Assembly: GCA_041600575.1 (NCBI GenBank)
Contig: JBFIJV010000001.1
Span: 33 to 64,032, forward strand
Source of the DNA: Gammaproteobacteria bacterium
Lineage (GTDB): Bacteria > Pseudomonadota > Gammaproteobacteria > Eutrophobiales > Eutrophobiaceae
Reading direction: 5' to 3'
Length of the DNA stretch: 64,000 bases
Positions 1 through 64,000 of the stretch are shown here, one piece after another. The number at the start of each line of letters is the position of its first letter. The stretch's first letter is position 1. The notes beneath the pieces were generated by a model, which was not told the DNA's origin, ran no database searches, and worked only from the letters and a program-made list of their open reading frames with translations. Made by a program: the position numbers and the translations under genes.

Positions 1-979
1 AGGCTCAGGTGGTAATGCGGTTACAGGTGCAGCGTTCACTCCCGACCTTACTTGGATTAAAAATCGTGATGCAGCAGATTCACATCAATGGACTGACATT
101 GTTCGCGGGGTCACTAAGAATTTAAGTAGTGACTCAACAGCAGTAGAAGGAACAGACACCGAAGGATTAACGTCTTTTACGTCAGGCGGTTTTACTGTCG
201 GCTCAGACGTTTCCTACAACACCAACACCGAAGATTATTGGGCTATGTGTCTCAAAGCTGACAACACAAGTGGCGCATCTAACACCGATGGTACTGAGAC
301 AACGACAGTCTCGGCGGGGGATTTCTTTTCGATTGTTACTTACACAGGAACAGCAGCAGTCGATACTTTTGGTCACGGCTTGGGAAAAACGCCTGATTTA
401 ATTCTGATAAAACATCGCTCTGGCACGTTTGGCTGGATGGTTTATCATTCAAGTAATACGTCTGCGCCTGAAACAGATTATTTGCAGTTAAACACTACAG
501 CAGCAACCGCAGATTTAGCTGGATTTTTAAATGACACCGCACCAACGTCAAGTGTATTTACACTAGGAACTAATACGACAGCTAATACCAGTGGTGGCAC
601 CTATGTCGCCTATTGTTTCGTGTTCGACACAACAGCCGGAGCAGAGGGTTCACCATTTTGCGGGGGCGTTTACACGGGGAATGGGGCAGATGATGGGACG
701 ATGATAGTAAGTGATTCATTGTTGATGCACTGTATCAAGCGAACTGACGCAGCAAGCAACTGGTGGTTGTTTGACCAACTACGCGCACCAACATACAACC
801 CAACAAGCACAAGAATCAATCCCGATAGTAGTGGTGCAGAGTCAACGCTGACCGGACTAGAGCAAGATTATTTGAGCAACGGGTTCAAACAACGGAAGGG
901 GACATCCAATACAAACGTAAGTGCCGCAACTTACATCTGGTGGGGCATCAAAAAGAACGGTGGACAACTATGGGCTTAA
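1..979 (+). CDS. C-terminal part of the junction-spanning tail fibre-like protein. Same gene as 62508-64000
   Basis: Open frame from nt 2 to the stop at 977-979. Bases 1-72 duplicate 63929-64000. Internal repeats occur ('FTPDLTWIKNRD...HQWTDIVRG' and 'KTPDLILIKHRSGTFGWMVYH'). Confidence 0.6.
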   Translation, partial: GSGGNAVTGAAFTPDLTWIKNRDAADSHQWTDIVRGVTKNLSSDSTAVEGTDTEGLTSFTSGGFTVGSDVSYNTNTEDYWAMCLKADNTSGASNTDGTETTTVSAGDFFSIVTYTGTAAVDTFGHGLGKTPDLILIKHRSGTFGWMVYHSSNTSAPETDYLQLNTTAATADLAGFLNDTAPTSSVFTLGTNTTANTSGGTYVAYCFVFDTTAGAEGSPFCGGVYTGNGADDGTMIVSDSLLMHCIKRTDAASNWWLFDQLRAPTYNPTSTRINPDSSGAESTLTGLEQDYLSNGFKQRKGTSNTNVSAATYIWWGIKKNGGQLWA

Positions 980-994
980 TAAAGGAAATAAATT

Positions 995-1570
995 ATGTGG
1001 CATAACGAAACTTCATTAATAAAATCACCTCGTGCTTTAGCTGTTGGTGATGTGCAATACCCTGCTTCAATCTTTACAAAGTGGTCAGAGGCAGACCTTA
1101 ACGCTATCGGGATTTACAAAGTCACCGAGATTAAGCCGAGTATTACTGACACGCAGAAATACGGTAACGCAATATTAGATATTGTGGCGCACACTTACAC
1201 GCATCCTGTGGTTGATATTCCTCAAGAAGTATTAGATAGGAAAGCACAAGAAGCAGCAGTAGCTTACATCACGGCAGTTAAAACAGAAGCGGGTAGACGT
1301 ATCTTGTCTTTCCTGCCCGAATGGAAGCAACGTAACTTGACTGCACGAATGACGGAATTACTTGAGATAGGTAAAGCTAATTGGACTATCGAGCAGCAAG
1401 AAGAAGTAGATACGATGAAAGCTATTTGGAAGCAAGTTAAGGTAATAAGGAAGCTCTCAGATACGTTAGAGGCAACACCTGTTGACAACCCAAATGATTA
1501 CAATAACTGGCCTGAGTTTACATGGTCAGATGCGGAAGTTGAGTTAAGCGAGGAAGTTGTACCTGAATGA
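995..1570 (+). CDS. Hypothetical protein (191 aa). Possible fibre assembly or accessory protein
   Basis: ORF with AGGAAA-type spacer directly after the fibre gene. No recognisable motifs. Confidence 0.45.
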   Translation: MWHNETSLIKSPRALAVGDVQYPASIFTKWSEADLNAIGIYKVTEIKPSITDTQKYGNAILDIVAHTYTHPVVDIPQEVLDRKAQEAAVAYITAVKTEAGRRILSFLPEWKQRNLTARMTELLEIGKANWTIEQQEEVDTMKAIWKQVKVIRKLSDTLEATPVDNPNDYNNWPEFTWSDAEVELSEEVVPE

Positions 1571-2133
1571 TTCAGCCATACGACTTATTCCTTTATGGCG
1601 CGTTAGCCGCCTTGCTCTGGATGCTGCGCGGCGGGATGTGGTACGACCGATTGCCCGATTGGTATCGGAACCCTTTCAACGGGAAAAAGCTCTCACTCAA
1701 AATACCAGCCACTTCAACAGTGGCTTTTTTGTATGTGTGGATTATTGGTTACAACCACTGGTGTTTGATATTCGTGGCTTGGTTGCCCGCGCTAACACAG
1801 ATAATGGGAACCGGCGATTACATGGGCAAGATGGCAGTAGGCCATGCGCCCTATCCTAAAGATGGTACAGGCTGGGAAAAATTCCAATGGACGAATAACG
1901 CGTGGTGGACTGGCGCAACTGCCGGTGCTATCTGGTCATTCCCGTGCTTATGGTTCGGTTACTTTATTGATACAAACTGGTATATCGCGTTTGCTTCAAT
2001 AGTCATCGCTGTTCCACTAGGCGGCATATTAAGCCGCACGATTTTCGACAAAGAGGACAGGTGGCTTGCAACTGAAGGTTTGCTTGCTGGTATAGCAATA
2101 TCACTAACTAATCTCTGGGTGACTTCCCAATGA
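1567..2133 (+). CDS. Integral membrane protein (about 4 TM, Trp-rich, 188 aa)
   Basis: ATGA overlap with the upstream gene. Several hydrophobic segments. Lies at the head of the lysis region. Confidence 0.5.
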   Translation: MIQPYDLFLYGALAALLWMLRGGMWYDRLPDWYRNPFNGKKLSLKIPATSTVAFLYVWIIGYNHWCLIFVAWLPALTQIMGTGDYMGKMAVGHAPYPKDGTGWEKFQWTNNAWWTGATAGAIWSFPCLWFGYFIDTNWYIAFASIVIAVPLGGILSRTIFDKEDRWLATEGLLAGIAISLTNLWVTSQ

Positions 2134-2405
2134 CATATGAACAACAAAATAAAGAGCAGCAAAACCAATCACGCAATAACGACGAATTAATACTGTATAA
2201 GCTCGATGAAATGAGTAACAAGATAGATGCTCAATCAAAAAAGATGGATGAGTACACCACCAAAACTGATTATCTTTTATTTGGCAATGGCACACCGGGC
2301 TTAAAGACAATCGTTGAGGTGCTTAAAACGCGAGTTACTATTATTAGTCTATTCCTGTTTGGCGCGTGGTCTGCACTTCTAACCAGTTTTTTTAAGGGCA
2401 ATTAA
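2130..2405 (+). CDS. Small protein with a polar N-terminus and one C-terminal TM helix (91 aa). Possible holin, antiholin or lysis regulator
   Basis: ATGA overlap. C-terminal 'IISLFLFGAWSALLTSFF' TM segment. Confidence 0.45.
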   Translation: MTYEQQNKEQQNQSRNNDELILYKLDEMSNKIDAQSKKMDEYTTKTDYLLFGNGTPGLKTIVEVLKTRVTIISLFLFGAWSALLTSFFKGN

Positions 2406-2846
2406 ATGAAACTTCTTCTTAAACGAAAGGCATCCAGCGCTAATCACATGCATGGAGATCTGTTTGATGGAGAGGGGCAATGGATATGCCACACCCTCGA
2501 AGATGAAAAAAGAAAAGTAAAGATTAAAGGTGAGACCGCTATTCCAGCAGGGGTCTACGAAATAAAGTTACGGCCTCTCGGCGAATCGAGGCTGGATGAA
2601 AAATACGCTGAACGTTTTGACTTTTACAAAGGCCAGTTGTGGCTGCAAGACGTTCCGAACTTCACGTACATTTATATACATTGTGGCAACACAGAGAAAC
2701 ACACTGACGGTTGTCCTTTGATTGGGCTGAAACGTTTCGCTACAACAATCGGCAATAGTCGTGATGCATACCGTAAATTTTACCCGATGGTAATAGCCGC
2801 ATTAGACGCGGGTGAGGAAATTTTTATCCACGTGGTGGACGCTTAA
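2406..2846 (+). CDS. Candidate endolysin with a YkuD/L,D-transpeptidase-like catalytic signature (146 aa)
   Basis: 'IYIHCGNTEKHTDGCPLIG' resembles the YkuD active-site pattern (x-I-H-G-T ... S/T-x-G-C-[IV]). It is the only soluble enzyme-like ORF in the lysis cassette. Confidence 0.4.
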   Translation: MKLLLKRKASSANHMHGDLFDGEGQWICHTLEDEKRKVKIKGETAIPAGVYEIKLRPLGESRLDEKYAERFDFYKGQLWLQDVPNFTYIYIHCGNTEKHTDGCPLIGLKRFATTIGNSRDAYRKFYPMVIAALDAGEEIFIHVVDA

Positions 2847-3065
2847 ATGATTAAGTGGCTGCTTTGTCTCGCAGTCCTTACACCACAAGACGGGAACTTA
2901 CTAATCCCATTTAAAGATGTGAAGGTTAGTAACACACGCGCCGAGTGCGAAGAATTAAAGAAAGACCCTAAGTGGGTCAGAATAAAATACACATACGAGA
3001 AATTTTCAGGCGCTGTTGCTGTTGTGGTTTGTGCCGGGTTTCCTGACTCAGAGGTGGAGACTTGA
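2847..3065 (+). CDS. Small protein with a hydrophobic N-terminus (72 aa)
   Basis: ORF abuts its neighbours. Signal-like N-terminus 'MIKWLLCLAVLT'. Confidence 0.4.
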   Translation: MIKWLLCLAVLTPQDGNLLIPFKDVKVSNTRAECEELKKDPKWVRIKYTYEKFSGAVAVVVCAGFPDSEVET

Positions 3066-3427
3066 TGACTGAATTTGTAATAGCTTACTGGTGGGCGATT
3101 ATGGCAATAGGTGTTTCACCTTTATTTGGCTATGCCGTTGCCCAGAGGGTCAAGGCTGTACGACCCAAACCTTCGAACGCAGTCATTATTAACGCGGCAG
3201 GGTTATCAACGACAATATCAGCCTTTGGCTTTTGGATGGAATACAGTGGTGTTTTATCTCAGTCGATAATGATGGCGGTCACTATAGGCATGATGCAGTT
3301 GTTGATGGTACGTGCCATATTCGGGCTAATGGAAAGATTCTTCCCGAAGGTGGCCAAAAGAATTGAAGAAGGCACTGACGATACAAGCACGATTCTTCCT
3401 TGGAAAAACAAATCAAATGATGATTAA
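3062..3427 (+). CDS. Class I-like holin candidate (3 TM, charged C-terminus, 121 aa)
   Basis: Three hydrophobic helices and a charged tail 'EEGTDDTS...KNKSNDD'. Sits immediately upstream of Rz/Rz1. Confidence 0.55.
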   Translation: MMTEFVIAYWWAIMAIGVSPLFGYAVAQRVKAVRPKPSNAVIINAAGLSTTISAFGFWMEYSGVLSQSIMMAVTIGMMQLLMVRAIFGLMERFFPKVAKRIEEGTDDTSTILPWKNKSNDD

Positions 3428-3842
3428 GGTAGTGGCAATACTTGTGTTGATTTTAGCGTCAGTATCATTTGGGTTATACAAGTCTGTTCAAGCGAATGGA
3501 GAGCTGAAGCAGCGCGAAGTGCAAATGGAGCAGGCGCTATCGGAGGCCAATAACGAAATCATTGCAATGGTCGAAACTGAAAAAGTTAACCAGCGTATTG
3601 CAGCAAAAAACATACAAACACGAAACACCATTATCAATACGTTGCGCAAGCAAGTCGCTCAGTTGAGTGAAATTGAAAACGGAGACCCCAATGTTAAAGA
3701 GTTTCTTGATATACCTATTCCTGACTCTGTTGTTGACTGGTTGCCAAAACCAGCCGGTGAAGACAAGGATAGTGAAGCAGTTCCCGCCGATGCAGTACAT
3801 GGAGCCGACTCCGATACCGTACCTGCAGGACAGAACGGTTAG
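3417..3842 (+). CDS. Rz: Inner-membrane spanin (i-spanin, Rz-like)
   Basis: N-terminal TM 'MMIKVVAILVLILASV', a coiled-coil periplasmic domain and an acidic C-terminus. Contains an out-of-frame lipoprotein gene. Confidence 0.7.
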   Translation: MMIKVVAILVLILASVSFGLYKSVQANGELKQREVQMEQALSEANNEIIAMVETEKVNQRIAAKNIQTRNTIINTLRKQVAQLSEIENGDPNVKEFLDIPIPDSVVDWLPKPAGEDKDSEAVPADAVHGADSDTVPAGQNG

Positions 3843-3945
3843 AGGTATGGCGATTTTAATTAAGGAACAACACGCGGCATTACTACAATGTAATGGCGAT
3901 AAAAAATCATTACAGGAGTGGGCTAAAGATGCCAACAACAACTGA
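3691..3945 (+). CDS. Rz1: Outer-membrane lipoprotein spanin (o-spanin, Rz1-like). Starts inside Rz in the +1 frame and extends past it
   Basis: 'MLKSFLIYLFLTLLLTGC' signal with an LTGC lipobox, followed by a Pro-rich short mature peptide. Confidence 0.7.
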   Translation: MLKSFLIYLFLTLLLTGCQNQPVKTRIVKQFPPMQYMEPTPIPYLQDRTVRGMAILIKEQHAALLQCNGDKKSLQEWAKDANNN

Positions 3946-4855
3946 GTACGATCCAACAACCGCTGCGACAACGCTTCCTCCAGCGCCAACTGACACGACC
4001 ATCACAGCAACTGGAGCAGACTCTCCTCCGATGGTCGGAGGGAACGATGCTATTACTCAAACAGTGGATCCTAACTCAACAGTTAGAACCCAAATGGAAG
4101 GGCTATTGGCTGAAGACAGTCAGTTCCTTCAACTGGCCAAGCAGGGAGCAAAAGAAGAAGCCAGCTCCAGAGGACTACTAAACTCCTCTATCGCGGCCGG
4201 AGCAGGACAGCGTGCTGCCATACAATCAGCCCTGCCTATTGCTCAGCAAGATGCCCAAACCTACGGCAACCAGCAGATAGCAAACCAGAAATATCAGAAT
4301 GACTATGGCCTACAAGAAAACCAAGCCAACTATACAAACGAGATGGCTGACAACGAAGTTGCTCGACAAGAGCAGCTCGCAATAACAAAGACAGAGCTGA
4401 ATAAAGACGCTGCTCAGTACGCAGCGGAACTCGACATGCTGAAGCAAAACGATGCACAGGCTTACCAGACGTTTTTAACTAACTTAAACACAAGTAATCA
4501 ACAGGAATTAATGGCGGCGGAAGCGCATATTAAGAATGAATTGGCTTCGATTCAGCAGGATTATGCAGTTCAGTTGGAAAAGATAAAAACCAATCTCGCT
4601 ATACAAGGCAATATTGATTCGCAGGTGGGTGCGTTATACGCTGATAACATCAAATCAATAGGAACTATTTTGGCCAGCCCTGACATATTAGCCGCAGATA
4701 AAAACAGCTTGGTCGATATTATGATGAGCAATATGAACACCATGTCCACATACTTAAACGCTATAAAGCAAACGAGCGTGACAAATCAGGCCACAGCAGA
4801 AGCTGACACCGTTGACACCTCGATAGACCTTTACCAGCCTAATTACGCTGCATGA
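3929..4855 (+). CDS. Virion/internal protein (Thr/Ala/Gln-rich, coiled-coil)
   Basis: GGAG RBS before ATG 3929. Low-complexity N-terminus and Q/N-rich coiled-coil segments. Confidence 0.5.
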   Translation: MPTTTEYDPTTAATTLPPAPTDTTITATGADSPPMVGGNDAITQTVDPNSTVRTQMEGLLAEDSQFLQLAKQGAKEEASSRGLLNSSIAAGAGQRAAIQSALPIAQQDAQTYGNQQIANQKYQNDYGLQENQANYTNEMADNEVARQEQLAITKTELNKDAAQYAAELDMLKQNDAQAYQTFLTNLNTSNQQELMAAEAHIKNELASIQQDYAVQLEKIKTNLAIQGNIDSQVGALYADNIKSIGTILASPDILAADKNSLVDIMMSNMNTMSTYLNAIKQTSVTNQATAEADTVDTSIDLYQPNYAA

Positions 4856-5301
4856 AGTTATTTATAAGGGAGACTGAGTTATCAGATTGGCTTCCTGTAA
4901 AAGAACTCCTTACCCGGCTACACGATAAAGCGCCTTACAGTAAAGTTCCAATAAATTACCCGGACATGAAGCGAACGTTTGCGACAACAGCTCGCAGCAA
5001 GAACGCACTTTCTATGGTGGTGGCTGATAAAAAACACAGAATTTACGGTGTGTGTATTTGTATTACGCAACCAAATTGGTGGGGAGCCACTTGCTCATTA
5101 GAGCTAGTCACATATTGCGAGGCTCCGGGTTGGCAAGATAAGTTGATCAGGCGTTATGTAAAGTGGGCAAAAGAAAGAAATATTCAAGTAATCACGGTTG
5201 TTAATTCTGCTGGAGAGAATCCACGTTATGACAATCTCATTCAAAAAATTAATTTTCAAAAGACAGGTAGCGTACACATGATGCTACCGGAGGGTGAATA
5301 A
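4852..5301 (+). CDS. Hypothetical protein (149 aa)
   Basis: ATGA-coupled ORF. GNAT-like fold is not supportable from motifs alone. Confidence 0.45.
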   Translation: MKLFIRETELSDWLPVKELLTRLHDKAPYSKVPINYPDMKRTFATTARSKNALSMVVADKKHRIYGVCICITQPNWWGATCSLELVTYCEAPGWQDKLIRRYVKWAKERNIQVITVVNSAGENPRYDNLIQKINFQKTGSVHMMLPEGE

Positions 5302-6143
5302 TGGGTTTTATAGCTGATGTGTTCTCAGGCATTTTCGACTTTATCGGAGACGTTATAGGGAAAGTAGTTGATGTTGTTGGGAAGGCAATTAAGTTTGCTA
5401 TGGACAATCCACTGATACTTGTCGCAGCGGGGATAGGTATTGCTGCCTACGCAGGCTCGATAGCCGCCGCCGGTGCAGGGGCGGGAGCTGCCGGTGGTAC
5501 TGGCGGAGCTACTTTCGGAGGTTTTGTGAGTCAAGGCGCTACCGTAGCGGCTACAACAGCAGGGTCATCAGGAGCGTCAGTTTTAGCCGGCGCAACAGGT
5601 TTTTCTCAGGCTGGTGTAGCTGCTGCAAACACAGCCGCTGGCCTCGGAACGACGGCTGCGGGTGTTGGTGCAGCAGCCGCACCGGGCGCAATGGCCGCAG
5701 CAGGAAGCGCTGTCGGGGGAGCTGTGGCCGGCGCTGCTGGAAACGGTTTTTTATCAGGCATTGTTAAGTCAGGCAAAGGTTTGCTTAACTGGGCTGAGAA
5801 CAATCAGATGTTGGCAAGTACGGCTTTTCAGAGCGTCGCAGGTGGCTTAAACAATCTAAGACAAGATGAGATACTTAAAGACCAGCGTGCGTTTGAACTC
5901 GACTACATGGATAAAAAATACAACAAAGAGTATGACACTGCAGTAGCCCTCGAAGAAGAGAAGCGTCGCATGAACGATGAAGAGCAGATGCAGGCTTATG
6001 GCGGCTTATTGGACATACAGGGCGCAACAGGACAAACCAACCAACAATTGATTGGTGAAGCAGGATTACTCAACTATCAACCTCGATTAGAAGGCTCTCA
6101 GAATGAGGGCTACGCAGAAACAATGCAGGGTGTTTACTCATGA
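5301..6143 (+). CDS. Gly/Ala-rich internal virion/ejection protein
   Basis: Hydrophobic N-terminus, then a long (G/A)n tract, then a charged C-terminus. Confidence 0.5.
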   Translation: MGFIADVFSGIFDFIGDVIGKVVDVVGKAIKFAMDNPLILVAAGIGIAAYAGSIAAAGAGAGAAGGTGGATFGGFVSQGATVAATTAGSSGASVLAGATGFSQAGVAAANTAAGLGTTAAGVGAAAAPGAMAAAGSAVGGAVAGAAGNGFLSGIVKSGKGLLNWAENNQMLASTAFQSVAGGLNNLRQDEILKDQRAFELDYMDKKYNKEYDTAVALEEEKRRMNDEEQMQAYGGLLDIQGATGQTNQQLIGEAGLLNYQPRLEGSQNEGYAETMQGVYS

Positions 6144-6673
6144 ACGAACAAATGGCGCAACAGCAATCTCCCGAAATAGGAGGTCAGCCACAATCTGCCG
6201 GGATGCAAAAAAGCCCTCAGTTCTTGGACGAGTTTAAAGGCCGTATGGATATGGCTAAAGACATGCTCTACGACAAAGGCTTTGAGCAAATGGTTGAGTT
6301 GTTCCAAAAAAGCGGCAAACAGGGTTTTGCTGACGCAATGGGAATGATTGTGCCAACGACCATCGAGCAGATGGAAGAACAAGGTGGTGAGATGAATCCT
6401 AATGTCATCATGATGACGATGGTTGGTATGGTTGCCATGATAGGTTCTGACATGATTTCAGGCGGCGTTGTTCCTGACGCTGACCAAGAAGACATTCAAT
6501 TGGCAATCAGTAACTGCATGGCAAAGTGGGCGGAAGCAAATGAAGATCGCGCTGACTTAGGTGGCGCGGTAGAACAAATGAACAAAGAAGCGATGAAGCA
6601 GAAACAAGGCGGAGGCGCGGAAGGCATGGGTTTGATTGCGCAACAATCACAGTCCTCTGGTATGGGAGTTTAA
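6140..6673 (+). CDS. Met/Gln-rich internal virion protein (177 aa)
   Basis: ATGA overlap. Unusual Met-rich composition. Confidence 0.45.
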   Translation: MNEQMAQQQSPEIGGQPQSAGMQKSPQFLDEFKGRMDMAKDMLYDKGFEQMVELFQKSGKQGFADAMGMIVPTTIEQMEEQGGEMNPNVIMMTMVGMVAMIGSDMISGGVVPDADQEDIQLAISNCMAKWAEANEDRADLGGAVEQMNKEAMKQKQGGGAEGMGLIAQQSQSSGMGV

Positions 6674-6675
6674 TT

Positions 6676-7956
6676 ATGAGTTTTTTATCTTTCGCAGCAG
6701 GCGCGACAGACCGAGGCGCTAACGAATATTCCAAGTTTGCGAATCGTAACCACACAGCTTCATTGCAAGAAATACGCGACAACCGATTGGCTGGCATGGA
6801 AAGCAAAGAATGGAAGAAGCGTTACGACACGCAACGCACTGACAAGGTTGCTGATGACACTAAAGCATCAAAGGCTGCTGTAGGCATGAAGTTATTGGAA
6901 TACAGCCATGATTTTGCTATCGAAGAAATGAAAGCAAACGGCAAGAGCAAAGAGCAAATGATTGATCTTTATTCTGACCAATCAAAAAACTTAACGTCAC
7001 AATTAGAAGACGCTGAGTATGACGCTGACTTAAGGGAGGCATTAACAAAACAAATTGCAGAAATTGACGGCAAGCGTGCGGCATTAATTAAATTTGGCGC
7101 TCCGAATATTGATTACGGTAGTGGGAAGGGTGGGACGGACAAAAGTTCAACTTCAATCTCATTCGGCGCTTTCGATACTAGCGATTCAGCACAGTTCGCA
7201 AGCTCCGTTCAGAAAGCATTAAGTAACGGGGAGATAAAGTCAGAAGAAGCGAGGCAGTTGCGTGATGAATGGATAAACAAATATGGCAACCCTAACGCAG
7301 TCGAAAAAAAGGCAACTCAAAAAACATCCACTCAAACACCTAGTCAAGAAGAGACTGCTATCAATGAAGATCCGATACCAACAATGGGTGAAGAATCAAT
7401 GGATATTCGCGCTAAGATTGAAGGCTTGTATGGGAAAGGAAGCGAGATGGCAGGGAACCTATGGGATATGCTTCGTGATGAAGAATCGCAGGGTGAAATG
7501 AAGACAGGTCTTATTGATTCTGTAAAAACTAGCGGCAAAGGACTTCTTACCGTAGCAGATGAGGCGTGGGAGGGTGGCAAAGATGTACTCAAAGCATCTA
7601 CTGAAGCTGTGGGTGGAGTCACTAAAGATCTTGTCACTTCGGCATCCGGAGCAACATCAGAATTATTTAAAGATTACGCAAAAACTTTCGATGGCGCGAG
7701 TAAGGGAGCGACTTTCGCTAACAATAAAAAATCAATAGTTAGAGCAGAGCGGATTGCCTCGCGTGTCGCATTAGAGACCGGCGTTGATGCTGCAGCTTTA
7801 GAACAAATGCTTAAGAACCAAATCTCAGGGAAGGAAAAAATTGGGGGTTCTGAAGCCGAAGTAATCGCAATGTACCAAGAGAGGTTTGATTTAAATGGCG
7901 CACAAGCAAAAGCACTATTTAATAAACTTATTGTAGCCGCCAAACGAGGAAATTAA
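6676..7956 (+). CDS. Virion structural/internal protein (426 aa)
   Basis: ORF inside a coupled operon. Confidence 0.5.
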   Translation: MSFLSFAAGATDRGANEYSKFANRNHTASLQEIRDNRLAGMESKEWKKRYDTQRTDKVADDTKASKAAVGMKLLEYSHDFAIEEMKANGKSKEQMIDLYSDQSKNLTSQLEDAEYDADLREALTKQIAEIDGKRAALIKFGAPNIDYGSGKGGTDKSSTSISFGAFDTSDSAQFASSVQKALSNGEIKSEEARQLRDEWINKYGNPNAVEKKATQKTSTQTPSQEETAINEDPIPTMGEESMDIRAKIEGLYGKGSEMAGNLWDMLRDEESQGEMKTGLIDSVKTSGKGLLTVADEAWEGGKDVLKASTEAVGGVTKDLVTSASGATSELFKDYAKTFDGASKGATFANNKKSIVRAERIASRVALETGVDAAALEQMLKNQISGKEKIGGSEAEVIAMYQERFDLNGAQAKALFNKLIVAAKRGN

Positions 7957-10856
7957 TGAAAGACTTTTGGACAACTGACTTCGGGTCGGTTAGCTCTGAG
8001 GAAAGTGTATCGCCTAGTGAAACCACACAACCTGCCGATGATTTTTGGTCGAGAGATTTTGGTGGTGGAGCCAATAGTGTTTCAGGCGGCAATCCTGTAG
8101 AAAAACCCGGATTTTTAGAAAACACATACGATAGTTTTGCTGACGGCTTTGAGGACTTGCAGTCGTTCATGTCGGTAACGTCAGCCCTTTCTGGCGCAAC
8201 AGATAAGAGTGATGCTGCAAACTCTGTGGCAAATTACTTCTCAAGAGCTTCAACAAGAGAAGACCCTCAATACAGGACTGACTTTAATTCAGACTTAAAG
8301 ACGGCTACTGACAGAGTTGGGCAGATGGAGTCTTATTCTGACAAGGGCTGGGCAATGCTTGATGTTGTTAAAGAGATCGCCATGAACCCAAAAGGAGCTG
8401 TTGACCTCGCGGCAGAAAGTGGCGCTACTTTTATCCCTTCAGCAATACTTGGTTTTGCTGGTGGTGTTGGTGGTGGCGCGGCTGGATCGGTAATTCCCGG
8501 TGTAGGCTCTGTCGTAGGCGCTGGTCTTGGCGCAAAAACAGGCATGGCGGCTGGTTCAATGGCTGTTGAGACAGGCTCAAAAGTGATTGAGTTGATTGGT
8601 GAAGAGGCTCGCAACAAAGGTCTTGACCCATCAAACCCAGCCGATGTAAACACCATACTTAATGATGAAGATTTTTTGGCTTCAGCGACTAAGGCTGGTT
8701 TAATTAAAGGCTCTACTATTGCCGCCTTGAACTTCATGACTATCCCTGTTGCCGGCAAGATGCTTAACGCTCCACGAAGGGCTGCTGACTCAAAGATTAA
8801 AAAAATATTAACCAATAAAAATATTGACGCAAAAGACCCTGCCGCTATCAAGAAAGCTATGTTAGATCCGGAGGTCAATACCAGTATAAGAAAAGTTTAC
8901 AGTGATTTAGACAAATCATTAGCCTCAAAAACTGGGAAAGTTGCGCGAGGAACTGCAGCAGGAACGATAGAGACTGTTAGTGAAGGTGCTGGCGAATACC
9001 TTGGTGAAGAATTCTCTGGTGGAGAAGGCTCTCTCTATGAATCAGTCCTTGAAAGCGTAGGAGCATTAGTTCAGTCAACTGTGCACGCTGGTGCTGGTTA
9101 TGCAATCGAGAGATCTAAAGCAAGTATCACAGACATTCTCGCAGCCGACAATGTTGGTGACGCAACAAAAGTAATGGACGAAGCTGCTGGCTCCGTCAAC
9201 GGAAAAGTAAAAACACGTCCCAAAGGATCTGTGCTTAACTTCGACTTCGATGATAATGGAGTCGGCACACCAGACCTCTCCCCTATTAAGTCTTTCGATG
9301 ACGCTGATAGCGCTCTACGCAAACTCTATGATTCAAATCCCGAAGGTATAAACCCAAAAAGCTATGAAGCTGTTGAGGAGAATGTCCTCAAAAAAGAACG
9401 CCTCAAACTACGAAACCAAGAATACACTGAGCAAGGTATAAATTATTTTGATACTGAAGAAGAATTTGCTGACGCTGATTCTCGACTTCAGCGATTAGCT
9501 AAAGCAGAAGCAGAAAGCAATGGCTACGAATATGATGCAAGCGACTTCGAAGTAGGCACTGCCGACAAAGAATTAAAACCACTGGTAAAAGCTATTGAGC
9601 AAATCGGTGGGCTGAAGGTTGTTTTCTTGCGTGACAATCGGACAGACAAGGGCTTTGCTTTTAATGGAGCAGTATTAAGCCAAGACTCGAACACAATCTT
9701 TATTAATGAAGATACCGAGACCCCTCACCTTGCTGTTTTAGGGCACGAGCTGTCTCACATTATTGAAAAGAAAGACGCGAAAGTTTATGAGTTTTTTAGA
9801 AGTGAGGCCATGAAGCTCGTAAGGAATGAGCAATCATACCAGCAGCGGTTGTCACAACAAATGATGAAGGAGACACGGGACGCTTTAGATAAGGGTGTCG
9901 TGGCCAAGATAGAGTCGCAGGAAAAAGCAATTAAAGCCTCACAAGGAAGGATTAACCAACTTGAGACAGGCATAAAGTCAGCCGAGAAAAAAGGCGACGC
10001 TAAAACGATGGCATCACGTCAGGAAAAATTAGCAACAGAACAAGCTACATTATCTGAACTCCAGTCAAAACGCGCAGAAATGGAAGATGCACAGTCTGTT
10101 GATATGGATGTGGTAAACAAAGAGTTACTGGCTGATATTCAGGGCGACATGTTTTTGAACCCGGAATTTTACACCAACCTATCGAAGAAGAACCCTACCT
10201 TGTTCAAGAAGTTTGCTGATATGACGCTTGAAATCATAGACAAACTCCTTGGTGTGTTCGGAGTTCAGAAGGATGTTGATGGTTATAGCGCCAAAGGCTA
10301 CGGAACAGAGAAATACGTCTCCGATATTCAAGCAATGCGCGACCTGATTGTTCAGACAATGGACTCATTTAGCAATAATGAGCAAGACCGTCAGAAAGAG
10401 CAAGCCTCTCAGGACGTTCAAGCGGAAGCTGTCGCAGCAGAAAACACTGACGCGGTTAATCAGCAAGCGCCACCAGAAAAATCTGAAAAGGACTCTTCTG
10501 ACAGGGAGTTGCCACAAGCCAAAGAAGCTGCAAACACACCAGAACCAGTTGTCAATAGTGGGCAGCCGAAAAAAGAAACTAAAAAACAAATGGAGAGTTC
10601 TCAGAAGAACTCACCACCTAAAAGCAGGAAGAATAAGAACAAGTCTGGCTTGCAGGAAGTGATTGACAAATATAAAAATCCTGATAACCAATACAAGAGG
10701 AAAGTTGATAAGTTAAGAACAGTGTTAATCGACGTTGAGTACGAGGTAGACGGGGAAGTTTTTGCCGAGAAAGAAAATGCAGCAAAATTAATTGAAGGTA
10801 CTGACTCTCAGATTGACGAAATAAAACAATTAATATCATGTTTAAAGGCAGGTTGA
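7956..10856 (+). CDS. Large virion protein (966 aa) with an HExxH zincin-like motif and a C-terminal coiled-coil/K-rich tail
   Basis: 'LAVLGHELSHIIEK' (HExxH) motif. Size and position fit an ejection or internal protein. Confidence 0.5.
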   Translation: MKDFWTTDFGSVSSEESVSPSETTQPADDFWSRDFGGGANSVSGGNPVEKPGFLENTYDSFADGFEDLQSFMSVTSALSGATDKSDAANSVANYFSRASTREDPQYRTDFNSDLKTATDRVGQMESYSDKGWAMLDVVKEIAMNPKGAVDLAAESGATFIPSAILGFAGGVGGGAAGSVIPGVGSVVGAGLGAKTGMAAGSMAVETGSKVIELIGEEARNKGLDPSNPADVNTILNDEDFLASATKAGLIKGSTIAALNFMTIPVAGKMLNAPRRAADSKIKKILTNKNIDAKDPAAIKKAMLDPEVNTSIRKVYSDLDKSLASKTGKVARGTAAGTIETVSEGAGEYLGEEFSGGEGSLYESVLESVGALVQSTVHAGAGYAIERSKASITDILAADNVGDATKVMDEAAGSVNGKVKTRPKGSVLNFDFDDNGVGTPDLSPIKSFDDADSALRKLYDSNPEGINPKSYEAVEENVLKKERLKLRNQEYTEQGINYFDTEEEFADADSRLQRLAKAEAESNGYEYDASDFEVGTADKELKPLVKAIEQIGGLKVVFLRDNRTDKGFAFNGAVLSQDSNTIFINEDTETPHLAVLGHELSHIIEKKDAKVYEFFRSEAMKLVRNEQSYQQRLSQQMMKETRDALDKGVVAKIESQEKAIKASQGRINQLETGIKSAEKKGDAKTMASRQEKLATEQATLSELQSKRAEMEDAQSVDMDVVNKELLADIQGDMFLNPEFYTNLSKKNPTLFKKFADMTLEIIDKLLGVFGVQKDVDGYSAKGYGTEKYVSDIQAMRDLIVQTMDSFSNNEQDRQKEQASQDVQAEAVAAENTDAVNQQAPPEKSEKDSSDRELPQAKEAANTPEPVVNSGQPKKETKKQMESSQKNSPPKSRKNKNKSGLQEVIDKYKNPDNQYKRKVDKLRTVLIDVEYEVDGEVFAEKENAAKLIEGTDSQIDEIKQLISCLKAG

Positions 10857-10857
10857 A

Positions 10858-11202
10858 ATGGTCTTAAAAAAGAAAGCGTCAAAGTCCAAAGCTGAGTTGC
10901 TAAGGGCAAAAAAACACACGGCGACAAAAGAAAGTTTAGATTCTGTTGATTCGCGCCAAATGATGGAGCTAGTCTCTAAGTCTGTGTCAGATGCTGTTGA
11001 TAAGGCAGTGGCCAAAGGCATTCTTGAGACTCAATTAATTGCTAAGGCAATACAGGATAGGCCGCAGCCTGAGACTCAAGTTCAGTTGGTTCAAAACCAA
11101 GCGCCAGCAATTAAAAACATTAAAGTCACGAACATTAGTCGTGACTCACGCGGATTAATTAAGGACATGGATATGAAGGTTGAGAGGGAGAGTATTCACT
11201 AG
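10858..11202 (+). CDS. Hypothetical protein (114 aa)
   Basis: ORF followed by an intrinsic terminator. Confidence 0.45.
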   Translation: MVLKKKASKSKAELLRAKKHTATKESLDSVDSRQMMELVSKSVSDAVDKAVAKGILETQLIAKAIQDRPQPETQVQLVQNQAPAIKNIKVTNISRDSRGLIKDMDMKVERESIH

Positions 11203-11226
11203 GGGTAATTTTGTTACACATATTAA

Positions 11227-11250
11227 CCGCTTTGGGCGGTATTTTTTTTG
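11227..11250 (+). terminator. Rho-independent terminator
   Basis: ACCGC-tttg-GGCGGT followed by T9. Confidence 0.6.
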
Positions 11251-11266
11251 ATTTAGGAGAAACAAA

Positions 11267-13450
11267 ATGGCAATGGTAGACGCAGACTGGAGCATTGATC
11301 GTGCGACAGGCAATATTAGATATATAGGTGATGATCATACACTCTCAGGAGGCTCGCCCTCGTATGCGACGGTCATTCAATTTCACAGATGGATAGCAGC
11401 GTTCTCGGATAACGAGGCGTATGACTCAGGCGGTGTTGCTACTGATAACATCGAGGTCGATATCATCGACAAAGAAGTTTCTACCCGGTCAACTGATAAC
11501 ATTGTCAATCTCATTAATGGGTATAATGTCACAGAAACAGAAATCGAGCATCTCTATGATGGTACGATTGTTCAAGGCTCTGGCATAACTGAAGAGCGAT
11601 GGGATGGTATTGTTAACTTTGGTAATCCAAGTGCGCACATTCAGGTACAGCAAGACGGTGCGACTCTAACCGATGATTTTTGGAATTTTGGTTACGAAGC
11701 AGGCACACATACTCCTGCTGGTGGTAGCGCAACAGTATTAACAGATACTACGCTTGCAGCGACAACGGATGAGTTTATTGGTTACACCATAGTCAATATC
11801 ACTGATGGATCTCGCGGCATTATTACTGCTAACACTACAACCACTGTTACTGTTGCGGCATTATATGGCGGAACGACTGACGCGTGGGCACAAAACGATG
11901 TTTACCATATTGCAGTGCCGCTTAATGGTGATGCTGGACAGGGTATATCACATCGCTTCATGGTTAAGACCAGAGAGAATGGTGTTGATATAGACCGAAG
12001 ACGTTTAGTGGGTACTACCAGAAGGTATGGCAATACCTATGGCGAGTTTAAGATTAATGGTACTTCACAGGGTAACAACGTATTTGCACTATCCGATACA
12101 GGCGATTTGAATAACAACACGGATTTTGCAACGATTGATGCGATTGCCGATATTCTTAATACCGAAGGCTTACGGGCCATTGATATTTCTGGTGATGGTG
12201 CCACTGAGGATTACTATTCAGAATGGGATCGTGGTGCTAACTCAATTAATGTCTTTTATGAAAGACTTAAATTACTTTCAGCCGACTCAACTGCAGAAAC
12301 ACTTCACGGTGTAAGTGGCGAGTTTTTCCGAGGCGTTACTCATTCTGGCCCTTATGATACAGAGACAGGTGCACCAACAACTGCAACCAATGACAAGCAT
12401 GTCTATGGTACGTTAGTTGATACGGGTGTTGTCACAGGCGGCCCATTTGTTGTGGGTGAGGTTGTTCGTGAAACTGGGTCGGATAACTGGAGAGGTCGTG
12501 TACTTGGTGTAGACGCTACAAACACCACTCTTATTGTTGATGTAGAGGTTGGTAGTGTAACTACTGGTGAAGCAATTATCGGTGACACGTCAGGTGCAAC
12601 GGCGACAACTTCTGCAACGCCAACAGGTGAAGAAATTCAAAACGCAGCGGGAGAGGTGCTTGTATTAGCATTTGACGATAATGGTGCCGCTGGTAGTTTT
12701 TATGGCCAGGTTACAAAGGGTGTTGGTTGGTTAAACAATACTCGTCTTTATGATGCAACTGATCATACTGACTACTACACCATGAGTGCGGCATCAACGG
12801 AACGCGCAATATCTACACCTTTCGTTGGTGTATCTACTGGCTCGGCGTTGATTGGTGCTTACGGCATAGGGTTGCAAGCTAATGATACAGCGGCTGCTGA
12901 CACCTACTTTGACTTAAGTAATACAGCTATTAACCCGCCAAACACGGTGACGTTTACAGCGTCTGGATTTATCTCAGGCGATTATGTGTTATGTACAGAA
13001 GATAGTGGCGGTGATATTAACTTCACTCAAATGGCGACTACAGGTGCGACAATTACGGGTGCGGCAGTAACGGAAATACCCGTTGTTGCTATACCTTCTG
13101 ATACACCGCTAACGTCTGGGACAAAAGGTGGTATTCGAGTGCAGCGTGATGATGGATTGTACAGTTTGCATCGTTACACGGCCTTGGATCTAACCACTGA
13201 TATATTCACTATTCCTTCATTTGACTTTAGTTCCAATAACGTCACTTCAGGCAATAATGTGTTTGTGTCTTATCTTGACCTTGTAACATCAGGAACGTCT
13301 GAAATATTTCAGTATGTATACAGTTCAGACAGAACTCACTTCTTGCGAGTTCGTGACGGAGGTGTAACGCCAATTAAAACGGCAGAAGGTACGGGTATAA
13401 TGGGAACGAACGGCGGTAGTGGTTCTATCAACCGAGTGTCTGACGCATAA
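11267..13450 (+). CDS. Tail fibre/tailspike-like protein (727 aa)
   Basis: GGAGAAA RBS. Thr/Gly/Ser-rich beta-type composition. Confidence 0.55.
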   Translation: MAMVDADWSIDRATGNIRYIGDDHTLSGGSPSYATVIQFHRWIAAFSDNEAYDSGGVATDNIEVDIIDKEVSTRSTDNIVNLINGYNVTETEIEHLYDGTIVQGSGITEERWDGIVNFGNPSAHIQVQQDGATLTDDFWNFGYEAGTHTPAGGSATVLTDTTLAATTDEFIGYTIVNITDGSRGIITANTTTTVTVAALYGGTTDAWAQNDVYHIAVPLNGDAGQGISHRFMVKTRENGVDIDRRRLVGTTRRYGNTYGEFKINGTSQGNNVFALSDTGDLNNNTDFATIDAIADILNTEGLRAIDISGDGATEDYYSEWDRGANSINVFYERLKLLSADSTAETLHGVSGEFFRGVTHSGPYDTETGAPTTATNDKHVYGTLVDTGVVTGGPFVVGEVVRETGSDNWRGRVLGVDATNTTLIVDVEVGSVTTGEAIIGDTSGATATTSATPTGEEIQNAAGEVLVLAFDDNGAAGSFYGQVTKGVGWLNNTRLYDATDHTDYYTMSAASTERAISTPFVGVSTGSALIGAYGIGLQANDTAAADTYFDLSNTAINPPNTVTFTASGFISGDYVLCTEDSGGDINFTQMATTGATITGAAVTEIPVVAIPSDTPLTSGTKGGIRVQRDDGLYSLHRYTALDLTTDIFTIPSFDFSSNNVTSGNNVFVSYLDLVTSGTSEIFQYVYSSDRTHFLRVRDGGVTPIKTAEGTGIMGTNGGSGSINRVSDA

Positions 13451-13824
13451 TGATTACTCTCTTAACAATGTTGGAGGACGGCTATTCAAGTTCGTTTGAA
13501 CACTTAGCCTTTCGCCAACTTAAAGGGGCGTATGGAATTAATCTAATTTCAATCCCGCATGATTACGCAACAATGCAGGAAGGGTTAGATGTGGCTATCG
13601 GTACTAAAGTGTTTATGTGCCCACCCGGAAGGGTGGGGCATAGCACTGAAATGAAAGACTCCACATTGCCTACGGGTGATGTGGTATTCATTTTAGGTTC
13701 GCCACAAAACGATCTCCATTCATACATCACAGAATCAGAAATTGTCTACCATATAACTACGCCACAACCAGTAGATATTATGGCGATTTCAGTGGCTGGA
13801 ATAGTATTGAATGAGTACGGATAA
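13450..13824 (+). CDS. Hypothetical protein (124 aa)
   Basis: ATGA-coupled ORF. Confidence 0.4.
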   Translation: MITLLTMLEDGYSSSFEHLAFRQLKGAYGINLISIPHDYATMQEGLDVAIGTKVFMCPPGRVGHSTEMKDSTLPTGDVVFILGSPQNDLHSYITESEIVYHITTPQPVDIMAISVAGIVLNEYG

Positions 13825-15736
13825 CAGGCGCAAAGTAAACAACTGTGAAAACAGCACTGGTTGGACTGGTGATGATACCGCAAATGCTATAACTACGGAT
13901 GGCTCATTTATTGAAGGGTCTACAGGACTAGCTACGCAGTTATCAAATGCTGACGAGCAGATGTCTACCACACAAGACACGACTAGCGCGGGGGCATATT
14001 CTACTGATTGGTCTGATACCACTTTGTATATGAACATCAAAGATAATCTCATGGCAGGTTATTCAGCAGGTGGTGTTCAGTTTGTTGTCGGTGACGCAGC
14101 AGATTTAGTTGGTTACTTTGTGGCAGGTAATGATGCGGTAGGTATGCCGGGACAATTATTCTTCTCAGCTTACAAGCTCGATGTTTCAGTAGTAGTTGCT
14201 TCACCCGGTACTGTTAATGTTGATTACACAAACTTTGCAGGGTCGGAGGGTTCTCTAGATCATACAGCGTGTACTCGATTAGGTTACGGCACTATCCATC
14301 TAGCCAAAGCAGTAGGCTCGATTGATAACATCATTATGGATGGATTTTATTCCATTGCTAACGGTTCTTACGCTTTAACGATTAATGCAGGAACATCAGG
14401 TACGCCTGAGACTACGGCAGATGTTTCTGGTGATGATGTAACTAATGGATGGAACTTAGTTACTAATCCTCGCGGTACATTATATAACTTCTTCTCTCCT
14501 ACCGAGTGGGGGGAATCAACTGCATCCGCAGACCATTACTTTACTGCGGATGGTGAGCAATGGTTTTGGATTGGTGACAACTCAGGAGGTCACGCTATTG
14601 GCGCAGGGAACTTCCCTTTTAGAGTGGTCGGCAACGCAACGGACACAGGCAGTTTTGTTATATCGAATGTCGCTATTATTAACACAGGCACAGCAGCAGA
14701 CTTTGATTGTTCAAGCACAAATGTTAATACTTTAGAGATAAACGGTTGCTCAATGACAGGGTTAGCTACGTTCAACGCGCCAAGCTCAGGCGGTACTAGT
14801 AGATTCTGCACTAACACTATTTTCTCAGGATGCGGTTTGGTTACACATAATGGCGCATCATTAAATGAGTCAAGTATTTTACTTTCTACTGTCGCAGCAG
14901 ATACAGGGGCGTTACTTTACAACTCCGCAACCGATCCAGATGGTTTAATAGATGGAATGACGTTCTCGCAAGGCACTAATGCACATCACGCAATAGACTT
15001 TGGAACATTGGTCACATCAGATATTACTATTAGAGATTGTGAGTTTACTGGCTTCTCAGGCTCAGAAAATGTTAATGGTTCAACTTTTAGATTCTTAGCT
15101 ACAACAGGTTCACTAAATCTTAACTTAATTAATTGCACCGTTGGTGGCGCAGCAGCGAGTCAAGCCAACATCGGTGTTGATGATGCAGCAGGAATAACCG
15201 TTACAGTTGTTATCTCGCCCGTTACTGAAACCATTAATGTGAAGGGCGGCGGAGCAAATATAGAAAACGCGAGAGTTTTAATAGAAACAGCATCCACGAT
15301 TACTGGCGGCGAAATGTTTGAGGCTGCGACAACTTCTTTAACGTCATTAACAGGAACAGCCACTTGCACGACAACCGGAGTACATGGGTTGGTGACAGGT
15401 GACTACGTTGTTATTCGAGGAGCGCAACCAGACGAGTACAACAGGGTTGCCTTAGTGACAGTAACTAGCACAACCGTATTTACATACGCTGTATCAACAG
15501 GCATAGCCACGACAGCAACAGGAACACCAGTTGTGTCCTTTGTTGCAATAAGTGGGTTAACAGACGCTAGTGGCAATATATCAGCGACACGGACTTGGGG
15601 TGCTGCACAAGAAATGAAAGGCTGGGCGAGAAAGGTGAACTCAGTATCGCCTTTCTGGAAGCAGGCAGAGATTTCGTACACAATAGACAGCAATAACGGT
15701 AATACAGTTAACGCAGTCCTACAACCAGACGAGTAA
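13811..15736 (+). CDS. Tailspike-like protein (641 aa). Possibly a beta-helix
   Basis: Repetitive G/T/N-rich segments typical of right-handed beta-helix spikes. Confidence 0.5.
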   Translation: MSTDNRRKVNNCENSTGWTGDDTANAITTDGSFIEGSTGLATQLSNADEQMSTTQDTTSAGAYSTDWSDTTLYMNIKDNLMAGYSAGGVQFVVGDAADLVGYFVAGNDAVGMPGQLFFSAYKLDVSVVVASPGTVNVDYTNFAGSEGSLDHTACTRLGYGTIHLAKAVGSIDNIIMDGFYSIANGSYALTINAGTSGTPETTADVSGDDVTNGWNLVTNPRGTLYNFFSPTEWGESTASADHYFTADGEQWFWIGDNSGGHAIGAGNFPFRVVGNATDTGSFVISNVAIINTGTAADFDCSSTNVNTLEINGCSMTGLATFNAPSSGGTSRFCTNTIFSGCGLVTHNGASLNESSILLSTVAADTGALLYNSATDPDGLIDGMTFSQGTNAHHAIDFGTLVTSDITIRDCEFTGFSGSENVNGSTFRFLATTGSLNLNLINCTVGGAAASQANIGVDDAAGITVTVVISPVTETINVKGGGANIENARVLIETASTITGGEMFEAATTSLTSLTGTATCTTTGVHGLVTGDYVVIRGAQPDEYNRVALVTVTSTTVFTYAVSTGIATTATGTPVVSFVAISGLTDASGNISATRTWGAAQEMKGWARKVNSVSPFWKQAEISYTIDSNNGNTVNAVLQPDE

Positions 15737-15739
15737 GAG

Positions 15740-16126
15740 GTGAATATGAGCATTGGAGCAACAACAGGTAAAGAGCCAGACCATGTAGCGGACGGTGATT
15801 TAAAGTCACTTGAGGAGTTGAGAGGCGCTTATAAAGATATGCACAAAGCGAAACTCTCACTTAATGAACGCGCCTCCTATCAAAGTGTTATGACTGAGCT
15901 TAGTGTAGTCAAACAGCAGATGGAAATGACGCACGAACAAATGCGTAGACTGATAGGTATGTACTCAACCTTGTCAGACGAGTTTAATGATTATAGAAGC
16001 CAACGTGTTAGAGAGCTGAATATCCGGGTTAATGGTGGTTCTACGACTTCAGTAGATCAGGATTATTTAGCGCGTTCGGCCAACGGCTCTACTTCACCAG
16101 AGGATTACGATGACCATAATAACTAG
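15740..16126 (+). CDS. Hypothetical protein (128 aa)
   Basis: ORF. Confidence 0.4.
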   Translation: MNMSIGATTGKEPDHVADGDLKSLEELRGAYKDMHKAKLSLNERASYQSVMTELSVVKQQMEMTHEQMRRLIGMYSTLSDEFNDYRSQRVRELNIRVNGGSTTSVDQDYLARSANGSTSPEDYDDHNN

Positions 16127-16814
16127 ATCAGGAAAAGGGTCGCAATTAACCCACACTGAGTTAGATACTAACTTCACTGATTTGCGTGATGGCCTTAATG
16201 CAAGACTCCCAAAAACCAGTGGCACAGGCATAAAGATCGGTGGCGAAGGTGATGACACTTTTGGTTGGCATGATTTAACAGGCCCACTCCAGATCGATAG
16301 CGATGATGCTAATAGAGCACTAATGCAGACATATCGTGGAGTGCTTAAGCAGAGGCAATTCATAGAAGCGGTAAGCGAGGCTTATGTAGACTTTCATATA
16401 CCACACGATTATTTGCCGGGGAGTGCAATTTATATCCACGCTCACTGGTCGCATAATAGCGCGTTAGTCACTGGTGGCTCCGTTACTTGGAAGTTTGATG
16501 CTATGTACGCCAAAGGGCACACTCAGCAAGCATTCTCTGCCCCAGTCCCTATTACCGTTGCGCAGAGCGCAAACACTACCCAATATATGCACATGATTGC
16601 TGAAACCGCAGCTTCAACGCCGGGCGGTAGCGCAGGACAGTTAGACACAGATCTAATGGAAGTAGATGGCATTATTCAATGCCTTGTATCACTGGATAGC
16701 AACGACATAACAAGTAGTGGTGCAGTGCCCGATCCTTTTGTTCACCAAGTTGATATTCATTACCAATCAATAGGTGCACCAACTAAACAACGCGCACCAG
16801 ACTTCTATACCTAA
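16110..16814 (+). CDS. Hypothetical structural protein (234 aa)
   Basis: ORF. Confidence 0.45.
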   Translation: MTIITRSGKGSQLTHTELDTNFTDLRDGLNARLPKTSGTGIKIGGEGDDTFGWHDLTGPLQIDSDDANRALMQTYRGVLKQRQFIEAVSEAYVDFHIPHDYLPGSAIYIHAHWSHNSALVTGGSVTWKFDAMYAKGHTQQAFSAPVPITVAQSANTTQYMHMIAETAASTPGGSAGQLDTDLMEVDGIIQCLVSLDSNDITSSGAVPDPFVHQVDIHYQSIGAPTKQRAPDFYT

Positions 16815-17392
16815 TGGCCACAATAACCGAATATGTAGATGCTGACTATGTAGACAGCGGCTACTACCAGACTTCGATGGAGGTCATCTGGGGAACGAGG
16901 GTAATATTTATTCCACGCCTTTACTTGACGCTAGTCCAGTCAGTCCCAACAGTTATTTACGATCTTGATTTAGATCAGTTTAGGCTTGATTTAAGGGCGT
17001 TAGAAGCAACCGAAGAAGGCTCGCCTTTCCCCGATACACACAGCCACAATACATCCGTTACTCTTGGTGGTATTGACTATGCGCGATTAGTCGAAATTAT
17101 TAACGGCTATACAGTTACATTCGAAGATGGTCAATACGCTGTTAACTTGATTGGCGCTAATAGTAACGTGGGTGACGTAGTAAACGTAAACCAAGTGTCT
17201 ATCCGGCCCCAGAACTCAGCGGGTAACATTTCACAAGCTGCGATACTCGAAAAGATTACCGAGTTATGGCAGGAGCGTGGACTAGACCCTGAAAACCCAA
17301 CAACCTACTCACTCACATCAACAAGCAATGGCGCGTTAACCTTAACGCATGATGGCGACCCAGAAAACAGCATAACAACCACACGACAATGA
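16814..17392 (+). CDS. Hypothetical structural protein (192 aa)
   Basis: ORF. Confidence 0.45.
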   Translation: MATITEYVDADYVDSGYYQTSMEVIWGTRVIFIPRLYLTLVQSVPTVIYDLDLDQFRLDLRALEATEEGSPFPDTHSHNTSVTLGGIDYARLVEIINGYTVTFEDGQYAVNLIGANSNVGDVVNVNQVSIRPQNSAGNISQAAILEKITELWQERGLDPENPTTYSLTSTSNGALTLTHDGDPENSITTTRQ

Positions 17393-17616
17393 GTGCTTTA
17401 TGTAGAGCAACAGGAGGCAGGGTTCCGCTTTCTGTTATCTCTTCAACAACAGAGGGCAGACTTTGCGCCTCACTTACTTATGATCTTGGTGGCAGCAGTG
17501 GCGGGACAGGAAAGTCAAAGAAATACCTAAAATTACAGCGCAACCTCCAAATTGAAGAACGCGACATACAAGAAATAACAACAATACTTATTGCATCAGG
17601 AATCCTAGACGAATGA
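17389..17616 (+). CDS. Small hypothetical protein (75 aa)
   Basis: Coupled ORF. Confidence 0.35.
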   Translation: MSALCRATGGRVPLSVISSTTEGRLCASLTYDLGGSSGGTGKSKKYLKLQRNLQIEERDIQEITTILIASGILDE

Positions 17617-20600
17617 GCCTAACAAATTGTTTAAAAAGTTTAGACATCAGCAAAGATACTGCTAAAGACGTAAAACGTATTGCACGTTCTTACCGAGAAG
17701 ATGACGGAATGAGTCCCAACGACGCAAGCCTTGCCGCAGCAAAAGACATTCTCTCCGATCTTATTGATTACAGAAATCAAATCTCAGAAGAAATTGAAAG
17801 CAAAGGGCATGAAGCCCCTCGTAGGTCAGAAGCAGCAGTCAAGGCAGACTTGACAGAAGGAGGCAGGACGGCTAAATTAAGCCGTAAGTGGCCTATTGAT
17901 CCCAGTGATGATATCCCTACCGCCTTGGTTAAAACGATTGGCGCGGATATGGATAACTTTGTAACAGAGCTGTCCGACAAGAAGTCGATGGCAGACATAG
18001 CGAACGACGTTGCTAAGCAAGTTAAGGTGCAGGAAGCTGCACCATTACCTAATCCAGACCAGACTCCTCAGACAGCGCAAGCAGCGTTTCTAGAAAAGAG
18101 GCGCAACAAGCCAGATATGCCTTATGAATACTGGCTGACAATGACGGATGAAAACGGCAAAGAGATTGTGGATGATTTGCATGTCCCGATGACGGCGACT
18201 GTTCTTGAGTTCAAGCGCGAAGGTGTTATTGAGATTGACATAAGCTCCTTTAAGAAAGGGAATGGCGGCAATGTCATATATCAAGTTGTTGCTAACTACG
18301 CGCTTAATAACGGTTTAAGATTTCAAGGTGATAGGCAGGGCTTGTCTCCGATAGCACGAATTAGACGTACTGAGCAGATGTTAGCGGCGGCAGCAAAAGC
18401 TGGAACAACTACCCATTTACTGCCGCACCATTGGCAGTATCAAGGCGAAACCGGAACTGAAAATGTTGAAGGTGTTGTTAGGCTAGACTGGAGAAGAGAC
18501 GAAGACAACCACAACTTAAAAGAAATGGTTAACTCGCTGACAGACACATGGCACAATTTAGTGCCTTCACTGAACGAGATGACCTACAATTTTGAAACGG
18601 AGAGGTTTGAGAATGAAGAAGGACAACTTATCGAAGACGGTGTATTCGAAGACGCAGCCGAGTCTGCACGAGCTAATGAACTCCAGAAAGAAGGAGGGGG
18701 AAGCCTTGGTTACACAGATGAACAAGGCATACCAGCAGGGAGCGGCTCGCTTAAAAGAGCTGTATATTTCAAAGCAGCCAGAGGTTTACAAGGACAAGCC
18801 GCTGAGCTACTTTCGGGGCAAGATGATAGGCTCGCCAAATATGTTCGGGGATTTAAAAAGAATACAAAAGACGGAAAAATAAGTTACTCCCGCAAAATCA
18901 CTCCTGAAAAAACAGAAGTCATACCTAACTTCTCTATTATCACTCCATCAATTGTCAGTCAGTCGTCACAAGACGTACAGCAGGTTGATGGTTGGTTGAA
19001 GTATCTGCAGAACAAAGGCGTTAAGAAGGAAGAAATGGAAGCGCTCGGACTGACTGCTGAGGAACTATCGTCACTTTCTTTGGAATTATTTAAAAACAAT
19101 AAAAAATACAAAAACCCAAAGCAACTATCTAAAGAAGATCTGCTTGAGTATATTGACAATCAGTCAAATCAACTCAAATTTATCGAGGAGTTTAGAGTTG
19201 GGAACAGATCTTCTTATTCCAATATGATTCTTCCAGAAGATTACGGTAAAAAAACCGGATATTTTGTCTCTGTGGTTGACTCACCTAAAGCGCCTTGGCA
19301 AAAATTGCCCACTTTTACAGAGCATTTTATTGGCGAAAACGATGATAGTTATAATAATTTTGCTCATTACAGAGCAACAATTAGGGAGGATGCTAACAGC
19401 AAGCGGTTTCTATTAATAGAGGAGCTGCAATCTGACGGACACCAACGCGCACGAAAGAACGGTTATGAGGATAGAGACCTCTCATCGGAAGATGCAGACC
19501 TCACCAGCAAAATGACAGCGGTTGGCGAAAACATACAAGACATTGATGTGTTTCTGGAAGACACGCACAACCAATTAGATTCGCTGATTGATAGCGCTAC
19601 GAATGATTTTGATTTTGAATTAAAAAAAATGTCCCTTAAGTTTGTTTCTGGATTAAAAAAGAATGATAGCTACAACGAAAAGGTTCAGAAAGTATTCAAA
19701 AACAGAAGCCTTCCGGACGACGAAGGGCTGTTTAATTTAATGAAGGAATATCTTGATACCTTAGATAAAGCGACTAAAAAAATTGATGAGGCGTTCAATA
19801 AGGCAGGTATAGACCTAAGAGTTGCAACTTCTAACAACAGCAGATCCATGACCCATAAACCAGAACTATTTGGTTTAATGCCTTTAGAAACAGAAGCCAT
19901 TTTAACCCAAGGCAGTATCTGGGATATAACGTCTCTCACCGAGATATCAAAAGCTATTTCTGGTGCTACTGAGAGCGCTAACTTAAATATGCGCAAAGTT
20001 CCGTATATGCCAATGAAGGTTGGTTGGGAAATGTTTTTGATAAAGAAGGCGATGGTATTTGCCAAGAAAAACGGATTAAAACAAATACGCTTCCCTGCTA
20101 CTTATGAGCAAGTTGATCTCATAGAAAAATGGGGGGGCACCGAACTCCCCGGAATGGAAACTATAGCCAAAAGATACACTGAAAAACTACCCCGACAAAT
20201 AAACAGTCTTATTAAAAAGTATGGAAGCAAGGTTGAAAAAACAGAATTCAAAGTAAAAGAAAAAGACAGTATATTGAAGAAACGTCAGGCTGAAGATATT
20301 ACCTTGATATATCAGAGCGCTGATCCTGTGATAATTAAAGTCCCAATAAGAGCAACAAGTATTATTCATTCAATCGAAGGTGACAGTTTAGTCCCTATGA
20401 CAGTGCAGGAGTATGACGAAACCGAAATTGGAGAAGAGGTTTATGTTGTTGGATATACAACCAAGGATTCTCAAACGAATGGCAGTACATCAAGAGCTAT
20501 AAAAAGGCACTTCTCTAACACCACTACATCAAACAATATACGAGATATTGTCGGTTACGATCTGTATGAGCAAAGCCTCTTCGCAGAAGATAGGAGTAGT

Positions 20601-23423
20601 GCAGAGAATTTAATGGTTCACCTTAAGCGTGACATGGAAGAAGAATATCAGCGGGCACTTGATTTAATAAATAATCCACCAAAGAAAACAGACGAACTAA
20701 ACTCATTCGAGATAACACCTGAGCTTGAAGAGTACATCGACAACATGACGATGTTCTCTCGTAAGATGAATGAAGGAACGTCTTATGACAGGAATAACCA
20801 AGTTGAGCCTGAAGTTTTCTACCACGACACAAGCCAGCCTACTGCATCAGAAAGCGCGTCAATAACTTCACGAGTAAAAGAGTTTATTGATGGCTTCCGC
20901 TACGAAATGCAGGATAAGCATATCTATTTGAAGCGTGCTCAAGAATTAGCTGGCGACGTATCTGAGTCAGAAGATGCTTATGGAGCAGAGTCACTCTGGC
21001 AGGGCAAAGCCGGTGAAGTTATTGGTCAGTTTGGTAAATCACAAGCCGAGCCAATCATGAAGAAGATCGGTGAGACTGGCATGGAACTAGAAGAGGTTGA
21101 GCGTTGGTTGCACGCACGCCACGCTGAAGAAGCTAACCGCTATCTTCGTGGTATAAACCCTAACCGTAACGATAACGATGCATTGTCAGGTATGACTGAC
21201 CAAGAAGCATTGCAAATACTGGCCACTAATCAAGGGAATGAGGCATTACAAGAAGTGGGCAGCATGATTGATAATTTAAACAACAGTCGTCTCGATATGA
21301 TGCTGGAATACGGACTGGTTGATGCAGATTCTGTTGCCGCATGGCGAGCGACTTATGAGCATTACGTTCCATTGCGACGCGAGGAGCAGGAAGATCTGAT
21401 CTCCGCACGTGCATCCGGTTTTAATATTCGTGGCAAAGAAAGTCGTGAGCGTTTAGGTTCCACGCTGCCTGTTACTAATATACTGGCACACACCTTTGCT
21501 CAGTACGAGAACAGCATTGTTCGTGGTGAAAAGAACATTGTTGGTCAGGCGCTGTTTAATTTTGCGCAGGCCAATAACTCTTCTGGCTGGTGGACTATCG
21601 ATGAATTGAAACAGGTCGGCAAAGTTAAAGACGGTGAGGTGCAGTGGTTTAATGATCCGCGTGAGACCGACGAAGAACTGAATGTTAAAATAAACGGCAC
21701 AACCCATCGTATTCGTTTTAACAGGAATAATAAGAGCGCTATTCGCATACTCAAGGCAATGAAAAATCTTGAGAGCAAGGAGATGAATCCATTCATCAAG
21801 ACGTTGCTGGGTATTAACAGGTTCCTGAGTAGCATTAATACATCTTTCTCACCTGAGTTTATTATCTCCAACTTTACGCGTGACTTGCAGACAGCCGGCT
21901 ACAATCTGGGCGACACTGAATTATCCAGTATGGAACTAAGTGTCATGAAAAATGTACCGGGCGCAATTAAAGGCTTGAAACAGAATATTCGTGGTGACAG
22001 GACTGATACCGCGTGGTCTCAGTGGGCAGAGCGATTCCGTTTGGCTGGAGGCAAGACCGGTTGGATAGACAATATGAACAATATTGAAGACCGTCACTCA
22101 AAATTAGAGAAGCAATTACAGCGAATCAGAAAAGGCAAAGCGCCTCGAAGTGTATTTATGTCTTTTATTCACATGGTTGAGGACTACAACTCTATTGCTG
22201 AGAACGCAGTGCGTCTCGCCGCATTTAAGACAGCCGTAGAAAACGGCGTATCAGAGCAAAAAGCAGCGATTTTAGCCAAGAATTTGACCGTAAACTTTAA
22301 TCGCAAGGGAATGTCAGGCTCGACAATGAACGCGCTGTATCTCTTCTATAATGCCTCTATTCAGGGTTCTACGCGTATGCTACAAGCAATGGTCAAATCA
22401 AAGAAAGGCCGTATGTTGGCAGCGGCCACGATAGGTCTCTCAGTGGGCTTGGATATTATGAACCGCGCTATGTCTGGAGACGACGATGATGGTGAAAACA
22501 TCTATGACCAGATACCGGATTACGTGAAAAGCCGTAACTGGATAATAATGGGTGAGAAAGAGCCGATAGTTAAGATCCCATTGCCTTGGGGTTACAACGT
22601 TCTTCATATCATAGGACAACAGATTGGCAAGGGATTCACAGGAAAGGACTTCAATGCGCTGGACTCCACCGGTGTTGTCATGAAAGGCATAATCGATTCG
22701 TTCAACCCGGTAGGTAGCGGCACGTTGTTACAAACCGTATCTCCGACAATTGGTGACCCTGCTGTGATGATAGCTGAAAACAAGAACTGGGCAGGTCAAC
22801 CACTTAAACCAGACCAATTGCCGTTCGGAGTTAATAAACCTGAGTACCAAATGCATTGGCGCAAACACAACGACACTATTATGAAAGACGTGTCGAAGTT
22901 CCTCAACGACTTGTCAGGTGGCGACAGTGTGCGGCCGGGCGCGATAAACATCTCGCCAGAATGGATCGAGGTCTTTAGTGACTTCGCAACAGGTTCTGCT
23001 GGCCGGGTAGTATCAAACACATTTTCAACAGCACGCAAAGCCGTTGCTGGTGAAGAGTTGCCTACTCAGGAAATCCCTTTTATACGCAAAGTGACCGGGT
23101 TTGATTCAGAGCGACAGTTACAGTCTCGCTACTACGAACGCGTTGAGGATATTCAATATCACCGTAAACAGCTTGATGCGGCCAAGGTTAGCAGGGATAA
23201 AGAGGTTTCTAAGCAGTTACTGTCAAATCCACGCACTCAATTACTTAAGCTGGAAAAAGACGTGTCAAAGGCGCTCAAGAAGCTAAGTCAAAACAAACGT
23301 AAGATTGAGCAGTCCAGCCTGTCAGATAAAGACAAAGAGAAGCGTGTCGAAAAAATCGACAGCATAATTCGAATGTACCAAGCGCGATTTAGCCGGCTGT
23401 ACTCTGAACGCGTCAAGTCTTAG
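17613..23423 (+). CDS. Giant protein (1936 aa) of unknown function. Likely a virion-associated or injected protein
   Basis: Uninterrupted 5.8-kb ORF at the distal end of the late operon. No Walker A and no T7/N4-type RNAP motifs found. Confidence 0.6.
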   Translation: MSLTNCLKSLDISKDTAKDVKRIARSYREDDGMSPNDASLAAAKDILSDLIDYRNQISEEIESKGHEAPRRSEAAVKADLTEGGRTAKLSRKWPIDPSDDIPTALVKTIGADMDNFVTELSDKKSMADIANDVAKQVKVQEAAPLPNPDQTPQTAQAAFLEKRRNKPDMPYEYWLTMTDENGKEIVDDLHVPMTATVLEFKREGVIEIDISSFKKGNGGNVIYQVVANYALNNGLRFQGDRQGLSPIARIRRTEQMLAAAAKAGTTTHLLPHHWQYQGETGTENVEGVVRLDWRRDEDNHNLKEMVNSLTDTWHNLVPSLNEMTYNFETERFENEEGQLIEDGVFEDAAESARANELQKEGGGSLGYTDEQGIPAGSGSLKRAVYFKAARGLQGQAAELLSGQDDRLAKYVRGFKKNTKDGKISYSRKITPEKTEVIPNFSIITPSIVSQSSQDVQQVDGWLKYLQNKGVKKEEMEALGLTAEELSSLSLELFKNNKKYKNPKQLSKEDLLEYIDNQSNQLKFIEEFRVGNRSSYSNMILPEDYGKKTGYFVSVVDSPKAPWQKLPTFTEHFIGENDDSYNNFAHYRATIREDANSKRFLLIEELQSDGHQRARKNGYEDRDLSSEDADLTSKMTAVGENIQDIDVFLEDTHNQLDSLIDSATNDFDFELKKMSLKFVSGLKKNDSYNEKVQKVFKNRSLPDDEGLFNLMKEYLDTLDKATKKIDEAFNKAGIDLRVATSNNSRSMTHKPELFGLMPLETEAILTQGSIWDITSLTEISKAISGATESANLNMRKVPYMPMKVGWEMFLIKKAMVFAKKNGLKQIRFPATYEQVDLIEKWGGTELPGMETIAKRYTEKLPRQINSLIKKYGSKVEKTEFKVKEKDSILKKRQAEDITLIYQSADPVIIKVPIRATSIIHSIEGDSLVPMTVQEYDETEIGEEVYVVGYTTKDSQTNGSTSRAIKRHFSNTTTSNNIRDIVGYDLYEQSLFAEDRSSAENLMVHLKRDMEEEYQRALDLINNPPKKTDELNSFEITPELEEYIDNMTMFSRKMNEGTSYDRNNQVEPEVFYHDTSQPTASESASITSRVKEFIDGFRYEMQDKHIYLKRAQELAGDVSESEDAYGAESLWQGKAGEVIGQFGKSQAEPIMKKIGETGMELEEVERWLHARHAEEANRYLRGINPNRNDNDALSGMTDQEALQILATNQGNEALQEVGSMIDNLNNSRLDMMLEYGLVDADSVAAWRATYEHYVPLRREEQEDLISARASGFNIRGKESRERLGSTLPVTNILAHTFAQYENSIVRGEKNIVGQALFNFAQANNSSGWWTIDELKQVGKVKDGEVQWFNDPRETDEELNVKINGTTHRIRFNRNNKSAIRILKAMKNLESKEMNPFIKTLLGINRFLSSINTSFSPEFIISNFTRDLQTAGYNLGDTELSSMELSVMKNVPGAIKGLKQNIRGDRTDTAWSQWAERFRLAGGKTGWIDNMNNIEDRHSKLEKQLQRIRKGKAPRSVFMSFIHMVEDYNSIAENAVRLAAFKTAVENGVSEQKAAILAKNLTVNFNRKGMSGSTMNALYLFYNASIQGSTRMLQAMVKSKKGRMLAAATIGLSVGLDIMNRAMSGDDDDGENIYDQIPDYVKSRNWIIMGEKEPIVKIPLPWGYNVLHIIGQQIGKGFTGKDFNALDSTGVVMKGIIDSFNPVGSGTLLQTVSPTIGDPAVMIAENKNWAGQPLKPDQLPFGVNKPEYQMHWRKHNDTIMKDVSKFLNDLSGGDSVRPGAINISPEWIEVFSDFATGSAGRVVSNTFSTARKAVAGEELPTQEIPFIRKVTGFDSERQLQSRYYERVEDIQYHRKQLDAAKVSRDKEVSKQLLSNPRTQLLKLEKDVSKALKKLSQNKRKIEQSSLSDKDKEKRVEKIDSIIRMYQARFSRLYSERVKS

Positions 23424-23760
23424 AGGTGAGCGTCTCGGCTACTGCGAAAGCTATTGAGGTTTCGAGTATCTGTTCTGAATTATTGATTGCAGCCACCTCG
23501 CTCATTATCTCAGCAGGGATAAGGTCAAGGTCAAGAGGCAATCCGTAGAAGGCGCAAAAACAAGCTGCACAGTAATTTTGCTTTTTTCTTAAAGACATGT
23601 TGTGAACAACAGACGGAATGACAGGGGTGAATCTATTGATAAATTGCGTGCTAAACCATTCAAAATAATATTTGTATTTAAGTGGAATACGCACGTCAGC
23701 GTAATCGCCAAAAGTGATTCCTTTTGTTATGTCACTAACATTCTTATCTGTATTAATCAT
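23413..23760 (-). CDS. Hypothetical protein (115 aa)
   Basis: ORF between the late operon end and attP. Confidence 0.35.
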   Translation of the reverse strand: MINTDKNVSDITKGITFGDYADVRIPLKYKYYFEWFSTQFINRFTPVIPSVVHNMSLRKKQNYCAACFCAFYGLPLDLDLIPAEIMSEVAAINNSEQILETSIAFAVAETLTSKT

Positions 23761-23801
23761 GGGAAAGCCGTAGCTAATTTATTGTTTTATATAGTAATCC
23801 A

Positions 23802-23851
23802 CAGCACTCATAACGCTGGGGTCGGTGGTTCAAGTCCACCCATAGCCACCA
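23802..23851 (+). tRNA. Partial tRNA from anticodon stem to CCA end (anticodon CAT, Met/Ile2-like). Putative attP core
   Basis: Anticodon loop ctCATaa, T-arm GGTGG-TTCAAGT-CCACC, then CATAGCC-A-CCA acceptor 3' strand. No 5' acceptor partner is found upstream. Lies 11 bp from the integrase stop. Confidence 0.55.
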
Positions 23852-23861
23852 ATACCAACCG

Positions 23862-24791
23862 TTACAGCGATAGTGGTCGCAAACTTACACTCTTCGCTGA
23901 GCCTAGCACAGCACGGCGGACTTTATCGACCTTACTTGGCGCATAAATCGCTTCTGTAGTAGACTTGTCTGCATGGCCGAGCTGGGATTGAGCTGTCTCC
24001 AAGTCATAGTCTTGGCGAAGCCTGTTACCGCATGTTCTGCGTAAATCATGCAAACGTAAGTCCGGGGAGCCAATGGTGTTTCGTAATGTTCGCCATTGGT
24101 TCCTCAACCACCAGTACGATACTGGTTTCCCGTCTTTACTGAACGCATAATCACTTAACGGTTGACGACGAATAATCTCCAGTGCCTGCGCACTGAGGTA
24201 ACGACACTCCCATCGACCCGACTTATTATCGTCCGGGGCGAGCATAGCTTCGTCACCATGAATATTGCATTGCTTCAACGTTAACGCTTCGCGTGCGCGA
24301 AACCCGGTCTCCAAATAGAACATCACCAAATCTTTCAACAGGCCGCTACTGTTTTCAAGCAGCAACACGTTCTCCTCTGGTGTCAATATCCTTCTGCGCG
24401 GCTGCTGCTGTTTGCGGTCTGCCTTTGAATATTGTCTATCGAAGAAAGGGTTTCGTAGTTCCCAGTCGAGTTCCTTATTGCAGTAACGAATCGCGGAAGA
24501 CGCAACTGTGATTTCACGCGCAATCGTCGCCGGCGCAATGCCTTTGGTTTTACGCCACTCACGGTATTGTCTTACATCCTCGCCCACAATCATCCCTCGT
24601 ATTTTCATTTCAGCCAACTTCTTGCTCTTAAAATAATCTTTTAATGGCAGTGAACACGTTCCGTCGCGCTGTTGCGAACTGAACTTATTCTCTTTATTGC
24701 CCTGTCGTAAGTACAACGTTATTACTTCACTGAATGTTTTCACCATAGCAATTTCTCCTACGCTACGGCTTCCCACATCAAATGTTTTCAT
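23862..24791 (-). CDS. int: Tyrosine integrase (P4-like)
   Basis: C-terminal 'HDLRRTCG' (HxxR) and 'AIYAPS' catalytic Tyr. 'FRAREAL' box Arg. Adjacent to the attP tRNA fragment. Confidence 0.85.
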   Translation of the reverse strand: MKTFDVGSRSVGEIAMVKTFSEVITLYLRQGNKENKFSSQQRDGTCSLPLKDYFKSKKLAEMKIRGMIVGEDVRQYREWRKTKGIAPATIAREITVASSAIRYCNKELDWELRNPFFDRQYSKADRKQQQPRRRILTPEENVLLLENSSGLLKDLVMFYLETGFRAREALTLKQCNIHGDEAMLAPDDNKSGRWECRYLSAQALEIIRRQPLSDYAFSKDGKPVSYWWLRNQWRTLRNTIGSPDLRLHDLRRTCGNRLRQDYDLETAQSQLGHADKSTTEAIYAPSKVDKVRRAVLGSAKSVSLRPLSL

Positions 24792-24912
24792 AATCTCTCC
24801 ATAATTTCAATTGTAATTTACCGAGAACGTCTATTCTGATAACACGACAACCTGTTGTGACGTGTTAACCAATTCTCTTTCCTGATCTTGCGTTTGCACA
24901 CTTTTAGCTTCC

Positions 24913-25335
24913 TCATTGATCGTGATAAATTCTTGCGTACTCTTGCCATTGAACCCAGCCTTCCTCAGTCCAAAAACCCCACTCTCTTATTTTTCTGCTT
25001 GTGAAGACAAGTGAGATACAGCCGCCTTCTTTAACCTCAACAATACGATGACTGTCTTCGGCTTTAATGATGTTGAGCCAACGTCTTCTTATGTAATAAC
25101 CACTTCTATTTTCAATGTAATTACCTTTTAAGATAAACGAGATGAAGCTGGCTGGATGGTCGTGACTGTGACGCTGTTTATCAGGGTGATAAAACATGTT
25201 GGCCATAATGGTAAACAACGGACAGTGAAAAAAATAAAGGCGACGCATATAAAGCACGCCATCAGTTTCTATATCTTTCCAGCGCCAGAAAGCAAACTTA
25301 CTGCCGTGAGTATATTCGCGTCTTTTTTTATTCAT
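24913..25335 (-). CDS. Hypothetical protein (140 aa) with an HxD...H pattern
   Basis: ORF upstream of int. Contains 'YHPDKQRHSHDHP'. Confidence 0.4.
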   Translation of the reverse strand: MNKKRREYTHGSKFAFWRWKDIETDGVLYMRRLYFFHCPLFTIMANMFYHPDKQRHSHDHPASFISFILKGNYIENRSGYYIRRRWLNIIKAEDSHRIVEVKEGGCISLVFTSRKIREWGFWTEEGWVQWQEYARIYHDQ

Positions 25336-25607
25336 GCATAACCTTCTTTACTGTTCGGTATAATTTTTAAATGTTGTGCTTTAAATAGTGGTTTTTGTAC
25401 CGTACTGAAAATATTCCATCACTCATACAACACCCATCCTGATAAACACTATTAATGTCAATACACTTATACATTAACCCCCTTTAATGCTTTTTTAATG
25501 GCAATAGTTGCCTCTACTAATGCCTCGATAGATTTCATTATCTGAGAAATTACAAAGATAAACACCTTCTTCATCAGTCAACCTATCGTTTACACTTATC
25601 CATTCGC

Positions 25608-25838
25608 TCATACATCACCCTCTTCAATCTCGGTTATTAATCTATTGCCTGCCCTTAGTGCAGCGCCAGATATGCGGTTTAATATTCCGCCAGTTCGTTC
25701 GTTAATACTTGTCAACGCGTCTTCGTACATAGTGGCTTTTCTTAAAACACGAAGATGCGCCTCCGATAGAGTTGTGTTCTGCTCTTTTAATATTCGCAGC
25801 TCTTCTTTGTAATCGACTTCAGTTTTAATTTTAGCCAT
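25608..25838 (-). CDS. Hypothetical coiled-coil protein (76 aa)
   Basis: ORF. Confidence 0.4.
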   Translation of the reverse strand: MAKIKTEVDYKEELRILKEQNTTLSEAHLRVLRKATMYEDALTSINERTGGILNRISGAALRAGNRLITEIEEGDV

Positions 25839-26242
25839 CTAGTTGTTCCTGTTATTCATGTTAGAGAGAAGCGCCCAGCCCAAGTAAGTTACACAGCAAA
25901 CATTAACAAAAGTTAATTTAAGGGCTGGGTGCTTCATTTATTAACCAACACGCTGTCAGGTATAACAACATGCTCATCATCAATCTTTATAACAATATCA
26001 ATATCCACCTGCGCCAGACCGTAAGCGATAGCCACCGACAGGACACACCTACCCATGAAGCTAGCTAACGCTTCCATGAGAAACTCCTCCACTTACCTCT
26101 GAGTTATCAACTGTAAACGCTTTAAGTTCTTTCACTTGAGCTAAAAAAGAAAGCAGCTCTGGTGAATACTCATCAAATCTTGACGTGTCGATAAAACGCG
26201 TCATTTCGTAGGCAAGACCCATGTAGTCGTTCTCACTAGCAC

Positions 26243-26554
26243 TCACCATAATGTCTTTCTCGCTATTTCACCCTTATCTTCCATAACAGGAATAACCATT
26301 GAGCCTTTCTTGTGTTCGCTGAGTGCTGACTTGTAATTGTCGTCGTTAGCATAAAACTCCAACGTGTCACGCAGCGCCATTATTTCCTTGTCTTTATCAA
26401 CAAGCTGTTCTCTGCAAACGTTGGTCAATGACTTGCGCAAGCAAATATTTTCTCGCTCCAAGTGTCGCGCAAAATCAGCGCTAACAACGGAGTTGTTTGG
26501 CCAGTTGTTTATTTCTGGATGACTTTCTTTGTCTGTCAATGGTGTATCGCTCAT
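26243..26554 (-). CDS. Hypothetical protein (103 aa)
   Basis: ORF. Confidence 0.4.
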   Translation of the reverse strand: MSDTPLTDKESHPEINNWPNNSVVSADFARHLERENICLRKSLTNVCREQLVDKDKEIMALRDTLEFYANDDNYKSALSEHKKGSMVIPVMEDKGEIARKTLW

Positions 26555-26754
26555 GAGTTAGTAAACCTCCGCTCTTTTTTTATTTTTTGACTCTCGACAT
26601 ACACCTTACTGCAGCCTTTGCATTTAGTGCCTTTGCCCATCACGCCACCACAGACCCACGCAAATTCATCGAGTGACTTCTCTATCTCGCACGTAATGCA
26701 AGTACGAAGACGTGACCTTAAATAATCCTTTTTAGCTGGTCTCTTGGCTCTCAT
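26551..26754 (-). CDS. Small zinc-ribbon protein (67 aa)
   Basis: CxxC...CxxC pattern. Overlaps the csrA-like stop in another frame. Confidence 0.4.
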   Translation of the reverse strand: MRAKRPAKKDYLRSRLRTCITCEIEKSLDEFAWVCGGVMGKGTKCKGCSKVYVESQKIKKERRFTNS

Positions 26755-26905
26755 TTCTTGCCTTTACCTCCTCTCGTAAAATGTTTACGTCTTTAGGTGC
26801 ATCAAAACCTAGCTTGACTTGATTCTTGTCAATTGAAATAACAGTAACTGTCATGTCGTCTCCGATATGAACTGACTTGCCTAACTTAACGCCTAGTAAC
26901 AACAT
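26732..26905 (-). CDS. csrA: CsrA/RsmA-family RNA-binding protein homologue (57 aa). Absent from the ORF track
   Basis: Translation is MLLLGVKLGKSVHIGDDMTVTVISIDKNQVKLGFDAPKDVNILREEVKARNESQETS. It aligns along its whole length with CsrA (ML.L....G....IGD.VTVTV......NQV.+G..APK.V...REE+). AGAGGAAG RBS 8 nt upstream. Starts 18 nt after the helicase stop. Confidence 0.7.
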   Translation of the reverse strand: MLLLGVKLGKSVHIGDDMTVTVISIDKNQVKLGFDAPKDVNILREEVKARNESQETS

Positions 26906-26922
26906 AATTATTCTTCCTCTTA

Positions 26923-28509
26923 TTAAAATTTATAATCAACAACGTTCTCATGCTTTCCGTTTCTTACTATTTTTATTTGCTTCGGTTTATTTAATAAACG
27001 TGTTTGCATTAGCGACTCCGATACAGTTGCAGGCGCGTAAAGCCCTCCGTGAGTCGCCCACCATTGTTCTGCTTTCTTGCGTGCGTAACCGGTGTGCTCA
27101 ACACAAACCCATTCGTTTATTTTTCTAAGGCCGCAACTGTAAATAACGCGCAACGTGTTCTTCTTTGTTTTCTTCGAAACGTGTGGCATATAATCGATGC
27201 GCTGAATGTCATGCCACTCAGGTTTAATGTCGTCAGATAACAGTGCCGACTCTGAGGCGTAAGCGTTATGATTTATTTCGCGCTCAAGTGTTGGGTACTC
27301 AAAGCCGCACACACATTCTTTAAGCTGAATAGGATTAATTGTTTGGCACTCAGGACATTCTCTTGTTGGCGCAACGCCCGGCCTGCCGCTTTTGCCGTCA
27401 GGGACTGACAAGTTATCAATGCAACCGTGTGTTGAAACATTGCCGGCAAAGTCCATAATCAAACAGTCTGTTTTACCCGCTGCTTTTCTAAGACCTCGAC
27501 CAACCATTTGATAGTACAACCCCACCGACTTCGTGGGTCGAAGTAACGCAATCAAATCTATGTGGGGAGCATCAAAACCTTCCGTCAAAATATTGACGTT
27601 GATTAAACAGCGTAATTTCTTGGCCTTGAAGTCTGCAATATACTGGGCACGCAAATCACTTGATGTGTCGTCGGTCAATACTTCCGCGTGAATACTGTGG
27701 TCACTAATTAAGCTGTTTTTGACGTACTCAGCGTGCAACTTGTTGACACAAAAAATAACCCACCCTTCTCTCGGCTTATTAAAGTCAAGACCAACATGCG
27801 CTATCTCTTTGCACGCTGACATGGTGATTGCATGGTCGTGAGCGATAATACTTAACGAACCCTGTGTGTAATCACCCTTGCCATTAGCAACAAGATTAGA
27901 TGTGTCTATTTTTTGTTTGCCACCACGAGCAACAACGCGAGACAAGTACCCCTCGTCGATAAGTCGTTTAACACTCGCTTCGTAAGCAACGTTTTGAAAC
28001 ATTTTTCTCGCGCCATATATTTTCCCGCTACCCATACGGTAAGGCGTGGCAGTGAAGCCGATGACGCGCAAGTTCGGATTAACCAGCATCAGTTTACTGA
28101 TAAGCTGTTGGTACATGCTGCTCTCTTCTTGGCTCACCCTGTGAGCCTCATCGATAAACAGCAGATCGTAGTGGCCAAGGTTGCTAGCGCGGTAAACACT
28201 CTGAACCCCAGCGAACACAATATTGGCGTGCAGTTCTTTTGCGCCTAGCCCAGCAGAGTAGGTTGCTATATCCCCATCGTAGGCGCTCTTTAGTTCGTCT
28301 CGGTTTTGTTCTACCAACTCCTTGGTGTGTACAGCGTTCATGATGCGCGTGTCAGACCACAGCGAAGTGTATTTACGAATTATCTCGGCCATGATGTAGC
28401 TCTTGCCGCCGCCAGTAGGAATAACCACCAACGGGTTGCCGGTCTCTTGCCGTAAATAAGCATCTACTGCTGTGAGTGCTTCCTGTTGGTATTTACGTGA
28501 CTCCATCAA
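26923..28509 (-). CDS. SF2 DEAD/DEAH-box DNA helicase with a C-terminal zinc finger
   Basis: Walker A 'PTGGGKS', 'FIDEAH' DEAH box, 'GFTATP' motif III, 'QMVGRGLR' motif VI, C-terminal CPEC...CVCG. Confidence 0.8.
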   Translation of the reverse strand: MMESRKYQQEALTAVDAYLRQETGNPLVVIPTGGGKSYIMAEIIRKYTSLWSDTRIMNAVHTKELVEQNRDELKSAYDGDIATYSAGLGAKELHANIVFAGVQSVYRASNLGHYDLLFIDEAHRVSQEESSMYQQLISKLMLVNPNLRVIGFTATPYRMGSGKIYGARKMFQNVAYEASVKRLIDEGYLSRVVARGGKQKIDTSNLVANGKGDYTQGSLSIIAHDHAITMSACKEIAHVGLDFNKPREGWVIFCVNKLHAEYVKNSLISDHSIHAEVLTDDTSSDLRAQYIADFKAKKLRCLINVNILTEGFDAPHIDLIALLRPTKSVGLYYQMVGRGLRKAAGKTDCLIMDFAGNVSTHGCIDNLSVPDGKSGRPGVAPTRECPECQTINPIQLKECVCGFEYPTLEREINHNAYASESALLSDDIKPEWHDIQRIDYMPHVSKKTKKNTLRVIYSCGLRKINEWVCVEHTGYARKKAEQWWATHGGLYAPATVSESLMQTRLLNKPKQIKIVRNGKHENVVDYKF

Positions 28510-28543
28510 GCCACTTCTTCCCAGTCAAGATTGTGTTTTTTCA

Positions 28544-28750
28544 TTAGTTGCTCTCAAACGTTGCGTGCTGCTTTCCGCAGTAGCACTCGAATTTAGGATA
28601 GCCGCATGAGTCACACAAGCCGCAGTACGCATGTCCTAAAGTGCCTGCTTCATGGCAGTTAGCTCTATCCAAATCATCATCAACAGGGTCGCGCCCTGTT
28701 AACTTTTTAAACTCAGACTCATTCATCGTCTTCTTTTTTCTCCACTGCAA
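28544..28750 (-). CDS. Small Cys-rich protein (68 aa)
   Basis: Eight Cys/His in 40 aa. Confidence 0.35.
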   Translation of the reverse strand: MQWRKKKTMNESEFKKLTGRDPVDDDLDRANCHEAGTLGHAYCGLCDSCGYPKFECYCGKQHATFESN

Positions 28751-29834
28751 TCGTAGCGTCGAACCCTTTTAATAAGTTGTGAAACTCTTCATCATCAAGC
28801 ATCAACAGGTTGTCAATTGCATACAGCTCTTCGCTGGTGAAACACCTGCTGCCATCGTGATTGCTGTTATAAAATACTTTTCCTGATGGCAGTTTGTAGC
28901 CGACATAATTATCTTCATCACTACCCTCTTCAACAGGGAGATTAATTATGTCGGGGATAAATACATGGTCGGCGCAGCCTTTGCGTTGCGCGGTACGTGA
29001 CAAGACCTTCTCGTGCATTGAGCAAGACCACGAACCCTTATCTTCTTCTTCGTTAACAATTGGTGTGCTATGTGCACACGTACGGCAATTCATTTGCGGT
29101 GCTTTTTCTGTGTGACACAAATCTTTATAGTCACACCAACCACAAATATAATAATTAGGATCTTCCGACACTCGATCTAACGGCACAGGCGATTCAATAA
29201 TTTTCTTAGCGCGTGACAATGTGTCGTCAATTGCGTTCTGCTCTGGCTCAAGCAACTCTGTTATGCAGCTTATGTACTCACGACCACCGGGAGAACTAAC
29301 GGTTAGATAGTGCTTCGACATGCCACTGTATTTCATGTACAGCACAGCCTGTATATAATATGTCCAGTCCCACGCAGCTAAAGCAAATTGCTCTCCCTTT
29401 TCTTCAACAAGTTTTTCAAGTTTATTTAACTTCTTTAAGTCAACTTGCTTGTGCTCCCAAACGTACCAACCACGCGGGTCTTGGACGAGGCCACTAATTG
29501 CGCCATCCATGTGGCCAAGAAAATGACCGCTAACATCCTTATACTCGAACTGGTAGCCTGTACCGTAATCAACCGTATGTAACTCAATACCCGGCAACAT
29601 CTTGAGACGTGATGCCATTATATCTTCGCCTAAATGACCATCAGCAAAACGTCTTAATGTTGCTGCGTTGAAGTTTGATTTTTCTACCCATCGAAATTCA
29701 TACCACAACTTCCTGCGACAAGGATGCCCAACACCCGACATGCCCAAGTAGGCACGCTTACGCTCTGCGTTTTCTTTTTTCTCTATCGCAGCATCGACTG
29801 CTAACAATGTTGGATCTAGTCTTGGTAATTTCAT
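28719..29834 (-). CDS. PD-(D/E)XK nuclease (YqaJ/Cas4-like) with a C-terminal Cys cluster
   Basis: 'GHMDG' ... 'WEHK' (D...ExK) core. C-terminal CGWC...C...C..C Cys-rich tail. Recombination-module context. Confidence 0.6.
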   Translation of the reverse strand: MKLPRLDPTLLAVDAAIEKKENAERKRAYLGMSGVGHPCRRKLWYEFRWVEKSNFNAATLRRFADGHLGEDIMASRLKMLPGIELHTVDYGTGYQFEYKDVSGHFLGHMDGAISGLVQDPRGWYVWEHKQVDLKKLNKLEKLVEEKGEQFALAAWDWTYYIQAVLYMKYSGMSKHYLTVSSPGGREYISCITELLEPEQNAIDDTLSRAKKIIESPVPLDRVSEDPNYYICGWCDYKDLCHTEKAPQMNCRTCAHSTPIVNEEEDKGSWSCSMHEKVLSRTAQRKGCADHVFIPDIINLPVEEGSDEDNYVGYKLPSGKVFYNSNHDGSRCFTSEELYAIDNLLMLDDEEFHNLLKGFDATIAVEKKEDDE

Positions 29835-30256
29835 AATGACTGCCTATAGTGTTTATCTAGCTTTAAATGGATGGGTTTTCTTAATACTAATTTGTTCATG
29901 ATTTTTTCATTGATAAATTCACTATCACTTACATCGCAAAGAAGTCCCGAACGACTGTCATACCAAGCACGCAGAATATTGCTTGCTCCTTCCACAAACA
30001 GGTATTGGTCTTGATGTACTTGCACGTAAGTGGGCATCACTCCGCCAAACATGTTTGAGAACTTCATGTATAAGCATTTTGGAAAGTGACCAGACTCTTT
30101 GTATATAGGGTTTTCTTGAATTTCAAGGAAGAACTGTTCAATCAGTACACCACGAACAACTTCTCTCATGTCGGTAGGTTTATTCACGATTGCTGAGTCT
30201 CTAGGCATAGCGACACCATCATAAGATTGACAAAATGTGCCGCTATGCCTAGACAA
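29831..30256 (-). CDS. Hypothetical protein (141 aa)
   Basis: ORF. Confidence 0.4.
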   Translation of the reverse strand: MSRHSGTFCQSYDGVAMPRDSAIVNKPTDMREVVRGVLIEQFFLEIQENPIYKESGHFPKCLYMKFSNMFGGVMPTYVQVHQDQYLFVEGASNILRAWYDSRSGLLCDVSDSEFINEKIMNKLVLRKPIHLKLDKHYRQSL

Positions 30257-30310
30257 AGACTCCTCCTGTAGTTTGTTGTCATTTCCTTTTCCCTTTCATG
30301 CTTTAGCGAT

Positions 30311-30805
30311 CTACTTCTGCCAAGGTTTCTTTGCTGGAGTGGTTGCAGTGTTACTTGGTTCTGCAGCAGGCTGTGCTTCACCCAGTGCAGGCACGCTATG
30401 CATAACTGCGTCAACAGCCTTGTAACCTTTCACTTCATTCTGGTCGCCGTAATCTGCTGAGCTACGAACAGCCAGCTTGACTTGTATGGGTCGGTTATGA
30501 AGCTGCGCAGAGTCTTGCACCGCACCCAAACCTACTGCTGTGCAAATAGACTTCAAATCACGCTGTGCAATCTCTGCCGCTTTTGGGTTAGAGTTCCACA
30601 GGTTTAAATTAGTCCACACTTTTCGGTTGGCGAACTTGCCGCTTTGAATGGTGAGTTCCAACTTCAAATATTCGTTGTTAGAATTTGCCTGCGAAACTTT
30701 CTTTTCGCTGTTTGATATATAAGCTGAATACCAGCCTGCCGGTACTACATCAAACGACTCCGATTCTTGCACTTGTGATAAGTCGAATCCTGCCAAGTTT
30801 GTCAT
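30311..30805 (-). CDS. Putative ssDNA-binding protein (DUF669-like) partnered with Sak4
   Basis: Acidic or Pro-rich disordered C-terminal tail. Immediately downstream of the Sak4-like ATPase. Confidence 0.4.
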   Translation of the reverse strand: MTNLAGFDLSQVQESESFDVVPAGWYSAYISNSEKKVSQANSNNEYLKLELTIQSGKFANRKVWTNLNLWNSNPKAAEIAQRDLKSICTAVGLGAVQDSAQLHNRPIQVKLAVRSSADYGDQNEVKGYKAVDAVMHSVPALGEAQPAAEPSNTATTPAKKPWQK

Positions 30806-31527
30806 TAGTTATCTTCTCCTTGTGGTTTAGGATTTTGCGTTGCTGACGTGATTTTATTTACAATCATGCCAAGGTTGGGTTCTTCGAACTGATTCAAACA
30901 ACCGCTTCTATCTTTGCAGTTGTATTGCGGGTCAGCCGATGTTTGTAACCAACGAGTTGACACACCTTCGGGGTCTTGCTCCATGCGTAAAGCAAATACT
31001 TCATCAAACATGTATGGAATAGACTGTCCGAGTTTTGCGCCGGGCATCATTGGTTGGTATAAAATCATCCCTGACAATTCATCCTTTTCCTTCGCCATTT
31101 TCGCCGCCATATACACATGACGTTCGGGCAAGTCACGAAACGCACGTAACAAATCACCCATTTCCTCCTGCAGCTTTCCGTATGCTTGTCGCGGGTCGGC
31201 TGACTTTTTCTTTTCACTGGATAGCAATGCTTCTGCAATCTCGGTGATAGAATCGATGTTAACGAAATCATATTGTTTACCTTCCGCAGAATCTGCGAGA
31301 AAGGAATAGGCTTCATAAACCTCTTCAATATTGTTCACTGAAATAACTGGCAAGTCGTAGTCACGTAATGACATAAGTCCTGACTCGGCAGAAATAATAA
31401 TCGGGTTGCAGCCTTGTGGCGGCGTAGCACATAACGTGGTCTTTCCTGCGCCAGCCAATCCGTAAACTAATATCTTCACGCCTTGGTTTGTGACCGCGTT
31501 CTTTGTGCTTGATAACTGTATAGCCAT
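30805..31527 (-). CDS. Sak4-like RecA-fold ATPase (single-strand annealing/recombination)
   Basis: Walker A 'GLAGAGKTT' near the N-terminus. About 240 aa. Neighbourhood of SSB, nuclease and helicase. Confidence 0.6.
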   Translation of the reverse strand: MAIQLSSTKNAVTNQGVKILVYGLAGAGKTTLCATPPQGCNPIIISAESGLMSLRDYDLPVISVNNIEEVYEAYSFLADSAEGKQYDFVNIDSITEIAEALLSSEKKKSADPRQAYGKLQEEMGDLLRAFRDLPERHVYMAAKMAKEKDELSGMILYQPMMPGAKLGQSIPYMFDEVFALRMEQDPEGVSTRWLQTSADPQYNCKDRSGCLNQFEEPNLGMIVNKITSATQNPKPQGEDN

Positions 31528-31543
31528 GATTACTCCTTTTTGT

Positions 31544-32092
31544 TTATTCGTATTTTGTATCGTTGTCGAAAATCTGTACCTTTACTGTTGGCCTGTCGGG
31601 TTTAACCTCAAACACGCCATCAAGAAATTCTCTTCTTTGTGCTGAACTCAGTTGCTGCATTGCTTTCTCATAGCCGCGCTTACTGACGTTGCGTTTTTGT
31701 GGTAGCACGCAGTCAGACATTAATCGCGCTAACCGTTCGTCATCACGTGCCTTTTCAAGACGTTCAAAAAACAACTTTTCATCCATGCTGATTTTTTCGT
31801 TTTCTTTTATCGTGACAACATAATCATCCCCATGAGCGTGTGTTGTTCGTGATATATCGGGGATGGCCTTCTTGATGTGTTTCACAACTTCTTCTTGGAT
31901 GTTTCTTTTTTCGTTTTGCAAGTGTTTCAACTGCTCGTCGATGGCCATAATCTGTCTGCCGGCCTCGTCTATCAGCACAGCAGAAACATCTTTCTGAAAC
32001 TGGTTCTGGTTAGTTGACTGGTCTACCGCTTCCTTTGCTTTTGCGAGCGCCGCAATCTCGTCAATCATCATGACCTGCCGTGTGAGTCGCAC
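31544..32092 (-). CDS. Hypothetical coiled-coil protein. The start may be the internal Met at 32071
   Basis: First gene of the leftward operon. Confidence 0.4.
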   Translation of the reverse strand: MRLTRQVMMIDEIAALAKAKEAVDQSTNQNQFQKDVSAVLIDEAGRQIMAIDEQLKHLQNEKRNIQEEVVKHIKKAIPDISRTTHAHGDDYVVTIKENEKISMDEKLFFERLEKARDDERLARLMSDCVLPQKRNVSKRGYEKAMQQLSSAQRREFLDGVFEVKPDRPTVKVQIFDNDTKYE

Positions 32093-32394
32093 ACAAAAAA
32101 ATACCCGCGAAACAAGTCACAGAGGGTGCGACTCGTTAAGCGGGATAAAAGTAGGAGATAACCAAATACAACATGCAATAAATAAAACACCGTCCATCGA
32201 ACAGGATTAGGCGCATCAGACACAACAGCAACGTGCACACAGCGGCATTGGCTTTCCGCGATGGCAAGTAGGGGAGTTTGGGGATTACTTCTATGTTGAT
32301 GCAGCATCTAATTTCCTTCTCCTGTTGATGAACGGTACAGGACGGATATTAGACTACCGACTTTCGGGTGTCAAGCCTATGTTGCTATTAAGTG

Positions 32395-32418
32395 TAAGGC
32401 TTGCTCGAAAGCAAGCCA
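32395..32418 (-). terminator. Strong hairpin just downstream of the cI stop. Possible terminator or processing site
   Basis: GGCTTGCT-cgaa-AGCAAGCC perfect 8-bp stem. Only a weak T-tract follows. Confidence 0.35.
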
Positions 32419-32427
32419 AACACTGGG

Positions 32428-33066
32428 TTACAGCAAACTGGTTGTTTTGAATACAGCAGTACCGACGATAGCTTCCTCCTCCATCATGGGTCGGGTTTTG
32501 TTAGGCATTGACTCGCTTTGGTGAGAAACGAATTCAGTTCCAGCGTCTTCCGAGTACAACCGAAGCGCAAACGAACCTTTAGCCTTGTTATAAAGAAGCA
32601 CTATATCGCCTGACGCATAATCATGGTCAGGATCGACATACACACAATCACCTTTCTCAACTGTAGGCGACAACATGTTGTCGTGCGCAATAATTGCAAA
32701 CGCATTACTCCCTATAGTGCTGGGACAAATCACATTATTATTGTTATTGGTGGCCATATACTTTTCTAGATACCCCGGAAGCTCCGAAAGTGTGAGCAGC
32801 GGAACATAAAAAACCCCCTCTGTTATATCCTTGAAATCATCATTAATGTTGCTTTCATCATCGACCAGCCACTTGAGTGGCGCACCGGTTAACTCGGCTA
32901 GTTTTTTAAGTTGTGCAATGTTTGGGTTTGTTCGAACAGAAGCGTTCGATTGTTCCCACAATGAGATTGCCGCACGCGTGCACCCCATTTGATCCGCAAT
33001 GTCCGTTTGCGAAACATCCGCTGCTTTACGAGCAGCTTTAATCCTTTGCCATAGCTCTGATGGCAT
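32428..33066 (-). CDS. cI: CI-like repressor: N-terminal XRE HTH plus C-terminal S24 (LexA-like) autopeptidase
   Basis: 'VSQTDIADQMGCTRAAISLWE' HTH. C-terminal S24-like segment with candidate Ser ('HDNMLSP') and Lys ('YNKAKG'). GAGAGG RBS before ATG 33066. The track's upstream extension to 33138 was rejected. Confidence 0.75.
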   Translation of the reverse strand: MPSELWQRIKAARKAADVSQTDIADQMGCTRAAISLWEQSNASVRTNPNIAQLKKLAELTGAPLKWLVDDESNINDDFKDITEGVFYVPLLTLSELPGYLEKYMATNNNNNVICPSTIGSNAFAIIAHDNMLSPTVEKGDCVYVDPDHDYASGDIVLLYNKAKGSFALRLYSEDAGTEFVSHQSESMPNKTRPMMEEEAIVGTAVFKTTSLL

Positions 33067-33130
33067 AACGAATACCTCTCTGGTTACATGGAACGTATTT
33101 ATTTCCTCTTTAAAGTCACTACAAAGCGAA

Positions 33131-33177
33131 ATTGACAACCGAAAAATAAAAGCGTAGCTTTCGGCCTGTCAATATAA
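33131..33177. promoter_or_regulatory. Divergent cI/cro switch: back-to-back promoters embedded in a long inverted repeat (operator)
   Basis: TTGACAACCGAAA ...15 nt... TTTCGGCCTGTCAA. Each arm supplies a TTGACA -35 for one direction. Rightward -10 is TAGCTT and leftward -10 is TTATTT. Confidence 0.5.
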
Positions 33178-33202
33178 ACTTTCACCCCATAGGATATAGA
33201 TC

Positions 33203-33412
33203 ATGCTTGACGGTTCAGTAGAAGTTAAAAATACACTTCTCCATTTTTTCCCCTCCATCAATTGGTTGTCTAAACAACCGGGACTACCTTCTCGACAAGC
33301 CATCGCGCAGTGGGAAAAAATTCCCGCAAAACACGTTATCAGACTTGAGAAATTATCAGGGAAACTACTCTCGCGTCATGATATGCGGTCAGACCTCTAT
33401 CCGAGAGAGTGA
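33203..33412 (+). CDS. cro: Cro-like or YdaS-family HTH regulator (69 aa)
   Basis: Divergent from cI. 'LSKQPGLPSRQAIAQWEKIP' HTH. Confidence 0.55.
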   Translation: MLDGSVEVKNTLLHFFPSINWLSKQPGLPSRQAIAQWEKIPAKHVIRLEKLSGKLLSRHDMRSDLYPRE

Positions 33413-33494
33413 CTTGTACACAAAGGGTAGACCCGAAGGTGGTCTTTGTCAAGGTTAGGTTGCATAGGATAGGGGGATATAGGTGGTAGAGGAC

Positions 33495-35810
33495 ATGAAG
33501 CAATACGCAGAATTATATATTAATAAGGGCTGGAAAGTGTTGCCACTACACAGTGTCAGCGATACCGGTAAATGCACATGCGGTGATGAAAAGTGTACAT
33601 CAGCCGGCAAACACCCCATCCACGATAAGCAGCTTTGTCCATCGGGCGTGCATAGCGCAAGCGACAATATCAATGTGATCTACAAGTGGCTTTCGAAGTA
33701 CCCTTTTATGAATATCGGAATTGCCACCGGGCAAGATTCGAACTTAACCGTGCTAGATGTGGACGGTCGCAAGGGCGGTATCGGGACAGTTGAGCATTTG
33801 TACGGGGATGATGGCGAAGACTTACTCGACACCTCAGAACTCGTTGTCAGAACCGGTGATGGGTTTCATTTGTTTTACAGCTACGACCCCATTGCAAAGA
33901 ACGGCAGTAACCGCATGGTCGGTGTAGACATACGCAGTACCGGCGGTTACATCGTCGCACCCCCATCACGACATGCCTCTGGCAAACAGTACGAATTTAT
34001 CGACGAAGAATACTTGGACGAAACAACCCAGGGCGCATTACCCCAATCAATCCTCAAGCTGTTGTCACAATCCAGCAATAGCACGAAGGTCGCTTCTTCA
34101 GCCACAGCATCCCAGCCCTCCCCGGCCAAACCAGCAATCCCTTTATCAGATACAGAAAAAGAAGACATAGCCGGCGCAATTAAACATATCCCGGCAGACG
34201 AACGCGACACATGGATTCGCGTGGGCATGGCATTACACAGCACTGGGGCGGGACACGAAGCCTTTGAGATTTGGGACACGTGGTCACAGACCACCAAAAG
34301 CGGTAATTACCGGTACAAGGACGCGCTGATTAATTGGCGTAGTTTCAAGGATGGCGACGTGACAATCGCCAGCTTGTTCGGGTTAGCGCAGGAACACGGT
34401 TACATGTACGCACCGCAGGCTGGTACGCGCATACAGTTACAGCAGTCTAGCGAAGAGCCGTCTAGCGAATACACAGCGGAAGAGCTGGACTTACAAGACC
34501 TGACTGGCGTAGGCCACAAGCGCAAAGCCATCCCGGCCAAGTTACTGCAGCTCAACGGCACCATGCAGGACATTATGAACCATATTTTACAAGCCTCAGT
34601 GAGACCTCAACCTGTGCTGGCGTTAGCCAGCACGCTGTCATGTTTCGGGACAATCATCGGTCGGCGTTATTCCACCGGGTACGGCGGTGAAGAAACACGC
34701 AGCAACGTGTTTGTCGTAGGTTTAGCACCCAGCGGCGCAGGTAAAGATATCACAATGAAGATGACCACCAAGATTTTAGAAGCCGGGAACCTGTTTGACC
34801 GCGTGGGCGCAAGCAAGATAGGCAGTGGCAGCGGGTTGCTGCATGACTTAGGGACGAATCACTGTCAGCAGTACCAGCTAGACGAATTTGGTTTGGCCTT
34901 ACAAAGCATGACCAGTTCAGGCAGTTCGCAGCACACGAAGGAAGTGATTAGTACGCTAATGGAATTGTACTCGTGCGCGGCAGGAACCTACCAAGGCGGC
35001 GCGTACGCCACCAAGCAGCGTGTGCGTATCGAGCAACCGCACTGTTGCGTATACGGCGTGAGCACGCCAGAGGAATATTACAAGGCATTTAACAGCGGGT
35101 TTGGTAACAACGGCTTTTTCGGGCGCTGGCTCGCGTTTGAAGTTATGGAAGATGTGCCGAAACGCCGCGTCCCGAAGGGCGCGGGGGATATTGATCCGCA
35201 GTTGGCCAAGCGGATTGAGACGTACGCGATGTACGAGAACATGCCAGTCAACGGCAACATGACGCATTACGTGCATGACGTGCCAATGACTCCGGATGCA
35301 GAACTCTTGTTTGATGGTTTTGCCGACTACGCAGAGCAGCAATCAAAGAGACACGAGTTGCGTGGTGATAGCGTGGGCACACGAATCTGGGCACGCGCTG
35401 TTGAGAACTCTCGAAAGCTAGCGCTTTTATGGGCGTGCAGTGAGCGAGCGAAAGACCCGGAAATTACCATTACCGCGATTGAGTGGGCGACAGCATTAAT
35501 CACCCATTTAGTTGAAGACCAAATTATCGCAATGGAGAACCATGTCTCCGATACCGAGAACGAATCACTCCACCAAATGTTAATGAATGTTATCTCGATA
35601 GGTGGGGCGCGAGGGATTCCAGCAGCACAATTTAAACGAAAATATGTACGCAAGTTAGGAGCAAGACGTTTCAACGAAATCATGCGGGAATTGATTGATT
35701 TGAACGTTATTGAAATGTTCAAAGTAAAGGGAGAGGTGAAAACACTGCTCGATAAGCCAGTAACCCGGTATCGACTAAGTGTGTACACACCGTCGGGGGA
35801 AGATAAGTGA
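33495..35810 (+). CDS. Bifunctional primase-polymerase (prim-pol) with a D5/P4-type helicase or NTPase C-terminal domain
   Basis: N-terminal 'VLDVDGRKGG', 'GGYIVAPPSRH' prim-pol motifs with a Cys4 cluster. Walker A 'GLAPSGAGKD'. A GTG at 33483 is an alternative start. Confidence 0.7.
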   Translation: MKQYAELYINKGWKVLPLHSVSDTGKCTCGDEKCTSAGKHPIHDKQLCPSGVHSASDNINVIYKWLSKYPFMNIGIATGQDSNLTVLDVDGRKGGIGTVEHLYGDDGEDLLDTSELVVRTGDGFHLFYSYDPIAKNGSNRMVGVDIRSTGGYIVAPPSRHASGKQYEFIDEEYLDETTQGALPQSILKLLSQSSNSTKVASSATASQPSPAKPAIPLSDTEKEDIAGAIKHIPADERDTWIRVGMALHSTGAGHEAFEIWDTWSQTTKSGNYRYKDALINWRSFKDGDVTIASLFGLAQEHGYMYAPQAGTRIQLQQSSEEPSSEYTAEELDLQDLTGVGHKRKAIPAKLLQLNGTMQDIMNHILQASVRPQPVLALASTLSCFGTIIGRRYSTGYGGEETRSNVFVVGLAPSGAGKDITMKMTTKILEAGNLFDRVGASKIGSGSGLLHDLGTNHCQQYQLDEFGLALQSMTSSGSSQHTKEVISTLMELYSCAAGTYQGGAYATKQRVRIEQPHCCVYGVSTPEEYYKAFNSGFGNNGFFGRWLAFEVMEDVPKRRVPKGAGDIDPQLAKRIETYAMYENMPVNGNMTHYVHDVPMTPDAELLFDGFADYAEQQSKRHELRGDSVGTRIWARAVENSRKLALLWACSERAKDPEITITAIEWATALITHLVEDQIIAMENHVSDTENESLHQMLMNVISIGGARGIPAAQFKRKYVRKLGARRFNEIMRELIDLNVIEMFKVKGEVKTLLDKPVTRYRLSVYTPSGEDK

Positions 35811-35869
35811 TTGATTTAAAAGGAAATCCTTGGAAACGTGAAATATGGTCAGGGCACTGTAAGTCTTTG

Positions 35870-35925
35870 ATTTATATAATAATATATATAATATATATAC
35901 ATATATATATAGTTATATATAAAAA
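35870..35925. repeat. AT-rich (TA)n/(ATATAT) tract. Candidate DNA-unwinding element or origin
   Basis: 'ataatatatataatatatatacatatatatatagttatatataaaaata' lies 60 bp after the primase gene, in a 255-bp non-coding gap. Confidence 0.4.
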
Positions 35926-36065
35926 TACTCTATTTACCTTGTTTTCACGCTTTCATACTACGACGCTGTTTTTGTACGTTCAGAGGTGTATTTCCTTTTT
36001 AAATCATTAGGTTATCGTGCCACCAAAGAAAAACACGTTTGGTCAACTTTTAGCGAGGATATGAA

Positions 36066-36512
36066 ATGAGACAGAGAACAAAAAGAGAACTTTCTGATTT
36101 AATCACCCGAATGAAGGACGTTAAATTTGAAATTGATGGCCGCGAGTATGAATACGGTAAAGCCAATGTGTTGTCTTCGGATTTGATCGATGAACACATG
36201 GTTCCGTTAATGGCCAACGCGTTGGGTGTTAAATTGTCACTCAGTGACGACACTTATGATGCGGTGAAGTTAGGCATTGGGTTGTTTGGTTTGATGATGC
36301 AATCGACTTTCTTTTTAATGGATATGGGTGTTGAGATTGACGAGGGGTTGGAGCGTTTATTTGACGTGTACCGGACTCACGCCAAGCACGATGAAGATTC
36401 CGATGAAATGGGTGAAGTTACCCAGCAGTTCGGTGAATGGCTGGCCAACAACCTTGATGTGCCAGAGACGGAGACTGTCGCCAGAGGTGACGAGCCGAGA
36501 ACAATCCATTGA
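36066..36512 (+). CDS. Hypothetical acidic protein (148 aa)
   Basis: GAGG RBS. ORF. Confidence 0.45.
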   Translation: MRQRTKRELSDLITRMKDVKFEIDGREYEYGKANVLSSDLIDEHMVPLMANALGVKLSLSDDTYDAVKLGIGLFGLMMQSTFFLMDMGVEIDEGLERLFDVYRTHAKHDEDSDEMGEVTQQFGEWLANNLDVPETETVARGDEPRTIH

Positions 36513-36760
36513 AAACACGTATACACGTAAACCAACATGTTATTCGTGCCAATGTAAAGCATGGTAGAGACGACCCTTGTATTACTGTTAAGCAAGGGAA
36601 ATCAAACCGGTACACGAAGCACGTTGAGATCCGATGTTGTGACTGCGAAGAGGTGGTAGCCGAGGTTATACAATCAATCGACAATCCGTTGTCCTGTGGT
36701 GCAAGAATCTGGATAGAGGTTGACGGGGCTGTTGGAGTTAGCCTAGAGGAGAAAGAATAA
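36509..36760 (+). CDS. Hypothetical Cys-containing protein (83 aa)
   Basis: ATGA-coupled ORF. Confidence 0.4.
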   Translation: MKTRIHVNQHVIRANVKHGRDDPCITVKQGKSNRYTKHVEIRCCDCEEVVAEVIQSIDNPLSCGARIWIEVDGAVGVSLEEKE

Positions 36761-36914
36761 TGATACGTCTGACTGTTCTTGCTATTGCTTGTTACGTTAT
36801 CTGGTTCTTGATTGTTCCATCAATTCTCATTTTACTCATAATCAGTTTTTGGACTGGTGGGTTGGCGATGGTGATGGAATCGATTGAGAAAAAAATAAGA
36901 GAGGTGAAGAAATG
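36760..36914 (+). CDS. Small hydrophobic membrane peptide (51 aa). Not in the ORF track
   Basis: TAATG coupling to the upstream gene and ATGA coupling to ruvC. Two TM-like segments. Confidence 0.35.
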
Positions 36915-37379
36915 AATATACTTGCGCTCGACCCGGCAACGCATTGTGGGTGGGCACATACTTGTGGTGCGTCAGGCGACTGGGACTTAAGTGTTCGCCG
37001 TGACGAATCCGGAGGTATGCGACTCATTCGACTTAATTCGAAGTTAAAAGAAATACACGAATCATTTGGTATCAGCCTGTTGGTGTATGAAGCAGCAAGA
37101 CACGCCATGCCCAAGATGCAAGGTGCGTTAGTGGTTCAATCCGAGTTACAGGGTTGTATCAAGTTGTTCTGTGAAACCAACGGTGTTGAATATCGTGGCT
37201 ACTCACCATCTGAAATCAAAAAGTTTGCAACAGGTAAAGGCAACGCCAATAAGAAGTTAATGGTTCAAGCTGCGCACGAACGATTTGGCAACGTGTCGTC
37301 AGATAATGAAGCTGATGCATTGTGGTTACTGGAGTTGGCCAAAAAGGAGTACGCGAAAGATGAACTACAAGAAAATTAA
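36912..37379 (+). CDS. RuvC-family Holliday junction resolvase
   Basis: 'ILALDPATHCGWA' (Asp 1), 'YEAA', 'SPSEIKKFATGKGNANKKLM', 'NEADALWL' (last acidic residue). Matches the phage RuvC-like fold. Confidence 0.7.
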   Translation: MNILALDPATHCGWAHTCGASGDWDLSVRRDESGGMRLIRLNSKLKEIHESFGISLLVYEAARHAMPKMQGALVVQSELQGCIKLFCETNGVEYRGYSPSEIKKFATGKGNANKKLMVQAAHERFGNVSSDNEADALWLLELAKKEYAKDELQEN

Positions 37380-37392
37380 TTAGAGGCTAACT

Positions 37393-37950
37393 ATGAATCC
37401 AGAAAAAGCACTCAGCAGATTGACAGCAAAGACCGGCGGCCTTGATGTGAATGTGCGTTCAACTGACAACACGTCTCTCAGTGGTTCAGATATTGCGTAC
37501 GCCTTGGGCGGTCTTAACCAGTTTGAGTCAAATTTAATATTGTATAAGTATGCGCAGGCTGATGATTCGTTATATGCCAGGCTGTTGCCCGACTGGTACG
37601 AACGTGTGCGTGTTGCGTGTTTGCGCGAGGGCTGGGGTAAGCATAGGAAAATACCTGACAACAGGTTGGTGTTACTTGCTCAAGCAACACTGGATGAATT
37701 TGTGGGTGATAGTCTTTGCAGGAAATGCAATGGAATTGGATCTGTAAGAACCTTAGATAAGATAGAGGTGTGTAGGACATGTGAAGGGAATCGAATACAG
37801 GCGTGGTCGTCTGCGCGTAGAGCGCGAAGTTGTGCAATGGATAGCCATAACTTTCGCAAGCTATGGAAGACACGTTACCGTTCGACGCTTGGCCGTCTAA
37901 TCAATATAGAACAGTACGCGTTATCGGAGGTTAAAAGGAGGCTGGGTTAA
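37393..37950 (+). CDS. Zinc-finger protein. Possible Q-like late antiterminator
   Basis: CRKC-x15-CRTC zinc ribbon in the C-terminal half. Position matches lambdoid Q except for the inserted minus-strand block. Confidence 0.3.
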   Translation: MNPEKALSRLTAKTGGLDVNVRSTDNTSLSGSDIAYALGGLNQFESNLILYKYAQADDSLYARLLPDWYERVRVACLREGWGKHRKIPDNRLVLLAQATLDEFVGDSLCRKCNGIGSVRTLDKIEVCRTCEGNRIQAWSSARRARSCAMDSHNFRKLWKTRYRSTLGRLINIEQYALSEVKRRLG

Positions 37951-38119
37951 CAGGTTGTCAGTTGGTTGCACATTAAAAATATGAACCCTAGAAGATACTT
38001 TTTGATACTTACCGCACGTGACAATAAGTTGGGACAGGGTGGTCATCACTCCACAGCACCACAACCTTCCGAGGAAGACTTTTTTATGCTCTCAAGAATG
38101 AGCCTGTCCCGATTTAATT

Positions 38120-38668
38120 TTACCATATAATTTCAGTGGGTGAGTCATCGCCTTTGCTGGCTTTTAGTTTGTCCGTGACCATACGTGCAACGTCTTGATT
38201 AATTTTATCCATTGCAACAGCTTTGTCAGTGCAATAGAACTCATGCGTAAAGTCGTCACCATCTTTGCGTACACCCTTGTATACTTGCGAAGTCAAGTAA
38301 GTATCTCGCTCAATCGAGACATGAAATACATCAAGCAACAACAGCTCGTGGTGTGTTGACTTAAACACGGTCTTAAAATCCAGAGCTGCCGACATATAAT
38401 TACGGTACATCGTGGGAATTATCCTGCAATACTGCGTTCCAAATAAAGCACCAACACGAACCAATATCTTTCTATGCTTCACGTCTTTTGTGATGCAGTA
38501 TTCTTGCCCGAATCTTACGGGCGAGAACTCAACTGTAAACAAAGCACAACGTGTATTTAAATAATCTTCAAGACGCTGCGTGAAGTCTTTACCGATTCGG
38601 TCGTCACCGCTTCCCAAATAATGCTCCCACTTAGTGGACTCAGACCATCTGGGCTTGTCCAGTCTCAT
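38120..38668 (-). CDS. Hypothetical protein (182 aa). Start placed at the Met preceded by the conserved box
   Basis: Conserved hairpin, box and RBS sit before ATG 38668. The ORF-track start at 38752 would include the regulatory box in its coding region. Confidence 0.5.
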   Translation of the reverse strand: MRLDKPRWSESTKWEHYLGSGDDRIGKDFTQRLEDYLNTRCALFTVEFSPVRFGQEYCITKDVKHRKILVRVGALFGTQYCRIIPTMYRNYMSAALDFKTVFKSTHHELLLLDVFHVSIERDTYLTSQVYKGVRKDGDDFTHEFYCTDKAVAMDKINQDVARMVTDKLKASKGDDSPTEIIW

Positions 38669-38674
38669 AATAAT

Positions 38675-38723
38675 ATCTCCTCTGTTGGTTGTATGATGTA
38701 ATGGGTAACTTAAATACCCATTA
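38675..38723 (-). promoter_or_regulatory. Conserved box plus hairpin, copy 1
   Basis: Minus strand reads hairpin(TAATGGGTA...TACCCATTA)-CATCATACAACCAACAGAGGAGATattattATG. Confidence 0.5.
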
Positions 38724-38758
38724 GGATTGACTCTCTTTCGAGAGCCAATCACTAATGA

Positions 38759-39289
38759 CTACTCAGCTTTTAATTTAGCCAGTAACTTCAAGGTAGGTTT
38801 GCGACACGTCTTACCTTGTGCCGTTCGTGTGTCAACACGTTCCTGTAAGTATGCGATAACCGCTTGCTTACCCACGAAACCCTCGTCAAGCATTTCTTCC
38901 AACCGCTTCGCAGATAGGCCAACGCCCAACTCCACTTCGTCACGCTTAACGTCTTCGCTTGATTTGCTGACAACAGGTTGCTCTGTCTTTTCGATTGCTA
39001 GTTCCATTGTACTAATCTCCTCTTTTGGTTGTGATTGATGTTCGACTGACTGTAACAGTTTGATTGCGCCTTGGGTAATTCCATTGCGCTCACCAACTGA
39101 CAACAGACTGTCAATTGCTTTCCTTAATGGGTAGTCAAGTGGTTTGCAATTGCGGTATTCTGCAATTGGAATCTTCTTGATTGCCACATCAGGATTGACG
39201 ACAACTAAACGTACGAACTTGTGCCCCTTAAAGGCGACACATGTTCGTATGCCATCGTTGAAGTGATAACGACACACTTCGGCTTGCAT
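38759..39289 (-). CDS. Hypothetical protein (176 aa). The in-frame internal start at 39007 carries its own conserved box, so there may be two products
   Basis: The TAATG-like overlap with the upstream gene supports the long form. The full box and RBS before Met 39007 support a nested 82-aa C-terminal product. Confidence 0.45.
   Translation of the reverse strand: MQAEVCRYHFNDGIRTCVAFKGHKFVRLVVVNPDVAIKKIPIAEYRNCKPLDYPLRKAIDSLLSVGERNGITQGAIKLLQSVEHQSQPKEEISTMELAIEKTEQPVVSKSSEDVKRDEVELGVGLSAKRLEEMLDEGFVGKQAVIAYLQERVDTRTAQGKTCRKPTLKLLAKLKAE
39013..39040 (-). promoter_or_regulatory. Conserved box copy 2, internal to ORF 38759-39289
   Basis: CATCAATCACAACCAAAAGAGGAGATtagtacaATG, in frame. Confidence 0.45.
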
Positions 39290-39290
39290 A

Positions 39291-40061
39291 TTACTTGCCT
39301 CCCATGAGTCTAGCAGTTACGTGCTTGGTCGCTGATTTCTTAAATGATGCTTTCAGACCACGCATAGTTTTGCTGCATACAACGTAACGATTAGTGCCAC
39401 CATTGCCGAATATCTTGGCATACACTTTTTCAACGTTATAAGATCTCCCATCACCGGGAATGAGTAACGCTAAGTGAAAATGGTTGTCATCAAGTTTCTT
39501 GCCGCTTACCACAACACGTTGTCCGTTCTTGTATTCAACGCTCAGACCACGCAATTGCTCTTTAAGTTTATGCAAGTTAAAGGTGATGCTTATTCCTTCC
39601 TCGCTAAAACGCACATCATCAATAGACTTGACCGACTGCACATAATTTCCACGATTAATGCATCGGGCAATGATACGGCCAAGGTTATCAACTTCCTTGC
39701 CATAACCGGACTCATCACCCCATTCAGCCTCATAAATAGCATGAGCGTTGCGGCTAATCTTGGCCAAGTATCTGTACATAGTATTTCCCATAAACCGGGG
39801 GAATATATGTTTTCTTCCTCTTGGCTTGCGTGACTCAAGCAAAATACGCGCCCTTCTGGTAATCGCTAAATCATGTAGCGTTGTAATTACACTCCATATC
39901 GACTCTGAATTACAATCCGGTCTGCCACCACGAGACTTCGTTTCATCGAAGTAAGCGATGTAAGTTTCTGGACTGTAATCGTAAGCCGCTTTCAGTAACG
40001 ACTTAGGTAGCGTATTAGCTGCCGGGTTAATAACCATGTCTATAACTTCTGCTCTTTCCAT
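39291..40061 (-). CDS. Protein with a HUH-like 'HFHLAL' motif and downstream Tyr. Possible rolling-circle Rep or relaxase-like nuclease
   Basis: 'NHFHLALLIPG' fits the HUHUUU pattern, followed by 'EKVYAKIF'. Conserved box before ATG 40061. Confidence 0.35.
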   Translation of the reverse strand: MERAEVIDMVINPAANTLPKSLLKAAYDYSPETYIAYFDETKSRGGRPDCNSESIWSVITTLHDLAITRRARILLESRKPRGRKHIFPRFMGNTMYRYLAKISRNAHAIYEAEWGDESGYGKEVDNLGRIIARCINRGNYVQSVKSIDDVRFSEEGISITFNLHKLKEQLRGLSVEYKNGQRVVVSGKKLDDNHFHLALLIPGDGRSYNVEKVYAKIFGNGGTNRYVVCSKTMRGLKASFKKSATKHVTARLMGGK

Positions 40062-40065
40062 AACA

Positions 40066-40152
40066 TAATCTCCTCTGTATTGGTTGTGGATTGTTTGGCG
40101 GTAGAGTACCCACCACACAACGTACTGTGATGTTCGTAGAACTCACATCACA
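40066..40152 (-). promoter_or_regulatory. Conserved box plus hairpin, copy 3
   Basis: hairpin(GTGATGT..ACATCAC)...CAAACAATCCACAACCAATACAGAGGAGATtatgttATG. Confidence 0.5.
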
Positions 40153-40172
40153 ATACGTTGTAGGGTTTGCAC

Positions 40173-40367
40173 TTATGAAAATTCATACTCAGGGTGATTG
40201 ACCTCGACCTTGTAACCAAGGCTCCGGATATGCCCCAGCGCATCTTTTGTGAGCGTCTTCGTGTTAGTTAATCGAGCAAAGACAAACGCATCTTTGTTAT
40301 CGGGGTAAAATCTTGCTTCACCATAAGTGTATTTGACTGTGACCTTGACTGTCATTTCGTTATTCAT
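40173..40367 (-). CDS. Small hypothetical protein (64 aa)
   Basis: Conserved box and hairpin immediately upstream. Confidence 0.45.
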   Translation of the reverse strand: MNNEMTVKVTVKYTYGEARFYPDNKDAFVFARLTNTKTLTKDALGHIRSLGYKVEVNHPEYEFS

Positions 40368-40371
40368 AACG

Positions 40372-40417
40372 TAATCTCCTCATAATAGGTTGGTGGATGT
40401 TGGTAGTAATACCTACC
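40372..40417 (-). promoter_or_regulatory. Conserved box plus hairpin, copy 4
   Basis: hairpin(GGTAG..CTACC)-CAACATCCACCAACCTATTATGAGGAGATtacgttATG. Confidence 0.5.
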
Positions 40418-40462
40418 AGTGAGAGGACTCTTGCGAATCCCCTCTAGCTAGGTACTAGCTTG

Positions 40463-41731
40463 TTACATGTCTACCATGTCGTGAGCATGGATGACTTCAC
40501 CAATATCTGGTGAACCTTGTGGCAACGACTTGTCACCACATGACAACCACACCACCGGATAGTCCGGCACTGTCGAAGGTATGTCATTGCTAGAAACGTA
40601 CAGGTCAGTGATATAGATAAAACAATCAGGCCGAATACCCTTCTTGGCAACATATTCAAACGCCGGTTTCAAACAAGTACCGCCTCGACCACTATACTTA
40701 AAGGTCAAGTCTTCGCCTTGTTCGAACTCGTGAACACAGTCCTCGTTAACATCACCATAATCGTTATAAATAACGGTTATTTTCCGAGGTCGTGTATCGT
40801 CTGCGATGGCCTGTATTTCGGAGGCAGATTGCTGCAACTGCTCGTCAGATACTGAACCACTGGTGTCAACTGCCAGAACTAATTCCCCTGTTTCTTCACC
40901 ATCTGGTGAAGGTAGGAGAACGTCGTCCAGTGAGTTACGGCGATTGAACCGTCTATATGACCAGTCGTCACGTGCTGGCTGCATGAAGTCACGCAGCAGG
41001 CTTCGCCAGTCCTGTTGAGGTTTCAATAGCTCGTCAATTTCTCCAGTGATACCACCTTTGCTATTGCCGGATAAACGTTCAGCCATATCAGCTTGACGAA
41101 TGTCAAGGTCATCAACTGCTTGGACTGGAACGTTACCGTTCAAGTCTTTAGTACCTACGACCTTGCCAGATTTCGGCTTGTCACCGTCGGCAATCTTAGG
41201 AGCGTCTATTACGCCACCGCAACCGCCGGGGTCGCCACCATCTGACAATCCGTTGTCACCAGATTGACTATTGTCACCTCCGCCTTCACTCTCACCTTCA
41301 CCCTCACCCTCACCTTTCGGTGGTTTTTCCATGTGGATGATTTTGTATATGTCCTCAACGGACATACCGCTGAATTTAGGTTCAAGCATGGCGCTAGCTG
41401 GTAAAGCACAACCCGATTTCTTACAAATCGGATTGATTGCGTAGTCACATGCCACGTTCCAATCATGTGGATCACGTTCGCCACGTCTAAGCGTATGCTT
41501 AAATGCTACGTGGGCAATTTCATGAGCCAACACACCAGCAAATTCATCAACCGGTAAATTTGAAACAAATTCACGGTTGTAATAAATCTTTACGCCATCG
41601 GTTGCACATGTATCAAAATCATTACGTTCTACCAAAGGTAGTTTCATAATGAGCGAACCAAAAAACGGCTGGCCTGTCATGAGTCGAATTCGAGCACGTT
41701 CTATATGCTTTTTTAACTCTGAATCATTCAT
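40463..41731 (-). CDS. Zincin metallopeptidase-like plus von Willebrand A (vWA, MIDAS) protein. Partner of the MoxR ATPase
   Basis: 'LAHEIAHVAFKH' HExxH. Gly/Asp/Glu-rich linker. 'LVLAVDTSGSV' DxSxS MIDAS. Start set at the Met preceded by the conserved box. Confidence 0.65.
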   Translation of the reverse strand: MNDSELKKHIERARIRLMTGQPFFGSLIMKLPLVERNDFDTCATDGVKIYYNREFVSNLPVDEFAGVLAHEIAHVAFKHTLRRGERDPHDWNVACDYAINPICKKSGCALPASAMLEPKFSGMSVEDIYKIIHMEKPPKGEGEGEGESEGGGDNSQSGDNGLSDGGDPGGCGGVIDAPKIADGDKPKSGKVVGTKDLNGNVPVQAVDDLDIRQADMAERLSGNSKGGITGEIDELLKPQQDWRSLLRDFMQPARDDWSYRRFNRRNSLDDVLLPSPDGEETGELVLAVDTSGSVSDEQLQQSASEIQAIADDTRPRKITVIYNDYGDVNEDCVHEFEQGEDLTFKYSGRGGTCLKPAFEYVAKKGIRPDCFIYITDLYVSSNDIPSTVPDYPVVWLSCGDKSLPQGSPDIGEVIHAHDMVDM

Positions 41732-41737
41732 TTTGTA

Positions 41738-41782
41738 AATCTCCTCTATGTTGGTCTGTGGATGGTGGTAGAAAATATCTAC
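41738..41782 (-). promoter_or_regulatory. Conserved box plus hairpin, copy 5
   Basis: hairpin(GGTAGATATTTTCTACC)-ACCATCCACAGACCAACATAGAGGAGATttacaaaATG. Confidence 0.5.
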
Positions 41783-41886
41783 CAACATGCTGTCGGGATT
41801 AACTGACAACATGTTGCTAAATACTCGCATTAAAAAGTTGGGGAGAGTACGCAGTCCTAAGACTACGCACCCTCCACCACAGGTGG

Positions 41887-42738
41887 TTACGACTTGATAC
41901 CCAGTTGCTTATCAATATCAGCCAATAATGCTTTAGCATCATTAGCTGCCTCGATTCTGCGTTCTGGATAATTTCGTAATTCGCTTGCTGTACGGCTACC
42001 GATTGACTCCATCAATCGTTTTGCCATATCGTTAAGCAATGGGTCGTTGTTGATATTCAACAAAGGCAGGATTTCAGCCAGTTCCTTGATATTCCCTATA
42101 AGTGAATCTCTAAAAATTGACTCAACGTCCTGCAGTTTATCAACTGCATGACTGACAGCTTTATGTAGACGCTGCCATACCTCGGCCAATGCTGCAGTTT
42201 CTGCAGATTTCACCTTCGACTCAACGCTATCAGCTATTGCTGATATTTCATCGTCATTCAGTGAAACACGAAAGTCACCGCCATCAGGCACTGGCAATAA
42301 TTCAACGTTGAAGTTGAATTTACTGGCAACATCTTGTGGGTAGTCTGCATCTTTATACAGACCGCCTAAGATGCGCTGAGCCATTGACTTCAATTCAGGA
42401 TATTTAGTAATGAAATTACTAACAGCCGAATCAAACTCATATTGCCATTTCCTCATACCGTCCCGGTATGCCTCGAATCCCACAATAGGCAATATTCTTT
42501 GCCCATTGTTGTCCCAAGGCAGTGTGTGCTCATAATGAAAATCACGAACCTGATTGACTACCTGACCGATACGACGAAAGTCGTCACCCTGAATGAGTAG
42601 CTTGTTGAATTTACCAACGTCACCAGTTGCAGAGTTGCTAACAGCAACCTGTTGTGTCGCTTTCTTATCGTATTTACGAGCTGTCCATTGACTAATGGAT
42701 AGCTGAACAAGCATTGCTTTCTCGTTTAATTTTGACAT
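41887..42738 (-). CDS. Hypothetical protein (283 aa) between the MoxR and vWA genes
   Basis: Conserved box and hairpin upstream. Confidence 0.5.
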   Translation of the reverse strand: MSKLNEKAMLVQLSISQWTARKYDKKATQQVAVSNSATGDVGKFNKLLIQGDDFRRIGQVVNQVRDFHYEHTLPWDNNGQRILPIVGFEAYRDGMRKWQYEFDSAVSNFITKYPELKSMAQRILGGLYKDADYPQDVASKFNFNVELLPVPDGGDFRVSLNDDEISAIADSVESKVKSAETAALAEVWQRLHKAVSHAVDKLQDVESIFRDSLIGNIKELAEILPLLNINNDPLLNDMAKRLMESIGSRTASELRNYPERRIEAANDAKALLADIDKQLGIKS

Positions 42739-42742
42739 GTCA

Positions 42743-42791
42743 AAATCTCCTCTATGTTGGTTTGTGGATGGTGATGTATTGAAAATACATC
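42743..42791 (-). promoter_or_regulatory. Conserved box plus hairpin, copy 6
   Basis: hairpin(GATGTATTttcaAATACATC)-ACCATCCACAAACCAACATAGAGGAGATtttgacATG. Confidence 0.5.
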
Positions 42792-42836
42792 GGGCTGCCC
42801 ACTACCTAAGTAGTGAGCAGTATCGATATATTCTCG

Positions 42837-43892
42837 CTAGAGAATTACGTCTTGATTTTCTACACACCAATTGACGTATGCTGTGGACTTAACAAAGTCC
42901 TCATACTGTCCGTTAGCCTTTTGTTTATCGGTCATTGTCTGGACTGAAAACACTTCGAACTCTTTGTCCAATCTTTTCAGGTACTGAATAAATTGGCTGA
43001 AATTGTTCTTGTCAGCGACATTAGCAATAGCTCCAGCTATTGCGTAAAGTGCTCCCATGCTGCCGTCGTCTTCTGGAATCTGAGCACCATTCGGGTCTCT
43101 CGCAATTTCATCGACATTTGGCAGCTTGCCCCAGAGACTAAGAAAAGCAGTTAAATTAACTGCTTGTTCTTCACCGACGCACCCCGATAAAGCCAAGAAT
43201 TGGTCTTTATCATCGTAGCCAAGTCCAAGCTCAGTCCCTGCATAATCCCAGTTTCTGGGATTAGGGTTGACCTTGGCAGACCTGTCGAATTGGCAAAAAG
43301 CAGGACTATTGAAGCGTAAATACGCTACAATCTGTGTTGGTATGTTGTGCTGAATAGCCCAAACACACCAACGGTCTAAGTCAGCATTGACTTCGACCTC
43401 TGATAGTCGATCAGACATTGCATTTAATGTCTTCTCGACACCAGAACCATGCTCGATGCCATTCGTTGCTAAGACAACGAACGTATCTTCTGGTAATCGG
43501 TAGTGACTACCGATACCTCGTTCATTGCTATTACCTAATTGCATTAGCACCTTTTGCATCCCTCGATTGGCCTGACCAAATTCATCTATGAAAAGAATTT
43601 GCCTTGGCTTGCTTGGTAGGATTGCGTTAGCAACCATGTCCACCGTTTTGTTGTCCCTGTCGTAGACAGGTAAAGCAAAATCGGTAGCCTCGTGCTGACT
43701 CGGACGAATCGTAATCACTTCGTCGTAGTGTTTAGAAACACTAGGAAGCGAATCAATCATCGCCGTTTTGCCGACACCCGGTTGCCCTTTCATGACAATC
43801 GTTTTTGCCCAACGCTTCGTCTGGTTGTAACTGTCCATACGAGCACCAAGAAAAGCAGGCATGTCATATATTGATTTAATTATCTGTTGCAT
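42837..43892 (-). CDS. MoxR-family AAA+ ATPase
   Basis: Walker A 'GQPGVGKT' and Walker B 'ILFIDEF'. First gene of the block, behind the conserved box. Confidence 0.7.
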   Translation of the reverse strand: MQQIIKSIYDMPAFLGARMDSYNQTKRWAKTIVMKGQPGVGKTAMIDSLPSVSKHYDEVITIRPSQHEATDFALPVYDRDNKTVDMVANAILPSKPRQILFIDEFGQANRGMQKVLMQLGNSNERGIGSHYRLPEDTFVVLATNGIEHGSGVEKTLNAMSDRLSEVEVNADLDRWCVWAIQHNIPTQIVAYLRFNSPAFCQFDRSAKVNPNPRNWDYAGTELGLGYDDKDQFLALSGCVGEEQAVNLTAFLSLWGKLPNVDEIARDPNGAQIPEDDGSMGALYAIAGAIANVADKNNFSQFIQYLKRLDKEFEVFSVQTMTDKQKANGQYEDFVKSTAYVNWCVENQDVIL

Positions 43893-43898
43893 TTGTGT

Positions 43899-43947
43899 AT
43901 CTCCTCATAATAGGTTGGTGGATAGTGCGAAATACGAATGTATTTCA
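43899..43947 (-). promoter_or_regulatory. Conserved box plus hairpin, copy 7
   Basis: hairpin(GAAATACattcGTATTTC)-GCACTATCCACCAACCTATTATGAGGAGATacacaaATG. Confidence 0.5.
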
Positions 43948-44330
43948 GTAAAGGCAAAAGCGAACTTGCGTTCGCCTTCACCTTTGGTGAAACACACTCA
44001 CCACGCCACAAGGAACACAAAGTGTTCCCTGTGACATAACCATTAAGAGGGAGATTATTTGGTGACAGGTTTACGTTCTAATCAGCCTCTAGCTGGACGC
44101 AGATTTGACCTGTCGAACCCCGACTCTACCGTCCTAATTACTAACGGTAGCCGTTACGCTGTGCCGACTCCGCAAACGAGAACTTCGTTCGCCTTATCTT
44201 TCGTGGCACTGAATGCTTCGCAGCAATCAGCAAGCTGAACCAACAGCTAATCAGTCGTCACCAACTCACTGGTTTCACCAGTTTCGGCAATTTCAGCATC
44301 CTGCTGAGCCGAGTTGGAATTGTGTATCTA

Positions 44331-44391
44331 AGTCCTTAATCTTTTTTTTCCCTTTTTCACTTTGTTCAAAAGGAAAAAAAAGTTAAGGACT
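44331..44391. repeat. Long AT-rich palindrome (about 20-bp arms, 20-nt loop)
   Basis: AGTCCTTAATCTTTTTTTTCC ...loop... GGAAAAAAAAGTTAAGGACT. Confidence 0.6.
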
Positions 44392-44488
44392 AATAGGTTG
44401 GGGAATGATAGTGGAGACAAGTTACACTTGTCAAGGTAGACTTGCAGGCCGTTATTCTCGATTGTACCAATCGAAAGTCTGGCAACGC

Positions 44489-44533
44489 GTTTCACGTGAA
44501 ACCCTTGACACACGCGAGTGATTATGGATAATA
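44489..44533 (+). promoter_or_regulatory. Sigma70-like rightward promoter with an abutting perfect 14-bp palindrome. Candidate late promoter
   Basis: GTTTCACGTGAAAC (44489-44502), TTGACA (44505-10), 17 nt, ATAATA (44528-33). Confidence 0.5.
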
Positions 44534-44562
44534 TCAATAATAGTATTGTAGACCTCCTCAAA

Positions 44563-44595
44563 AGCCAGACTGCTAAAGCAGTCAGGCTTTTTTTA
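44563..44595 (+). terminator. Rho-independent terminator 30-60 nt downstream of the candidate late promoter
   Basis: AGCCAGACTGC-taaa-GCAGTCAGGCT followed by T7. Confidence 0.6.
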
Positions 44596-44697
44596 TGCCC
44601 ATCACAAAGTGATGAACAACTGACAACCGGTTGCTCAACGTTCAAGGTCATAGACCTTGTTTGGTGGGACATACGCACAGCGTGCGTTGGTTTTAAA

Positions 44698-44739
44698 AAC
44701 CTATGGTTATTAAAACACTTGAACTTATAACCTATGGTT
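44698..44739. promoter_or_regulatory. Two copies of the palindromic site AACCTATGGTT, 31 bp apart. The second lies within TTATAACCTATGGTTATAA. Operator-like
   Basis: Direct reading. Lies in the leader upstream of the first late gene. Confidence 0.4.
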
Positions 44740-44954
44740 ATAACAGGGCTGGCATAGCATGTCCTGTGCTGTGTATCTCCTTATAAATCAAGGAGATAGG
44801 GTGGTGCGTACTAGGTTCATTGCGTTCGAGAGTGTCTACACACAGCACGTTTTCGTGTATGCAAACGCGCTCTGAGCGCGGGGGCTAACACCACTGTATA
44901 TATAGAACTCACAAAAAATATTTCACAAAATTTTAAACCTTTGTAAAGGAAAAC

Positions 44955-45614
44955 TTGCACATGGCACTATCTCCATCTGACCAGCGACGACTTGTACGAA
45001 AACTGGAAGGACGATCTCGCGCCGAGAAAGAAGCAATCATTGGCGCTACTTACGAAGCGATGAATAAGGGCATAAAAGACCCGATAATCGCTGGTATCAC
45101 CCGGGCTAAAGAAAAGATTGCGATTGCCGCTGGCTCAAGCCCTGATAATGTAAATTACAATGGTATTCAGTACGGTAACGGGGGATGGAATGTCCCGGTT
45201 AATGTGCCGGGGCGAAGAATTTATGCGTCACAATTACCGGCTGTGTTTGGAAATCTTCCACAATTTAAAAATGGATATTTTGACACGCCGGCAAGCACGC
45301 GTACCGCGTTTGTTCCAAAAAGAACTGAGGCTGATGCATGGGTGCACGGACTCAGACAATATGAAGAAGGACTTAAAAATATCGAAGGGCAATTAGTTCA
45401 AGGCAAAGATGATCAATGGAAGTCAGCACAAAAAGAAATACGACTCGCTGACCTGAGAAAAAACAGCCAGGAACTTTTGTTCAATCAAAAGCCTCGCGGC
45501 TTTCAGCCGCAACAAAAAGGCATGTTCTCTCAATTGAATGGCGGCAATAACCCTATCAATCAAATTAGTCAGGGCTTCGATAAGAAGTTCGACATGGCGA
45601 GCAAGTTACGTTAA
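44955..45614 (+). CDS. Hypothetical protein (219 aa), first gene of the late operon
   Basis: ORF. ATG 44961 is an alternative start. Confidence 0.5.
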   Translation: MHMALSPSDQRRLVRKLEGRSRAEKEAIIGATYEAMNKGIKDPIIAGITRAKEKIAIAAGSSPDNVNYNGIQYGNGGWNVPVNVPGRRIYASQLPAVFGNLPQFKNGYFDTPASTRTAFVPKRTEADAWVHGLRQYEEGLKNIEGQLVQGKDDQWKSAQKEIRLADLRKNSQELLFNQKPRGFQPQQKGMFSQLNGGNNPINQISQGFDKKFDMASKLR

Positions 45615-46105
45615 TGGCTTACAAAAAACCAGACGGCAGATCAGGTAAGCCACCCACAGAAAAGCAAAAGCATTTTGCGCGTGAGTTCATCGCTAATGGC
45701 GGCAACGCTACTGAAGCCTTTCGTCAGGCGTACACCGATAAGCACGACGCGAAAACTACGCAAAGAATGGCGTTTAAGGTTAAGCAAAGCGCGGCGATTG
45801 CAGCAGAGATTGACCGGCTACAGAAAAAGATTGACCAAAAGTTCATGATTACAATCGGAAAGATAACGCAGGAACTTGATGAAAACAGGACTCTGGCAAA
45901 AGAACTTGGCAAGCCAGAGGCTATGAATGCAGCAACAATGGGAAAAGCGAAGCTACACGGATTAATCACTGACAAGCGTGAAACAAAACACGGCTTTGCA
46001 GAGGAGTTCGTGGATGCGTTGTTGGGGAACCTTCCGGACACGACTGGCCTGCCCGGCCAGCACAGGCAGTTACCGGAAGACTCTGATGATGAAGTGCTTC
46101 ATTAA
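45614..46105 (+). CDS. terS: Terminase small subunit
   Basis: 'EKQKHFAREFIANGGNATEAFRQAY' is the classic TerS HTH N-terminus. Immediately precedes TerL. Confidence 0.8.
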   Translation: MAYKKPDGRSGKPPTEKQKHFAREFIANGGNATEAFRQAYTDKHDAKTTQRMAFKVKQSAAIAAEIDRLQKKIDQKFMITIGKITQELDENRTLAKELGKPEAMNAATMGKAKLHGLITDKRETKHGFAEEFVDALLGNLPDTTGLPGQHRQLPEDSDDEVLH

Positions 46106-47658
46106 TGGCAGCGACAGTAACTGCACCATCGAAAGTTCTTTCGATAAAAGATCCGAGCGTAATAAAAAAACTGAATCAACAGCGTCGCAATTATGCAAAC
46201 CAAAAATGGCGCTTAAATAATTTATACAAAATAAAAGACAAGGAAGGCCACGTTGTTCAGTTCATTATGAACGAGCAGCAGGAAAATTTATATGACAACC
46301 AATGGTATCTCAATGTAGTTCTTAAAGCGCGTCAGCTAGGGTTTTCTACCTTCATTGATGTGTACATTCTTGATACGTGCTTGTTTAACGACAACATTGA
46401 TGCAGGCATCATCGCTCACCATCTTGACGACGCAAAGACTATCTTCGACGACAAGATTAAGTTTCCGTATGACAGTCTGCCGGAGTGGGTGCGTGGACAA
46501 AAAGAAGCAACAACCGATAGAGCAAACGAGATTGCATTTAGTAATGGTTCCAGAATCCGAGTTAGTACGTCGTTTCGTTCGGGAACGCTGCAAATCCTGC
46601 ATGTCTCTGAGTACGGGAAAATTGCGGCTAAATTTCCGGATAAGGCGCGAGAAATTAAAACTGGTGCATTCGAATCCGTTGCCACCGGGCAAAAGATATT
46701 CGTAGAGTCAACCGCTGAAGGGCGAGACGGCGAATTTTATGAGTTGTGTGTTCGCTCACAAGCGGCCACGAAGTCAAACAAAAAGCTGTCACCGCTAGAC
46801 TTCCGTTTTCACTTCTACCCTTGGTGGAAGAACCCGCTGTACCGTTTAGACCCTGCCGGGGTTGTTATCACACAAGATGACGCAAAGTATTTTGAAAATC
46901 TGGCAGAACGCGGCATCAAGCTGGACGACGGGCAATGCGCGTGGTGGGCAAAAAAATTCCAGACGCTTGGTGTGGACATTTGGAAAGAGCACCCAAGCTA
47001 CCCTGAAGAAGCATTTAAGGCATCTATTGATGGCGCTTACTATGGCACGGTAATGACCGGCCTGCGGCAAAAAGACCGCATAGGCAACGTGCCTTGGGAA
47101 CAAAGTTTCCCGGTACACACTGCTTGGGATTTAGGTATGAACGACGCTATGTCGATTGTCTTTTTTCAGCAAATTGTAAAAGACGTACGCATTATTGATT
47201 TCATCCAAGACCAAGACCGGGGCATCCCTTACTACGCTAAATTGCTCAAGGAGAAGCCGTACAGCTACGGCAATCACTACATGCCTCACGACATTAAGGT
47301 GCGCGATTTATCGACCGATATGGAGCGCAGGATAGACGTGGCGCGTAAGCATGGCATTGTCCCTATCGTGGAAGTGGCCAAGCCGCGAAACAATCAAGAC
47401 TTGATGGATCAAATCGATATGACGCGAAAATTTTTAAGCATGGCGTGGATAGATGAGAGTAATTGCAGTCACGTCATTAAAGCCCTCGAAGCCTATTCGA
47501 AGGAGTGGGACGAAAAGCTAGGGACATTCAAAAGCAATCCAAGACACAACTGGGCATCACACCCTGCTGACGCAGTAAGGTCAGGCGCAGTTGGTTTTAA
47601 ATCGGTGGTCTACGCTGCACAGCAGATGCTGGAACCGCCTCCACTTGAGGATTATTAA
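46105..47658 (+). CDS. terL: Terminase large subunit
   Basis: Deviant Walker A 'LKARQLGFST'. C-terminal RNaseH-like nuclease with 'HTAWDLGMND' first Asp. Confidence 0.8.
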   Translation: MAATVTAPSKVLSIKDPSVIKKLNQQRRNYANQKWRLNNLYKIKDKEGHVVQFIMNEQQENLYDNQWYLNVVLKARQLGFSTFIDVYILDTCLFNDNIDAGIIAHHLDDAKTIFDDKIKFPYDSLPEWVRGQKEATTDRANEIAFSNGSRIRVSTSFRSGTLQILHVSEYGKIAAKFPDKAREIKTGAFESVATGQKIFVESTAEGRDGEFYELCVRSQAATKSNKKLSPLDFRFHFYPWWKNPLYRLDPAGVVITQDDAKYFENLAERGIKLDDGQCAWWAKKFQTLGVDIWKEHPSYPEEAFKASIDGAYYGTVMTGLRQKDRIGNVPWEQSFPVHTAWDLGMNDAMSIVFFQQIVKDVRIIDFIQDQDRGIPYYAKLLKEKPYSYGNHYMPHDIKVRDLSTDMERRIDVARKHGIVPIVEVAKPRNNQDLMDQIDMTRKFLSMAWIDESNCSHVIKALEAYSKEWDEKLGTFKSNPRHNWASHPADAVRSGAVGFKSVVYAAQQMLEPPPLEDY

Positions 47659-47840
47659 TGGGTACTAACGATATTGGAAAACGAGTTGTCTTACTTGGCC
47701 TCCCTTGGGGATTCGTATTTATCGAAGTACAGGATGACGAAGATTAATGGCCGCAAACAACAACTCAAAACCAAACGTCAGACTGAAAAAAGTTGATTGG
47801 CGAGCACTGGTCTCGGAGTCCGTTGACTTGAACGCGCCGC

Positions 47841-48278
47841 ATGACTCGTATGAGTTTAGCAAGCGCACCTTCAAAGAAACCGACGGTGATGGAGTATATG
47901 ACAGTGAGTAGTTTAGCTTTGCCCGAATCAGTTACACGTGAGTTAGAAGAGCAACAGGTCAGCTCATTAGCAAAGAATATTATCGAAGTGCTGGACAAGC
48001 ATTATCCGACCTACACCGGGACATGGCACATATTAATTAACACAGATCCAAATGCCGGCGTTGTCCAAGTACGCAACTTGCGCATCAGTGGGACGATGGG
48101 TTTTCAAATTCCTATCACGTGGTTACATGACCATGACACGATGATGAAGTTAATCAAAAACAATGGCGGCGAATTGCTTGAACGTTTCCGTCTTAGTCGT
48201 GAGAGAGGCGCTTCTGTTGAAGACCAATTGAACGATGCTAAACGAAACTTTAAAGGCGAATTAATCCACGATGAGTGA
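47841..48278 (+). CDS. Hypothetical protein (145 aa or shorter)
   Basis: ORF between terL and the portal gene. Confidence 0.4.
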   Translation: MTRMSLASAPSKKPTVMEYMTVSSLALPESVTRELEEQQVSSLAKNIIEVLDKHYPTYTGTWHILINTDPNAGVVQVRNLRISGTMGFQIPITWLHDHDTMMKLIKNNGGELLERFRLSRERGASVEDQLNDAKRNFKGELIHDE

Positions 48279-50541
48279 CAAGTTCCAGTCTGCTGGGCGT
48301 ACCACAAACCAAAACAAGAATGATGAAGAAGTAACCGTCGCGGAAAATAGCGCTCCCGAATTGATGGATGACTTTGCCGACGCAACACTTATCAACGAAG
48401 CTATTAACACCCAGAAGAGCGAAGCTGAAGATAGTGAGTGGTTAGCTTTGGCGCGTGACGCGTATCAATCATCCACTGATTACTTTGATGCAAGCATAAG
48501 GAAAGGCGTTGAGAGGAATCTCGCGCATTTCAATATTCAGCACGCACCGGGTTCGAAATACCATTCTGACTTATACAAATACCGGGCGAAAGGGTTTCGA
48601 CCTAAAACACGTTCAGTCATTCGTCAGAACGAAGCAAAAGCGGCTGTCGCCTTATTCTCAACCAGCGACGTAGCACACGTCAGCGCAGAGAATGATTCAG
48701 ACATGAACATGCAAATGAACGCGGAAATAAACGAGAAGCTATTGCAGTACCGTTTAACAAACACAATGGATTGGTTCCAGACAGCCATTGGCGCGTATCA
48801 GGACGCACTGACAACCGGTGTCTGCTTATCTCACCAGCATTGGGATTACGAGGAAATCGTAGACGAGATAGAGGAAACACAGGAGGGCTTGTTGGGTGCT
48901 GAGCCGGTAATGCGGGAAGTCAGAACTATTGTGCGTGACACTCCAGCAGTTGACTTACGCCCTATTGAAAACTTGCGCTTCAGCCCGTCGGCTGACTGGC
49001 GCGACCCGGTAGGCACATCGCCTTATCTGGTTGATTTAATGCCAATGGAAATTGGCGCGGCCAAGCAAATGATTAAGCAGGGCCAAAAAACAAACATACC
49101 TTGGAAGGAAGATTTAGGCGAAGAAGTTTGGAAGCGCGGCATGACTAACGAATACGATTCAGTTCGTAGTATGCGCGAGAGAAACAAACAGGATTCAAAA
49201 GACCAGCAACATCAAACGTCTGACTTTGATACAGTTTGGATTCATCGCAATATTATTCGCAAAGAAGGTATTGATTATATTTTTTACACGCTGGGTGTTT
49301 ACCAGTTGTTATCAGACCCTATCCCATTAGTTAAAGAGTATGGCTTTCTAAAACTGGGTGAACGTCCTTACAAAATGGGTAAGGCCGTCATTGAGACGCA
49401 CAAGGTCTACCCTGAATCGTTGGCCGGGTTGGGCGCATCGCTACAGCACGAAGCTAACGATATTAATAACCAGCGACGTGACAACGTGCAGTTGGTTCTT
49501 AATCGACGCTACTACGCACGACGCGGCGCACAGATAGACTATCGCAGCCTGGTTAAAAACATTCCCGGCTCTGTTACTGAAATGGATAACATAACGAACG
49601 ATATTCGGAGTGATGCACCACCGGAAATAACCGGTAGCGCGTACCAAGAACAAGACCGGGTGAACATGGACTTTGATGAGTTGATGGGAACCTTCTCAAC
49701 GTCGTCTATCGGAAGTAATCGTCAACTGAATGAAACGGTTGGCGGCATGGAGATGCTGTCTGGCAGCGCTAATGACGTAACGGAATATCAGCTCCGGACT
49801 TTTGTACAAACATGGGTTGAGCCTGTTTTGAAACAGGTGATACAAATGGAGCAGTTCTACGAAACCAATGAAGCTCTGTTGCAGTTGATGGGTGATAAAA
49901 TCAAATCATTGGTGCGGTATAACAAGGGTGAAATAACCGACGCGCAGTTACAAGGCAACATGCTGGTACAAATCAATGTTGGTTTTGGCGCAACGAATCC
50001 GAAGCAAAAAATCGACAAGCTGGCAATGGGTTTGAATTACGTCATGCAAATGCCCGGCATGTCAGCACGCTTGAACAGTGACGAAGTAGGTAAGGAAGTA
50101 TTTGGCGCAATGGGTTATGACACCCACGAACGCTTCTTCCCACAATTAACCGAAGAACAAAAGCAAGCAGCTCAGCAACCACAAGACCCGAAGGTTATGG
50201 TTGAGCAAATGCGTGCACAAGCGAAGATGGCCGAACTCGAAAAACAACATGCAATGGACATGAAGCGCATGGAAGTCGAGGCCGCAATGAAGCTGCGCTC
50301 AATGCAACAGCAAAAAGCTATGTCGGACACAGACCATCAGGTGAAGATGGCATTGGCCGAGATGGACAAGGAAAAAGAAATGATGAATCTTGCTGCACGA
50401 CAGGAAATGTCACTGCAATCCATCAAGGCTCAGTTAGCGCAAAAGGCTATGTCCGAACGCGGCACGAACGAACGTTTCGTGGCCGAGAAAGAGTTCGCGC
50501 AGCAGCAGCCTGATGGAAATGGTTTTAGCAGCAAAACATAA
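48271..50541 (+). CDS. Portal protein (P22-like, with a long C-terminal coiled-coil barrel)
   Basis: 756 aa. Downstream of terL. C-terminal 120 aa is a Met/Gln/Ala/Lys-rich heptad coiled coil. Confidence 0.7.
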   Translation: MSDKFQSAGRTTNQNKNDEEVTVAENSAPELMDDFADATLINEAINTQKSEAEDSEWLALARDAYQSSTDYFDASIRKGVERNLAHFNIQHAPGSKYHSDLYKYRAKGFRPKTRSVIRQNEAKAAVALFSTSDVAHVSAENDSDMNMQMNAEINEKLLQYRLTNTMDWFQTAIGAYQDALTTGVCLSHQHWDYEEIVDEIEETQEGLLGAEPVMREVRTIVRDTPAVDLRPIENLRFSPSADWRDPVGTSPYLVDLMPMEIGAAKQMIKQGQKTNIPWKEDLGEEVWKRGMTNEYDSVRSMRERNKQDSKDQQHQTSDFDTVWIHRNIIRKEGIDYIFYTLGVYQLLSDPIPLVKEYGFLKLGERPYKMGKAVIETHKVYPESLAGLGASLQHEANDINNQRRDNVQLVLNRRYYARRGAQIDYRSLVKNIPGSVTEMDNITNDIRSDAPPEITGSAYQEQDRVNMDFDELMGTFSTSSIGSNRQLNETVGGMEMLSGSANDVTEYQLRTFVQTWVEPVLKQVIQMEQFYETNEALLQLMGDKIKSLVRYNKGEITDAQLQGNMLVQINVGFGATNPKQKIDKLAMGLNYVMQMPGMSARLNSDEVGKEVFGAMGYDTHERFFPQLTEEQKQAAQQPQDPKVMVEQMRAQAKMAELEKQHAMDMKRMEVEAAMKLRSMQQQKAMSDTDHQVKMALAEMDKEKEMMNLAARQEMSLQSIKAQLAQKAMSERGTNERFVAEKEFAQQQPDGNGFSSKT

Positions 50542-50571
50542 ATTGGGGTTTGGCATACACAAGAGGATGTT

Positions 50572-50895
50572 ATGAGCGACAACCCGACAGACGATGTACT
50601 GAAAGATTTTAATGAACAAGAGCAGCAGGAAATACGCCGAGCGAATTTAGGGATGGAAGCTGAAAGTTTTATGAGCAGCAACCTTTACCGATATATCGCA
50701 AGTAGAGCACAAATGGAATTTGAAGAAAAAATGAAAGAGTTAGTTACTTGCCCTGCTGACGACGTAAGTGAAAACACGCGTTTACGCAGCGAGATAAAAG
50801 TCTATATCGCCTTTGAAGACTGGCTTAAGGAAGCTGTGTCTTCCGGCAAAAATGCTGAGCAAAGTTTAAACGCAATGGATGCGACGGATAAGTAG
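50572..50895 (+). CDS. Hypothetical acidic protein (107 aa)
   Basis: GAGG RBS. Followed by a terminator. Confidence 0.45.
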   Translation: MSDNPTDDVLKDFNEQEQQEIRRANLGMEAESFMSSNLYRYIASRAQMEFEEKMKELVTCPADDVSENTRLRSEIKVYIAFEDWLKEAVSSGKNAEQSLNAMDATDK

Positions 50896-50913
50896 GGGAG
50901 TCTATTTATCAAC

Positions 50914-50937
50914 AAACCCGCTAACGCGGGTTTTTTT
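50914..50937 (+). terminator. Rho-independent terminator
   Basis: AAACCCGC-taac-GCGGGTTT followed by T7. Confidence 0.65.
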
Positions 50938-50968
50938 ACGCCTATCAAAAGACGGCGAGGAGCAATAA

Positions 50969-52099
50969 ATGAATACCAAAACAGCAGAAGCAAAAAAAGA
51001 AGATGGCTCGGCCACTGAGTTTAAAGCAGAAGAGAAAGCTATCTCCGAGGTAATGGAGCAAAAAGGCGTTGAAGAAGATGTGTCAGATGACTCACCTAAA
51101 AGCCGCCGGGAAGAAATTGCAGCGAAGTTTGCTAAAGAGCAGCGCGGCTACGACGGGGAAGAGGAAGTCGAAGACGAAGCTGACGATAAAGATAAGGATG
51201 ATGATTCAGAACGCAGCAAAGATGTGGAATCAACTGACGATGAGTTGCCAGATGATGACACTAAAGCTGATGAGCCTGATGAAGAATCTGAAATTATGGT
51301 TCAAGTCAAAATCAACGGCAGAACACGCGACGTTGAAAAATCAAAGATTGACGCGGTAGGTGGTGTAACCAACTACCAGAAAATTGTAGCTGCTGACGAA
51401 CAGTTTCGTGAAGCAGCAGAAAACAGAAAGATTTTAGATGAACAAGCAGAAGCCTTGCAAAGAATGGAGGCCGAGCTTGCTGAAAGAGAAAAAGCACTAT
51501 CGAAAGGACGTGCACAAGATACAGATGAACCACCCCTCAGTGGCGTTCAAATAAAAGAGGTTCGTGAGCAGGCAAAGAAGTACCGCGAAGCTCTTTTTAA
51601 TGGCGACGAAGATGCGGCAGACGAGGCTTTGGCTAACTTGATGGCAACGAAGCAGGATGCTTCTACTGGCAACAATGTAGACGAAATAATCGAAACAGCA
51701 GCAGGTCGCGCCATTCAGGTAATCGAACAGCAACGTTATCGACAGGAACTGACTCAAGCAGTTGAATCGTTCAATAAAGAGTACCAAGACATTACCGCAG
51801 ACCCTCGCCTCTATCAGATGGCCGATGCAGAAAGCGCAATTGTCAAAAAGGAACACCCTAATTGGACACCAGAGCAGATCCTGACAGAAGCAGGTGAGCG
51901 TATTCGGACATGGCATGGCAAAGACATTAAAAAGCCAGAGCCAGTGAACACCTCTATCGCGGACAAGAAAGCGGAAAAGCAACGATTATCAAACGTCAAG
52001 GCAGGCACGGTGCGTCAGCCTGCACCGCAAGGCAAGCCAAAAACAATCTCCAACTCTGAATACATTACGAATCTTCGTAAGCAACGCGGATTGGAATAA
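50969..52099 (+). CDS. Scaffolding protein
   Basis: Highly acidic. Long coiled coils. Lies between the portal and coat genes. Confidence 0.6.
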   Translation: MNTKTAEAKKEDGSATEFKAEEKAISEVMEQKGVEEDVSDDSPKSRREEIAAKFAKEQRGYDGEEEVEDEADDKDKDDDSERSKDVESTDDELPDDDTKADEPDEESEIMVQVKINGRTRDVEKSKIDAVGGVTNYQKIVAADEQFREAAENRKILDEQAEALQRMEAELAEREKALSKGRAQDTDEPPLSGVQIKEVREQAKKYREALFNGDEDAADEALANLMATKQDASTGNNVDEIIETAAGRAIQVIEQQRYRQELTQAVESFNKEYQDITADPRLYQMADAESAIVKKEHPNWTPEQILTEAGERIRTWHGKDIKKPEPVNTSIADKKAEKQRLSNVKAGTVRQPAPQGKPKTISNSEYITNLRKQRGLE

Positions 52100-52128
52100 T
52101 TTTAATTTAAATCATTGAGGTAATAACA

Positions 52129-53076
52129 ATGGCAGGACAAGTTTGGGAAACGAGCGCTGCTGGTGGGTATATGTATAGTGGGGAACTTTCACAAGTCCTT
52201 CGTAATGCACTCCAGCCGATGACTCGATTCGTACAGCATTGTGACGCAGATGATTTCACAGACAAAGGTCTTCACGCAGGTGAAGCCTTTCAGTGGAACA
52301 TTTATAGCGATGTAAGTGCACAAGGTGGGCGTTTAACGGAAAACGTTAGAATGCCTGAAACAAGTTTTACGATCACACAAGGCTCAGGCACTGTGTATGA
52401 GTTTGGTAATTCAGTTCCTTACTCTGGTTTGCTGGATGACCGTTCAGCTCACCCCGTAAAACAAATAATCCATAAGGCGCTTAAGAATGACTGCGTAAAG
52501 GCTTTTGAATCAGAAGCTCACGCTCAGTTTGCAGCAACGCCTTTAACCGTCACACCGGACAGTGGTAGCAGTGCAACAGCGATTGCATTTGAAACCACTG
52601 GCACACCAGCGGCGACAAACGCACTAGCGATGAACAACGTTCACGTTAAGTTGATCTCTGATCAGATGAAGGAACGTAATATTCCTGTCTATGAAGATGG
52701 CAACTATCGTTGTATTGGTCGTCCAAGCACGTTCCGTGATTTTAAAGATGACTTGGAAGCGATACATCAGTATCAAGACCAAGGCTTCAGTTTGATTATC
52801 AACGGTGAAATTGGTCGTTCGTACGAAGGTATTCGTTTCTTCGAGCAGACTGCAATTGCTTCACAGGGTTGGTCTGGTGGTTTATCTGATCAAGCCTTCT
52901 TCTTCGGTAGTGATACCGTTTTGGAAGCTATTGTTGTTCCGCCTGAAATACGCGGAAAACTTCCGGGTGACTTTGGTCGTGACAAGGGCGTTGCATGGTA
53001 TGCGCAAGAAGGTTTTGCATTAGTTCATACCATTGCAGCAGACGCAAGAATCGTTGAATGGGCATCAGCAGCTTAA
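52129..53076 (+). CDS. Major capsid protein (HK97-fold)
   Basis: 315 aa. Position after the scaffold. GAGG RBS. Confidence 0.65.
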   Translation: MAGQVWETSAAGGYMYSGELSQVLRNALQPMTRFVQHCDADDFTDKGLHAGEAFQWNIYSDVSAQGGRLTENVRMPETSFTITQGSGTVYEFGNSVPYSGLLDDRSAHPVKQIIHKALKNDCVKAFESEAHAQFAATPLTVTPDSGSSATAIAFETTGTPAATNALAMNNVHVKLISDQMKERNIPVYEDGNYRCIGRPSTFRDFKDDLEAIHQYQDQGFSLIINGEIGRSYEGIRFFEQTAIASQGWSGGLSDQAFFFGSDTVLEAIVVPPEIRGKLPGDFGRDKGVAWYAQEGFALVHTIAADARIVEWASAA

Positions 53077-53089
53077 TAGGAGGTATGTT

Positions 53090-53452
53090 ATGAGTTACTC
53101 AGAAAATGGTTTAACCGCGCATCGCTTCTCAGCTTTGACGCTTTCAGCAGCCGCTGAAATTGGTCGCATCTATGGTGTGGCCGGTTCAAAAGCAGAAATT
53201 GTCGATGTTGCAGTTATCGAAACCACTGATATTACAGTCGCAGACTGTACTGTCAAAATCGGTTCTGCTGCTGACGATAATGCGTATGGAACCTTAACAG
53301 TTCCTTTCGCTGGGTCTGTTGGTGACGGTGTAAATGGCATGGTGGCAGGCGTAGCAGATGCAGTTCCTGCTGATACTGAGATCGTTATTACTGCTGGTGG
53401 TGAATGCACTGCTGGCGCTGGTGACGTGATCGTTTATGTACGTTGGTCATAA
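53090..53452 (+). CDS. Head-associated or decoration-like protein (121 aa)
   Basis: AGGAGG RBS before ATG 53090. The ORF-track upstream extension overlaps the MCP gene. Confidence 0.45.
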   Translation: MSYSENGLTAHRFSALTLSAAAEIGRIYGVAGSKAEIVDVAVIETTDITVADCTVKIGSAADDNAYGTLTVPFAGSVGDGVNGMVAGVADAVPADTEIVITAGGECTAGAGDVIVYVRWS

Positions 53453-53463
53453 GGAGGCTAATT

Positions 53464-53658
53464 ATGCAAGGATATAAAGGTGGCGACAAAGCCAAAGTAG
53501 CAGGCGATTCGGTAAAGGACTTGGGCATAAGCTCGCAGTCTCGCATCGAGGGCGGCACGAAAATGAAACTTCGTGGCGAAACTTCTTTAGCTACTCAGCG
53601 CCCTACTCTCGCAAAGAGCAAGGTGTCGAGTGACCGAGGCAGTTTTACCTGTAAGTAA
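53464..53658 (+). CDS. Small hypothetical protein (64 aa)
   Basis: AAGGAGG RBS. Confidence 0.4.
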   Translation: MQGYKGGDKAKVAGDSVKDLGISSQSRIEGGTKMKLRGETSLATQRPTLAKSKVSSDRGSFTCK

Positions 53659-53660
53659 AA

Positions 53661-54029
53661 ATGAAGGGTGGGACAGAAATGTCCTGCCCTTTTTTTATGA
53701 TTGAAAAATGCCCAATCTGCAAAGTCAATAACCGCGCCTCTAACGGGCACGGCGCAAGGAAGGCACTATGCAATTCTTGCACACGGAAACCTTACACTAG
53801 ACACAAGAAAGAATACTGCGAGGAATGCAGCTTCGTAGCAAAGCACCGGGTTCAGCTTGATGTTGACCATGTTGATGGCAACAAGAAAAACAATGACCTA
53901 TCAAATTTAAAAACTCTCTGCGCTAACTGCCACAGACTTAAAACTCTGGAGAGTGGCGACGCATGGAATATCGGCCATAAGAAACATTTCGAAGATACGA
54001 AAATAACTTACATCGGAGAAGATGAATGA
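53661..54029 (+). CDS. HNH endonuclease
   Basis: CPIC...C..C zinc knuckle. 'DVDHVDGNKKNN...LCANCH' is the HNH core. Confidence 0.75.
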   Translation: MKGGTEMSCPFFMIEKCPICKVNNRASNGHGARKALCNSCTRKPYTRHKKEYCEECSFVAKHRVQLDVDHVDGNKKNNDLSNLKTLCANCHRLKTLESGDAWNIGHKKHFEDTKITYIGEDE

Positions 54030-54214
54030 GAAACAAAGTAATGAGCACTTTAAGGACTGATGTTGTTAAAGAAAAAGAAGGAAACAAAATGTCTGGCGGA
54101 AGAGACTGGTCTATTGGCAGTTACGGCATGAACGGCCGCCCCAGCCCACAGGAAGAAACGTGGTCAAAAAAAGATGCAATGGAAACAGGTCTTAACAGCA
54201 GGAAGCCGCTCTAA
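54026..54214 (+). CDS. Small hypothetical protein (62 aa)
   Basis: ATGA-coupled ORF. Confidence 0.35.
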   Translation: MRNKVMSTLRTDVVKEKEGNKMSGGRDWSIGSYGMNGRPSPQEETWSKKDAMETGLNSRKPL

Positions 54215-54534
54215 TGATGATCAATAAAAAAGAAAGTCACGCTGTTATCAGCGGCAAGACCAGTGATGGTGCGCGATATATTCAAGGCGGCATTCGGTTC
54301 AAGCCTAACGGCCACCCTGTTGCCGGACAAGAGATCCCAGAGCCAATTGTCGCTGCTCCAGAAAACGTTTTGCCACGCCCTGATATCGATAACCTAGAGT
54401 CCTCGCAGTTAAACGTGAAGTCTGCAAGAGAGATTCAAAAAATGGTTGAGCGTCTCGGTGGTGAATACACTAACAAGAGAGAAGGTATTGAATTCATTAT
54501 TCAGGAAAGTTTGAAGGCTAATGACATTTCTTGA
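54214..54534 (+). CDS. Hypothetical head-tail region protein (106 aa)
   Basis: Coupled ORF. Confidence 0.4.
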   Translation: MMINKKESHAVISGKTSDGARYIQGGIRFKPNGHPVAGQEIPEPIVAAPENVLPRPDIDNLESSQLNVKSAREIQKMVERLGGEYTNKREGIEFIIQESLKANDIS

Positions 54535-55405
54535 ATTAACGCAAGAACTTTGTGATAGAGCAAATATACCAAGAGACCAGTTAACGACTGTTACCGGACT
54601 GTCCGGCGAATTAAATGTTGCAACTAACTGGATCGTCCAAGCGTACATCGATATTCAGCGTTCATATTTTGGTAGATGGAGATACTTGCATACGGAATTT
54701 TTACGCAACACTCGCGCAGCAACATTGCTGGATGCAGCGCCAGCAGTAGACGCTGGCGGCGGCTTGGTCACTATTCCAGTCACAGGGCACGCTTATTCCG
54801 CGAGTGACTACATTACTATTCGTGGAACAGGCAATTACGACGGCACTTATTTAATTGCCTCTGTCGTTGCAGCCACAAGCATTAATATTACGACAACTTA
54901 TGTTTCGGAAACATTCGCAGGAACTGAAAGAGCATTTGTTCGTGACTACGAATTTAGAACAGCAAACGCTATCAAATCTTTTGATGAAGGCTCTTTAATG
55001 TTTTATCGCAAATCTGACGGGGCAAATGAATCACAACCTTTGTTTTTTCTTGATTACGAAGAATTTAAGAAGAAAAGCGTTGATTATAGCTCCCCAGATC
55101 AGCCCGCTTATATAACGATAACACCTAGTGATAAGCTGCGATGCCATCCTGCTCCCGATGCTGTTTACACCATCGAAGCCGATGCATTTATTATCCCGGA
55201 AACCCTGTCTGTTGACTCAGACGTACCTTTATTGCCTAGTGAATTTCACATGCTTATTGTATGGAAAGCGCTTATCGACTATGCCGGATTTGAAGAGGCA
55301 GCGCCTGTATTGACGTACGCCAAAGCACGTCACGACGAACTCTATAGTGACTTACTGTGGCAGCAGAAGTTTGATAACAAACAAATGGTTGTCAGAGCAG
55401 AATAA
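54521..55405 (+). CDS. Structural protein (294 aa)
   Basis: ORF in the morphogenesis operon. Confidence 0.45.
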   Translation: MTFLELTQELCDRANIPRDQLTTVTGLSGELNVATNWIVQAYIDIQRSYFGRWRYLHTEFLRNTRAATLLDAAPAVDAGGGLVTIPVTGHAYSASDYITIRGTGNYDGTYLIASVVAATSINITTTYVSETFAGTERAFVRDYEFRTANAIKSFDEGSLMFYRKSDGANESQPLFFLDYEEFKKKSVDYSSPDQPAYITITPSDKLRCHPAPDAVYTIEADAFIIPETLSVDSDVPLLPSEFHMLIVWKALIDYAGFEEAAPVLTYAKARHDELYSDLLWQQKFDNKQMVVRAE

Positions 55406-57513
55406 TGTTTGAAATGGATTCTCGTTCATTAAAGGGTTGGGGTAGAGGGGAAAAATTAGACTTCATCCCGTTCCAAGGAGGCTACGACGAAATAACGCCG
55501 CCTTATCAGATGAAGCCGGGTAAGCTGCGTTCTTCTGAGAATTTCGAGGTTGGTATTGCTGGCGGCTATAATAGAGCAGTTGGTTATGAGCGCTTTGATG
55601 GAAGAACAAAGCCGTCAAGTGCAACTTATTCAATTATGAGTATCACTATCAGTGGATCGTTCTCTGCCGGTGATTCAATTACTGGGGCAACAAGCTCTGC
55701 TACAGCCGAAGTTCTTGCTGTTGTAACAACCACAACACCAAATTACTTGGCACTAACAAAAGTAGTTGGCACTTTCGTGGCCGAGAACATACAGGTTAGT
55801 GCAGTTACTCAAGGCGTGATAACTTTAACTCCTTTTTCAAACGCTGCAACAACGCCACTGCTAAACGCAGCGTACAACAATTTGGCAGCAGACGAATATC
55901 GTAGTGACATTGGCGCTGTTACGGGTTCTGGCAATATATTAGGTGTTGTTTACTATAACGACGTGGCTTACGCTTTTCGCAACAACGTTGGCGGTACAGC
56001 GGCAAACCTGTATAAATCTACAACGTCCGGCTGGACGCAAGTTACGCTCGGCGAAGAACTTACATTCACGTCCGGATCAACCGAACCTGATGAGGGCGAC
56101 GCTATTCAGGGTCAAACTTCTAGCGCGACAGCGACTGTCGCAAGAGTTGTGCTCACATCAGGCACGTTCGCTGGTGGCGATGCCGCAGGGAAATTAATTT
56201 TATCAGGTGTATCAGGCACGTTTAACGCTAGCGAGTTGATTGATAACACTACTGACACAGCAACCAACGTTCTAACAACTACAGCGACCAACGCTGCTAT
56301 AACATTAGCGCCGAATGGTCGATATGAATTTGATATTCATAACTTCGGCAGCCAATTAGGCACACGAAGAATCTACGGTTGTGACGGCGTTAATCGTGGT
56401 TTTGAGTTTAATGGAACCGTCTTTGTTCCAATAGATACTGGTATGTCAGTAAGTGTCGTTGGAGACAAACCAAGTCACGTACGCGTACACAAAGGCCATT
56501 TGTTTTTTTCATTTGGCTCGTCAATACAAAATTCAAGCCTTGGCTTTCCTTATCTTTGGTCTGCCGTGTTCGGCGCAAGTGAGATTGGTCTGGGGGATGT
56601 AGTTACCTCTATGATAACCCAGCCGGGTTCAGAGAGTGGTGGCGCATTAACTATAACAACAAGAAACACTTCTTTTGTTTTGTACGGCTCAACCGTATCA
56701 GATTTTAATCTTGTTAAGTACCGCGAAGAAATTGGTGGCGCTGCTTATACCGTTCAGGATATGGGTATGACAGTCATGCTTGACGATAGAGGAGTAACCA
56801 CCCTTGTAGCGGCCCAAGAATTTGGCAACTTCACCGATGCCACAATAACCAGTGATATTAAAAACTTTATAAACAGCAAACGAAATCTTGCTGTTGCCTC
56901 ATGTATCGTCAGAGAGAAAAATCAATATAGATTATTCTTTTCGGATAAAAGCGCCCTATACATTACCTTTGATAATAAGCGAGTCACCGGCATTATGCCT
57001 CAGTCACTTACTCACTCAGTAACATGCTGTTTTAGCACAGAAGACAGCTCTGGCGCTGAAGTAATACTTTTTGGCTCAGGTGATGGTTATGTTTACCAAA
57101 TGGAAAAAGGCACTTCATTTGATGGCGAGAACGTAAACGCCTTTATGGTGTTGCATTATATATTTTCTAAATCTCCTCAAGTCATGAAGAACTATAAGCA
57201 GTGCACACTTGAGGTTGGCGGTAACGGCTACGCTGAGTTTGATTTTGGTTACGAAATAAATTATGGAGTCCTTAATACAGCGCAACCATCAACAACTGAA
57301 AGCAATATTGTTAACTTCGCCGTCACTCGCTGGGATGCTTTCACATGGGACTCTTTTTACTGGGACGGCAAAACGTTATCACCAAACAGGCTGCGAGTTA
57401 AAGGCTCCGGGGAAAACATATCATTAACTATTCGTACAAATAGTGACTCCCATGAATCAATTAAATTCACAGGCGCAGTATTGCGCTATCAACAACGCAG
57501 GATTAAACGCTAA
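55405..57513 (+). CDS. Large tail structural protein (702 aa)
   Basis: ATGA-coupled ORF. Confidence 0.5.
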   Translation: MFEMDSRSLKGWGRGEKLDFIPFQGGYDEITPPYQMKPGKLRSSENFEVGIAGGYNRAVGYERFDGRTKPSSATYSIMSITISGSFSAGDSITGATSSATAEVLAVVTTTTPNYLALTKVVGTFVAENIQVSAVTQGVITLTPFSNAATTPLLNAAYNNLAADEYRSDIGAVTGSGNILGVVYYNDVAYAFRNNVGGTAANLYKSTTSGWTQVTLGEELTFTSGSTEPDEGDAIQGQTSSATATVARVVLTSGTFAGGDAAGKLILSGVSGTFNASELIDNTTDTATNVLTTTATNAAITLAPNGRYEFDIHNFGSQLGTRRIYGCDGVNRGFEFNGTVFVPIDTGMSVSVVGDKPSHVRVHKGHLFFSFGSSIQNSSLGFPYLWSAVFGASEIGLGDVVTSMITQPGSESGGALTITTRNTSFVLYGSTVSDFNLVKYREEIGGAAYTVQDMGMTVMLDDRGVTTLVAAQEFGNFTDATITSDIKNFINSKRNLAVASCIVREKNQYRLFFSDKSALYITFDNKRVTGIMPQSLTHSVTCCFSTEDSSGAEVILFGSGDGYVYQMEKGTSFDGENVNAFMVLHYIFSKSPQVMKNYKQCTLEVGGNGYAEFDFGYEINYGVLNTAQPSTTESNIVNFAVTRWDAFTWDSFYWDGKTLSPNRLRVKGSGENISLTIRTNSDSHESIKFTGAVLRYQQRRIKR

Positions 57514-58313
57514 TGGCTAATGATTTTTTTACTCCATCAGGCTACCCATCAAACAGCGCGTTCGGCACCTCAAGTGATGCGCGGTCTGAGTTCAATTTAA
57601 TCGAGGATGGCTTTGATAAGCTCCCTGCATTAGCAGGCAACAGCAATAAGTTGGTCAGGGTCAATGCAGCGGAGACAGGCCAAACAGTAAGTTTAATAAC
57701 TGATGATGGCGTTAATGTCACGATTAACGGCTCCATTATTTCAACAGGCGGTATAACGCTTGGCACCACATTGGCTATCGCTGATGGTGGTACTGGTGCA
57801 ATAACCGCCCCACTAGCAAGAGTTAGTTTAGGCGTTGATATCGGGGTAGACGTTCAAGCCCATTCAGCCGTTTTAGATGCAACTACCGCATCATTCTTGA
57901 TAGCAGACGAAACAAAACTGGATGGCATCGAAACATTGGCGACAGCAGATCAGACTGGGGCTGAAATTAAAACCCTTTATGAAGCTGAGTCTAATGCTTT
58001 TACTGATGCTCAATTCACTAAGCTGGCCGGTATCGAAACATTGGCGACAGCAGATCAAACGGGCGTTGAGATAAAAGCCGCTTACGAGTTAGAGGCTAAC
58101 GCCTTTACCGACGCACAGTTTACAAAACTTTCTAATATCGAAACGTTAGCTGATGTAACCGACGCAACCAACGTCGCAGCAGCAGGCGCGTTAATGGCAT
58201 CTAACGACCTTTCGGACGTTACGACACCCGCGACAGCATTAAACAACATAGGCGGATCAACCGTCGCAGAAATCAATTCAATCGCACTCAAGAAAGTGCT
58301 GGTATTCGGATAG
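57513..58313 (+). CDS. Tail fibre protein with 35-aa tandem repeats
   Basis: 2.3 copies of 'IETLATADQTG(A/V)EIK..YE.E.NAFTDAQFTKL'. Confidence 0.6.
   Translation: MANDFFTPSGYPSNSAFGTSSDARSEFNLIEDGFDKLPALAGNSNKLVRVNAAETGQTVSLITDDGVNVTINGSIISTGGITLGTTLAIADGGTGAITAPLARVSLGVDIGVDVQAHSAVLDATTASFLIADETKLDGIETLATADQTGAEIKTLYEAESNAFTDAQFTKLAGIETLATADQTGVEIKAAYELEANAFTDAQFTKLSNIETLADVTDATNVAAAGALMASNDLSDVTTPATALNNIGGSTVAEINSIALKKVLVFG
57927..58160 (+). repeat. 105-bp tandem repeat (about 2.3 copies) inside the fibre gene
   Basis: 'atcgaaacattggcgacagcagatca' at 57927 and again at 58032. A degenerate third copy is at 58137. Confidence 0.6.
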
Positions 58314-58322
58314 GGGTAAAAC

Positions 58323-58646
58323 ATGGCGCTAACAGACAACAACGCAAACGGATCATTAACGGGTGGCACTGACACGCTAATAACGGGCAATGCCGCTGGA
58401 ACGTTAATTAAAAAAGGCACGTTACGCATTACAAACAACACGACCAGCACAGTAGGTGACTTGCAATTAATTTTTGATATTGGCGCAACATCGAAAGACT
58501 TATTTAATAGCACGATTAATCCAGGCGCGTCTTGGATTAACGATGGTGACATAATTCTGAAAGATGCTACTGATTCTATTCAGGCAATCGGCACGGTATC
58601 GGTGTTTGATTATACCTGTTCATTCTTTGACGACTTCTTGAGTTAA
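58323..58646 (+). CDS. Tail protein (107 aa)
   Basis: N-terminal 'MALTD' shared with the 60816 gene. Confidence 0.4.
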   Translation: MALTDNNANGSLTGGTDTLITGNAAGTLIKKGTLRITNNTTSTVGDLQLIFDIGATSKDLFNSTINPGASWINDGDIILKDATDSIQAIGTVSVFDYTCSFFDDFLS

Positions 58647-58650
58647 GACT

Positions 58651-58962
58651 ATGGCTATCGTAGACGATTCAGTAGACACCACGGGCGTATTAAAAGCGTC
58701 TCAAGCCGAAGCCGAAGCGGGTGTTATTGATACAAAGTATTTAACGCCGTTAACAGGCAGCCAAGCAATCGCGTCGTTAGCATCAGGCGGAGAAAAAGAT
58801 TCCGGTAATAATGTTATTGGTGTTGCTAACAAGAAAACAACAGCGGGTAACTACACAACAGACGCAACCGAAAACTTAGTTACTGGCGGTGATTTTACAA
58901 TCGCAAGTGGACACACCATTACTGTCACTAGTGGTTCGTCATGGACAATAGTGGGGTCTTAA
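58651..58962 (+). CDS. Short tail fibre-like protein with the conserved N-terminal fibre motif
   Basis: 'ASQAEAEAGVIDTKYLTPLTGSQAI' parallels the 62050 gene N-terminus. Confidence 0.5.
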   Translation: MAIVDDSVDTTGVLKASQAEAEAGVIDTKYLTPLTGSQAIASLASGGEKDSGNNVIGVANKKTTAGNYTTDATENLVTGGDFTIASGHTITVTSGSSWTIVGS

Positions 58963-58963
58963 C

Positions 58964-59473
58964 ATGAGTACGATAAAAGTAGATACGATTCAAGACAGTG
59001 ATGGTCTTTACAATAAGCAGCAAGTTGTTCAGGTTGTTAATGTTACTGATGGTGCGGTTGCTACAGGTACAACAGCAATAGTAAACGATGACACGATAGG
59101 CCAGAACACAGAGGGCGACCAGTACATGTCGCGTGCTATCACTCCTAAGTCAGCAACGAATATTTTAAAGATTGAAGTGGTTATTATTGTGTCTCATTCC
59201 ATCCTAACAGCACGTAATGTAACGTATTTATTTCAAGATTCAACAGCAAACGCATTGGCTTGTGCATATAACCTCACAACGACTGCGACTGTTCCGCAGA
59301 CCACTGCTTTTTCTCATTACATGGTTGCAGGGACAACATCCGCCACGACCTTTAAGGTGAGGGCGGGGTCAAATGTGGGTGGCACGATGACTTTTAATGG
59401 TCAATCAGGCAGTCGAACACAAGGGGGTGTACTCGCATCATCAATTACCATCACGGAGTACCAACCATCATGA
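58964..59473 (+). CDS. Tail fibre/receptor-binding paralogue 1 (169 aa)
   Basis: Conserved N-terminus 'KQQVVQVVNVTDGAVATGTT' and C-terminus '...SSITITEYQPS'. Confidence 0.6.
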   Translation: MSTIKVDTIQDSDGLYNKQQVVQVVNVTDGAVATGTTAIVNDDTIGQNTEGDQYMSRAITPKSATNILKIEVVIIVSHSILTARNVTYLFQDSTANALACAYNLTTTATVPQTTAFSHYMVAGTTSATTFKVRAGSNVGGTMTFNGQSGSRTQGGVLASSITITEYQPS

Positions 59474-59979
59474 GTATCGTAAATGTAGATGACATATATG
59501 ACCGTACTGGCACATATAAAAAACAGCAAGTTGTTCAGGTTGTTAATGTTACTGATGGTGCGGTTGCTACTGGAACTACTGTTGTTGGTGCGTCTGATGC
59601 GATTATGCAGAATACGCAAGGAGATCAATATATGTCTCTGGCTATCACCCCTAAATCAGCAACAAATATATTAAGAATTGAGTCTATTATCCATTGCGCT
59701 CATTCTGTTGCTACTGCTTTTATCCTTGCAGGGATATTCCAAGACAGTATCGCGGATAACCTCGCGGTTGGGTGGGAATACTCTCACGCTGTAAATTATA
59801 ACAAGCAACTCCAAGTTGAGCATTATATGGTGGCAGGAACAACAAGTTCTACTACTTTCAAAATAAGGGTTGGCTCAAATCAAGTTGGAACAACAACCTT
59901 TAATGGTCAGGCATCATCGAGGCGGCAAGGTGGAAAACTGTGTTCCTCAATCACAATCACGGAGTACCAGCCATCATGA
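59470..59979 (+). CDS. Tail fibre/receptor-binding paralogue 2 (169 aa)
   Basis: ATGA overlap. Same conserved termini and a divergent centre. Confidence 0.6.
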   Translation: MSIVNVDDIYDRTGTYKKQQVVQVVNVTDGAVATGTTVVGASDAIMQNTQGDQYMSLAITPKSATNILRIESIIHCAHSVATAFILAGIFQDSIADNLAVGWEYSHAVNYNKQLQVEHYMVAGTTSSTTFKIRVGSNQVGTTTFNGQASSRRQGGKLCSSITITEYQPS

Positions 59980-60479
59980 GTGGATTGAATGTAGGTGACA
60001 TATATGATGTTGGTGGTGTTTATAAAAAGCAACAGGTGGTACAGGTTGTTAATGTTACTGATGGTGCTGTAGCCACTGGCACAACCGTTCTGCCTTATGA
60101 TGATACTGTCCCACAAATTACTGAGGGTGATCAATATATGACAAGGACTATCACGCCCAAGTCAGCAACTAATATATTAAAAATAGAAGTTAATTTATTG
60201 GGTACTCATACGGTCGCGAGTTTTTGGACAACTGCACTCTTTCAAGATTCTACGGCGAGCGCATTAGCTGCAACGGGGTACTATGGGGCTTCCGCAGAAC
60301 TCACGCAATGGGTTATTACGCATTACATGGCGGCGGGCACAACTTCTGAGACAACTTTTCGAGTTCGGGCGGGATGCTCTGCGGCGGGCACATTCACCTT
60401 CAATGGTGATACAGGCGTAAGAAAGTACGGTGGCGTTGCTTCTTCATCAATAACAATCACGGAATATCAACCTTCATAA
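59976..60479 (+). CDS. Tail fibre/receptor-binding paralogue 3 (167 aa)
   Basis: ATGA overlap. Same conserved termini. Confidence 0.6.
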   Translation: MSGLNVGDIYDVGGVYKKQQVVQVVNVTDGAVATGTTVLPYDDTVPQITEGDQYMTRTITPKSATNILKIEVNLLGTHTVASFWTTALFQDSTASALAATGYYGASAELTQWVITHYMAAGTTSETTFRVRAGCSAAGTFTFNGDTGVRKYGGVASSSITITEYQPS

Positions 60480-60494
60480 TCGGAGAATAGAATT

Positions 60495-60812
60495 ATGAGT
60501 ATCACAGTAAACAATCCAGAAGCATTAACTTTCAAACATGAAGGTGTAGGTGGTATCAGTACACGAGGCGGTGTCATTACTGGATGGCCTGACTCTTTGC
60601 CAGCACTGACACAAGAATTGATAGACAGTTACGATGCTGAGTACCAAGCGCATTTAGATGCGACAGCTTACGCTGATAAACGCAAAGCCGAGTACCCAGA
60701 GATAGGCGACCAGTTAGATGCGTTATGGAAAGACCGACAGGGTGATACAGCAGATGCAGATGCAATAGCGGCTGATATTGCTGCGGTTAAAGTTAAATAT
60801 CCGAAGGGGTAA
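60495..60812 (+). CDS. Hypothetical protein (105 aa). Possible fibre assembly or chaperone
   Basis: Acidic small ORF after the fibre genes. Confidence 0.4.
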   Translation: MSITVNNPEALTFKHEGVGGISTRGGVITGWPDSLPALTQELIDSYDAEYQAHLDATAYADKRKAEYPEIGDQLDALWKDRQGDTADADAIAADIAAVKVKYPKG

Positions 60813-60815
60813 ATC

Positions 60816-61760
60816 ATGGCATTAACAGACCAAGGCGACATACTACTACCGTATGGCAGTCCAACGGGCGCGGGACAGATATTAGTCAGTCAAAGCACAA
60901 GCACACATGACTGGGCGAGCAGAGGACTAAGCGGCAGACAGCCTTCGGGTCGATTAACATTAACGTCTGGAACGCCAGTTACAACTGCCGATGTAAGCGC
61001 GGCTGGAACTATTTATTTTACGCCGCATCTTGGCAACACTATTCCGCTTTACACTGGAACAGACTGGGTAATGTATGCGTTCACTGAGTTATCAGTAGCA
61101 GTATCAACCAGTGCAAACAAAGTATTCGATATATTCCTCGATTATAACGCAGGGACACCACAATTAGTTACTACTGATTGGACGAACGACACGACCAGAG
61201 CAACAGCACTTGTTTATCAGGACGGTGTGCTTGTTCAAACAGGCAATACCGATTGGCGATATTTAGGTACTGCACGAACTAAAACAGTAAGCCAAGTTGA
61301 TGATGCAGAAGCATTTAGACATCTGTGGAATTATTACAACCGTGTTGATAAGAATATGCTTGTTGAAGAACCAGCCGATACATGGACGTATACAATAGCA
61401 ACAATAAGACAGGCTAACGGAAACACAGCCAACCAATTAGATTTTGTTATCGGGGTGGCAGAAGATGTGGTTGTTGCTACTGTCAATGCAACTGCAACAA
61501 ATGCGTCGACAAATGTTTCTTATGGTGTTGGGATTGGGCTTGATAGCACGACAACGTTTAGCCAATTACACGCTAGAGTTTCATCTCCCGCTGATGGCTA
61601 TCTGCAATTTGCAGCAAACTATAAAGCACAAGTCGCAGCAGGTCGCCATTACCTGTCTTGGAATGAGTGGGCGCAAGCTGTCGGAACAACAACTTGGGTT
61701 GGTGATAACGGAGCACCACTAACTGTCCAAGCAGGTATTCAAGGGAGTATCAAATGTTAA
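60816..61760 (+). CDS. Tail protein (314 aa)
   Basis: ORF. The N-terminus resembles the 58323 gene. Confidence 0.45.
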   Translation: MALTDQGDILLPYGSPTGAGQILVSQSTSTHDWASRGLSGRQPSGRLTLTSGTPVTTADVSAAGTIYFTPHLGNTIPLYTGTDWVMYAFTELSVAVSTSANKVFDIFLDYNAGTPQLVTTDWTNDTTRATALVYQDGVLVQTGNTDWRYLGTARTKTVSQVDDAEAFRHLWNYYNRVDKNMLVEEPADTWTYTIATIRQANGNTANQLDFVIGVAEDVVVATVNATATNASTNVSYGVGIGLDSTTTFSQLHARVSSPADGYLQFAANYKAQVAAGRHYLSWNEWAQAVGTTTWVGDNGAPLTVQAGIQGSIKC

Positions 61761-62053
61761 TACATTTATTAGACCAAGCAATCAAACAAGCCTGCCCCAT
61801 TGATGGTATTTCTATCGGACGTAAAGATGACAAATCAACATGGCGTATCGACTTCAAATCTAAAGCAACACAAGCCCAAAAAGACGCTGCTCAACTTGTT
61901 GTTGATAACTTTGACATTAACGCGAAAGACCCTATTGAAGAACGCATCAAAGAATACGGCACTCCCTCAGAACAGCTTGAACGCATTATTGAAAATGGAC
62001 TTGACGCTGAACAGACAAGAGTGGCAGAGATAAAAGCGAGGCATCCTAAATGA
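61754..62053 (+). CDS. Hypothetical protein (99 aa)
   Basis: Coupled ORF. Confidence 0.4.
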   Translation: MLIHLLDQAIKQACPIDGISIGRKDDKSTWRIDFKSKATQAQKDAAQLVVDNFDINAKDPIEERIKEYGTPSEQLERIIENGLDAEQTRVAEIKARHPK

Positions 62054-62508
62054 TTAGCAACAACGGCGGTATATCAAGAGCAGCGCAGGCCGATGCAGAG
62101 GCGGGAACATCTGATAGTGCGTGGATGAGTCCTTTAAAAACGAAACAAGCCGTTGAGAATGTAGCGCATGAATACAGCGGCACACAGAACTTCAACGCAA
62201 CGACATTGACAAGCACAACCAACGCAGTCGCATGGGATGCTAGTGCCAATCAGGTTGTTTCACACACTCTAACAGAGAACACAACCTTCTCCGCACCAAC
62301 TAACTTAGTTGACGGGGCTTTCTATTCGTTAGCCATAATACAAGACTCAGGTGCAAGTGGGTACACGGTAGCTTTTAATTCCGTATTCAAATTTATCGGT
62401 GGAACAGCACCGACATGGACAACGACTGCGAGTGCAAGAGACTACATATCTTTCCGCTCTAATGGCACTAACTTGTATGAAGTTGGTCACGCTTTGGACG
62501 TAAGTTAA
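62050..62508 (+). CDS. Tail fibre-like protein with the conserved N-terminal fibre motif (152 aa)
   Basis: 'AAQADAEAGTSDSAWMSPLKTKQAV'. Confidence 0.5.
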   Translation: MISNNGGISRAAQADAEAGTSDSAWMSPLKTKQAVENVAHEYSGTQNFNATTLTSTTNAVAWDASANQVVSHTLTENTTFSAPTNLVDGAFYSLAIIQDSGASGYTVAFNSVFKFIGGTAPTWTTTASARDYISFRSNGTNLYEVGHALDVS

Positions 62509-64000
62509 TGTTAGGAATAGAAGGAAGTACATTTACAGTTGATGGCATCGACAGGGGTACTTACGGTGGAAAATCGTTGGTGCTTGATGGTGGGTACGCA
62601 ACAAGAACACTTAGTGCAGGTGATAGGCAGGAGTGGATTTTCGGCACTAGCATGAAGTGGTCTGCTGATAGTGGTCAACGCTATTTATTGTCAGTTGCAA
62701 ATGGTGGGACAGACACAACGTCCATGTTTATAGGTGATAACTCTGGTGATGGTTCTTTAGCGATACTTGGTCAATCCACAATATTTTTACAGACAAACGC
62801 AAAATACCGCGACCCGAATAAACATATAGATATTATAATATCTTGTTATACGCCTGATGCGACAGCTAACAATAGGTTTAGGCTGTGGGTGGACGGTGAG
62901 GAAGTAACATCCTTTGTCACTCGTAACAACCCGTCTATAAGTGCATCACTTGCTATCAATCAAGCTACTCGACACGCGCTTTTTACAAATGAAAACTCAC
63001 CCGGTGCGTCCTTGGCAAAAGGCTATGCCTCAAAAACATTTTTAATATCAGGCAAGAGTATTCAGCAGGGTGATTACGCGATAACAGACTTTGTTTATCA
63101 GTCAGCCGATACTGGCAAATATGTGCCGAAAGATATTAGTGGTCTAGCAGAGTCAGGAACTAATTCGTTTTATCTGGACTATAATGACGACAGGTCAGGC
63201 ACTCCTGACACGACCACAGTTTTATATGACCAATGGAACAGCAATAACTGGACAGGTAACTCATTAGTAGCGGGGAGTTTTACGTCAGATAGGTCAGTTG
63301 ATAATTATGCGACGTTAAATGCGCTTTCAGGTGGGATTGATGCGTCATTGCTTGGTAACGGTAATTTAACAATTAGCGCACCCGCTAGTGCTTCACGTTG
63401 TTTTGTGGGTAATTCATGGGCTAAAGAAGGCAAACATGTTTTTGAAGGTAAGTTTACAAGTGCGCCTACTGTTAATGGTGGCATTGGTTTATATGATGTT
63501 GATTCAACTTATACAGCAAACAATCTGCCAGATTCAGGAACAGGCGTTGATTACAATCCTGTTACTGGTAGCGTTGATAGAGTTGATAATGGTTCAGCAA
63601 CAAACATAGGCACTTATGCAACTTATGGCAGTGGTGATGTTATCCGCTACGAGTGGGATTGTGATGCGGGAACGGTGGAGATATTTAAAAACAATGTTTC
63701 GATTGTTTCATTTACTCATTCATCATTAGCAGGGGTGAACCTTACATTTTATGGTTACACCTATAATGCTTCAATGGAGTTTATTAATGGTGCAAAAGGA
63801 TTTACACATACACCAACAACAGGGTTCTTGCCTTTATCATCAGCCAATCTCCCAGTACCCGATGCACTCTATCGCAAGCCTCAGAATTTCGCTGACATAC
63901 TCTTATACACAGGTGATGGTGTTGCGATAGGCTCAGGTGGTAATGCGGTTACAGGTGCAGCGTTCACTCCCGACCTTACTTGGATTAAAAATCGTGATGC
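62508..64000 (+). CDS. Large tail fibre/structural protein, N-terminal part. The ORF runs off the window end and continues at 1-979, about 799 aa in total
   Basis: ATG at 62508 right after the stop of the upstream gene. The frame stays open to the window end. The last 72 nt are identical to nt 1-72 and the frame continues without a stop to 979. Thr/Ser/Gly-rich and beta-rich, with repeated 'PDL(T/I)WIKNRD / HQWTD' motifs, in a fibre gene neighbourhood. Confidence 0.6.
   Translation, partial: MLGIEGSTFTVDGIDRGTYGGKSLVLDGGYATRTLSAGDRQEWIFGTSMKWSADSGQRYLLSVANGGTDTTSMFIGDNSGDGSLAILGQSTIFLQTNAKYRDPNKHIDIIISCYTPDATANNRFRLWVDGEEVTSFVTRNNPSISASLAINQATRHALFTNENSPGASLAKGYASKTFLISGKSIQQGDYAITDFVYQSADTGKYVPKDISGLAESGTNSFYLDYNDDRSGTPDTTTVLYDQWNSNNWTGNSLVAGSFTSDRSVDNYATLNALSGGIDASLLGNGNLTISAPASASRCFVGNSWAKEGKHVFEGKFTSAPTVNGGIGLYDVDSTYTANNLPDSGTGVDYNPVTGSVDRVDNGSATNIGTYATYGSGDVIRYEWDCDAGTVEIFKNNVSIVSFTHSSLAGVNLTFYGYTYNASMEFINGAKGFTHTPTTGFLPLSSANLPVPDALYRKPQNFADILLYTGDGVAIGSGGNAVTGAAFTPDLTWIKNRD

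Follow-up and report, generated by a model that had tools for sequence, protein, structure and literature searches.

Three tandem genes for TNF-like knobs that may be separately made fibre tips of an SU10-like podovirus

In this work we analysed a 64,000-nucleotide stretch of DNA (the window) that carries three tandem paralogous genes, here called knob genes, which are joined by ATGA overlaps at 59470-59473 and 59976-59979 (Table 1). A re-check of the open reading frames returned the same coordinates, lengths and overlaps as the preliminary description of this DNA. The list of open reading frames also gives an alternative start for gene 3, the GTG at 59940, but the N-termini of the paralogs are homologous, and the ATG at 59976 is therefore taken as the start. 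SU10_portal, SU10_adaptor and then the two genes with PHROG tail-fibre matches follow each other in this order on the forward strand, and the first of these two lies directly after the gene that follows the SU10-like adaptor; the knob genes are thus located in a tail-fibre module. The source of the array is an uncultured marine SU10-like podovirus. An N4-type virion RNA polymerase was considered for a 1936-aa open reading frame and rejected, given its LPD37 and LPD38 domains and the SU10-like portal and adaptor. A scan of the forward strand for sigma-70 promoters and terminators returned no site within the knob array, which carries little weight since the phage may use other promoters. The ATGA coupling says little either, because it is frequent throughout the operon that holds the knob genes and is missing from another three-knob array, that of locus L003, in which the genes are separated by gaps of 14 and 34 nt.

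Table 1. Features of the knob array and its neighbourhood, with the adaptor-module proteins of other loci
Feature	Position in window	Strand	Description
Tail-fibre protein	57513..58313	+	266 aa; internal repeat; PHROG 24456 (E 1e-24), 21412 (E 4e-15)
Adaptor	58651..58962	+	103 aa; stop 1 nt before knob gene 1; weak PHROG tail-fibre match at C-terminus
Knob paralog 1	58964..59473	+	169 aa; N-terminal peptide MSTIKVDTIQDSDGLY, then predicted TNF-like jelly-roll domain (AF2 and Foldseek)
26-nt identical tract	59030..59055, 59536-59561, 60042-60067	+	identical in all three knob genes
Hypervariable stretch 1, paralog 1	59177..59227	+	residues ~72-88: from the end of strand C through the C-D loop to the start of strand D
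Hypervariable stretch 2, paralog 1	59261..59314	+	residues ~100-117: from strand E through the E-F loop to the start of strand F
Knob paralog 2	59470..59979	+	169 aa; ATGA overlap with paralog 1
Knob paralog 3	59976..60479	+	167 aa; ATGA overlap with paralog 2
Downstream protein	60495..60812	+	105 aa; PHROG 9114, function unknown
Adaptor-module proteins			L001 309 aa, L002 374 aa, L003 363 aa, L087 614 aa, L095 64 aa

The three knob proteins are 57-62% identical in pairwise comparisons, and their similarity is far above chance, as a profile built from the three sequences retrieves thousands of homologues. When the alignment is read by segment, as proposed with the preliminary description, identity is not uniformly low: it amounts to 41-65% in the N-terminal peptide (residues 1-17), 76-83% in residues 18-71, only 24-30% in the centre (residues 72-117), and 63-79% in residues 118-169. 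The shared ends reported earlier are present, KQQVVQVVNVTDGAVATGTT and SSITITEYQPS being exact in all three proteins, except that the HYMVAGTTS of genes 1 and 2 reads HYMAAGTTS in gene 3; the divergent centre is also confirmed by its contrast with the flanks (63-83%), but it covers about 46 amino acids and not 60-70. This divergent part consists of two hypervariable stretches (Table 1; the equivalents of the first are shifted downstream by 506 nt in paralog 2 and by 1012 nt in paralog 3), between which stands a conserved island, LFQDS.A..LA.

The fold of the knobs was predicted on the monomer. The AF2 model of paralog 1 (pLDDT 91.6) is a TNF-like beta-sandwich of ten strands that can be superposed on the C-terminal trimerisation domain of Pgp3, its best Foldseek match (4jdn, E 2e-9, TM 0.74 on the query and 0.87 on the target, rmsd 2.4 A, about 148 aligned residues at 18-20% identity). 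The top 18 PDB matches are all chains of this Pgp3 domain, and the weaker ones include jelly-roll capsid proteins. In sequence searches the three window proteins have no Pfam match at E<=0.1, while 49 of 120 close relatives match PF05475 at E<=0.01 (best 3.6e-7), and the family profile retrieves 4jdn as its sole PDB match (E 0.15). The three-sequence profile had a single PDB match, ribosomal L1, which was judged spurious. Pgp3 (4JDN/4JDO/6GJT; PF05475) is the best structural match of the knobs, and its sequence relationship to their family is weak but specific. It forms an elongated trimer, the N-terminal part of which has motifs of trimeric viral proteins (PMC10367112). The two systems nevertheless differ, since Pgp3 is a secreted Chlamydia virulence protein with a coiled-coil stalk and not a part of a virion, whereas in the window the domain has only a 17-residue peptide before it and occurs in three copies. 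That the Chlamydia Pgp3 C-terminal domain was derived from this very large phage knob family is conceivable, although we consider it doubtful.

The knob domain family comprises 10,355 representative clusters at 50% identity, and its members are unnamed in all the libraries and records searched, the few source names being uninformative. A PHROG search of the three knob proteins gave nothing significant (paralog 3 has a weak 'minor tail protein' match), no nucleotide or protein match to the knob genes was found in 50,697 phage records, in which a more typical family member had only two marginal matches, and no close homologue was found in cultured phages. In essentially all the listed single-domain relatives (142-2343 aa) the domain ends a few residues from the C-terminus, the exceptions to this placement being multi-domain chains, and these relatives include proteins with collagen stalks (as in P0036), Collar-type shafts and T7-like shafts. 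Proteins of 160-1400 aa with N-termini of the collagen, Collar and fibre types are among those that end in the domain. The Pgp3-like fold, the distal C-terminal placement in the fibres of relatives and the location in a tail-fibre module agree with the earlier assignment of the genes to fibre or receptor-binding proteins, and we consider it very probable that the three proteins are fibre-tip knobs. The domain is normally the C-terminus of a phage fibre protein, and in the window it is separately encoded.

Variability is localised on an otherwise conserved scaffold. Strands A (residues 21-28) and H (160-166) are identical in all three paralogs and the B-C, D-E and F-G loops are conserved, whereas the C-D and E-F loops are variable, with no position identical among the paralogs in either of them and a family entropy of 2.7 and 3.2 bits, respectively. 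The differences between the paralogs correlate with the family-wide entropy (Spearman 0.60, p 4e-16). By the canonical strand topology of a jelly roll, applied to the predicted fold, the variable loops are probably those farthest from the shaft. The pattern of conserved ends and a divergent centre holds in one dimension; in the folded protein it more likely corresponds to variable loops at the far pole of a domain whose core and shaft-facing pole are conserved. A structural role without receptor binding is another reading: the knobs could be a trimeric cap or decoration, for instance a stabiliser of the fibre end or a head or neck decoration whose loops drift or evade host or immune recognition, as the fold also occurs in non-adhesins (Pgp3, and the jelly-roll capsid proteins among the weaker matches). 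We regard such a structural role as improbable, because the domain is consistently last in fibre-like proteins, including collagen-stalked ones, because one and the same shaft can carry either this domain or a Collar head, and because hypervariability limited to particular loops, on a background of strong purifying selection, is what receptor-binding tips usually show. In addition, the closest structural relatives of the domain include glycan-binding TNF-like lectins and a phage receptor-binding head, that of Tuc2009, the fold of which is most similar to Pgp3 and a TNF-like lectin (PMC4742702).

Calculation of dN/dS by segment, also proposed earlier, showed that dS between the paralogs is saturated in every segment, so that the ratio cannot be read in the centre; where dS is finite, the flanks have a ratio of about 0.01-0.16. 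Judged from the saturation of synonymous sites the triplication is old, and the sequences indicate that all three copies are under purifying selection. It could be argued that only one copy is functional, the others being neutral by-products of unequal recombination that are being lost, as a 44-aa remnant of a second knob is kept in L001 and a recombination between knob copies, or an assembly collapse, is seen in L002/L086. These cases show that knobs are gained and lost, but in the window the three open reading frames are intact, the nearly invariant residues of the family are retained in every copy and the flank dN/dS is low; decay does not fit long-term purifying selection on each of the copies, and this explanation appears highly improbable. 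The 26-nt tract that is identical in the three genes is 47 nt long when only genes 1 and 2 are compared, and no match of this kind is expected by chance. It is absent from the 85 other loci compared and is hence not a family-wide nucleotide signal, and synonymous sites outside it are saturated; its simplest reading is that it is probably a short gene-conversion tract. The central segments were also considered as targets of a diversity-generating retroelement (DGR; Mtd-like), and this was rejected on the nucleotide pattern, as they share only 23-46% nucleotide identity and differ at all bases, whereas a template repeat would be nearly identical to the variable region and differ from it at adenines.

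The knob genes are part of a cassette that recurs in unrelated phages and consists of an adaptor module, one to three knob genes with a conserved N-terminal peptide, and a small downstream protein. The C-terminal ~58 residues of the window adaptor (nt ~58786-58959, ending in NLVTGGDFTIASGHTITVTSGSSWTIVGS before the stop) form a conserved module, and the same module ends the gene just 5' of the knob genes in unrelated phages (Table 1). This conserved adjacency and the existence of a natural shaft-knob fusion lead us to infer that the module docks the knobs. The fusion is found in L107, a locus collinear with L003 (~75% nucleotide identity), where the shaft and one knob form a single 501-aa open reading frame at the place at which L003 has an adaptor module and three knobs, and the N-terminal stretch DVDDIYDRTGTYKKQQVVQVVNVTDGAVATGTT of paralog 2 is matched exactly within the fused protein. 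The 266-aa protein is probably the shaft that bears the adaptor. On the other side of the knobs, the 105-aa protein has an N-terminal domain (MSITVNNPEAL..GIST..GVITGWPDSLPALTQEL) and a C-terminal helical module (KRKAEYPEIGDQLDALW...VKYPKG), modelled as a small alpha/beta domain and three helices. Its counterparts come after the last knob gene in L001, L003, L086, L087, L090, L107 and many other loci. It has no Pfam match and no PDB fold match at E<1, and neither homology nor fold links it to the known chaperones (Phage_tail_APC/Caudo_TAP, Pam3 gp25, Mu Tfa) or to any other chaperone of solved structure; in L087, a paralog of the downstream protein shares its N-terminus with a Phage_tail_APC protein. 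From its position, its two-domain layout and this shared N-terminus the 105-aa protein is possibly a fibre-assembly chaperone, a role that we only infer, given the negative PDB fold search. In cyanophage Pam3, the fibre protein gp24, which has a TNF-like domain, is followed by the small chaperone gp25, in which a variable N-terminal domain binds the client and a helical C-terminal domain mediates trimerisation (PMC9608196). The two-part layout of the 105-aa protein is similar to that of gp25, while gp24 differs from the knobs in having a glycine-rich distal domain, an alpha-helical docking domain and a single gene.

The preliminary description suggested a heterotrimeric tip or a diversifying host-range cassette. 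Like other TNF/C1q heterotrimers, the globular head of complement C1q is a precedent for the former, as its A, B and C chains, encoded by three tandem paralogous genes, make up one heterotrimeric stalked head. The likeness lies in the jelly-roll superfold, the three tandem paralogs and the existence of a collagen-stalked member of the knob family (P0036). By analogy, paralogs 1, 2 and 3 would form one pseudo-threefold knob with three different faces and an asymmetric composite binding surface, and three tandem coupled genes with one downstream protein would suit such a 1:1:1 complex. Since strands A and H, the trimer interface of TNF-like folds, do not differ between the three paralogs, mixing of chains is sterically plausible. 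Furthermore, natural single chains exist with three knob domains (P0165, on two contigs) or with two (P0169, P0170 and P0176), separated by linkers of 12-14 aa. An intrachain pseudo-trimer is a simpler picture of these chains than a stack of homotrimers. Both ends of a TNF-like chain would be found at the same pole, so that fused domains would not readily stack coaxially. Each two-domain chain that we examined comes after a protein ending in one knob, which brings the sum to three domains.

That knob domains come in sets of three, as these chains suggested, is not borne out by the census: among 133 complete arrays, 119 have one knob, eight have two, five have three and one has four. The count of one plus two may itself be a coincidence, as the upstream fibres of L156 and L152 have a common N-terminal part but end in a knob and in a Collar head, respectively. 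In the window three knobs share one downstream protein, whereas arrays of two and four often have one per knob, and several arrays provide every knob with its own. Neighbour-joining places the window trio together with the single L001 knob, and the L003 trio is split across two subclades, with its third knob in a different one; the tree of the centre segment is star-like. A positional orthology between the window and L003 arrays, which the N-terminal peptides had suggested, is not upheld by these trees, and we found no conserved orthologous three-chain sets, as would be expected of a C1q-type obligate heterotrimer. Finally, the L003 array is uncoupled, and L107 has one knob on a presumably trimeric shaft. 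These observations do not support the heterotrimer as the preferred reading, and we consider the C1q-like form unlikely. Slightly broader is the idea that the paralogs act as one unit, either as such a heterotrimer or as a 'hetero-tripod' in which an adaptor trimer carries three different knob trimers, and this we regard as rather doubtful. In contrast, the suggestion of a host-range cassette that diversifies has gained support, since the paralogs vary where the family varies and copy number, compared as the description had proposed, differs between relatives, including collinear ones (one knob in L107, three in L003).

The explanation that we prefer, to which we give a probability of about 0.5 as a whole, is that the three genes encode separately made podovirus fibre tips. 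Each knob would consist of a ~17-residue N-terminal peptide and a ~150-residue TNF-like jelly roll of the Pgp3 C-terminal type, and the genes would be co-transcribed in the late structural operon. Each knob protein would trimerise, probably with the help of the single 105-aa downstream protein, and the trimer would then dock onto the 103-aa adaptor encoded 1 nt upstream, the N-terminal peptide being bound by the conserved C-terminal module of that adaptor. The jelly-roll core is conserved, as are the loops that would lie at the pole bearing both chain ends. The hypervariable parts (the C-D loop, the E-F loop and a portion of the G-H region), which strand topology places at the opposite pole, would form the surface that binds the receptor, most likely a surface glycan. 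Each paralog would most likely form its own homotrimer, because copy number elsewhere ranges from one to four and a collinear relative has one fused knob, and the virion would display up to three alternative tips. These may compete for one site on different fibres, or share one adaptor trimer in the manner of the three receptor-binding protein (RBP) trimers of the lactococcal-phage tripod. In both cases host recognition would be broadened or hedged, and it is probable that the knobs allow the virus to recognise several host surfaces.

In the tripod of Tuc2009 and TP901-1, the adaptor BppU, encoded upstream of BppL, uses its C-terminal part to hold three trimers of BppL, a protein of about 165-175 aa, by their N-terminal segments. 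This logic of a small separate RBP and an adaptor matches the docking proposed here. Nevertheless, BppL has no detectable sequence similarity to the knobs and is outside the top 50 Foldseek matches, its three trimers are identical since there is a single BppL gene, and it belongs to a siphovirus baseplate directed at a Gram-positive host, whereas the window has three divergent genes in an SU10-like podovirus. Phages with several RBPs usually have a specific attachment site for each, whereas the window has three near-equivalent N-terminal peptides and one apparent docking module. Together with the T4-like gp38/gp37 pair, multi-tailspike phages also show that small modular distal proteins, bound non-covalently to a conserved shaft, set host range, although their folds are different. 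Phage S16 gp38 attaches to gp37 (mentioned in PMC9608196), and broad host range rests on tail-fibre exchange (PMC12028318).

For this family, which had no name, the present analysis predicts the fold, places the domain on the fibre and describes how the cassette is built from an adaptor module, the N-terminal peptide and a partner protein. This would make it possible to predict host ranges of uncultured marine podoviruses and to engineer them by exchanging tips. Encoded separately and in several copies, the knobs would be a natural plug-in system for alternative tips, and the double and triple chains, with the fused and split collinear relatives, offer an experimental series on how phages multiply specificities. 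Should the paralogs act as one unit after all, every fibre tip would present three specificities simultaneously, and the single chains with two or three knobs (P0165 and others) would be the fused form of that unit. With 10,355 clusters, the knob domain would be among the commoner tail-fibre tips of environmental phages while being almost absent from cultured ones, and the family connects the Chlamydia virulence factor Pgp3 with the fibre tips of phages.

The three tandem, putative tip genes of the window are real: their coordinates and lengths (see the table) are as the preliminary description gave them, all three lie on one strand, and both junctions (genes 1/2 and genes 2/3) are ATGA stop/start overlaps. 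An ORF lister proposed a GTG at 59940 as the start of gene 3; the ATG at 59976 is retained here because the three N-termini align from there. The shared terminal motifs of that description were found as quoted apart from a single V-to-A change in gene 3, while its divergent centre proved shorter than thought, about 46 residues instead of 60–70. Proteins are 57–62% identical pairwise, with 41–65% for residues 1–17, conserved flanks (76–83% for 18–71, 63–79% for 118–169) and a centre (72–117) identical at only 24–30%, made of two hypervariable stretches (about 72–88 and 100–117) flanking a conserved island, LFQDS.A..LA. In a per-segment codon comparison pS was 0.47–0.84 and dS, the short N-terminal peptide excepted, well above 1; synonymous sites are saturated throughout and the triplication is therefore old. 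Flank dN/dS is low (about 0.01–0.16 where dS is finite), indicating that purifying selection has maintained all three copies. The centre has a dN of 0.8–1.1 beside saturated dS, which leaves dN/dS there unreadable. Genes 1 and 2 are identical over 47 nt (codons 19–34), of which 26 nt, at 59030, 59536 and 60042, are identical in all three genes. This tract has no counterpart in 85 related loci examined, and gene conversion over a short tract is the simplest explanation. Such identical tracts are substrates for unequal recombination.

Features of the window around the tip array (same, same strand as the neighbouring genes)
Feature	Position	Strand	Remark
1936-aa ORF	17613-23423		LPD37 + LPD38
SU10-like portal	48271-50541		
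122-aa ORF	53661-54029		between head and tail genes
Terminator-like hairpin	53663-53692		overlaps start of 122-aa ORF
SU10-like adaptor	54521-55405		
702-aa protein	downstream of SU10-like adaptor	same	
266-aa protein	57513-58313	+	tail-fibre PHROG match, E 1e-24
107-aa ORF	between 266-aa protein and paralogs	same	
103-aa ORF (adaptor)	58651-58962	same	between 266-aa protein and paralogs
Knob paralog 1	58964-59473	+	169 aa
Knob paralog 2	59470-59979	+	169 aa
Knob paralog 3	59976-60479	+	167 aa
105-aa ORF (downstream protein)	60495-60812	same	PHROG 9114, function unknown
More fibre-like genes	beyond 105-aa ORF	same	
Second tip-like set	60816-62508		ORFs of 314, 99 and 152 aa

The source is an uncultured podovirus with an SU10-like portal and adaptor, whose terminase is only 40–45% identical to those of isolates. 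A scan of the array's + strand for promoter- and terminator-like sites found none. The 266-aa protein contains a tandem internal repeat of ~32 residues, GIETLATADQTG.EIK..YE.E.NAFTDAQFTKL. In the second tip-like set, just downstream, the 99-aa ORF has a C-terminus (...EYGTPSEQLERI...IKARHPK) similar to the 105-aa protein's helical module, and the 152-aa ORF an N-terminal motif, AAQADAEAGTSDSAWMSPLKTKQAV, similar to the one in the 103-aa adaptor. MALTD is the start of both the ORF at 58323 and the one at 60816. The 1936-aa ORF matches the C-terminal ~850 residues of PHROG families of 2,800–3,900 aa and of unknown function; an N4-type virion RNA polymerase was rejected as its identity given its two Pfam large polyvalent protein domains, and an LPD38 protein likewise lies upstream of the fibre genes of the related locus L157. 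With its HNH-like motif, DVDHVDGNKKNNDLSNLKTLCANCH, and an N-terminus rich in cysteine, the 122-aa ORF probably encodes an HNH endonuclease.

The three proteins have no significant Pfam or PHROG match and no match in 50,697 phage records. A profile built from them matched 4,747 proteins of a 90%-identity collection and, at E<=1e-3, 10,355 representatives of a 50%-identity library (2,861 of these at E<=1e-30), none with an informative name. The AlphaFold2 model of paralog 1, made with 120 homologues, is confident and all-beta (pLDDT 91.6, pTM 0.85), and every one of its best 18 PDB matches is a chain of the Chlamydia Pgp3 C-terminal domain (E 2e-9, rmsd about 2.4 Å, TM 0.74 on the query and up to 0.87 on the target), TNF-like lectins ranking lower. 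The likeness extends to sequence, 49 of 120 relatives matching Pfam PF05475 ('Pgp3 C-terminal domain'); the family profile had a sole PDB match, the weakly scoring 4jdn (E 0.15). This ~150-aa knob is the last domain of nearly all relatives, which range from 142 to >2,000 aa and have diverse N-terminal parts (collagen repeats, Collar-type shafts, T7-like fibre N-termini and others), and a stand-alone subclass, including the window genes, starts with the peptide MS[TG][IL]xVDxIxDxxG. The paralogs are very probably a separately encoded, triplicated tail-fibre tip of Pgp3-C-terminal/TNF-like fold, and the knob family a large, unannotated, modular fibre tip. Some knob-bearing fibre proteins (L121, L123, L130, L131, L142) lie within long contigs (160 kb to 1.8 Mb) of Alpha- and Betaproteobacteria MAGs, presumably in prophages, which suggests that part of the family belongs to phages of Proteobacteria.

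A TNF-like jelly roll has both chain ends at one pole together with the B–C, D–E and F–G loops, and the C–D, E–F and G–H loops at the other. Strands A (21–28) and H (160–166) of the model are identical across the paralogs and the B–C, D–E and F–G loops are conserved, whereas the end of strand C, the C–D loop, strand E, the E–F loop and part of the G–H region vary; the positions variable among paralogs are those hypervariable in the family (Spearman 0.60, p 4e-16). Judged by the strand topology of the model, the conserved ends most likely correspond to the core and the pole facing the shaft, and the divergent centre to the far pole, the usual layout of receptor-binding heads.

The three tips are housed in a conserved adaptor–knob–partner cassette, which recurs with stand-alone knobs in unrelated phage backbones: an upstream gene ending in a conserved ~50-aa module (...NLVTGGxFTIASGHTxTVxSGxxWxIVG*), usually stopping 0–1 nt ahead of the knob start, the rest of whose product can be 64 or 614 aa; the knob genes, from one to three in number; and a 95–113-aa protein after the last knob. 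Two T7-like phage contigs, L107 and L003, are collinear, with about 75% nucleotide identity. In L003 (8908–11563) the shaft protein terminates with the module and three separate knobs follow, whereas in L107 (3008–4513) the same shaft, without module, is fused directly to one knob in a single 501-aa ORF, whose junction retains part of the N-terminal peptide and has 33 residues identical to window paralog 2. The knob is therefore the distal end of that fibre, and the comparison supports the idea that module and peptide may stand in for the covalent link, the peptide presumably docking onto the module.

The 105-aa partner is modelled (pLDDT 82.7) as a small N-terminal alpha/beta domain with three C-terminal helices, and has no Pfam or PDB fold match. 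Its N-terminal domain (MSITxNNPEALxWK..GIST..GVxTGWPxSLPxLTQ) occurs exclusively beside knob genes; its C-terminal module (KRxxEYPxIEDQLDxI...KxKYPKG) also occurs in small proteins after other kinds of tip gene, one of which, in L087, has an N-terminus common to a Pfam Phage_tail_APC protein. The Pam3 fibre chaperone gp25 likewise combines a client-specific domain with a shared helical domain (PMC9608196), and by this analogy a fibre chaperone is a reasoned guess. Other small tip proteins (L090 4195–4704, L095 4618–5187, L087 5814–6338 and 6610–7236) have similar N-terminal peptides (MSIIKVNEIQN..., MSKLVVAEIENAAG...) and carry either a knob of a divergent subfamily or a beta-rich domain of another kind. 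Behind each of them comes a small protein of its own that ends ...KYPKG, and more than one tip fold thus appears to be served by the peptide and partner system.

The preliminary description saw in the triplication either a heterotrimeric tip or diversification of a host-range cassette. We favour three separate homotrimers, one per paralog, with a probability of about one half; a single heterotrimer of the three is a live rival that we rate considerably lower. Three coupled genes with one downstream protein in the window would suit a heterotrimer, as would the identity of the presumed interface strands (A and H), but in several arrays (L095, L097, L098, L090) each knob has its own downstream protein, and in L003 the knob genes lack translational coupling. 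Natural single chains also speak for it: P0165 (478 aa; L152 5001–6437 and L153 4086–5522) has three knob domains, and P0169 (L154 4132–5106), P0176 (L156 1993–2952) and P0170 (L157 4001–4981) have two, all complete, almost without N-terminal extension and joined by linkers of only 12–14 residues. Each two-domain chain examined comes directly after a protein whose end is a single knob, making three domains; however, over their first 182 residues the fibres encoded upstream in L156 and L152 are shared, yet they end in a knob and a Collar head, respectively. The upstream knob is thus an independent head, and the count of three may be chance. Also against a heterotrimer, copy number varies among relatives: an iterated profile applied to 225 loci counted 119, 8, 5 and 1 complete arrays with 1, 2, 3 and 4 knob domains, and L107 shows that one knob suffices on an L003-type shaft. 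Nor is there a conserved A/B/C set: the window trio groups with the single knob of L001, while the L003 trio spans two subclades. On different fibres, the homotrimers could be competitors for the adaptor; alternatively, they could sit together on one adaptor trimer, an arrangement with an analogue in lactococcal phages, where three RBP trimers sit on BppU.

Several relatives show further variants of knob number. Other representatives reach up to four matched stretches (P0166, 1412 aa). In L001 a 44-aa ORF (10510–10644) after the single knob gene matches the knob profile (E 3e-13) and looks like what is left of a second copy since lost. In L002 the second knob gene (10501–11017) is a mosaic relative to L086 (1–784) of the same assembly (GCA_022599615.1), its middle 98.8% identical to the first, partial L086 knob and its 3' end 97.5% to the next, through either recombination of tandem copies or assembly collapse at a repeat.

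That receptor-binding tips duplicate and diversify their loops is a known theme, of little surprise to a specialist. Three things are new: a fold has been assigned to a very abundant knob family, a split-tip cassette with what appears to be a plug-in peptide has been recognised, and knobs are seen in a series of forms, from fused and split to double and triple.
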